Source of the DNA: Eledone cirrhosa
Taxonomy: Eukaryota
Assembly (NCBI GenBank): GCA_964016885.1
Contig: OZ024740.1
Coordinates: forward strand, 33,604,001 to 33,668,000
Direction of reading: 5' to 3'
Length of the DNA stretch: 64,000 nt
Shown piece after piece: positions 1 through 64,000 of the stretch. Within the stretch, counting starts at the first letter, position 1. The number at the start of each line of letters is the position of its first letter. The position numbers were made by a program, and so were the translations under genes. The notes under the pieces were generated by a model. The model was not told the origin of the DNA. It saw nothing but the letters and a program-made list of their open reading frames with translations, and ran no database searches.

Positions 1-129
1 ATGGATTGTTTTGAAAATACGCTAGAATTAAGATTTGTGGAGGGAGAGAAATGAAAACTGTACATTACGTTTACATGAATATCGTGGATGGACAGCAAGC
101 AATGAAATTTGGCGAAGTGAATTCCTATC

Positions 130-163
<34 letters not shown>

Positions 164-198
164 TGAGAGAGAGAGTGAGAGAGCGAGGGGGGGGGGGG
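130..198. repeat. (TA)n/(GA)n microsatellite followed by a poly-G run
   Basis: Directly visible simple repeats. Confidence 0.9.
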
Positions 199-417
199 GC
201 CACATGATGGCTGTGGGTGTTAGGCGTTTGACCGCCCCGTGCCTTCGAAGAAGGAAGAAGGAAAGGATTTTGTTTTTTTTGTTTTGAAGATACGCTAGAA
301 TTAGGGATTGAGGTTTGAAAATACGTTAGGAATTAAGGTTTGAAAATAGCTAGCAAGAAGGTAATGATTGAATGGGGTCCTTGCATTTAACAAGCGATTA
401 ACAAAAATACAAAATTT

Positions 418-819
<402 letters not shown>

Positions 820-849
820 AGATCAAAAGATGGTTAAAGGAGTTCAATA

Positions 850-920
850 TATTTTATTATGCGCATTTCAAAAACAAACATCATCAAACAATAATATTTG
901 TGTTTTCATCAGATAAAACA
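850..920 (-). ncRNA. Mirror copy of the hammerhead ribozyme on the minus strand
   Basis: Exact reverse complement of 1041-1111 within the palindrome. Confidence 0.7.
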
Positions 921-1040
921 GGAGAACATGATATGAAGGCTAAAAAAACACTTGTTGATAGTGCAGTTTTAAATCAACATATGTTGATTTAAAACTGCAC
1001 TATCAACAAGTGTTTTTTTAGCCTTCATATCATGTTCTCC

Positions 1041-1111
1041 TGTTTTATCTGATGAAAACACAAATATTATTGTTTGATGATGTTTGTTTTTGAAATGCGC
1101 ATAATAAAATA
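1041..1111 (+). ncRNA. Type I hammerhead ribozyme (Penelope-type, palindromic stem III)
   Basis: Stem I tgttttat(1041-48)/ataaaata(1104-11); CTGATGA 1049-55; long stem II hairpin 1056-91 (AU/GU-rich); GAAA 1092-95; palindromic TGCGCA 1096-1101; cleavage triplet AUA 1101-03. Confidence 0.75.
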
Positions 1112-1247
1112 TATTGAACTCCTTTAACCATCTTTTGATCTTATATTATGCATACTCCAGTCCCACAAACTGTAGAGTGCTTCTTATCCGATATCTGCAT
1201 TGCTTTATTGTACTACAATAAAACTCACCTCCTACATATATATATAT

Positions 1248-3192
1248 CATCATCATCATCATCATCACCGTTTTACGTCCGTTCTTCCACGCTAGCATGG
1301 GTTAGACGGGTTGTCCTGTTGTGGGCAGTGTCTGGTCGGCTGACCATGCCTTGCTCATACAGGAACTGATCTGGCTTGATTTCTACAGCTGGATGCCCTT
1401 CCTAACACCAACCTCATTTACAGTGAGTGCTGGGTGCTTTTTCGTGGCGCCTACACGTCCACTTTACAGTGTGGGCTGGGTGCTTTTTTGCCGTGGCACC
1501 TCCACGACCACCTTGCGGTGGGGGTGGGGGGGGCATATTGTTTATATGCTTCAGCATGTACCCATGGGAGGTCGGGTACCCTGTATTACTGCGTGACGCC
1601 AGAAGTCACGGTCGTGTGTCATTGACTTTGAGAGGTGTAGTTGGGTAAGGTCGGCTTTTATCACCTCATCCCAAGTCATCTTGGGTCTCCCCACTCCGCG
1701 GTTTCCATCAACTTCTAGTGCTCTGCACCTTTTTATGCAGCTGTCATCCTTCATACGCATCACATGTCCATACCAGCGTAACCGCCTCTCCTGCACGCAG
1801 CATTTGATTCCTCTTATGCTCAGTCTCTCTCTCAATTCATTTATGCTTTGTCGTTCACGTATATTACTGTTACACATCCATCGGAGCATGCAGGCTTCGT
1901 TTCTCTCTAATCTACGTAAGTCTTCCACCTTCAGCGCCCAGGTCTCACTACCATGCAACATCGCTGTTCGGATACACGCATCATACAGTCTGCCTTTCAT
2001 TCTGAGGGAGAAGCCTTTTGCAGCTAGCAGTGGTAGTAGTTCCCTAAACTTCTTCCATCCCGTTCTTACCCTAGTTATTGTACTTTCTGAGCACCCACCT
2101 CCGTTGCTAATTCGGTCACCTAGGTAGCAGAAGCTGTCTACTGTTTCTACAGGGCCCTCCCAGAGATTGGTGGTACTTGTTTCCTGTGGCTGTTTGCTTG
2201 CTGTTTCAGCACAGCTGCTGCATGTGAATCCTACATTCTTAATTAAGCTTCCTGAGATCCCGCTACATCTCTTGTGTACCCATTGTTTGCATTTGGGGCA
2301 AAGAATGGAGTTCCTACCTACACCTTTCCTACATACTGAGCAAGGCCATTTCCCTGAGGGGATCTGGGTTCTGTTTTCTCGTCTACTTATAAGGACCTTA
2401 GTCTTTGTCATGTTGACTTTGAGGCCCTTTCTCTCTAGTCCCTGCTTCCAGGTTGGAATTTATTCTCTAGTTCTACCATAGATTCAGCTATGAGTGCGAG
2501 GTCATCAGCATACAGGAGTTCCCATGGGCATCCGGTCTTAAACTCCTCCGTTATTGCCTGCAGGACTATGATGAACAGGAGAGGGCTAAGAACAGAGCCC
2601 TGGTGGACCCCAACCTGTACGCTAAATTCCTCGCTATACTCATTGCCAATCCTAACTTTGCTGACTGCTCCCCTATACATGGCTTGTACCGCTTTCACAA
2701 GCCATTCATCTACTCCTAGTTTTCTAAGAGCCCACCAGATTACTGCACGTGGAACTCTGTCAAAGGCTTTCTCAAGGTCGACAAATGCCAAGTAGAGTGG
2801 CTTACTTTTAGCTAGGTACTTTTCCTGTAATTGCCTCACAAGGAAGAGCGCATCAGTGGTGCCTTTCCCTGGTACAAACCCAAATTGCATCTCGTCTATA
2901 TTCACCCGGTCCCTAATCAGCTGTGCTATAACTCTTTCTGTTACTTTCATGACCTGGTCCATCAACTTTATACCTCTATAGTTTCCTCTATCTAGTGCAT
3001 CGCCTTTACCTTTGTAGCAGTTGACAATGATGCTACTGCACCAATCTTTTGGTATGGCCCCCTCTAGTATTACATGGTTAACGATACGTGTGGTTATAGT
3101 GTGACCTACAGACCCAGATGCCTTCAGCATCTCGGCAGCTATACCCGATGGACCGGTTGCCTTCCCTATCTTCATATCTCTGATTGCCTTAC
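1248..3192 (-). mobile_element. 5'-truncated RTE-clade LINE (RT, PHD-type finger, C-terminus, 3'UTR, (GAT)n tail) with one frameshift near 2440-2460
   Basis: ORFs 2435-3175 (NYRGI, QFGF, FVDLEKAFDRV, QGSVLSP, YADD) and 1551-2411 (CYLG, HGSETW, RRLRWYGHVMR, GRPKMTW). The (CAT)n tail is at 1248-1266 on +. Confidence 0.93.
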
Positions 3193-14105
<10,913 letters not shown>

Positions 14106-14134
14106 CATAATGTGTATATATATATATACACATT

Positions 14135-15122
14135 ATACAGCAGCATAAAGGGATGCAGAAAAACCAGTGGGAGATGCAGACCCAGGAAGACATAGGGTGG
14201 ATGAAGTTGTAAGGACTGACTTTAGAAAGCTAAACCTTACAACAGAAATGACTAAAGACCATGAGGGCTGGCACTATGCTGTGCTGAAGAAGACCTGGCC
14301 TACAGCTTACAATATGACCTGACCTCTTCTCCCTCTTCCACAAACACTCCCTAACAGTTATCTCAACTACATTACTTCACCTCCGACATACACACACATT
14401 CCTGACAGCTGCATCTCCCTCCTTGTGAAGTGGTTGGTGATAGGAATCTTGCCATAACTAAGGTGATAGGAAGGGCATCCCCCCCATAGAAAATAATTTA
14501 CTGGACAAAGGTTTGGGAGGACCCTCCAATCATGTGAAGAGTGTGACAACTTCCCTAGTGTTGGTGATCGACATGATAAACACACCCCGTATACACTGTA
14601 AAGTGGTTGTTGATAGGAAGGGCATCCAGCCATAGAAATGTTGCCATAACAAAGGTTTGAGAGGACCTTTAGTTGCGTCAAAGGCATGACAACCTCTTCT
14701 GAGCACTTGATGGAATGCGAGCCCACAGTTCTCTGGCCTGCCTGGGAGATTAGTGGCTCTGCTTCAACAGTGACTTGGTCTATATTGATCCGTCTAACTC
14801 TTTCTAGCAGAGAAAGCGGACATTAAAATGATGATGATGAATGATATATATATATATATAGTGGTCATATAGGTGTCACGATAAAAGTGAATACCCAGTC
14901 CACATTGTACAGTGGTCGTGTAAGTGTCACGACAAAAAGACCCAGCACACACTGTAAAGTGGTTGGTGTTAGGAAGGGCATCCAGCCGTAGATACGAGGC
15001 CAAAATCAGTTGTGTGTGAGCGAATCAGTCCCCTGAACTGATCCCTCACAAAGAGACAGCCCATCCTGCCCATGCTGGCGTGGAAGATGGATGTTAAATG
15101 ATGATGATGGCAATGATGATAT
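14135..15122 (+). mobile_element. Degraded RTE 3'-end fragments (C-terminal coding remnant plus 3'UTR modules with (GAT)n tails)
   Basis: 14170-14300 reads like RPRKT..EVVRTDFRKLNLTTEMTKDHEGWHYAVLKKT. The motif aggaagggcatccagcc is repeated and shared with the RTE 3'UTR at 1370-1420. GAT tails at ~14828 and ~15098. Confidence 0.65.
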
Positions 15123-15398
15123 CACCATTATCATAACCATTTAACATCTATTTTTCATACTTGCATGAATTAGACATGTTATCATATATTGTGGTTAGAC
15201 AAGTCAGGTGATCATGTCTTGCTCTTATGCTCCTTTTCTTTTTTGGCTTGAATTTTACAGCTGGATGCCCTTAACATCTGTGATAGTATTTAATAGCACT
15301 GCTTTCTTATGTTTTCCTTGTGATATTTTAATGTTTTATCCATTTTCCTTCAGCAATCTGATTGTCTGATGAAAACAATGATTTCTTTTTTATTTTAG

Positions 15399-15559
15399 TT
15401 TTGGTTGGATTAGCCCTAACTTATGCCCTCTCCATCACGCAGCTCCTTAATGGTGTTGTGAAATTTTTTACTGAGACAGAAAAAATGATGGTTAGTGTTG
15501 AACGAGCACAGCAATATATTGAGAGAATTCCTCATGAACGGGAAATAGGACTGAATATG
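15399..15559 (+). CDS. ABCC10: ABCC10/MRP7-like ABC transporter, exon (end of TMD2: LVGLALTYALSITQLLNGVVKFFTETEKMMVSVER)
   Basis: AG at 15397-98 and GT at 15560. The peptide matches the ABCC10-type TM2 end (GLVGL.L.YALS.T.LL.G.V..FT.TE..SVER). Confidence 0.85.
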
Positions 15560-15657
15560 GTAAATACTGCCTACATTTTGTTATTACATTGAAAAATAGC
15601 TGTATTCTACTAATTCTTTCAAAAGTGAACAAAAAAGAAATAATTGTTTCTATTTTT

Positions 15658-15828
15658 GGCACAAGGCCAGCAATTACCTCAGTGCATTACTAGTGCTTTA
15701 TTTTATTGATCCTGTAAGGATGAAAGGCAAAGTTAACTTCGGCAGGATTTGAACTCAGACGTAAAGAGTCATAACTCTATGCTACAAAGTATGTTGTCTG
15801 ACACTTTACCAATGTTGCCAATCCACCA
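15658..15828 (-). mobile_element. tRNA-derived SINE (intronic)
   Basis: Minus-strand B box GAGTTCAAATCC followed by a gcctttcatcct...gatcaataaaataaagcac central domain typical of mollusc SINEs. Confidence 0.55.
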
Positions 15829-15939
15829 CGAACAAGAAATAATGAGCAACCATCTAACTAAACTATATACAGAAGAGGAATATTAAAATAGTTTGAAAAA
15901 TTTCTACATCTAAATTAATTCAAATTTTTTTTTTCCCAG

Positions 15940-16193
15940 CCTGCTTCATCTTGGCCACAAAAGGGTTGTATTACGTTCCGCCGTGTACAGTTGCAATATA
16001 GACCTGGATTGCCAAATGCTTTAGTAGATGTCTCTTTTGAAACCCGAGCTGGTGAAAAAATTGGTATTGTTGGTCGAACTGGTTCTGGAAAGTCAAGTCT
16101 CTTCTTAGCCATTTTCCGCATGGTAGAATTAAAAAAAGGAGAAATATTAATTGATGGTATTAATGTGGCTAGTATTGATTTAACTGTACTCAG
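15940..16193 (+). CDS. ABCC10: ABCC10-like exon, NBD2 start with Walker A (GRTGSGKSS)
   Basis: AG/GT bounded, phase 0 to phase 2; WPQKGCITF..QYRPGLPNAL..GEKIGIVGRTGSGKSSL. Confidence 0.92.
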
Positions 16194-16792
16194 GTAAATA
16201 AACCTTTTTTGTTTGAAATGATTGTGAATTCACTGGTATTGTAATATCAGCCTAATGAATGTTGAGGTTGCACCATCAGTGAATTAAAATTATTTTTAGA
16301 GGGTCAGTCATCATCATCATTTTACATCTGCTTTTCCATTGGTTAGATGGATCTTTTCCAGCACAGCCTCTCTCCACTCATTACCACTTCCAAATACTTC
16401 ACATCCACTACAGCTTTTACCTTATGTTTTCAACTAGAAATTCTAATTTATTGCAAACATTTTTTTAATTTCTTCATATTAGAGACACATTTATTTAATA
16501 AACCCTCATCATCATTATTGTTTTTATGTCCATTTTCGACACTGTCATATGTTGAATAAGTTGTCATGTGACCTAATCTTGCTTATTTGTTCCATTTTTG
16601 GCAATGTGTCTACAACTGGATGCCCTTTCTAATATCAACTGTATTTTATAATAGCAATAATAATGATTATAATAAATATATGACTCTTTACATTTTAATA
16701 TTGCTTAAAAACTGAATAATACAGATTATAATGACCATCTTTTTATGTTCTCTTCTGAATTGCAGTTTGTAAAAAGAATTAATCTATTTCAG

Positions 16793-17039
16793 GTCACGTC
16801 TTGCTATTATTCCTCAAAATCCTTTTCTTTTTGAGGGGTCAGTTCGTGAGAATCTTGATCCATGTGATATCTGTGATAATGATGAAGAACTATGGCAAGC
16901 ATTAGATCGATGTTACTTGAAGGAAACACTTGAAAAGCTTGGTGGCTTGGATGTTCAAGTTATTGAACATGGTCGTAACTTTTCAATCGGTCAACGTCAA
17001 TTATTTTGCCTTGCACGGGCATTGTTAAGTAAATCTAAG
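16793..17039 (+). CDS. ABCC10: ABCC10-like exon, Q-loop and ABC signature (IIPQNPFLFEGSVRENLDP...FSIGQRQLFCLARALL)
   Basis: AG at 16791-92 and GT at 17040. The frame is continuous with both neighbours. Not in the ORF track. Confidence 0.92.
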
Positions 17040-17436
17040 GTAAAGACATGTTCATTATTTTAATATTAATTTATATCTCTTTGCAATTTCACTTTTAAAA
17101 TAAGACTTTAAGGAGGATTTAATCTTTCATTTTGGGTTTGTTGTTTTGCAAACAATCTCCTTCCTGATTTGCCAAATTAGGTTCCTACTATACACAAAGT
17201 TGTTATTTTTACCATTGTGTTCAAACTAAAAGAGCATTTACTTTTTATTTTGTATCTATATCTTGCCCAATTATTTTTAACTATCATCAAAACAAACATT
17301 TTATACCAATGTTGTTTTTGTAGTTTAAATTATGGGATTTTATTCATTAGAATGTCTTATTAATTTAGGGTGAAAGTATTGCATAAAGTTTTCTTGGTTA
17401 ACTGTTTGTATAAATTTGATATTTGATTAATTTCAG

Positions 17437-17682
17437 ATCCTCTGTATTGATGAAGCAACAGCCAATGTTGATCATCGAACTGATCATTTGATTCAACAGA
17501 CAATTCGTTCAGAATTTGCTAATACTACTGTATTGACTATAGCACACCGGATTAATACTATTATGGACAGTGACAGTATTTTGGTTATGGACAATGGCCG
17601 AGTTGCAGAATTTGCACCACCAGCTACACTCTGTAATGATCCAGAATCACTATTCTACAGACTTGTCCATTCTGATCGGTAG
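17437..17682 (+). CDS. ABCC10: ABCC10-like terminal coding exon, Walker B and H-loop ([12 protein letters not shown]...[16 protein letters not shown]), TAG stop
   Basis: AG at 17435-36, 82 codons to the stop. An AATAAA at 18052 is a candidate poly(A) signal. Confidence 0.92.
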
Positions 17683-18959
17683 TTGATTAAAATACTAATG
17701 TATCAAATTTGTGTTTATGTAACAGAACTTGTGCTATTGTTTTTTATTCAGCTTTCGGCTTTCTCTACTTTTACTTTCGAATTTCTGATCCTTTTTTTCT
17801 ACATTTTAAAATCCAATTGCATAATAATTGTGATAGTTTACTAATTGTGATAGTTTACAGTTTTCATTTTATGTGTTTTTAAATGTTTCATTGTGTCGAC
17901 TAGCATTCTTGTATTAATACGAAATTGTTTTTATGTTTGTCATTTGTTGAGTGTTAACTTCAAACTTTTATTAAGAAGAAAAATACATTCCAAAAGAGCC
18001 AATTATTTTACTACTCTCAACATATTTGCAGATTCTTTCGAAACTTGTGAAAATAAATTCTTTTAATTAGTTTATATTTTTTGTTAAAATTAGCAACTTT
18101 TAGGGACTGAAGATTTTTCTCATTTTCTATTTTTTAAAGTACACAACAGATTAATATATATCTTATATGGAAATGACTTGTACAGGACTAGAACTATTTC
18201 ATTTGTTTGTGACATTCCTGGTGATTTCATATGGATGAAACAATTCTAGTGCTGTAGAAGTGATTTCTGTATAAAATATATATGAATGTATTGAGTACCT
18301 TATTTAACTGTGGTTATTTCCTGCTCCCCACTAAGTTACCATCTTTAATTTTGTATTTTAACTTTAATTATATCTCATAAAATAATACAACTGGCTTTTC
18401 CACATAATACATATTGTTAGCACCTCAAACACTTAAATTGGGTTTATATTAAAATATAACCTAATGTTTGTTGAGTGAGATGGTTACCAGTCAGAGTTTA
18501 GCTTTAAACTATCTCTGTTATTGTATTAAATATATATATAGGGAAAAAAGGGTTTGAAAAATGCAATGACTTACCTTTTGGTTATTTAAAAGGTTTCTGT
18601 ATTCATGTGGCACATAGTTATTATTATAGTTATTATTTATATATTTTTGTTTACTTTTACCAGTTTCAGTTGTGTTTACAGCTTTTTAAAAAGGATTTTC
18701 GTTACAGTCACTCAAAAGATGCTTTTCATTTGTGTATATTCCACGTGGTTGGTCATTTGTGCTTTTGTTGAACACAAGGGATGCAACTGGTTTTATCTTT
18801 GTTGCTTATATCATGGAGAATATGGTTCATTACAAGAGACGTAATTCATGATTTATTTTTTTTAATTAAAAATTTTTTTTATTAGTGTGTGATAAATTGA
18901 GTTTCAGTTGGAATTTACTAATGAAAAATTTTTCCTTATTAATATGTTTTTCTTGAGTG

Positions 18960-19400
18960 AAATTTTCACTACACTGCTAGAATAGGAAGACATCGAAATT
19001 CGTCTTCCACGCTCCACTATATGTTGGCTTTGAGGGATCTTTCTGGTGTGTGGGTCCCTGATTTGTTGATGGTGAACTGTCATTCATCTTTGGAGTGAAG
19101 TGTCTGTTTGTCCAATATAATGTTCATGACAGCCTTTACACATAATGTTTATTAGATTCTCTGAGTTGTAAGTGAAGTCATTTTCAATTTTAAAGTTAGG
19201 ACTGTCTTTGAAATTAAATTTGTTACCGCTAACAGATAGTTGCATACTCTGCAGTAAGGTCGATTGCTCCTTTTTACTTCAGGTTCTTTAGTGAAGGTTT
19301 GCAGTTTTGCATTCATTAATATCTTTTATAGTGATTTTGGTTGTCGTTTACCTTTTATAATTAGGTGTTTTTGTAAGATGTTTTTCATTTTCTTATCCTT
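18960..19400 (-). mobile_element. Penelope-like element, degraded GIY-YIG endonuclease segment
   Basis: Manual minus-strand translation: DFTYNSENLINIMCKGCHEHYIGQTDTSLQR*MTVHHQQIRDPHTRKIPQSQHI, with CRVC upstream. Confidence 0.75.
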
Positions 19401-19411
19401 TAGTAAGATAT

Positions 19412-20835
19412 GTTTTTTTATTAGCCAGAGGGGCACAAAAGAAGGGGACAAATACAAAGGGGGAAGTTTACATACAATAAAAACGTGTAAAATATTATCA
19501 CAAATGCAATTGAAAAGTTAATCGATTTTCCCCAATAGGGGGAGACATTTCATATGGGTAACACATACACCCCCAAAAAATGTGCAACCCTCATCTCCAG
19601 GAGTACAAAGAGTTTGTACCCCTTTCCTCTCTTCCTCCTTTTCCTCAACCTACAGGCTGATATAGAGAGAAGGTCCATTCACTCGGCACTTTCACCCACC
19701 TTTCATAAAACTTGCTGGGGTACAGCACCTCTCTCCATCCTGATTCTTCTTCCAAAGTGGTATTTGAAAAAAATAATCAGTTGTTGGCCGGAGAGAAAGG
19801 TGTCTGACCTCATCCCTTTTAACCTCGTCCACCATACAACCTCTTTCGCCATAGCTATCACACGAAGGAAAACCGCCTCTCCTTCATTTTTGAAGGAAGG
19901 TGGTGGTTTGATCATGACAATGGACTCGGTGGTCAACCGGATTGGTCCCACCGCGACAATAGTCGTTCTACATAGCCCCACAGGTTGGTAACACTTGGGC
20001 AGTGTATGAATGCGTGCGCGACGGTTTCTTCGTCTCGCACGCATCTTGGACAGATCTTTTTCGAAGGGTCCATGTCTGTAGAGCTCCTCAGTAGTACTGC
20101 CAGGCTAGGGACTTTTGGAAGTTGTCCATCGGTCCCAGGTGGAAGGTCCTACCGAACAGACTGGCCAGTTTGAAGTGGAGTCTCCACTGATCGCCAGGTC
20201 CGCCTGCCAGAGGGCTGTGAGCGCCTGAGCACTTTCGATGTGCCAGTCGCCCATTTTCTTCGGTCTTTGCTTGACCCAGGACTGCAGCTCGGTCAGCGAG
20301 ACGAGTCGTGGGAAGGCTCACCTCACAAACGGGGCCCACACTGGTTGTCCGATGAGGAATACGTAGAGCCTGAGCGCGTGTTTGCGCATCATCAGCCACG
20401 GCATCCCCAGCTCTCCGTTGGAAGGGTTTTGGCAGCAGATGGATCTTCTCACCAAAGGAATTGGAAGAGCGCGCGCTCCATTTTGGCTGGACAAGGCACG
20501 ACGGTCAAGCGGTAGTAGATGACGGATGCTATAAAAGTGTTCGCCACCTTCGCTCGACCTTTCAAGGATAGTTTGCACTCGGCCCACTTCTGGGTGAGTG
20601 CAAACACCTTGGGTGTCACTTCGTTCCAGTTTTTCTCCACCTGGAGGTCCGGACCAAACCAGACCCCGAGCAGCTTTACCGGTCCTTCCGTCCAGTGTCC
20701 GACAACGCCATCAAAAGGCATCGGTTTGCCTCTCCACGATCTGAGTTGCAAACCGATGGACTTGTCCCGGTTCAGCTTCGCTCCTGTGAACATTTCGTAT
20801 TCCTTCAGTAAGGTGCCAACTTCCTCGATTTGCGT
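19412..20835 (-). mobile_element. 5'-truncated L1/Tx1-clade LINE (RT C-terminal part and zinc-knuckle region), frameshifted
   Basis: GAKLNRDKS, VKLLGVWF, LSLKGRAKVANTFIASVIYY, LFQFLW, GELGMP. An AATAAA/poly(A) end lies at ~19413-19422 on the minus strand. Confidence 0.8.
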
Positions 20836-20869
20836 AATATATATAATGAAGGAATACGTCTGGTAATAT

Positions 20870-21150
20870 ATATAATGAAATTATTGTGTAAAGTGCTCAG
20901 GTGCACTACAACTTGTCAATATAGTACATAGAATAATACACAAATGTCAGGGAAGTACATGTGTATGTGTTAGCGGATCTCGGGAAGCATGGAGGCCTTA
21001 AAGGATGCAGTGTCTCGACAGCTAACAACTGATGCAGGTAGTTTGTTCCATGCTTCAGCAACTCTGAGCGTGAAAAAGTTTCCGAAAGTCATGGGAACTG
21101 TGCTGTTTTCTTACTTTGTGGGCATGTCCACGTGTGTTAGACACATGGAA
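20870..21150 (-). mobile_element. CR1-like LINE 3' end fragment
   Basis: Minus-strand TRGHAHKVRKQHSSHDFRK..TLRVAEAWNKLPASVVSCRDTASFK matches the CR1 C-terminal TRGH...RV...WN.LP motif. Confidence 0.7.
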
Positions 21151-21159
21151 ATCAAATAA

Positions 21160-22140
21160 TAACACTTTTTGAACTGCTTATCCTCAAGAACCATGCCTGT
21201 AAATAATATTATTCTTTCTTTTTCATTACCTTATCATGTTCCACATCACCCTTTTTTTTTTATTTCAAAAACCTTGTTTGTAAATAATATTATTCTTTCT
21301 TTCCCATTTCAATAACATGTTCAATATCACCTTATCTAGTTCATAAGGGAATGAGTTTAGCCAGTATTTGATGGCTTCAATTCCGTAATTATGTGGACTG
21401 TTACTGTATAGGCTCACAACATCCAATGAGTAAATGGTTGAGAAAATCTAAATCATCTCATAAAACTCTGAATGTCTAAAAAATTGCATAGATGGCATGT
21501 TTTACAAATTGGGCCTGCTATAATAGGTCTTAGTTTTAAGTTAGTTGGTATGGGTATATTAACACAATTAATTTTTGCCATTTTACATGTCTCATTAATT
21601 AATTTATGTTTATGCACTTTTGGCAAACCATAGACATTACTTGTTTCACATCTAAAATTAATGAGATAGTCTAATTCTTTAACAGTTAGGCAGTTTTGGT
21701 ATGGGTGTAGTAAATGAGTTGTTTCATCACTTTATGCAGTTTCTAGTCTTTGGCTTCTTCATAGTATGTATTGTCCTTTAGCATACTTTGCACCATGTTG
21801 GTGTAATGCTAAGTGTCCATAATGACAACAGTGTCTTCTTTTATTGATCAAGGGCTGCATTCCTGCTTTTTTGGGGGTTGATATTCCTTTTTGTTTCTAA
21901 TTAGAGATTCATTGTTCAGCTAGTCTGAGTCAACTTTAATTTCTGGTTTTTGAGGAGTGGGTGTAAATTTTAGTCCTTTACCTAGAATGTTTATTTGTAT
22001 GGGTGTGAGAGGTTGATTATTTTCAGTTTCCCATGACTGTGGTCCATCTCGTATCCTAGTATTTCTGGTCTCTCTCTAAAAAATGATTGTTAGGATAGGG
22101 TTTCTCTCTATTATTCCTACTGTCAGTATTTTTTGTAATT
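21160..22140 (-). mobile_element. Penelope-like element, degraded RT segment
   Basis: Minus-strand TVVIMD, ETSNVYGLPKVHK, LKLRPIIAGP. Confidence 0.75.
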
Positions 22141-23169
22141 ATTGTGTATATCCATCCATATTCTACATATTATTTTTCCTTGTACTTGTTCAATACTTGA
22201 CATATTGGTTGTCATCTATAGCCTTGGATTGACACAAATGGCTTGTGAGTGGAATTTGGAAGGCAGGAACTGTGCAGAAGCTCATCATGTTTGTCTCCAT
22301 GTGTCTTCACATTGTGCTATCAGTTTATGCCCTGCATAAATATATCCCACAATTTAGTAGTTTGTTGGGTGAAAAGGGTCGGCATCAGGGAAGGGGTTCA
22401 GCTACAGAATATTGCCAGGCCAATACTTATCACAGCAACTAAATGTGAATATGAAATGATTCTTTATTTTTGGCTAATTAACCATACAACCTTAATGAAA
22501 ATTTATCACTTAGAGAATTTGAATGAGCAGTCATTAAAAAAAGATAGTACTACATTTGGTATATATATATGTCTGCTAGTGTGAAAGATGGACGTTAAAC
22601 GATGATGTATATACATATACATGTGGTAAATACATCTGCCTATACATTTGGTATATATCTATTTGATATACATATATCTATCTATGGATGTATATACACA
22701 TACAATCTTTCATTTGATATATATATATATTTCACACATTAAGAATGTAGCACTAACTCAATATACTGAGATGTAGATTATAGTTAATATCTAAGAATTT
22801 TTAAAATCAAATTGCGGAGAAGTCAACCCTTCTAAGAGAGCAGTAAGTCTGAAAAAATAAATCTATAGACGGTAGATGCAGACATTGTAAGGGCAACCTA
22901 TCAGGGAGAGCGATCACTCAAAATATGACTGCATGGGGTAGAGGAGGACTCCATAAGCTGTAGAGAAGGCAACCAATCTGGAAGAGTTTACTATGAATTA
23001 AAATTGATACAGGTTTGAAATTCACCATCCACTCTGTAAAGTGATTGTTTGGTTGGATGCTTTTCCTACCACCAATCACCTTTTTCAGGTACAAAGAGCT
23101 ATTCACAACAAAGGACTCTACCCACCCTGCTGTAAGGTAACCCAGTTTTTCAGGGCTGCAACAATGAAT

Positions 23170-25408
23170 GCAAGATCAAAGGACTCTTACAGACCAATTC
23201 AATAATGACCGAGATCTCACCATCCTAACTGGTGACATCAATGGACATGTTGGGCAGCACCAAGATAGCTACACTGGAGTATGTGGTGGCTATAGCTTGA
23301 GATATGAAGTGGAATCAAGGCTCCTAGAATTCAGTGAAGCAAATGACCTAACCATTTGCAACACTAACTTCAGGAAACTGCTCAACCACTTAATCACCGA
23401 GCAAGCAGATGAGCATTAGTTAGAAAACATGATAGCAGATGGTTATGGATACTAAGTTTTTTCCTGGAGCACTAGCATAAGTTAGTTAGTAGTGAGATCA
23501 TAAATGTAGGACAGTCTGGAAGCTAAAGATTTTTATGTTAAATATAGGTTTAGAAAACTTCTATGCAATGCGTATGAGAGGGAGTAAGAAATAATTACAT
23601 ATGACAGGACAACTGAACGTTTCCTTGGGACAACTTACTGCAGGTCACTGATGAAATCTGTGGCTGGAGCAAGGTACCAGTCAGATGAAAGTTGATTTGG
23701 TTGAGGCATAGTACTGTAGATAGTTAGTAAAGCTAAAATCCAAGCAAAGAAAGATTAAGAAAATGGGGGCAGCAAAGAACAATATCAAATAGATAAAAGA
23801 GAAGCAGAGAGCAAGAAGTTTGTTAATGTGATGCAATGTGAGGATCAACTGTATGAGGTGTTGTACATTGAGCAGTAGCGTCATTGGGTAGAAATGTGCT
23901 TGATATATAGACACTTAGCTTTACTGACTCACAGAAGAGGTCTGGAAATGCTATGAATGTGAAGAATGACAACCTCCAGTAAACTCAACAGAGGGGCTAA
24001 CTATTGAAATTTATAGTTATAGAGTCAAAGAAGCAATCAGGGAAATGAAAAATGCTAAAGCTGCTTGGCCGTTAGAGAGTTGCTGAGATCAACAGGTGAA
24101 GTAGTAGTTGAACTTGCCACTCACATAGTTAAATAGGCATTATATGGTGGTGTCATACTCAATGACTGGTGAAACAATATACTCAATTAATTGCTATAAG
24201 GGAAAAGATGATGGACTAGGTCATGAAAGTGATGAAAAGTGCTTTAGCACAATTATGAAAAAATCAAATTAATTGATAGTTTTGTTTTAGGAAGGATCAC
24301 TACAGGCACCCTTATTTTAGTGAGACAACTACAAGAGAAGTTCCTAGCTAAGAGTAAGCTGCTAGATTTGGAGAAGGCCTTTGACAGAGTATTACGATCT
24401 GTTATCTGGTGGCCTTTTAAGGAAACTAGGTGTAGATGAGTGACTTGTGAGAGTAGTGCAAGCCATGTACAGAGTTATCAGCAAAGTTACAACAGGTTGA
24501 GTTTAATGAAGAATTTAATATGTACATGGGTGTTTATTTAGACCATAAGAGCAGTTTAAGATTGGTTGTCCTTGAAAACTTCTGTATACTGATCACCTAG
24601 TCCTTATAGCTGAATGTAGAGAAGAAATTCTTGTAGAAACAGAACTTAGAATCAAAAAGGCCCAGTGTAAATAGGAAAGAAGACAAGACTCTGATCCATC
24701 AGTGAAGTGGCAGTTATTGATTATGTAGAAAATCAGTAGGAAGGAACTCAATACAATGTACTCAATCTAAGGTATGGGTACACAAGAAGCACATAGACTA
24801 AAGACTAACAGAAAATATAGACGTTCTACGTGACAGATGCACAAAAATAATGTGTAGTAAGAGCAGCAGTGAAATAAACATTTTTCAATCCTGAGAGGTG
24901 CCATAGTAGTTGATAGCTTCTGTTACTTAGGTGCTTAATTACCAGTGAAGAGGGTTGCTCTGAAAGTATAGCTAGAATAAGAATATGCTGGAAAAAGTTT
25001 AGGGAGCACTTACACTGATGACAATAAAGGGATTTTCTCTACAATTGAAGGGTAGATTGTATCACGCCTGTTTAAGAAGTGCGATGTTGCATGGCAGTGA
25101 GACATGGGCAGAAAATGTAGAAGATATGAAATGAAGTGAGCATGCTCCTTTGGTATAAAAGTAATCAGATGTAATGTACAAAACAAGACGTGTATGGATG
25201 AGGTCAGCTGAGTAAAGAAATGCAAGTGAAAGGAATCTGCAGCAGAGAAAACCTAGGCAGAAGTGGTGAGAGCTCATCTCAAAACATTGAACCTCACAGA
25301 GGAAATGATAAAAGAATGTTGCAAGTGAAAAGAGACTGTGCTAGAAAGGACCCATCCAACCCATGCAAACCTGGAAAAGCAGATGTAAAATTATAATAAT
25401 AATAATGA
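23170..25408 (+). mobile_element. Old, heavily degraded RTE LINE (APE endonuclease end through RT to 3' tail)
   Basis: LTGDINGHVG, ICNTNFRK, LDLEKAFDRV and HGSETW remnants with many stops and frameshifts, collinear with the element at 37278-40300. Confidence 0.8.
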
Positions 25409-26399
25409 AGACAGTTAACAGCACTGAATTGTTTTTTCATTTTCACTAAATTTTTGTCAACAGCATTAAAAATAGATCCTAAAACTCACTTTTATAATTA
25501 TGAACACGGGTGCAAACAAGTAGTACAGCATTTTATTCAAATAGTTTATACAGTACAATTGGTTATTAAGTTTGCTGTGTGTCAGATAATAATATGGTTT
25601 ATGATGAAGAGAAATAATGAAACGGACAGCTTGATAGAATACTCTTTGGTGATTAGAATAGAAAGGCATCTAATTAATTCTAGGACTCATCAATAAGAAT
25701 TTTTTCAAAGAGAACTATTGAATGTGACACTGGAATTAACTCTAAATAGATGCTTGACATTATGGAGATGGATAAATATTTAAATAAGCATTCAAGCGAA
25801 GGAATATAACTATAAAAAATTACTAACATACTTAAATGTTCATAAATTAACTTTAAAATAATGGTTTTTATATAACAAAAGGAATTTAGCTTTTCAAAAG
25901 CTTTCACAGCAATTTTGTCATCTTTCAGGAAAACAAAAAAGCTATAACAACAAATGCAACATCTGGTAGAGACTTCTTTTAATATAATATTGAAGAAGAT
26001 GGCAAACCAAAGTAAATGAATACAATCTTTTTTTATGAGAGTTTATAATTGAAATGACTTGGCTGAGAAAGAGCAAGACCTGGTACCAAAAAAGTTAATT
26101 TGGCAACCAAAATTTGATGTTTCAGTTAAAATTTATTCAGAGAAAATGGAAGACATTGGGAGGCTGGGTTTTGCTGTGCTACAATCAGCAAGAGTATTTC
26201 ACCAAGCCAACAGAAGGAAAAGTAGCCAAAATAGAGTTACAGTTGTTTCTTTAAGATATAAACAGTACTACAATGGCTACCTTTACTCAAACTACTAAAA
26301 ACTACAATGTAAACCCACTGAATTCTAGACTTTAGAATAGTAGATTATATTAAATCTTTCTCTCTTCAATGGTAAATGTATGAAGATGGATACAGGTCT

Positions 26400-26546
26400 T
26401 AAATATACACATGACTTTATACATGTATGTAGATACATGTTTTAAGTATACATATGACTTTATACATGTATTGGGTTATTGTTTTTAGTATACACATGAC
26501 TTTATATATGTATGTAGATACATGTTTTAAGTATACACATGACTTA
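26400..26546. repeat. ~43-bp tandem repeat, ~3.5 copies (tatacacatgactttatacatgtatgtagatacatgttttaag)
   Basis: Directly visible. Confidence 0.7.
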
Positions 26547-26883
26547 TCACTAAAAAGTAGTCTCAAACTAAGGGGAGATAATTATTTTTTCTCGTTTATT
26601 AAAGTTTTAACTAAATTCTGTTGAAATGGTAAAAGTACAACATCTTCTATGAGAATTGAAATAATTCCTCTCGAAAGGAGCAGCAAATTAAACCAGACAA
26701 GAAGAGAAGATACAGAAATGTATGCTTTTCTTTTCTTCTCAACAAGAATCCATGAATAAATGAAGATTCAATGTGTTAATTTATAAATAATTCATTTAAT
26801 TTAGATTAACAAGAAACTTAATAAACAACAAATGTTTTTCCACCCCCACTGAAATTTATTTACAAAGTCAACAACTGCAATAT

Positions 26884-27020
26884 TCAATCGTCCTGCTCCA
26901 TTGGTTTTACATCTTCTGAATTCTCTGTCTTGCTAGATGTCTGTTCATTCTCATTATCAGTTTCAAAATCTACTTCACTTACAGTTTCTCCTACCTCTGG
27001 GGCAGTCTCTTCTTCCTCAC
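26884..27020 (-). CDS. ACL4: Acl4-like TPR protein, terminal coding exon (acidic tail GEEEETAPEV...MEQDD*)
   Basis: Acceptor at 27021-22, phase 1 matching the previous exon, TGA at 26884-86. Confidence 0.75.
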
Positions 27021-27544
27021 CTGTAGATAATATATAACAAACAAATTAGTAAGCATTACCCTACCTAGCACATAATTCTAAACTGCATCCAGCCATAGAA
27101 AGTTTGCCAAAGGGTTGGGAGGATCCTTCAGTTGTGTCAGACACGACAATGTCACTAGCGTTGGTGCCACGATAAAATGCACCCGCTAGAACATGGAACT
27201 ATATATAAGTGAGATACAGACCCCCAGTCTGTAGTGATTCTGTCTGTGAAGACCCGTCCAAACCTTGTAGTAGGGAAAGTGTTAAATGATAACAATGATG
27301 ATAATAAATCTTTATATAATAATTGTTGATTTATAAATTGCTAGCTGATTAAGGAAATGTTAAGACCATAACCCTCAACTGACTTCACACACCCCAAAAT
27401 CATAAATGGCAGAAATTCTAATATACAAATTCATTAATGAATGAATTTGTATATTTTCAGTTTGTTGTATTGGTGTTCTAAAAATATTGAGTATATGATC
27501 AGATTATAAAAATGTTGAGAATGTTATATAAAAATGAAGCTTAC

Positions 27545-27620
27545 CAGGTCCAACTTTTTCTATCATTTCCTGAATATGTTTTAGCATTTCAGGATCATCA
27601 AATTCAACCTTTTGGTATGT
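27545..27620 (-). CDS. ACL4: Acl4-like exon (TYQKVEFDDPEMLKHIQEMIEKVGP)
   Basis: AG/GT bounded, 76 nt, phase 0 to phase 1. Confidence 0.8.
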
Positions 27621-28094
27621 CTACATTTGAAATAAAAGTTTAGATATGAAATCAATAAATATTTTAACTGAAGAATGCAATGAAACCTGAAGAAACAGAA
27701 GATATACATCTCTATTAAATTTTAAATAACTACCTAAAATACATTGGCAGGGAGAGGGCATTATGCTTTGTTACTGGAGGTTGCTAAGAAAACAAGGTGT
27801 AGATGAATGGCTTTGAGGACTGTGCAGAGATAATGGCAAGATCAGACTAAAAAGGTTCAGCAAGAAATGTAGCATACAAGTATAAATCAATTAGGGTTTG
27901 GTTCTCAGTCCCCAACCCCACCTCCACTAAATATTATGATATAGGGCAGGTATGGACAACCCTTTTCGAGCAGTGGGCCACATAGGGTGTTGCTCATCCT
28001 AGTCGGGCTGCACTACTAAAAAATTCTAGGTAATTTTGAAATTAGGTGTTCCTTTGATCAAGAGACTGCCAAAATCATAAACTTGTTCTTGTAC

Positions 28095-29695
28095 AGGTTA
28101 TATGCTAATGAGTTGTAAGGCAGAAGAAATATGCCAATGCGTTGTGAGGCAGTGGAAATATGCTAATGAGTTGTGAGGTAGTAGAAATATGCTAATGAGT
28201 TTTAACTCTTTAGCATTCAAACCGACAAGATTATGTCCCCTTTCATTTATTCAAACCGACAAAAACCGACATTTAATAACACACGGAGATCTCCTTCTAA
28301 AAATAAACATTGACATCATCGAAATCTCGTCAATTTGAGATTACTGCGAGATAAAGCCCTTACGCACGAAAATTAACTCTTAGTATAGTTAAAGAACTTG
28401 CAAAAACACGTGTTTTTAACGTTGAAAGTGTAACATGGCTTCCGAAAGTAGCGACAACGAATTTGAAGGTTTTACGTCCGACGACATTCGAGATCAAAAA
28501 GAAACAGAAGATAATATCAGTGATTTATCTTCAAACGAATCAGATATATTTATTTCTGATATATCTGATAGTCACTTTGAAAGTGAAAGAGAAGATTTGA
28601 CTGACACCATTGAAAAAACACCAACATCGATACATGTTTTGGATTTTACTGAAAATATTGGACCACAACACACATTACCACCCGATGCTAAAGCACTGGA
28701 TTATTATTTTTTATTTTTACCACAAACTTTCTTCGAAGTTGTGGCAAATCACTATGCAGAACGACAAATTTCTAATATCGGAAAACCCAATCTGTTATGG
28801 CGTCCGACAGATTCTGCCGAAATGAAAGCGTTTTTTACCATAAATATTATGTTTGGTATTAAACAATTTCCACGACTGGAATTATTGGAGTACTGATATA
28901 AGGTTTGGTGACCCTTATATATCTAGTATTATGGCAAAAACGAGATTCATCAAATTAAACCAGTATTTGCACCTGGTTGATACTTCAAATGCCCCTGGTA
29001 GAAATGAATCAAATTACGACCCACTGTACACGACTATTAATTGAAATGTCAGAAAAATTTAAAAGTGTGTATAAACTTATATATTGGGAACTTTCTGTTA
29101 CGTAATTTTACACGGTACATTTACAGAGTGCATTGCCAATATTATTTTGACTGGTGAAAAGGTTTTATTTTCAATGAAAATATTTGCCTGGAATGTAGAG
29201 AAAGACTAAAATCTTGTACTGATTACACCTGCATTTTTAATTAATTCACCTGTTCGGAAAACTGCTAGAATTAATGGAAATCAGCATCTAGATCATTATT
29301 GGATTTTTTTGCAACAAATCTAACAGATAAGGCAGATAAAGTTTAAATTTTTGTGTTTATCCATAAAGTTATTACTTTTACACCTGTTAATTAATTTCAC
29401 CTGCCCATAAAAGTCAAATTTAACAAAAAAAATCAGGTAAAAATATATAATTGTAAATTATAGTTATTTAAACATCTACTGACAAAATTTCAAGTCTGCA
29501 CATAGAAAATTAAAGTAATTACAAACAAATAAAATTGATAACCCTCTTGAGTATAATTAAGTGAAAATAATGCGAATAGATGAACATGACATTTGACAAT
29601 TCAATGTGAATGCTGAAGGGTTAAAGCAGTTGAAATATGTTAATGAGTTGTAAGGCAGCAGAAAAATGCTAATGAGTTGTAAGGAAGTAAAGATA
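28095..29695. repeat. ~29-bp tandem repeat (aaatatgctaatgagttgtaaggcagcag) split by the piggyBac insertion
   Basis: Copies at 28095-28200 and 29625-29695. Confidence 0.7.
28206..29620 (+). mobile_element. piggyBac internal-deletion derivative with an N-terminal transposase remnant
   Basis: TTAA target sites at 28202-05 and 29621-24; TIR CTCTTTAGCATTCA / TGAATGCTGAAGGG; ORFs 28435-29044 (acidic N-terminus, EMKAFF, YWSTD, RFIKLNQYLH) are PGBD-like. Confidence 0.88.
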
Positions 29696-29774
29696 TGCAG
29701 TTCACACAAAAAAAATCTATTTCCATATAGAATAAAGGTGTAGTTTAGGTTTAGAAAGTTGGTAAGACTTCTAC

Positions 29775-29939
29775 CTTGAGAGCATTCTGTAAGTATTCTC
29801 TGGCATTAGTAAGACAATCTTCTGCTTCATCTCCTTTACGTTTGGAACTCTCCAATACAGCAGCATATCCCATCAAATACCAGACATGAGGGTCTTCGTC
29901 TGTTTCATCTAATAACGTGAACAAAACTTCATTGGCTGT
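29775..29939 (-). CDS. ACL4: Acl4-like exon (TANEVLFTLLDETDEDPHVWYLMGY...AREYLQNALK)
   Basis: AG/GT bounded, 165 nt, phase 0/0. The LL...DE...VWYL.G motif is typical of the family. Confidence 0.85.
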
Positions 29940-30142
29940 CTGAAAAAAGAACATTAAGACTTAACTGAAGGTGTCCGAGCATTCATAAAATATCTTAGTC
30001 ACTGAATAAATATTAAGGCAAACTGAAGGTGTCCGAGCATTCTTTAAATATCTTAGTCACCGAATAAACTTTACCATTTTTTTTTTTGTTCCATGTTAAA
30101 CAAGTCAGAAGAAATATTTCTGCTTCTCACATTGAAATTTAA

Positions 30143-30330
30143 CCCTTTAGTATTTAAACAGGCCAGAATTCTCTCACCTCTTTCTGTTCAAACTGGCTGC
30201 TCATACTTATGTTAAGGTATTGTTCTCAAAATATATAATATCAAGATCTCATAGATTTGATATTATGTGAGATAAAGTATTTACCATGAAAATACAATAG
30301 TAAATATAAAGTAATGTAAATTCTAAAGGG
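30143..30330. mobile_element. piggyBac-type MITE
   Basis: TTAA|CCCTTTAG ... CTAAAGGG|TTAA. A second copy is at 43437-43633. Confidence 0.8.
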
Positions 30331-30410
30331 TTAAAGGACAAAAACAGAATTTTATCCATTACTTTCATTGACGGTCTACCAGAATAATATATTTTCCATG
30401 TTATTTGAAA

Positions 30411-30980
30411 TGTGTACGTCCCAATGCAAATAACTATAATAATAGTTGATTACTATAACTAATTATAGAGAAAAGCAGACACTTCTGTTTAATTTTTCCA
30501 TCTCTAGAGGTACTTTAACCAACTTTCTCAACTACTAAAAACCCGTCGCTATGCTGCCAGTAAAAATATTTGTTAATCATGTATGTACCTTTGTTATTAC
30601 GACATCAATGTATTGTTGAATTACACTTTAAACTATTTATCTATCTCTCACTGTATTTATCTCTCAACAACTTTTCACACATATATGTTGGAGGAAAAAG
30701 GAGAGGAGTGAAAAGTTGCGTGTGAAAGATAGTGGTAGATGGTTGTCACCATAAAAAACTAGTGTTGACAGATTTTCACTTAAAAGTCTGTCGTCATCAC
30801 TTTAATTCTGATGTCATAATCAAACCACCCCTCTTCTCACTCTCTCGACACAATAACTTTTCACTCCACCCCTTTTCCCGTGCTACATGTGTTTTGTGAC
30901 GACCGACAGATGGAGAAACAGCTTTTCTTTTATAATATAGATTGACTATTGTTATGGTCATTTGAGTTGGGACGCACACA
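30411..30980. mobile_element. Non-autonomous element with ~60-bp imperfect terminal inverted repeats
   Basis: tgtgtacgtcccaatgcaaataactataataatagt at 30411 versus the reverse complement of ...actattgttatggtcatttgagttgggacgcacaca ending at 30980. Confidence 0.55.
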
Positions 30981-31045
30981 TATAAGAATGAAAAGATATG
31001 CAATTTACTCATTCACTCAGTTTAGTATTGGTTGACAACTCGTAT

Positions 31046-31277
31046 CCAACACCCATGTAGTACAAATAAACATAACTCCTATGAGGTACTAATATATCTA
31101 ATTCCTATGAGATACTAATACATCTAACTCCCATGTGGTACTAATATATCTAATTCCCATGTGGTACTAATATACCCAATTCGCATGTGGTACTAATACA
31201 CCTAACTCACATGTAGCACTAATACACACAACTCCAATGTGCTAATATACCTAACTCCCATGTGGTACTAACATACT
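31046..31277. repeat. 26-bp minisatellite, ~8 copies (ctaactcccatgtggtactaatatat)
   Basis: Directly visible. Confidence 0.8.
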
Positions 31278-31331
31278 AAACTTGAAAATGATAAAAAAAT
31301 GTCAGAAAATCAAACGTTTTGTGTCATCTGT

Positions 31332-31610
31332 TTAACCTGTTGACTGCCGCGTATATTTTACATAGCTACAGTTGCTGTGCCAGGGTTTTTTCCAGTAAAA
31401 TGTCTATTTTGATTGACAAACGTCACATCAATAAACTAGAAACCCCATCTAGCTTTGAAGTTATGAACTGTTGGAAAAGAGTTCATAACTTTGAAGTTAT
31501 GAACTGTTGGAAAAGAGTTCAAACATGTTAGGACGAGTTATCTCATTCGTGGCACTGGAATGCATACATGTTAGGATGAGTTATCTCATCTACGGCACTG
31601 AAGAAGTTGA
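31332..31610. mobile_element. Degenerate TTAA-type MITE with internal duplications
   Basis: ttaacctgttgactgcc ... ggcactgaagaagttga ends, a duplicated gagttatctcat motif and a ~37-bp tandem duplication. Confidence 0.4.
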
Positions 31611-31813
31611 CAGTCAGGACAGAAATCCTATCAAGTTTTACATGTAGCAGGTTAAATTTATATTCAAACTGTACATCAATCGCAATCACTAACAATGACA
31701 TTTTGTAAGAATGTATTAAACTTTCAAAGAAACTTTCTAAGTATGGACTAACTCAGAAGGAGTTAAAGTTTTGAAAACTGAAAAATAAATAAAAGTTATA
31801 AAAGAGTAAATAC

Positions 31814-31885
31814 CTCGTACAGTTCAAGTTCAATGAGTATCTTAGAAGTCACAATTCTGGTGTCATAGCTCACACCTGGCATATT
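31814..31885 (-). CDS. ACL4: Acl4-like exon (NMPGVSYDTRIVTSKILIELELYE); its 5' end is the terminal unit of the tandem array
   Basis: Acceptor tttacAG at 31886-87 and donor GT at 31812-13; 72 nt, phase 0/0. It fits between the ..WLPQ.. exon and the TANEVL exon. Confidence 0.8.
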
Positions 31886-33845
31886 CTGTAAATATAGAAT
31901 ATAGTACATAGTATATGGTGTCATAGCTCACACCTGGCATATTCTGTAAATATAGTATATGGTGTCATAGCTCACACCTGGCATATTCTGTAAATATAGT
32001 ATATGGTGTCATAGCTCACACCTGGCATATTCTGTAAATATAGTATATGGTGTCATAGCTCACACCTGGCATATTCTGTAAATATAGAATATAGTGTCAT
32101 AGCTCACACCTGGCAATTTCTGTAAATATAGTATATGGTGTCATAGCTCACACCTGGCATATTCTGTAAATATAGTATATGGTGTCATAGCTCACACCTG
32201 GCATATTCTGTAAATATAGTATATGGTGTCATAGCTCACACCTGGCATATTCTGTAAATATAGAATATAGTGTCATAGCTCACACCTGGCATATTCTGTA
32301 AATATAGAATATAGTACATAGTATATGGTGTCATAGCTCACACCTGGCATATTCTGTAAATATAGAATATAGTGTCATAGCTCACACCTGGCATATTCTG
32401 TAAATATAGAATATAGTACATAGTATATGGTGCCATAGCTCACACCTGGCATATTCTGTAAATATAGAATATAGTACATAGTATATGGTGTCGTAGCTCA
32501 CACCTGGCATATTCTGTAAATATAGAATATAGTACATAGTATATGGTGTCATAGCTCACACCTGGCATATTCTGTAAATATAGTATATGGTGTCATAGCT
32601 CACACCTGGCATATTCTGTAAATATAGTATATGGTGTCATAGCTCACACCTGGCATATTCTGTAAATATAGTATATGGTGTCATAGCTCACACCTGGCAT
32701 ATTCTGTAAATATAGAATATAGTGTCATAGCTCACACCTGGCATATTCTGTAAATATAGAATATAGTACATAGTATATGGTGTCATAGCTCACACCTGGC
32801 ATATTCTGTAAATATAGTATATGGTGTCATAGCTCACACCCGGTATATTCTGTAAATATAGTATATAGTGTCATAGCTCACACCTGGCATATTCTGTAAA
32901 TATAGTATATAGTGTCATAGCTCACACCTGGCATATTCTGTAAATATAGTATATAGTGTCATAGCTCACACCTGGCATATTCTGTAAATATAGTATATAG
33001 TGTCATAGCTCACACCTGGCATATTCTGTAAATATAGAATATAGTGTCATAGCTCACACCTGGCATATTCTGTAAATATAGAATATAGTGTCATAGCTCA
33101 CACCTGGCATATTCTGTAAATATAGAATATAGTACATAGTATATAGTGTCATAGCTCACACCTGGCATATTCTGTAAATATAGTATATAGTACATAGTAT
33201 ATGGTGTCATAGCTCACACCTGGCATATTCTGTAAATATAGTATATGGTGTCATAGCTCACACCTGGCATATTCTGTAAATATAGAATATAGTACATAGT
33301 ATATGGTGTCATAGCTCACACCTGGCATATTCTGTAAATATAGTATATGGTGTCATAGCTCACACCTGGCATATTCTGTAAATATAGTATATAGTGTCAT
33401 AGCTCACACCTGGCATATTCTGTAAATATAGTATATAGTGTCATAGCTCACACCTGGCATATTCTGTAAATATAGTATATAGTGTCATAGCTCACACCTG
33501 GCATATTCTGTAAATATAGTATATAGTGTCATAGCTCACACCTGGCATATTCTGTAAATATAGAATATAGTACATAGTATATGGTGTCATAGCTCACACC
33601 TGGCATATTCTGTAAATATAGTATATAGTGTCGTAGATTACACCTGGCATATTCTGTAAATATAGTATATAGTGTCATAGCTCACACCTGGCATATTCTG
33701 TAAATATAGTATATAGTGTCATAGCTCACACCTGGCATATTCTGTAAATATAGTATATAGTGTCATAGCTCACACCTGGCATATTCTGTAAATATAGTAT
33801 ATAGTGTCGTAGATTACACCTGGCATATTCTGTAAATATAGAATA
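31859..33845 (-). repeat. Tandem array of 42 units (43 or 55 bp) consisting of a 3' splice site plus the first ~27 nt of the exon
   Basis: Minus-strand unit tatactatatttacag|AATATGCCAGGTGTGAGCTATGACAC; copies counted by hand. Confidence 0.92.
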
Positions 33846-34075
33846 CACACTAAATACGGTATAACTTTTAAATAAACTAAATAAAATGTCAACTGAATAT
33901 GAAGACATTACTACTATATACAGAATTTACCATGTTTTCTTACGAGAGAAATATATAGAACCATAAATCTTCAGCTTGTCTAAAAGGTAGCACAATATTG
34001 AGGTTATTGAAATATTTCTTTGATACTAATTATACAACATTCATTACTCTGGTTTCCATACAGTTAAATCTACTA

Positions 34076-34608
34076 GAGACATGTACCACTGTCACTCATC
34101 AGGCATCACTCCAGACACGTACTAGTCATTCATCAGGTATCACTCGAGACATATACCAGTCACTCATCAGGCATCACTCCAGACACGTACTAGTCATTCA
34201 TCAAGCATCACTCAAGACATGTACCACTGTCACTCATCAGGCATCACTCCAGACACGTACCAGTCATTCATCAGGTATCACTCGAGACATGTAGCACTGT
34301 CACTCATCAGGCATCACTCGAGACATGTACCAGTCACTCATCAGGCATCACTCAAGACATGTAGCAGTCATTCATCAGGTATCACTTAAGGCATGTACCA
34401 CTGTCACTCATCAGGCATCACTCAAGACATGTACCAGTCATTCATCAGGTTTCACTCGAGACATATACCACTGTCACTCATCAAGCATCAGTCAAGACAT
34501 GTACCAGTCATTCATCAGGTATCACTGTCACTCATCAGGCATCACTCAAGACATGTACCAGTCATTTATCAGGTATCACTCGAGACATGTACCACTGTCA
34601 CACATCAG
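34076..34608. repeat. Minisatellite of interspersed 34- and 36-bp units, ~15 copies
   Basis: gacatgtaccactgtcactcatcaggcatcactc(a/c)a alternating with gacacgtaccagtcattcatcaggtatcactcga. Confidence 0.85.
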
Positions 34609-35029
34609 TTGTTACTTTTTCAGAATTTTGGTAAAAGGAATTTAATTTTTCATGACACCAATAAAAGCTCCATCAACTTATCCCCCCTCCCACCCACACT
34701 TGATGTGTTCCCAGAACATCAGCACCCCATCCCCCCGAGTTCTCTCTCAAGCTCTTCCCAAAACCACCCCCACCCCTGAAGTTCCCTCTCAACATGATAT
34801 TGTTCTGCTCCATATCAGTCCTGATTCAACAGACATTCAAGTCACGACTAATCTAATCTTTTATTCAAACATAATATAACTAGGACTTGATTTGAGTGAG
34901 ATTTGGCTACTATTTCAGATAGGTCAAGCAATCACAGAAAAACAGTCTCAGCTCCTACTTTTCCTAGAGATAACAGAAGACCTGACTTCCCACGGGTACA
35001 AGCTGAAGCATATAGACAATATGCTCCCA

Positions 35030-35210
35030 CTGCAAAAAAGCACCCAGCACTCACTGTAAATAAGGTTGGTATTAGGAAGGGCATCCAGCCAGAATCAGTT
35101 CCCATATGAGCAAGACAAGGTCAGCCAACCGGACACTGCCTACAACAGGACACCTGTCTAACCCATGCTAGTGTGGAAGAACGGACGTAAAACGGTGATG
35201 ATGATGATGA
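35030..35210 (+). mobile_element. RTE 3'UTR-only fragment with (GAT)n tail
   Basis: Reverse-complement match to 1248-1440. Confidence 0.75.
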
Positions 35211-35725
35211 CAATCTAAGGATATTCAAACTGACCATCAACTTCATCTCAATCTCACCAGTCTAGAGCTTCTTGAAGAAAGTCAATGGTGCTACCTTCCC
35301 TCTTCTGGCTAATTCATAAAAATAAACATAAACCAAAGATGTGGGTTCATGTCAATACCCATCCTTTTTTTTCCATTCAGAGGGTTTTTTTTAAATACTA
35401 ACAGACTAATTCTATGTAGTCAAATACAGAGTAAGCACATGTTACTACCTAATTTTCAAATTTGCTAGCCATTTGTAAACAAAGCCTGCTTTGTGTCTCC
35501 CTGTTTATATAAACCCAATTGTTTTGCCTTTAAATAGAGTTTAGTGTACTGTAGTATGAAGGTGAAACAATTGGTTTTATTTTCATCAGTATAGTATATA
35601 TTTGATAGGATATTTCTATATTTTCCAGGAAGTTACATATCCAGCTTTAATTACATTATATATTATCTTTTTTACTTAAAACTTTCCATTTGTGTAAGAT
35701 AGTATGATTGAAATATGAAACTAAC

Positions 35726-35803
35726 TTCTGGTATGTCATCATCATTTTCTTGCAACTGAGGGAGCCATAAAGATACACTTTTTTCAATCATTTCTTTGGC
35801 ATC
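35726..35803 (-). CDS. ACL4: Acl4-like exon (DAKEMIEKSVSLWLPQLQENDDDIPE)
   Basis: AG/GT bounded, 78 nt, phase 0/0. Confidence 0.82.
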
Positions 35804-36289
35804 CTGAAACAAAAATTTTTATTTAAAGATACAGATTCAAAATATATTATAATTTCTTGAAAATTACAAAATTCTAATAAAAGTAAATACATTAATGAAC
35901 AAATAGTTGTTTATATAAATACAAATGTTAAATGATGATGCTAATGAGTAGCAATGTTTTAATTAAAAGGAGAGAACCATAAGTTAAATCTCATCCATAA
36001 GAGAGAAAATAAAATAAAATTTGTCTTCCTCACTTCATAAATGGCAAGATTGTGGAAAGGATAAGAGAAGATACGCTGTATGGTTTCTGTCTGGGTAGAA
36101 GCTGCCCTGTGAAGCTTCTGCATCATAACACCCACACATATTGTGTGGGTGTGTGAGTGAATACTGCATGGTTGAATGGTTCAATCCATTATTAAGGCTT
36201 CACCTAAGTATGTGTGTACATGTGTGGATACAGCGTGTATGAAAAAATATGTAGTGCTCTTTCTCATCCAGCATGAAAGACACAAGACA

Positions 36290-37030
36290 CTGTTGATAGA
36301 ACTCGACTGAGAAGGAAAAGCAGTTGGAGGAGCAAAGGTGGAGGAAGTGGTGGAGGGGGGCGTGTGGGGGATGACCGTGTAGAGGGTTTTGATGTCAAGG
36401 GTGAAGAGCAGGGGGATGGGCCAGGTGGAAAGATAAAGGAGTCAAAGAGGCGGGAGGGAAGCTACAAGGGGTTCGAGGATGGAGTCAAGATAGGCAGAGA
36501 TGAGTTTGCTGGGGCAGTTGCAGACAGAGACTATGCGGTGACCAGGGGTATCGGGTTTGTGGGTTTGGGGGAGGAAATAGATGGGGGCAGGGGGCGGACA
36601 ATGAGGTTGATGGCAGTGGGGTAGGAGGTGATGAATTGTATGGTGGAGGATACTTATTGCTGGTATTGAGGGGTGGGATCAGAGGGGAGGGGACGGAAGA
36701 AAAGAGAGTTACGAAGCTGTCGTAGAGCCGCCATCATGTAGAGGTTGGTATGCCACACCCCCACAGTGCCTCCCTTGTCCGCCGGTTTGATGACGATATC
36801 GTCATGACTTCGGTGGGAGTGAAGAGCAGCAATTTCAGACAGAAAGGTTGCTCCGTTTTGAGCGTTTTCAGAAGTTAAACCGGTTTGTGGCGCTATAGCA
36901 AGCACTGACGAAAGTGTCCAGGTCGTGGCGTTCAATGAGATGGTCGCCGGCCCAGGTTGTTCGGAGCCAGTGGTGTGCCATGGAAATGCGCCAGTAGTTT
37001 AGTGTGGCACACAAACCATTCAATGTATGC
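36290..37030 (-). mobile_element. Second Penelope-like RT fragment (different family, GC-richer)
   Basis: DDIVIKPADKGGTVGVW (ORF 36654-36935) and downstream IVSVCNCPSKLISAYLDSILEPLV and LFTLDIKTLYTVIPH. Confidence 0.75.
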
Positions 37031-37079
37031 TGAAGTGCGAAATTCATTGCTGTAAGAGGTGTGGGCTATATATATATAT

Positions 37080-37253
37080 ACAGTCCACACTGTAAATGTG
37101 GTTGGTGGTAGGAAGAGCATCCAGCTGTAAAAAAAATCTGCCAGAGACACTTCCGTACGAGCGAGACAGTCTCCCGACCATTCTCGCATCAAATGGAATA
37201 AAACCGTCTAACCCATGCTAGCGTGGAAGATGGACATTAAACGATGATGATGA
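37080..37253 (+). mobile_element. RTE 3'UTR fragment with (GAT)n tail
   Basis: cacactgtaaatgtggttggtggtaggaagagcatccagctgtaaa...aacccatgctagcgtggaagatggacattaaacgatgatgatg. Confidence 0.7.
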
Positions 37254-37277
37254 TATATATATATTTATACACAGACA

Positions 37278-40200
37278 CACATACATATATCATCATCATC
37301 ATCAGGTTTAGCGTCCGTGTTCCACGCTTGCATGGGTTTGGACGGGGGTTTTCCCACTTGAGGCAAGAGTGGTTGTCTTGCTCGCATAGGACTGTCTGGC
37401 GGGTTTTCTACAGTTGGATGTCCTTCCTAACACCAACCACATTTACAGTGTGGGTCTGGGAGGTTTTTACCGTGTTGCCTACACGGCCACATTACAGCGT
37501 GGACTGTCTGGCGGGTTTTCTACAGCTGGATGCCCTTCCTAACACCAACCACATTTACAGTGTGGGGCTGGGAGGTTTTTACCGTGTTGCCTACACGGCC
37601 ACATTACAGCGTGGACTGTGTGTTTTTTGTCGTGACACCTACACGATCTCATTTGTTTCGGCCTGGATGTTGTGGGACCAACATAACTGTACATTGAAAG
37701 GGGCGGTGTGGATGGGGTGGAGGTGGTGGGACGGGGGGGTGTTTTGATAGAGATGCCTACTGACTGTAGTAGGTTTTTACTTTGTATTTAGGTAAGGCGG
37801 GTCTTCTCTATTACTGAGTACCGCCAAAGGTCTCGGTCCAGTGACATTGTCTTGGAGAGGTGTAAGCGTGTGAGGTCGGAATTTATCAGCTCGTCCCATG
37901 TTTTTCTGGGTCTGCCTACTCCGTGGCTACCGTCTATCTTTATTGCCCTGCACTTTGTTATACAGCTGTCGTCTTTCATGCGCATCACGTGACCGTACCA
38001 ACGTAGCCTTCTCTCGAGTAAACAACATCTGATCCCTCTTATTTCTAATTTTTTCCTTAGTTCGTTTATGCTTTGCCGTTCACGTATATTACTATTGCAC
38101 ATCCAGCGGAGCATGCAAGCTTCGTTCCTCTCTAGTCTGCGTATATCCTCTGCACACAATGCCCAGGTCTCACTGCCATGCAGCATTGCTGTTCGTATGC
38201 AGGCATCGTATAACCTGCCTTTCATTTTTAGGGAGAACCCTCTAGCGGCTAATAGTGGTATAAGCTCTCTGAACTTTTTCCATCCAGTTCTGACTCTAGC
38301 TACTGTACTTTCAGAGCACCCTCCCCCACTGCTGATTTTGTCACCCAGGTAACGGAAGCTGTCCACTATTTCTATAGAACCCTCTGCGCAGTTGAAGGAG
38401 CTAGTATTTTGTGGGCACTTGCTGCTACTTATTGCACCAGAGCACCGGCCACATGTAAAATCTATGTTCTTAGTTAGCTTACCTGTGATCCCACTACATC
38501 TTTTATGCACCCATACTTTGCATTTGGGACATAAAATGGAGTTTCTACCTACGCCTTTCCCACACACTGAGCATGGCCATTTCCCAGATGGGACTGCCGC
38601 CATATTTTCTTTCCTACAAACTAGAACTTTAGTCTTAGCCAGGTTAATTTTAAGGCCTTTTGATTCTAGGCCGTGCTTCCATGTTTGGAATTTCTTCTCT
38701 AGTTCGGTCATTGATTCAGCTATGAGCGTTAGATCATCTGCGTATAGGAGTTCCCATGGGCAGCCGGTCTTGAACTCCTCTGTTATAGCCTGAAGGGCAA
38801 TAATAAATAGTAGGGGGCTAAGAACAGAGCCCTGATGGACACCAACTTTTACGCTAAACTCTTCACTATATTCGTTGTTAATTCTAACCTTACTGACTGT
38901 TTCTTTATACATGGCTTGTATAGCTCTCACAAGCCATTCGTCAACACCTAGTTTTCTAAGAGACCACCAGATAATGGAACGGGGGACTCTGTTGAAGGCT
39001 TTCTCCAAGTCGACGAAAGCTAAGTATAGGGGTTTACTTTTAGCTAGGCACTTCTCCTGTAGTTGTCGTACAATGAAAAGAGCGTCTGTGGTACTTTTGC
39101 CTGACACAAATCCGAACTGCATTTCATCTAGATCAATTCTCTCTCTGATTAGTTGCGCTATTACTTTTTCCGTGACCTTCATGACCTGGTCGATTAATTT
39201 AATGCCTCTATAGTTACTCCTATCTAGGGCATCTCCTTTTCCCTTATAGCAGTTAACGATGATGCTGCTACGCCAGTCCTTCGGAACAACCCCATTCTGT
39301 ACGACTTGGTTAACTATCCGGGTGACCATGGTGTGTCCCACCGAACCAGATGCCTTCAGCATCTCAGCAACTATTTCCGAAGGACCAGCCGCCTTACCCG
39401 TCTTCATATCTTTGATTGCCTTGCTTATTGTACTACCCTGGACTAACACTGCTGGTCCCTCTATTGGGTCGATGTGGGGGAGACTGTCTTTCTCCCATTT
39501 GTTCTCTTCATTTAGAAGCCTTTCGTAGTGACACTTCCAAGCTACCTTCTTATCAGCGTCGGTGATGGCAAGTATGCCATCATCGTTAAGCACACACTTC
39601 TCCCCGACAATATCACGGTTTTCCTTGACACATTGCCTGGCAATCCTGAACACCTCACGTTTCTGGTCCTCACGTTGTAGAACATGCTTGAACTTTCTTT
39701 CCTCTGCTTCCCTTCTTGCGAAGTACACTTGTCTCCTAGCTTCCCTCCTGGCCACTTGATAGTCTTCTCTACTTCCCCCATCCCGCCATGCTTTCCAAGC
39801 CTGCTTTTTGGCCTTAATTGACTCCTCCACCTTACTGTTCCACCACCATGTTACTCTCCTCCTACCTACAGGCCTGCTCCAGCCACAGACTTCGTCTGCC
39901 GCCGTCAGCAGGTTTGCTCTCAGGAATTCCCACTGTTCCTCTATATTATACGACTCTAATTGCTCTTCCTTACTGTCGAAAGCGTCAAGTAATATGCTTT
40001 GAAATTTATTTCTGGCTATGGGGTCCTTTAGCTTCCATATTTTTCTCCTGATGATAGTCCTCTTCCGCTGTCTAGTACGTCTCGTCCTGACTATGAGGTC
40101 GCTAATTATCAGTCTATGTTGGGAGGTGAATTCTTCATGGGGGAGGGATTTAGTGTTAACAACAGACACTGTCACGTCTTCTGGTAAGGATATAATCTAC

Positions 40201-40300
40201 CTGGCTTGTGTGTTCCCCCGATCTATAGGTGATCAAGTGATTGTCTCGTTTTTTTGAAGTTAGTGTTACAGATAGTTAAGTTATTTGCGTCGCAGAATTC
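37278..40300 (-). mobile_element. 5'-truncated RTE LINE with an uninterrupted 795-codon ORF (endonuclease end, RT with PHD-type finger, C-terminus) and a 112-bp tandem duplication in the 3'UTR
   Basis: ORF 37788-40175 has SQHRLII, NYRGI, QFGF, QGSVLSP, YADD, RYLG and RRLRWYGHVMR. The (CAT)n tail is at ~37290. The duplicated units start at 37389 and 37501. Confidence 0.95.
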
Positions 40301-40335
40301 CATATATATATATAACTATTTCAAACTCTATTTAA

Positions 40336-41373
40336 CCCTTTAGCATTCACATTAATTTGTCAAATGTCATGTTTATCTGTTCACATTATTTTAAGTTAAT
40401 CATACTCAAGAGGGTTATCAATTTTATTTGTTTGTAATTTTCTTAGTATATATTTTGTTTAAATATCAATAATTTACAATTATATAATTTTACCTGATTT
40501 TTTTTGTTAAATTTGACTTTTATGGGCAGGTGAAATTAATTAATAGGGACATTTGAAGTATCAACCAGGTGCAAATACTGGTTTAATTTTAAATACGTTG
40601 TTTTCGGCATAATACTTGACATATAAGGATCACTAAACCTTATATCAGTGCTCCAGTAATTTCAGTCTTGGAAATTGTTTTAATATTTACAGTAAAAAAT
40701 GCTTGCATTTCCGCAGCATCTGTCGGTCGCCATAACAGATCGGGTTTTCCTCGATTTGAAATCTGTTGTTGGGCATATCGATTAATCTCTTCTGCCACAA
40801 TTTAGAAGAAAGTTTGTGGTAAAAACAAAAAGAAATAATCCAGTGCTTTAGCATCGGGAGCTAATGTGTGTTGTGGACCAGTATTTTGAATAAAATCGAG
40901 AACATATATTGGTGTGGTATTTTTCAACCACGTTGCTGTAATATTTTCAATGGCGTCCTGGAGATCTCCTTCGTTTCCACTTTCAAAACAACAATCATCG
41001 TCGGATGAAATTTCAGAAATGTAAACATCTGATTCATTTGAAGATAAATCACTAATATTATCTTTTGAATGTCGTCGTGTGTAAAACCTTCAAAGTCGGT
41101 ATTGCTACTTTCACAAGCCATGTTGGTTGATACACCAACAAATCTGTTCTACTTTCAAAGTTAAAAAAACACTTGTTTTAAGTTGTTTCACTATATTAAG
41201 TGTTAATTTTCGTGGTAAGGGCCTAATCTCGTTGTAATCTAGAATTGACGAGATTTTGATGACGGTATTGTTTATTTTTAGAACAATATGTTAGTGTGGG
41301 TGTTATCGGCCGGCTTCGGGCGGTTTGAACAAATGAAGGGGAAATAATTGCGGCTGGTTTGAACACTAAAGGG
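40336..41373 (-). mobile_element. Second piggyBac deletion derivative of the same family as 28206-29620, opposite orientation
   Basis: TTAA at 40332-35 and 41374-77; CCCTTTAG TIRs; MACESSNTDFEGFT matches MASESSDNEFEGFT. Confidence 0.88.
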
Positions 41374-42173
41374 TTAAATAGTAAATAATCTTGAGGTGTC
41401 TAAAAAAAATGGCAACTAAACTGGCAACCGCACCAAGCTTGCTTGGTGAGAAGGGTGATTTTTGGACACCCTGCAGCACAAAAAAGAACTTGTCAATGAG
41501 CAAAGAAAAGTCAATGGTTATCCAATAGTGTGTAAAATAAACTGGGTAGACAAAGCTCATTAGCTTTGGATGGCAGTCTATCTAGAAGAATCTCTTATTT
41601 TAAAACTGGGGTAGATGAGACTCATTTTAAGTGGCCAATGGCTTCATCCTTGTGATGAAGGCAGATAAGCTGCAGCTCGGTAGCCAGTTTCTGAGCAATG
41701 GTCAAATGATGATTCATGACCCACAGACGTCATTTTATCCTCATGAGAATCATGGACATACAGCATCATATAGATGAGCACTGGTGCAATTGTCCATGAA
41801 ACCCAACCCTCAGCAATGAGGATAAGAAGAGACCAAGACCAATTGTGTACAGTCTGTAAAATAGTTGGTGATAGGAATGACAATCTGCCATAAAAAATCT
41901 GCCAAATAAATGGCTGGGTGGTGGTGGTGGTGGGGGAGACTCTTGAGCTGTGTCAAAGACATAACAACCACCATGGTGCTGGTGCCATGATAAAATGCAC
42001 TCAGTAAAGCATGGGAATGTATATAAGCAAGATGTAAGCCCCTGGCCCATCTGAGAAGGGACAGTAGCTCCATTTGAATACTGACTTGGTCCATCTAATT
42101 CTTCTAACAATCCATCTAATCCTTGCTAGCAAGGAAAACAGCCATTAAATTATGATAATGATGACTGGAGTCA

Positions 42174-42178
<5 letters not shown>

Positions 42179-42216
<38 letters not shown>
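42179..42216. repeat. (GA)n microsatellite
   Basis: Directly visible. Confidence 0.9.
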
Positions 42217-42218
<2 letters not shown>

Positions 42219-42260
42219 AAATTCAACTGTTTGAAATAAGATAGAAATACATGTATTTAC

Positions 42261-42384
42261 TTCAATTTTTTCAATGTTCATTAGAAACTGGGCTTTTAAT
42301 TGGAAGGCTTCTGGATTCTGAGGGTCAGCAGCTATGGCTTTCTCTACATTTTCTTGACATTTGTCAGCTGCTCCTTGCTCTAGG
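42261..42384 (-). CDS. ACL4: Acl4-like exon ([C]LEQGAADKCQENVEKAIAADPQNPEAFQLKAQFLMNIEKIE), TPR
   Basis: AG/GT bounded, 124 nt, phase 2 to phase 0. Confidence 0.87.
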
Positions 42385-42588
42385 CTAAAATAAACACATA
42401 ACAAATCAACTGAGTAAAAGTGAAGAAACCAAGAAAGATATGGTTAAAAATGATGGATGAAGTCAGGGAGTTGGTGAGTGGGAGGAAAATGCAGAAGTTT
42501 GTCATGAGATAGCAAGGGTAAGCCCTGTTTTGATAGAGAAGGAGGACTTAAAATGCTTGTTGTGTTTATATAAAATCATTACACTTAC

Positions 42589-42704
42589 CATAAATCTGTC
42601 ATGTAAATCTCTGCAATGGCACAATAAGCTGATGAAATATCTCGTTCTGATGCAAAATATTCTATTTCAGGAGCTGTTGTAGTTCCTTCTGCTGCTTTAG
42701 AAAG
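42589..42704 (-). CDS. ACL4: Acl4-like exon (LSKAAEG...DISSAYCAIAEIYMTDL[C])
   Basis: AG/GT bounded, 116 nt. EIYMTDLC is the conserved Acl4-family motif as I recall it. Confidence 0.87.
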
Positions 42705-42967
42705 CTAGGAATAAGATATATATAACGTGTTTCAAAACTATGGAAGGTGATAAGCAATAAGAGAGATACCAATAGCACATCTGATACATTTATCATTATT
42801 TACTATAGAGTACATCTGATGTATCAAAATTCAAGTAAATTACAAACTATTATTGAAAACTAAGTTTATTAACTTGGAAGGTATTGTAAGATTTCAAGTA
42901 TGTATACTTGTATGTATGAGTGACAACTCTAGTTTATAGACTGCTATTTTACAATGTACCACATGTG

Positions 42968-43045
42968 TGAAGGTGCGTGGCTTAGTGATTAGAGAGTTGG
43001 AATTGCAATCATGAGTTTGAGTTCAATTCCTGGACTGAGCGATGA
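42968..43045 (+). mobile_element. tRNA-derived SINE head
   Basis: A box TGGCTTAGTGA and B box GAGTTCAATTCC; no intact cloverleaf. Confidence 0.55.
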
Positions 43046-43436
43046 CTGTCAGGAGCTGTGGTGAGCTGATAGTATCAGCAATGGAAATATCGATAAAAAC
43101 AAATTTCTTTCGTCTGATTTGATAATCGATTCCTTTCTATTTTTCATTGTATGTGAGGTAGATAAGTCACATGCTGAATTTAACATTATATAATCTGTGG
43201 AAATAAGGCCTGACGTTTAGAAATCTAATAGAAATACTTCAAGGAATAGTCCTCAGTAGTTTTGTGATATCAAAATGAAGTACTTAATTGGCACCTGTTA
43301 TTCATAAACCATTGATGCTTCTCTTTGCCAAATTACAGCAGCTTCTTTTTCCTAAACTTGTGTGGTCCAATTAAATGTCACTTATATACCCCAAGCCCTA
43401 TAAACAACATACATATTTCTAATGTGACACTATTAA

Positions 43437-43633
43437 CCCTTTAACATTTAAATCGGCTGTATCCGGCCAGAATTCTCTTACCACTTTCTGTTCAAACTGG
43501 CCCCTCATACTGATATTAAGGTATTGTTCTCAAAATAATAATATCAAAATCTCATAGATTCGATAATTATGTGAGGTAAAGCCTTTACCATGAAAATATA
43601 ATAGTATATATAAGTAATGTAAATGCTAAAGGG
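43437..43633. mobile_element. piggyBac-type MITE (same family as 30143-30330)
   Basis: TTAA|CCCTTTAA ... CTAAAGGG|TTAA, internal sequence shared with the first copy. Confidence 0.8.
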
Positions 43634-43685
43634 TTAAGGAACACTGGGCACACACACAAGGGTGTGCGTGTGTGCACATACATAT

Positions 43686-44061
43686 CATCATCACCGTTTT
43701 ACGTCCGTTCCTCCATTCTGGCATGGGTTAGACGGGTTGTCCTGTTGTGGGCAGTGTCCAGTCGGCTGACCTTGTCTTGCTCATACAGGAACTGATTCTG
43801 GCTTGATTTCTACAGTTGGATGCCCTTCCTAACACCAACCTCATTTACAGTGAGTGCTGGGTGCTGTTTTCCGTGATGCCTACACGTCCACTTTGCAGTG
43901 TGGGCTGGGTGCTTTTTTGCCATGGCACCTCCACGACCACTTTGCAGTGGGAGCATATTGTCTATATGCTTCAGCTTCGGCTTGTCCCTGTGGGAAGTCG
44001 GGTCTTCTGTATTACTGCGTGACACCAGAGGTCACGGTTGTGTGTGATCGCCCTTGAGAGG
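43686..44061 (-). mobile_element. Short 5'-truncated copy of the RTE family at 1248-3192
   Basis: Near-identical to 1255-1635, flanked by TA repeats. Confidence 0.85.
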
Positions 44062-44176
44062 TATATATATATAATGAGTGGTTACATAAAAAGCAAGGAT
44101 ATAACTTTTTTGTAAGTTTCAAAATATTTACACTCGTTGAGATAAATGAAAAGAAAAAGAAACTAGAAATTCATAC

Positions 44177-44323
44177 CTCACTATTTAATTCTTTTTCCTT
44201 AAGCATAACTTCAATTCCTTTGAGGAAATACTGGACAGAGGATTCTCCTTGTTCTGTCTGTCCAAGGTACATATACTTGGCATGTCCAAGATCAGGTTGA
44301 CATTCAACAGCTTTAAGAAAAAA
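44177..44323 (-). CDS. ACL4: Acl4-like exon (FFLKAVECQPDLGHAKYMYLGQTEQGESSVQYFLKGIEVM...), the most 5' exon in the window
   Basis: AG at 44324-25 and GT at 44175-76; 147 nt. GH.KY.YLGQ...G..S...F.KGI is typical of Acl4-like proteins. Confidence 0.87.
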
Positions 44324-44700
44324 CTGTAAAAAAAATGATGCTATGAAAATCATAAAAAATATGAAAAATATGATTAAACTATTAATATTTTTTTATGTTG
44401 TAAATGGAAAATCAAAAAAATTCACTCAATAAAACTAATTAATTACTGTATTATACTCATATATAAGCCAAGAAATATGTGCCCCCCCCCCCCCACCTCC
44501 CCCTCCAATCGATGGTGGCAGTCGGGACTTATATTCAAAGTCAATATTTTGCTGATTTTCATCAACTTCAAAATTCTATGTAAATGAGGTGCTAAAATAT
44601 TTTCACTTTGTATGACAGATAAAGGAAGTTTAAAGAAGTTTACTTTTATTAACAGAAAATTATTCTTTTTCTGAGATTCTGTTAGTTAAGAGTCCTGATC

Positions 44701-47700
44701 CCATCAACCATCTTTACTGCTATCTTCCAACTCTCTCTTACCATCAACCATCTTTACTGCTATCTTCCAACTCTCTCTTACCATCAACCATCTTTACTGC
44801 TATCTTCTAACTCTCTCTTACCATCAACCATCTTTACTGCTATCTTCCAACTCTCTCTTACCATCAATCATCTTTACTGCTATCTTCCAACTCTCTCTTA
44901 CCGTCAACCATCTTTACTGCTACCTTCCAACTCTCACTTACCATCAACCATCTTTACTGCTATCTTCCAACTCTCTCTTACCATCAACCATCTTTACTGC
45001 TATCTTCCAACTCTCTCTTACCATCAACCATCTTTACTGCTATCTTCTAACTCTCTCTTACCATCAACCATCTTTACTGCTATCTTCCAACTCTCTCTTA
45101 CCATCAACCATCTTTACTGCTATCTTCCAACTCTCTCTTACCATCAACCATCTTTACTGCTATCTTCCAACTCTCTCTTACCATCAACCATCTTTACTGC
45201 TATCTTCCAACTCTCTCTTCCCATCAACCATCTTTACTGCTATCTTCCAACTGTCTCTAACCATCAACCATCTTTACTGCTATCTTCCAACTCTCTCTTA
45301 CCATCAACCATCTTTACTGCTAACTTCCAACTCTCTCTTACCAATAACCATCTTTACTGCTATCTTCTAACTCTCTCTTACCATCAACCATTTTTACTGC
45401 TATCTTCTAACTCTCTCTTACCATCAACCATCTTTACTGCTATCTTCCAACTCTCTCTTACCATCAACCATCTTTACTGCTATCTTCCAACTCTCTCTTA
45501 CCATCAACCATCTTTACTGCTATCTTCCAACTCTCTCTTCCCATCAACCATCTTTACTGCTATCTTCCAACTGTCTCTAACCATCAACCATCTTTACTGC
45601 TATCTTCCAACTCTCTCTTACCATCAACCATCTTTACTGCTAACTTCCAACTCTCTCTTACCAATAACCATCTTTACTGCTATCTTCTAACTCTCTCTTA
45701 CCATCAACCATTTTTACTGCTATCTTCTAACTCTCTCTTACCATCAACCATCTTTACTGCTATCTTCCAACTCTCTCTTACCATCAACCATCTTTACTGC
45801 TATCTTCTAACTCTCTCTTACCATCAACCATCTTTACTGCTACCTTCCAACTCTCTCTTACCATCAACCATCTTTACTGCTATCTTCTAACTCTCTCTTA
45901 CCATCAACCATCTTTACTGCTATCTTCTAACTGTCTCTTACCATCAACCATCTTTACTGCTACCTTCCAACTCTCTCTTACCAATAACCATCTTTACTGC
46001 TAACTTCCAACTGCTATCTTCCAACTCTCTCTTATCATCAACCATCTTTACTGCTATCTTCCAACTCTCTCTTACCATCAACCATCTTTACTGCTATCTT
46101 CCAACTCTCTCTTACCATCAACCATCTTTACTGCTATCTTCCAACTCTCTCTTACCATCAACCATCTTTACTGCTACCTTCCAACTCACTCTTACCATCA
46201 ACCATCTTTACTGCTATCTTCCAACTCTCTCTTACCATCAACCATCTTTACTGCTATCTTCCAACTCTCTCTTACCAATAACCATCTTTACTGCTATCTT
46301 CTAACTCTCTCTTACCATCAACTGTCTTTACTGCTACCTTCCAACTCTCTCTTACCATCAACCATCTTTACTGCTATCTTCCAACTCTCTCTTACCATCA
46401 ACCATCTTTACTGCTACCTTCCAACTCTCTCTTACCATCAACCATCTTTACTGCTATCTTCCAACTCTCTCTTACCATCAACCATCTTTACTGCTATCTT
46501 CCAACTCTCTCTTACCATCAACCATCTTTACTGCTATCTTCCAACTCTCTCTTACCATCAACCATCTTTACTGCTATCTTCCAACTCTCTCTTACCATCA
46601 ACCATCTTTACTGCTACCTTCCAACTCACTCTTACCATCAACCATCTTTACTGCTATCTTCCAACTCTCTCTTACCATCAACCATCTTTACTGCTATCTT
46701 CCAACTCTCTCTTACCATCAACCATCTTTACTGCTATCTTCCAACTCTCTCTTACCAATAACCATCTTTACTGCTATCTTCTAACTCTCTCTTACCATCA
46801 ACCATCTTTACTGCTATCTTCTAACTCTCTCTTACCATCAACCATCTTTACTGCTATCTTCTAACTCTCTCTTACCATCAACCATCTTTACTGCTATCTT
46901 CTAACTGTCTCTTACCATCAACCATCTTTACTGCTACCTTCCAACTCTCTCTTACCAATAACCATCTTTACTGCTAACTTCCAACTGCTATCTTCCAACT
47001 CTCTCTTACCATCAACCATCTTTACTGCTATCTTCCAACTCTCTCTTACCAATAACCATCTTTACTGCTATCTTCTAACTCTCTCTTACCATCAACTGTC
47101 TTTACTGCTACCTTCCAACTCTCTCTTACCATCAACCATCTTTACTGCTATCTTCCAACTCTCTCTTACCATCAACCATCTTTACTGCTACCTTCCAACT
47201 CTCTCTTACCATCAACCATCTTTACTGCTATCTTCCAACTCTCTCTTACCATCAACCATCTTTTCTGCTACCTTCCAACTCTCTCTCTTACCATCAACCA
47301 TCTTTACTGCTATCTTCCCACTCTCTCTTACCATCAACCATCTTTACTGCTATCTTCTAACTCTCTCTTACCATCAACCATCTTTACTGCTATCTTCCAA
47401 CTCTCTCTTACCATCAACCATCTTTACTGCTATCTTCCAACTCTCTCTTACCATCAACCATCTTTACTGCTATCTTCCAACTCTCTCTTACCATCAATCA
47501 TCTTTACTGCTATCTTCCAACTCTCTCTTACCGTCAACCATCTTTACTGCTACCTTCCAACTCTCACTTACCATCAACCATCTTTACTGCTATCTTCCAA
47601 CTCTCTCTTACCAATAACCATCTTTACTGCTATCTTCCAACTCTCTCTTACCATCAACCATCTTTACTGCTATCTTCTAACTCTCTCTTACCATCAACCA

Positions 47701-50700
47701 TCTTTACTGCTACCTTCCAACTCTCTCTTACCAATAACCCTCTTTACTGCTATCTTCCAACTCTCTCTTACCATCAACCATCTTTACTGCTATCTTCCAA
47801 CTCTCTCTTACCATCAACCATCTTTACTGCTATCTTCCAACTCTCTCTTACCATCAACCATCTTTACTGCTATCTTCTAACTCTCTCTTACCATCAACCA
47901 TCTTTACTGCTACCTTCCAACTCTCTCTTACCATCAACCATCTTTACTGCTATCTTCTAACTCTCTCTCTTACCATCAACCATCTTTACTGCTATCTTCT
48001 AACTCTCTCTCTTACCATCAACCATCTTTACTGCTATCTTCCAACTGTCTCTTACCATCAACCATCTTTACTGCTATCTTCTAACTCTCTCTTACCATCA
48101 ACCATCTTTACTGCTATCTTCCAACTCTCTCTTACCATCAACCATCTTTACTGCTATCTTCCAACTCTCTCTTACCATCAACCATCTTTACTGCTATCTT
48201 CCAACTGTCTCTAACCATCAACCATCTTTACTGCTATCTTCCAACTCTCTCTTACCATCAACCATCTTTACTGCTATCTTCCAACGCTCTCTTACCATCA
48301 ACCATCTTTACTGCTATCTTCCAACTCTCTCTTACCAATAACCATCTTTACTGCTATCCTCTAACTCTCTCTTACCATCAACCATCTTTACTGCTATCTT
48401 CCAACTCTCTCTTACCGTCAACCATCTTTACTGCTATCTTCCAACTCTCTCTTACCAATAACCATCTTTACTGCTATCTTCCAACTCTCTCTTACCAATA
48501 ACCATCTTTACTGCCATCTTCCAACTCTCTCTTACCATCAACCATCTTTTCTGCTATCTTCCAACTCTCTCTCTTACCATCAACCCTCTTTACTGCTATC
48601 TTCCAACTCTCTCTTACCATCAACCATCTTTACTGCTATCTTCTAACTCTCTCTTACCATCAACCATCTTTACTGCTATCTTCCAACTCTCTCTCTTACC
48701 ATCAACCATCTTTACTGCTATCTTCTAACTCTCTCTTACCATCAACCATCTTTACTGCTATCTTCCAACTCTCTCTTACCATCAACCATCTTTACTGCTA
48801 TCTTCCAACTCTCTCTTACCATCAACCATCTTTACTGCTACCTTCCAACTCACTCTTACCATCAACCATCTTTACTGCTATCTTCCAACTCTCTCTTACC
48901 ATCAACCATCTTTACTGCTATCTTCCAACTCTCTCTTACCAATAACCATCTTTACTGCTATCTTCTAACTCTCTCTTACCATCAACTGTCTTTACTGCTA
49001 CCTTCCAACTCTCTCTTACCATCAACCATCTTTACTGCTATCTTCCAACTCTCTCTTACCATCAACCATCTTTACTGCTACCTTCCAACTCTCTCTTACC
49101 ATCAACCATCTTTACTGCTATCTTCCAACTCTCTCTTACCATCAACCATCTTTACTGCTATCTTCCAACTCTCTCTTACCATCAACCATCTTTACTGCTA
49201 TCTTCCAACTCTCTCTTACCAATAACCATCTTTACTGCTATCTTCTAACTCTCTCTTACCATCAACCATCTTTACTGCTATCTTCCAACTCTCTCTTACC
49301 AATAACCATCTTTACTGCCATCTTCCAACTCTCTCTTACCATCAACCATCTTTTCTGCTACCTTCCAACTCTCTCTCTTACCATCAACCATCTTTACTGC
49401 TATCTTCCCACTCTCTCTTACCATCAACCATCTTTACTGCTATCTTCTAACTCTCTCTTACCATCAACCATCTTTACTGCTATCTTCCAACTCTCTCTTA
49501 CCATCAACCATCTTTACTGCTATCTTCCAACTCTCTCTTACCATCAACCATCTTTACTGCTATCTTCCAACTCTCTCTTACCATCAATCATCTTTACTGC
49601 TATCTTCCAACTCTCTCTTACCGTCAACCATCTTTACTGCTACCTTCCAACTCTCACTTACCATCAACCATCTTTACTGCTATCTTCCAACTCTCTCTTA
49701 CCATCAACCATCTTTACTGCTATCTTCTAACTCTCTCTTACCATCAACCATCTTTACTGCTACCTTCCAACTCTCTCTTACCATCAACCATCTTTACTGC
49801 TATCTTCTAACTCTCTCTTACCATCAACCATCTTTACTGCTATCTTCTAACTCTCTCTTACCATCAACCATCTTTACTGCTATCTTCCAACTCTCTCTTA
49901 CCATCAACCATCTTTACTGCCATCTTCCAACTCTCTCTTACCATCAACCATCTTTACTGCTATCTTCCAACTCTCTCTTACCATCAACCATCTTTACTGC
50001 TACCTTCCAACTCTCTCTTACCAATAACCATCTTTACTGCTATCTTCTAACTCTCTCTTACCATCAACCATCTTTACTGCTACCTTCCAACTCTCTCTTA
50101 CCATCAACCATCTTTACTGCTAACTTCCAACTCTCTCTTACCAATAACCATCTTTACTGCTATCTTCTAACTCTCTCTCTTACCATCAACCATCTTTACT
50201 GCTATCTTCCAACTCTCTCTTACCATCAACCATCTTTACTGCTATCTTCCAACTCTCTCTTACCAATAACCCTCTTTACTGCTATCTTCTAACTCTCTCT
50301 TACCATCAACCATCTTTACTGCTATCTTCAAACTCTCTCTTACCATCAACCATCTTTACTGCTATCTTCCAACTCTCTCTCACCAATAACCATCTTTACT
50401 GCCATCTTCCAACTCTCTCTTACCATCAACCATCTTTTCTGCTATCTTCCAACTCTCTCTTACCAATAACCATCTTTACTGCTATCTTCCAACTCTCTCT
50501 CTTACCATCAACCATCTTTACTGCTATCTTCCAACCGTCTCTTACCATCAACCATCTTTACTGCTACCTTCCAACTCTCTCTTACCATCAACCATCTTTA
50601 CTGCTATCCTCTAACTCTCTCTTACCATCAACCATCTTTTCTGCTATCTTCCAACTCTCTCTCTTACCATCAACCATCTTTACTGCTATCTTCCAACTCT

Positions 50701-53700
50701 CTCTCTTACCATCTTTACTGCTATCTTCTAACTCTCTCTTACCATCAACCATCTTTACTGCTATCTTCCAACTCTCTCTCTTACCATCAACCATCTTTAC
50801 TGCTATCTTCTAACTCTCTCTTACCATCAACCATCTTTACTGCTATCTTCCAACTCTCTCTTACCATCAACCATCTTTACTGCTATCTTCCAACTCTCTC
50901 TTACCATCAACCATCTTTACTGATATCTTCCAACTCTCTCTTACCAATAACCATCTTTACTGCTATCTTCTAACTCTCTCTTACCAATAACCATCTTTAC
51001 TGCTATCTTCCAACTCTCTCTCTTACCATCAACCATCTTTACTGCTATCTTCCAACTCTCTCTTACCATCAACCATCTTTACTGATATCTTCCAACTCTC
51101 TCTTACCAATAACCATCTTTACTGATATCTTCCAACTCTCTCTTACCAATAACCATCTTTACTGCTATCTTCCAACTCTCTCTCTTACCATCAACCATCT
51201 TTACTGCTATCTTCCAACCGTCTCTTACCATCAACCATCTTTACTGCTACCTTCCAACTCTCTCTTACCATCAACCATCTTTACTGCTATCTTCTAACTC
51301 TCTCTTACCATCAACCATCTTTACTGCTATCTTCCAACTCTCTCTTACCATCAACCATCTTTACTGCTATCTTCCAACTGTCTCTTACCATCAACCATCT
51401 TTACTGCTATCTTCCAACTGTCTCTTACCATCAACCATCTTTACTGCTATCTTCCAACTCTCTCTTACCATCAACCATCTTTACTGCTATCTTCCAACTG
51501 TCTCTAACCATCAACCATCTTTACTGCTATCTTCCAACTCTCTCTTACCATCAACCATCTTTACTGCTATCTTCCAACGCTCTCTTACCATCAACCATCT
51601 TTACTGCTATCTTCCAACTCTCTCTTACCAATAACCATCTTTACTGCTATCCTCTAACTCTCTCTTACCATCAACCATCTTTACTGCTATCTTCCAACTC
51701 TCTCTTACCGTCAACCATCTTTACTGCTATCTTCCAACTCTCTCTTACCAATAACCATCTTTACTGCTATCTTCCAACTCTCTCTTACCAATAACCATCT
51801 TTACTGCCATCTTCCAACTCTCTCTTACCATCAACCATCTTTTCTGCTATCTTCCAACTCTCTCTCTTACCATCAACCCTCTTTACTGCTATCTTCCAAC
51901 TCTCTCTTACCATCAACCATCTTTACTGCTATCTTCTAACTCTCTCTTACCATCAACCATCTTTACTGCTATCTTCCAACTCTCTCTCTTACCATCAACC
52001 ATCTTTACTGCTATCTTCTAACTCTCTCTTACCATCAACCATCTTTACTGCTACCTTCCAACTCTCTCTTACCATCAACCATCTTTACTGCTATCTTCCA
52101 ACTCTCTCTTACCAATAACCATCTTTACTGCTATCTTCCAACTCTCTCTTACCATCAACCATCTTTACTGCTATTTTCCAACTCTCTCTTACCATCAACC
52201 ATCTTTACTGCTATCTTCCAACTCTCTCTTACCATCAACTATCTTTACTGCTATCTTCCAACTCTCTCTTACCATCAACCATCTTTACTGCTACCTTCCA
52301 AGTCTCTCTTACCATCAACCATCTTTACTGCTATCTTCCAACTCTCTCTTACCATCAACCATCTTTACTGCTATCTTCCAACTCTCTCTTACCATCAACT
52401 ATCTTTACTGCTATCTTCCAACTCTCTCTTACCATCAACCATCTTTACTGCTAACTTCCAACTCTCTCTTACCAATAACCATCTTTACTGCTATCTTCCA
52501 ACTCTCTCTTACCATCAACCATCTTTACTGCTATCTTCCAACTCTCTCTTACCATCAACCATCTTTACTGCTATCTTCCAACTCTCTCTTACCATCAACC
52601 ATCTTTACTGCTATCTTCCAACTCTCTCTTACCATCAACCATCTTTACTGCTATCTTCCAACTCTCTCTTACCATCAACCATCTTTACTGCTATCTTCCA
52701 ACTCTCTCTTACCATCAATCATCTTTACTGCTATCTTCCAACTCTCTCTTACCGTCAACCATCTTTACTGCTACCTTCCAACTCTCACTTACCATCAACC
52801 ATCTTTACTGCTATCTTCCAACTCTCTCTTACCATCAACCATCTTTACTGCTATCTTCCAACTCTCTCTTACCATCAACCATCTTTACTGCTATCTTCCA
52901 ACTCTCTCTTACCATCAACCATCTTTACTGCTATCTTCCAACTCTCTCTTACCATCAATCATCTTTACTGCTATCTTCCAACTCTCTCTTACCGTCAACC
53001 ATCTTTACTGCTACCTTCCAACTCTCACTTACCATCAACCATCTTTACTGCTATCTTCCAACTCTCTCTTACCATCAACCATCTTTACTGCTATCTTCCA
53101 ACTCTCTCTTACCATCAACCATCTTTACTGCTATCTTCCAACTCTCTCTTACCATCAACCATCTTTACTGCTATCTTCCAACTCTCTCTTACCATCAACC
53201 ATCTTTACTGCTATCTTCTAACTCTCTCTTACCATCAACCATCTTTACTGCTACCTTCCAACTCTCTCTTACCATCAACCATCTTTACTGCTATCTTCTA
53301 ACTCTCTCTTACCATCAACCATCTTTACTGCTATCTTCTAACTCTCTCTTACCATCAACCATCTTTACTGCTATCTTCCAACTCTCTCTTACCATCAACC
53401 ATCTTTACTGCCATCTTCCAACTCTCTCTTACCATCAACCATCTTTACTGCTATCTTCCAACTCTCTCTTACCATCAACCATCTTTACTGCTACCTTCCA
53501 ACTCTCTCTTACCAATAACCATCTTTACTGCTATCTTCTAACTCTCTCTTACCATCAACCATCTTTACTGCTACCTTCCAACTCTCTCTTACCATCAACC
53601 ATCTTTACTGCTAACTTCCAACTCTCTCTTACCAATAACCATCTTTACTGCTATCTTCTAACTCTCTCTCTTACCATCAACCATCTTTACTGCTATCTTC

Positions 53701-56700
53701 CAACTCTCTCTTACCATCAACCATCTTTACTGCTATCTTCCAACTCTCTCTTACCAATAACCCTCTTTACTGCTATCTTCTAACTCTCTCTTACCATCAA
53801 CCATCTTTACTGCTATCTTCAAACTCTCTCTTACCATCAACCATCTTTACTGCTATCTTCCAACTCTCTCTCACCAATAACCATCTTTACTGCCATCTTC
53901 CAACTCTCTCTTACCATCAACCATCTTTTCTGCTATCTTCCAACTCTCTCTTACCAATAACCATCTTTACTGCTATCTTCCAACTCTCTCTCTTACCATC
54001 AACCATCTTTACTGCTATCTTCCAACCGTCTCTTACCATCAACCATCTTTACTGCTACCTTCCAACTCTCTCTTACCATCAACCATCTTTACTGCTATCC
54101 TCTAACTCTCTCTTACCATCAACCATCTTTTCTGCTATCTTCCAACTCTCTCTCTTACCATCAACCATCTTTACTGCTATCTTCCAACTCTCTCTCTTAC
54201 CATCTTTACTGCTATCTTCTAACTATCTCTTACCATCAACCATCTTTACTGCTATCTTCCAACTCTCTCTCTTACCATCAACCATCTTTACTGCTATCTT
54301 CTAACTCTCTCTTACCATCAACCATCTTTACTGCTATCTTCCAACTCTCTCTTACCATCAACCATCTTTACTGCTATCTTCCAACTCTCTCTTACCATCA
54401 ACCATCTTTACTGATATCTTCCAACTCTCTCTTACCAATAACCATCTTTACTGCTATCTTCTAACTCTCTCTTACCAATAACCATCTTTACTGCTATCTT
54501 CCAACTCTCTCTCTTACCATCAACCATCTTTACTGCTATCTTCCAACTCTCTCTTACCATCAACCATCTTTACTGATATCTTCCAACTCTCTCTTACCAA
54601 TAACCATCTTTACTGATATCTTCCAACTCTCTCTTACCAATAACCATCTTTACTGCTATCTTCCAACTCTCTCTCTTACCATCAACCATCTTTACTGCTA
54701 TCTTCCAACCGTCTCTTACCATCAACCATCTTTACTGCTACCTTCCAACTCTCTCTTACCATCAACCATCTTTACTGCTATCTTCTAACTCTCTCTTACC
54801 ATCAACCATCTTTACTGCTATCTTCCAACTCTCTCTTACCATCAACCATCTTTACTGCTATCTTCCAACTGTCTCTTACCATCAACCATCTTTACTGCTA
54901 TCTTCCAACTGTCTCTTACCATCAACCATCTTTACTGCTATCTTCCAACTCTCTCTTACCATCAACCATCTTTACTGCTATCTTCCAACTGTCTCTAACC
55001 ATCAACCATCTTTACTGCTATCTTCCAACTCTCTCTTACCATCAACCATCTTTACTGCTATCTTCCAACGCTCTCTTACCATCAACCATCTTTACTGCTA
55101 TCTTCCAACTCTCTCTTACCAATAACCATCTTTACTGCTATCCTCTAACTCTCTCTTACCATCAACCATCTTTACTGCTATCTTCCAACTCTCTCTTACC
55201 GTCAACCATCTTTACTGCTATCTTCCAACTCTCTCTTACCAATAACCATCTTTACTGCTATCTTCCAACTCTCTCTTACCAATAACCATCTTTACTGCCA
55301 TCTTCCAACTCTCTCTTACCATCAACCATCTTTTCTGCTATCTTCCAACTCTCTCTCTTACCATCAACCCTCTTTACTGCTATCTTCCAACTCTCTCTTA
55401 CCATCAACCATCTTTACTGCTATCTTCTAACTCTCTCTTACCATCAACCATCTTTACTGCTATCTTCCAACTCTCTCTCTTACCATCAACCATCTTTACT
55501 GCTATCTTCTAACTCTCTCTTACCATCAACCATCTTTACTGCTACCTTCCAACTCTCTCTTACCATCAACCATCTTTACTGCTATCTTCCAACTCTCTCT
55601 TACCAATAACCATCTTTACTGCTATCTTCCAACTCTCTCTTACCATCAACCATCTTTACTGCTATTTTCCAACTCTCTCTTACCATCAACCATCTTTACT
55701 GCTATCTTCCAACTCTCTCTTACCATCAACTATCTTTACTGCTATCTTCCAACTCTCTCTTACCATCAACCATCTTTACTGCTACCTTCCAAGTCTCTCT
55801 TACCATCAACCATCTTTACTGCTATCTTCCAACTCTCTCTTACCATCAACCATCTTTACTGCTATCTTCCAACTCTCTCTTACCATCAACTATCTTTACT
55901 GCTATCTTCCAACTCTCTCTTACCATCAACCATCTTTACTGCTAACTTCCAACTCTCTCTTACCAATAACAGCTTTACTGCTATCTTCCAACTCTCTCTT
56001 ACCATCAACCATCTTTACTGCTATCTTCCAACTCTCTCTTACCATCAACCATCTTTACTGCTATCTTCCAACTCTCTCTTACCATCAACCATCTTTACTG
56101 CTATCTTCCAACTCTCTCTTACCATCAACCATCTTTACTGCTATCTTCCAACTCTCTCTTACCATCAACCATCTTTACTGCTATCTTCCAACTCTCTCTT
56201 ACCATCAATCATCTTTACTGCTATCTTCCAACTCTCTCTTACCGTCAACCATCTTTACTGCTACCTTCCAACTCTCACTTACCATCAACCATCTTTACTG
56301 CTATCTTCCAACTCTCTCTTACCATCAACCATCTTTACTGCTATCTTCCAACTCTCTCTTACCATCAACCATCTTTACTGCTATCTTCCAACTCTCTCTT
56401 ACCATCAACCATCTTTACTGCTATCTTCCAACTCTCTCTTACCATCAATCATCTTTACTGCTATCTTCCAACTCTCTCTTACCGTCAACCATCTTTACTG
56501 CTACCTTCCAACTCTCACTTACCATCAACCATCTTTACTGCTATCTTCCAACTCTCTCTTACCATCAACCATCTTTACTGCTATCTTCCAACTCTCTCTT
56601 ACCATCAACCATCTTTACTGCTATCTTCCAACTCTCTCTTACCATCAACCATCTTTACTGCTATCTTCCAACTCTCTCTTACCATCAACCATCTTTACTG

Positions 56701-59700
56701 CTATCTTCCAACTCTCTCTTACCAATAACCCTCTTTACTGCTATCTTCTAACTCTCTCTTACCATCAACCATCTTTACTGCTATCTTCCAACTCTCTCTT
56801 ACCAATAACCCTCTTTACTGCTATCTTCTAACTCTCTCTTACCATCAACCATCTTTACTGCTATCTTCCAACTCTCTCTTACCATCAACCATCTTTACTG
56901 CTATCTTCCAACTCTCTCTTACCATCAACCATCTTTACTGCTATCTTCCAACTCTCTCTTACCATCAACCATCTTTACTGCTATCTTCCAACTCTCTCTT
57001 ACCATCAACCATCTTTACTGCTATCTTCCAACTCTCTCTTACCATCAATCAACTTTACTGCTATCTTCCAACTCTCTCTTACCGTCAACCATCTTTACTG
57101 CTACCTTCCAACTCTCACTTACCATCAACCATCTTTACTGCTATCTTCCAACTCTCTCTTACCATCAACCATCTTTACTGCTATCTTCCAACTCTCTCTT
57201 ACCATCAACCATCTTTACTGCTATCTTCCAACTCTCTCTTACCATCAACCATCTTTACTGCTATCTTCCAACTCTCTCTTACCATCAATCATCTTTACTG
57301 CTATCTTCCAACTCTCTCTTACCGTCAACCATCTTTACTGCTACCTTCCAACTCTCACTTACCATCAACCATCTTTACTGCTATCTTCCAACTCTCTCTT
57401 ACCATCAACCATCTTTACTGCTATCTTCCAACTCTCTCTTACCATCAACCATCTTTACTGCTATCTTCCAACTCTCTCTTACCATCAACCATCTTTACTG
57501 CTATCTTCCAACTCTCTCTTACCATCAACAATCTTTACTGCTATCTTCCAACTCTCTCTTACCAATAACCCTCTTTACTGCTATCTTCTAACTCTCTCTT
57601 ACCATCAACCATCTTTACTGCTATCTTCCAACTCTCTCTTACCAATAACCCTCTTTACTGCTATCTTCTAACTCTCTCTTACCATCAACCATCTTTACTG
57701 CTATCTTCCAACTCTCTCTTACCATCAACCATCTTTACTGCTATCTTCCAACTCTCTCTTACCAATAACCCTCTTTACTGCTATCTTCTAACTCTCTCTT
57801 ACCATCAACCATCTTTACTGCTATCTTCCAACTCTCTCTTACCAATAACCCTCTTTACTGCTATCTTCTAACTCTCTCTTACCATCAACCATCTTTACTG
57901 CTATCTTCCAACTCTCTCTTACCAATAACCCTCTTTACTGCTACCTTCCAACTCTCACTTACCATCAACCATCTTTACTGCTATCTTCCAACTCTCTCTT
58001 ACCATCAACCATCTTTACTGCTATCTTCCAACTCTCTCTTACCAATAACCCTCTTTACTGCTATCTTCTAACTCTCTCTTACCATCAACCATCTTTACTG
58101 CTATCTTCCAACTCTCTCTTACCATCAACCATCTTTACTGCTATCTTCCAACTCTCTCTTACCATCAACCATCTTTACTGCTATCTTCCAACTCTCTCTT
58201 ACCAATAACCATCTTTACTGCTATCTTCTAACTCTCTCTTACCATCAACTGTCTTTACTGCTACCTTCCAACTCTCTCTTACCATCAACCATCTTTACTG
58301 CTATCTTCCAACTCTCTCTTACCATCAACCATCTTTACTGCTACCTTCCAACTCTCTCTTACCATCAACCATCTTTACTGCTATCTTCCAACTCTCTCTT
58401 ACCATCAACCATCTTTACTGCTATCTTCCAACTCTCTCTTACCATCAACCATCTTTACTGCTATCTTCCAACTCTCTCTTACCAATAACCATCTTTACTG
58501 CTATCTTCTAACTCTCTCTTACCATCAACCATCTTTACTGCTATCTTCCAACTCTCTCTTACCAATAACCATCTTTACTGCCATCTTCCAACTCTCTCTT
58601 ACCATCAACCATCTTTTCTGCTACCTTCCAACTCTCTCTCTTACCATCAACCATCTTTACTGCTATCTTCCCACTCTCTCTTACCATCAACCATCTTTAC
58701 TGCTATCTTCTAACTCTCTCTTACCATCAACCATCTTTACTGCTATCTTCCAACTCTCTCTTACCATCAACCATCTTTACTGCTATCTTCCAACTCTCTC
58801 TTACCAATAACCCTCTTTACTGCTATCTTCCAACTCTCTCTTACCATCAACCATCTTTACTGCTATCTTCCAACTCTCTCTTACCATCAACCATCTTTAC
58901 TGCTATCTTCCAACTCTCTCTTACCATCAACCATCTTTACTGCTATCTTCCAACTCTCTCTTACCATCAATCATCTTTACTGCTATCTTCCAACTCTCTC
59001 TTACCGTCAACCATCTTTACTGCTACCTTCCAACTCTCACTTACCATCAACCATCTTTACTGCTATCTTCCAACTCTCTCTTACCATCAACCATCTTTAC
59101 TGCTATCTTCCAACTCTCTCTTACCATCAACCATCTTTACTGCTATCTTCCAACTCTCTCTTACCATCAACCATCTTTACTGCTATCTTCCAACTCTCTC
59201 TTACCATCAACCATCTTTACTGCTATCTTCCAACTCTCTCTTACCAATAACCCTCTTTACTGCTATCTTCTAACTCTCTCTTACCATCAACCATCTTTAC
59301 TGCTATCTTCCAACTCTCTCTTACCAATAACCCTCTTTACTGCTATCTTCTAACTCTCTCTTACCATCAACCATCTTTACTGCTATCTTCCAACTCTCTC
59401 TTACCATCAATCATCTTTACTGCTATCTTCCAACTCTCTCTTACCGTCAACCATCTTTACTGCTACCTTCCAACTCTCACTTACCATCAACCATCTTTAC
59501 TGCTATCTTCCAACTCTCTCTTACCATCAACCATCTTTACTGCTATCTTCCAACTCTCTCTTACCATCAACCATCTTTACTGCTATCTTCCAACTCTCTC
59601 TTACCATCAACCATCTTTACTGCTATCTTCCAACTCTCTCTTACCATCAACCATCTTTACTGCTATCTTCCAACTCTCTCTTACCAATAACCCTCTTTAC

Positions 59701-62700
59701 TGCTATCTTCTAACTCTCTCTTACCATCAACCATCTTTACTGCTATCTTCCAACTCTCTCTTACCAATAACCCTCTTTACTGCTATCTTCTAACTCTCTC
59801 TTACCATCAACCATCTTTACTGCTATCTTCCAACTCTCTCTTACCATCAACCATCTTTACTGCTATCTTCCAACTCTCTCTTACCATCAACCATCTTTAC
59901 TGCTATCTTCCAACTCTCTCTTACCATCAACCATCTTTACTGCTATCTTCCAACTCTCTCTTACCATCAATCATCTTTACTGCTATCTTCCAACTCTCTC
60001 TTACCGTCAACCATCTTTACTGCTACCTTCCAACTCTCACTTACCATCAACCATCTTTACTGCTATCTTCCAACTCTCTCTTACCATCAACCATCTTTAC
60101 TGCTATCTTCCAACTCTCTCTTACCATCAACCATCTTTACTGCTACCTTCCAACTCTCTCTTACCATCAACCATCTTTACTGCTATCTTCCAACTCTCTC
60201 TTACCATCAACCATCTTTTCTGCTACCTTCCAACTCTCTCTCTTACCATCAACCATCTTTACTGCTATCTTCCCACTCTCTCTTACCATCAACCATCTTT
60301 ACTGCTATCTTCTAACTCTCTCTTACCATCAACCATCTTTACTGCTATCTTCCAACTCTCTCTTACCATCAATCATCTTTACTGCTATCTTCCAACTCTC
60401 TCTTACCTTCAACCATCTTTACTGCTACCTTCCAACTCTCACTTACCATCAACCATCTTTACTGCTATCTTCCAACTCTCTCTTACCATCAACCATCTTT
60501 ACTGCTATCTTCTAACTCTCTCTTACCATCAACCATCTTTACTGCTACCTTCCAACTCTCTCTTACCATCAACCATCTTTACTGCTATCTTCTAACTCTC
60601 TCTTACCATCAACCATCTTTACTGCTATCTTCTAACTCTCTCTTACCATCAACCATCTTTACTGCTATCTTCTAACTGTCTCTTACCATCAACCATCTTT
60701 ACTGCTACCTTCCAACTCTCTCTTACCAATAACCATCTTTACTGCTATCTTCTAACTCTCTCTCTTACCATCAACCATCTTTACTGCTATCTTCCAACTC
60801 TCTCTTACCATCAACCATCTTTACTGCTACCTTCCAACTCTCTCTTACCAATAACCATCTTTACTGCTATCTTCTAACTCTCTCTTACCATCAACCATCT
60901 TTACTGCTACCTTCCAACTCTCTCTTACCATCAACCATCTTTACTGCTAACTTCCAACTCTCTCTTACCAATAACCATCTTTACTGCTATCTTCTAACTC
61001 TCTCTCTTACCATCAACCATCTTTACTGCTATCTTCCAACTCTCTCTTACCATCAACCATCTTTACTGCTATCTTCCAACTCTCTCTTACCAATAACCCT
61101 CTTTACTGCTATCTTCTAACTCTCTCTTACCATCAACCATCTTTACTGCTATCTTCCAACTCTCTCTTACCAATAACCCTCTTTACTGCTATCTTCTAAC
61201 TCTCTCTTACCATCAACCATCTTTACTGCTATCTTCCAACTCTCTCTTACCAATAACCCTCTTTACTGCTACCTTCCAACTCTCACTTACCATCAACCAT
61301 CTTTACTGCTATCTTCCAACTCTCTCTTACCATCAACCATCTTTACTGCTATCTTCCAACTCTCTCTTACCAATAACCCTCTTTACTGCTATCTTCTAAC
61401 TCTCTCTTACCATCAACCATCTTTACTGCTATCTTCCAACTCTCTCTTACCATCAACCATCTTTACTGCTATCTTCCAACTCTCTCTTACCATCAACCAT
61501 CTTTACTGCTATCTTCCAACTCTCTCTTACCAATAACCATCTTTACTGCTATCTTCTAACTCTCTCTTACCATCAACTGTCTTTACTGCTACCTTCCAAC
61601 TCTCTCTTACCATCAACCATCTTTACTGCTATCTTCCAACTCTCTCTTACCATCAACCATCTTTACTGCTACCTTCCAACTCTCTCTTACCATCAACCAT
61701 CTTTACTGCTATCTTCCAACTCTCTCTTACCATCAACCATCTTTACTGCTATCTTCCAACTCTCTCTTACCATCAACCATCTTTACTGCTATCTTCCAAC
61801 TCTCTCTTACCAATAACCATCTTTACTGCTATCTTCTAACTCTCTCTTACCATCAACCATCTTTACTGCTATCTTCCAACTCTCTCTTACCAATAACCAT
61901 CTTTACTGCCATCTTCCAACTCTCTCTTACCATCAACCATCTTTTCTGCTACCTTCCAACTCTCTCTCTTACCATCAACCATCTTTACTGCTATCTTCCC
62001 ACTCTCTCTTACCATCAACCATCTTTACTGCTATCTTCTAACTCTCTCTTACCATCAACCATCTTTACTGCTATCTTCCAACTCTCTCTTACCATCAACC
62101 ATCTTTACTGCTATCTTCCAACTCTCTCTTACCAATAACCCTCTTTACTGCTATCTTCCAACTCTCTCTTACCATCAACCATCTTTACTGCTATCTTCCA
62201 ACTCTCTCTTACCATCAACCATCTTTACTGCTATCTTCCAACTCTCTCTTACCATCAACCATCTTTACTGCTATCTTCCAACTCTCTCTTACCATCAATC
62301 ATCTTTACTGCTATCTTCCAACTCTCTCTTACCGTCAACCATCTTTACTGCTACCTTCCAACTCTCACTTACCATCAACCATCTTTACTGCTATCTTCCA
62401 ACTCTCTCTTACCATCAACCATCTTTACTGCTATCTTCCAACTCTCTCTTACCATCAACCATCTTTACTGCTATCTTCCAACTCTCTCTTACCATCAACC
62501 ATCTTTACTGCTATCTTCCAACTCTCTCTTACCATCAACCATCTTTACTGCTATCTTCCAACTCTCTCTTACCAATAACCCTCTTTACTGCTATCTTCTA
62601 ACTCTCTCTTACCATCAACCATCTTTACTGCTATCTTCCAACTCTCTCTTACCAATAACCCTCTTTACTGCTATCTTCTAACTCTCTCTTACCATCAACC

Positions 62701-64000
62701 ATCTTTACTGCTATCTTCCAACTCTCTCTTACCATCAATCATCTTTACTGCTATCTTCCAACTCTCTCTTACCGTCAACCATCTTTACTGCTACCTTCCA
62801 ACTCTCACTTACCATCAACCATCTTTACTGCTATCTTCCAACTCTCTCTTACCATCAACCATCTTTACTGCTATCTTCCAACTCTCTCTTACCATCAACC
62901 ATCTTTACTGCTATCTTCCAACTCTCTCTTACCATCAACCATCTTTACTGCTATCTTCCAACTCTCTCTTACCATCAACCATCTTTACTGCTATCTTCCA
63001 ACTCTCTCTTACCAATAACCCTCTTTACTGCTATCTTCTAACTCTCTCTTACCATCAACCATCTTTACTGCTATCTTCCAACTCTCTCTTACCAATAACC
63101 CTCTTTACTGCTATCTTCTAACTCTCTCTTACCATCAACCATCTTTACTGCTATTTTCCAACTCTCTCTTACCATCAACCATCTTTACTGCTATCTTCCA
63201 ACTCTCTCTTACCATCAACTATCTTTACTGCTATCTTCCAACTCTCTCTTACCATCAACCATCTTTACTGCTACCTTCCAAGTCTCTCTTACCATCAACC
63301 ATCTTTACTGCTATCTTCCAACTCTCTCTTACCATCAACCATCTTTACTGCTATCTTCCAACTCTCTCTTACCATCAACTATCTTTACTGCTATCTTCCA
63401 ACTCTCTCTTACCATCAACCATCTTTACTGCTAACTTCCAACTCTCTCTTACCAATAACAGCTTTACTGCTATCTTCCAACTCTCTCTTACCATCAACCA
63501 TCTTTACTGCTATCTTCCAACTCTCTCTTACCATCAACCATCTTTACTGCTATCTTCCAACTCTCTCTTACCATCAACCATCTTTACTGCTATCTTCCAA
63601 CTCTCTCTTACCATCAACCATCTTTACTGCTATCTTCCAACTCTCTCTTACCATCAACCATCTTTACTGCTATCTTCCAACTCTCTCTTACCATCAATCA
63701 TCTTTACTGCTATCTTCCAACTCTCTCTTACCGTCAACCATCTTTACTGCTACCTTCCAACTCTCACTTACCATCAACCATCTTTACTGCTATCTTCCAA
63801 CTCTCTCTTACCATCAACCATCTTTACTGCTATCTTCCAACTCTCTCTTACCATCAACCATCTTTACTGCTATCTTCCAACTCTCTCTTACCATCAACCA
63901 TCTTTACTGCTATCTTCCAACTCTCTCTTACCATCAATCATCTTTACTGCTATCTTCCAACTCTCTCTTACCGTCAACCATCTTTACTGCTACCTTCCAA
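44701..64000. repeat. 40-bp satellite (ccatcaaccatctttactgctatcttccaactctctctta), ~480 copies, running off the window end
   Basis: Directly visible. It is presumably intronic in the Acl4-like gene, whose start is not in the window. Confidence 0.97.

Follow-up and report, generated by a model that had tools for sequence, protein, structure and literature searches.

The window, that is, the whole stretch of 64,000 nucleotides of Eledone cirrhosa DNA that was analysed, carries on its minus strand exons A to H of a gene that, judged by homology over its full length, is an Acl4/TPR-type assembly chaperone of Rpl4. Exon F has matches in a 'probable assembly chaperone of rpl4' of Octopus sinensis and in the O. 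bimaculoides orthologue (96%), and in Argonauta (91%). The O. sinensis orthologue matches the solved fungal Acl4 (5tqb_B) across residues 41-352 with an E value of 6.5e-30, and TPR families are matched by the host protein. With the O. sinensis protein as query, ten exon matches were found, all on one contig and spanning residues 16-399, while the genome search located no exon for the first 15 residues; by sequence search the Acl4-like gene is single-copy. On the opposite strand, an ABC-transporter nucleotide-binding exon (PF00005; 16027-16182, + strand) belongs to a neighbour gene that converges on the Acl4-like gene.

All eight exons were placed by protein matches to the minus strand: A (the third matched coding exon, 44177..44323), B (42589..42704), C (42261..42384), D (78 nt, 35726..35803, with donor GAA|GTTAGT at 35725), E (31814..31885), F (165 nt, 29775..29939), G (27545..27620) and H (26884..27020, including the stop codon). 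Together they encode 304 sense codons and one terminal stop, and 277 of the 304 residues (91%) are those of O. sinensis. Exon E (72 nt, phase 0-0; NMPGVSYDTRIVTSKILIELELYE) has an acceptor of 7.2 bits and a donor of its own, GAG|GTATTT, of 5.4 bits. Its peptide of 24 residues is identical in O. sinensis, O. bimaculoides, Argonauta and one further homologue, another homologue differing at two residues; the exon is identical across three octopods and is therefore needed. In metagenome contigs, neither a protein query nor a degenerate pattern of exon E matched any orthologous DNA.

Several other repeats are present at this locus. Upstream of exon A, the intron that follows the second matched coding exon is about 289 kb long and consists almost entirely of one 40-bp satellite (window 44701-64000 continuing through G000:C1:33668001-33937022; about 7,200 copies if continuous), which covers 84-96% of each of 19 sampled 10-kb stretches. 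On the sense strand every satellite unit has a donor-like ATG|GTAAGA (9.0 bits) and no usable acceptor (best -6.9). This intron resembles the giant, satellite-filled introns of Drosophila Y genes (PMC11207136; PMC6508621), but lies in a single-copy ribosome-assembly gene. Elsewhere in the window there is an 11-kb (TA)n run of about 5,700 copies (3194-14128), and intron C-D harbours on the minus strand, at 37790-40140, what by eye is presumably a LINE reverse-transcriptase-like element. The unique part of intron D-E (33846..35725, minus strand) includes a separate 34-bp minisatellite at 34077-34608.

The downstream end of intron D-E is occupied by a minisatellite array (31886..33845, minus strand). 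When the window was split at each occurrence of the splice acceptor TTTACAG|AA, 42 copies were obtained on the minus strand, the first exon-like base lying at 33829 (AG 33831-30) and the final one at 31885 (AG 31887-86), a span of 1,944 bp. Each of the 41 upstream units comprises the first 27 bases of exon E together with 17 or 31 bases of the intron end; the first 27 nt of exon E itself form the last repeat copy. The preliminary description, which reported 42 copies of the acceptor and the first nine codons over roughly 1.95 kb, is confirmed in this respect, as is its statement that only the last copy completes the exon and only the first is joined to the unique intron: the splitting shows the unique remainder of exon E (to 31814) continuing from copy 42 alone, with the unique intron attached to copy 1. 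Its unit lengths of 43 and 55 bp need correction, since 31 of the 41 units measure 44 bp and the other ten 58 bp, the longer form having two additional 7-bp sub-repeats. The array is far above chance (TRF score 2497), and all 28 matches of a 181-bp array query sit at this one locus.

The units are very similar to one another. The exon part differs by a mean of 4% between pairs, and 37 of the 41 upstream units show zero or one difference to the final unit, with four differences in unit 1 and likewise in unit 5. Eleven sequence types are arranged in the blocky order ABBBACBBBBDCDEFGGBBBBHCGDDDCIJGCGDDDKDDDC, and amino-acid-changing variants occur in 5 of the 41 units. The acceptor is present in 42 of 42 units, whereas the AG|GT that had been described in every unit is intact in 41, the exception being unit 22 (CGG|GT). 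Similarly, the outermost unit (unit 1, 33786..33845, minus strand), which keeps the native upstream acceptor, has indeed diverged after the GT, but not alone, as its GTAATC variant (GTAATCTAC) occurs in unit 5 as well. Clustered changes of this kind are ordinary in the array, because paired changes are found in units 22 and 37 too.

Such an array is a 'mirage', a minisatellite lying across an intron/exon boundary, and this one is large and young-looking. It has tandem units that span the boundary, a unit of minisatellite size (10-160 bp in described cases), AG/GT signals in many units, and a homogenised interior with a divergent boundary unit. In amphioxus (PMC3087553), the term covers intron/exon boundaries repeated in tandem, which evolve in concert with divergent edges and leave splicing, assayed by RT-PCR, undisturbed. 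The octopod array is like the minisatellite-like copies of intron 3' end and exon start in amphioxus Adh3, BflGb6 and BflGb9, with their many AG/GT signals and homogenised interiors; it is unlike them in having 42 copies, compared with 3-6 in BflGb6, units of 44/58 bp rather than 150-160 bp (10-72 bp in Adh3), and a cephalopod host (PMC3087553). A cephalopod mirage was not found in the literature searched, which lay mostly outside subscription papers and supplements.

The repeat is present in raw data, because contig depth piles up over the units while the unique flank is covered unchanged. Contigs from three runs of one sample, possibly the assembled individual itself, match 31575/31579-31887 without differences and end at the acceptor; summed contig depth, which is not equivalent to copy number, reaches 140-1,244 over the units versus 6.6-9.9 on unique DNA. 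An assembly artefact is unlikely, given eleven unit types in a patterned order and a raw depth raised many-fold over the units. A search of sequencing runs listed no RNA run; as its query was largely intronic, RNA holding only exons would have stayed below the threshold, and the result carries no weight as to expression. Just 3' of exon E, at 31330-31610 of the window, lies a separate dispersed high-copy repeat with a summed contig depth of up to about 140,000.

Splice sites were scored with a position-weight model trained on this genome's own junctions, drawn from 600 kb over 16 myosin loci and set by protein continuity against 61 animal and fungal myosins; no named octopus myosin was among the 120 profile-search matches listed. 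Of 114 candidate junctions 80 were accepted, all GT-AG, microexons being undetectable by this procedure, and since the model is small and built on a single gene family the score ranks are rough. The unit donor CAG|GTGTGA reaches 7.5 bits, with 23 of 80 authentic donors lower; the version in units 1 and 5, CAG|GTGTAA, reaches 3.8 bits (4 of 80 lower) and is the weakest CAG|GT donor of the array. A second internal donor, GGT|GTGAGC, scores 2.5 bits, and its counterpart in units 1 and 5, GGT|GTAATC, -0.2 bits. At both positions the variant loses the +5 G that is present in 64 of 80 authentic donors. Exon E's own donor exceeds 9 of the 80. The best of the 42 acceptors is that of unit 1 (7.7 bits); nine, the final one included, share the 7.2 bits, and 25 of 42 lie at 4.1-5.1 bits. 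The CCAG at +10 scores 4.8 bits as an acceptor (7 of 80 authentic acceptors lower). At none of the 80 authentic acceptors does an AG occur in the 12 nt before the site, the nearest being 17 nt away, and the same upstream-AG exclusion zone is seen in humans (PMC9284458). An unused YAG inside the first 12 exon bases is found at 17 of 80 authentic junctions.

Folding predictions bear on the same sites. Exon positions +10 to +27 (31859..31876, minus strand) form an inverted repeat, GGTGT...ACACC, predicted to fold as a hairpin over the internal donor, and the repeat recurs in the upstream units with ACACC or ACACT at its 3' end. The predicted unpaired probability of the internal donor averages 0.006, against a median of 0.072 for authentic donors (n=80), of which three fall below 0.006. 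The real donor of exon E is also predicted to be mostly paired (unpaired probability 0.018), and the region as a whole folded no better than its shuffles (z -0.44).

Taken together, these data suggest that the last acceptor is probably still the one used, that the other 41 leave with the intron, and that the array is likely a tolerated passenger. Supporting this reading, the final acceptor scores above most internal ones and the locus is repeat-prone, with its other intronic minisatellites and its giant satellite intron. Counting against it, the internal donor outscores that of exon E and the unit 1 acceptor slightly outscores the last; exon E also scores low (summed 12.6, where control exons have a 5th percentile of 10.6 and a 10th of 14.7) amid dense decoys, candidate exons scoring at least as high numbering about 79 per kb in the array compared with 1.3 per kb across 112 kb of control intron sequence. 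The pairing predicted for the real donor, and the unremarkable folding of the region, likewise weigh on the negative side.

The array probably began as a short tandem duplication across the boundary, which took in the end of the intron plus 27 bases from the start of exon E and stopped at the 3' arm of the hairpin. Growth to 42 copies by slippage and unequal exchange is suggested by the blocky order of the unit types. Exon definition would then select the acceptor, with the donor of exon E and any enhancers in its unique 45 nt pairing with the nearest acceptor, while the internal AG|GT donors would stay quiet because they lie 10 nt into the unit and because base-pairing is predicted to cover them. 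Where an upstream acceptor was occasionally used and read through, a premature stop and subsequent decay would follow. The stops themselves are plain in the sequence, as read-through from every one of the 41 upstream acceptors to the exon E donor meets one, 19, 26 or 43 codons in, which bears out the frame shift and stop that had been described for reading through from an upstream copy.

Skipping of the upstream acceptors, which the preliminary description listed as one of three routes to an intact protein, appears the likely one: it fits best and has precedent in amphioxus and human genes. In a report on human boundary VNTRs (PMC1557585), the splice site is repeated 5-26 times in F7 IVS7, 6-16, CBS, LAMIN B2 and PDGF, and the authentic site dominates, as it may here; the authentic donor alone is used in F7, LAMIN B2 and PDGF, while in 6-16 and CBS two pseudo-sites are used beside the authentic one. 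The same text describes a globin duplication experiment in which the proximal copy was used and another study that found the opposite (PMC1557585). The human VNTRs differ, however, in repeating donors with the authentic copy first, whereas in the octopod array the repeated site is an acceptor and the authentic one stands at the end, being transcribed later than every decoy (PMC1557585).

Some chance, though a small one, attaches to an imprecise gain of exon and intron in progress. An upstream acceptor, best that of unit 1, would be joined to a donor within the array to give an in-frame cassette, either 54 nt encoding 18 residues or 12 nt encoding NMPG, the last acceptor would close the new intron, and a longer loop would appear in a sizeable share of the mRNA. 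Pairs of acceptor and donor inside the array yield 10-nt exons, which shift the frame, 12-nt exons, which are in frame and weak, and 54-nt exons; the stop-free in-frame 54-nt exons were missing from the earlier list of routes. All 30 of the 54-nt candidates, which run from one unit's acceptor to the next unit's donor, are stop-free and in frame, and 22 score at least as high as exon E. The best candidate cryptic exon (33776..33829, minus strand) extends from the unit 1 acceptor to the unit 2 donor, is open and in frame, and has a predicted score of 15.3 versus 12.6 for exon E. Cassettes of this type would use the first AG at both ends and so conform to the genome's acceptor rule. The insertion point falls in a loop of 16-72 residues across homologues and 23 in cephalopods (34 rows, two partial ones set aside), which is a gap against fungal Acl4; since this loop varies in length, an insert might be tolerated.

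A parallel to such cassettes is the RdRp intron gain of potato. There an intron/exon boundary was duplicated, the exonic portion of the duplicate carried a cryptic donor, a geometry similar to that of the octopod units, and a real intron resulted, backed by 106 junction reads (PMC4974935). Like that case, the octopod array has copies that cross the boundary and hold a frame-preserving cryptic donor (at 12 nt and 54 nt, not at 10 nt). It differs in that potato had one duplication, a strong GTAAG donor and RNA confirmation, compared with 41 copies and weaker donors, predicted to be masked, in the octopod array (PMC4974935).

Against the inclusion of cassettes in the octopod gene, the array donors are predicted to be masked by the hairpin, the 58-bp units cause frameshifts, and the inserted peptide would be aromatic where natural loops are acidic. 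The donors for the 12-nt exon are weak (2.5 and -0.2 bits); the NMPG microexon suggested for GGT|GTGAGC would be in frame. Matrix-scored pseudo-exons are, moreover, usually silent. Were the cassettes nevertheless used, the array would be a nascent exon factory, able to insert 30 in-frame 54-nt cassettes into a variable loop, in which copy number and unit order might set the mixture of normal, elongated and decay-bound mRNA and intron gain might be watched as a polymorphism; this is a minority possibility.

Less probable still is that the array damages splicing, whether because the 72-nt exon is skipped in frame or because most products contain a stop, and so marks a weak or silent allele, or else that its copy number has been inflated by assembly. 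A weak real exon amid many decoys would fit the first version, the satellite intron of about 289 kb in the same gene is a point in favour, and no array-spanning read or contig was seen in the one sample examined. However, this is the sole gene copy found, its frame is open and its sites are canonical, the raw depth over the units is many-fold higher, and their eleven types in patterned order are unlike what a collapsed or duplicated assembly would give.

Recursive removal, in which the exon D donor would join an internal CAG|GT, no exon would be kept, and the regenerated donor would in a later step reach the last TTTACAG, seems improbable. The AG and GT are adjacent, the regenerated donor would be GAA|GTGTGA, and the +10 acceptor outscores a few authentic ones. 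A recursive splice site is an AG|GT that follows a pyrimidine tract without other AGs, and most known examples come from very long introns; here, however, a further AG precedes the site by 10 nt, intron D-E measures just 3.8 kb, and the predicted hairpin covers the site.

Least probable of all is a precise intron gain, the preliminary description's AGGT route, in which a 10-nt microexon of unit 1 would be kept and the array would be spliced out between the CAG|GT of unit 1 and that of unit 42 to give an identical mRNA. Splicing would have to take the first AG at unit 1 yet, at unit 42, the one 10 nt further in, although both units share the same sequence from -16 to +14. The acceptor required would have an AG 10 nt upstream, which the upstream-AG rule (0 of 80) disfavours; in humans such AGs are depleted and disruptive (PMC9284458). 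Use of the first AG at unit 42 instead would shift the frame by 10. In its favour are the AG|GT of 41 units, the native intron and best acceptor retained by unit 1, and the in vivo support obtained elsewhere for the mechanism, according to a review of the AGGT model (PMC3443670). The octopod units share with the Rogers model the AG|GT within a duplicated unit, but the model duplicates purely exonic DNA, whereas these units cross the boundary and bring a native acceptor 10 nt before the AG that is needed (PMC3443670). By the upstream-AG rule, an indirect test, the downstream AG does not look usable as an acceptor, with that other AG ahead of it; the upstream GT of unit 1, the prospective donor, scores 3.8 bits, which exceeds 4 of 80 authentic donors, and is predicted to be paired. 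A point for this route is that the shared stretch of units 1 and 42 ends at +14 and all their differences come after it; each of the three changes private to unit 1 falls beyond the GT, outside the bases that this route would constrain (P 0.037 if independent, 0.35 if a single event, and post hoc in either case). The divergence of unit 1 had been put forward as a sign of intron gain; against this, the variant removes the +5 G, lowers the donor from 7.5 to 3.8 bits and is common to unit 5.

What the array means depends on which of these readings applies. As a silent passenger it would be of little importance beyond extending mirages to cephalopods and their recurrence in this genome. It would also offer a natural test of acceptor choice, with 41 near-identical decoys transcribed ahead of a weak real exon. 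Inclusion of cassettes from the array would make it an example, in an animal, of intron gain by boundary duplication caught early; an intron-gain model from boundary repeats has already been published for amphioxus (PMC3087553), and the formation of new introns from boundary repeats has been discussed for human paralogues (PMC2812944). In addition, the acceptor and first nine codons of a conserved exon are exposed to repeat turnover, because 5 of the 41 upstream units have amino-acid-changing variants.

Similar arrays occur elsewhere in the genome. Multi-copy boundary repeats were found at 2 of 422 control boundaries, made up of 160 myosin boundaries and 262 edges, the latter from 131 loci out of a further 169, namely those whose matches did not exceed 420 nt; two control hits (L216, L273), as well as a repeat of 2.4 copies of 24 bp that overlaps a donor in one myosin, are outside this count. 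The single clear case among the 160 myosin boundaries is a mirage at the acceptor of an exon for the myosin II rod (L075; G000:C27, first exon base near 18037669), with a 130-bp unit in 4.4 copies; three upstream copies have an acceptor identical to the real one, and nine exon bases match. The second is a decayed donor mirage with units of about 36 bp (L253 ~1680-2390; G000:C1:322457484-322460690), situated 3' of a kinase exon, which we take to be MAPK-like, with about 250 bp of unique DNA between. Extrapolated loosely, and from two events only, this frequency would correspond to hundreds or more boundary repeats genome-wide.

Other matches among the controls were set aside, being short chance matches inside an exon (L120, L236), a CT-rich intron repeat (L134) or a CA microsatellite (L202). 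At a further locus (L235; G000:C22:283216-286392, minus strand) the donor of a kinase exon and about 110 following bases are repeated once, 362 nt downstream, which is a single donor duplication and not an array. Several myosin exons are traversed, together with their introns, by open frames of 823-1,179 codons (G000:C18:36957815-36961258, C2:18980830-18982542 and C3:145268933-145271344); these are probably simple-repeat introns without stops.
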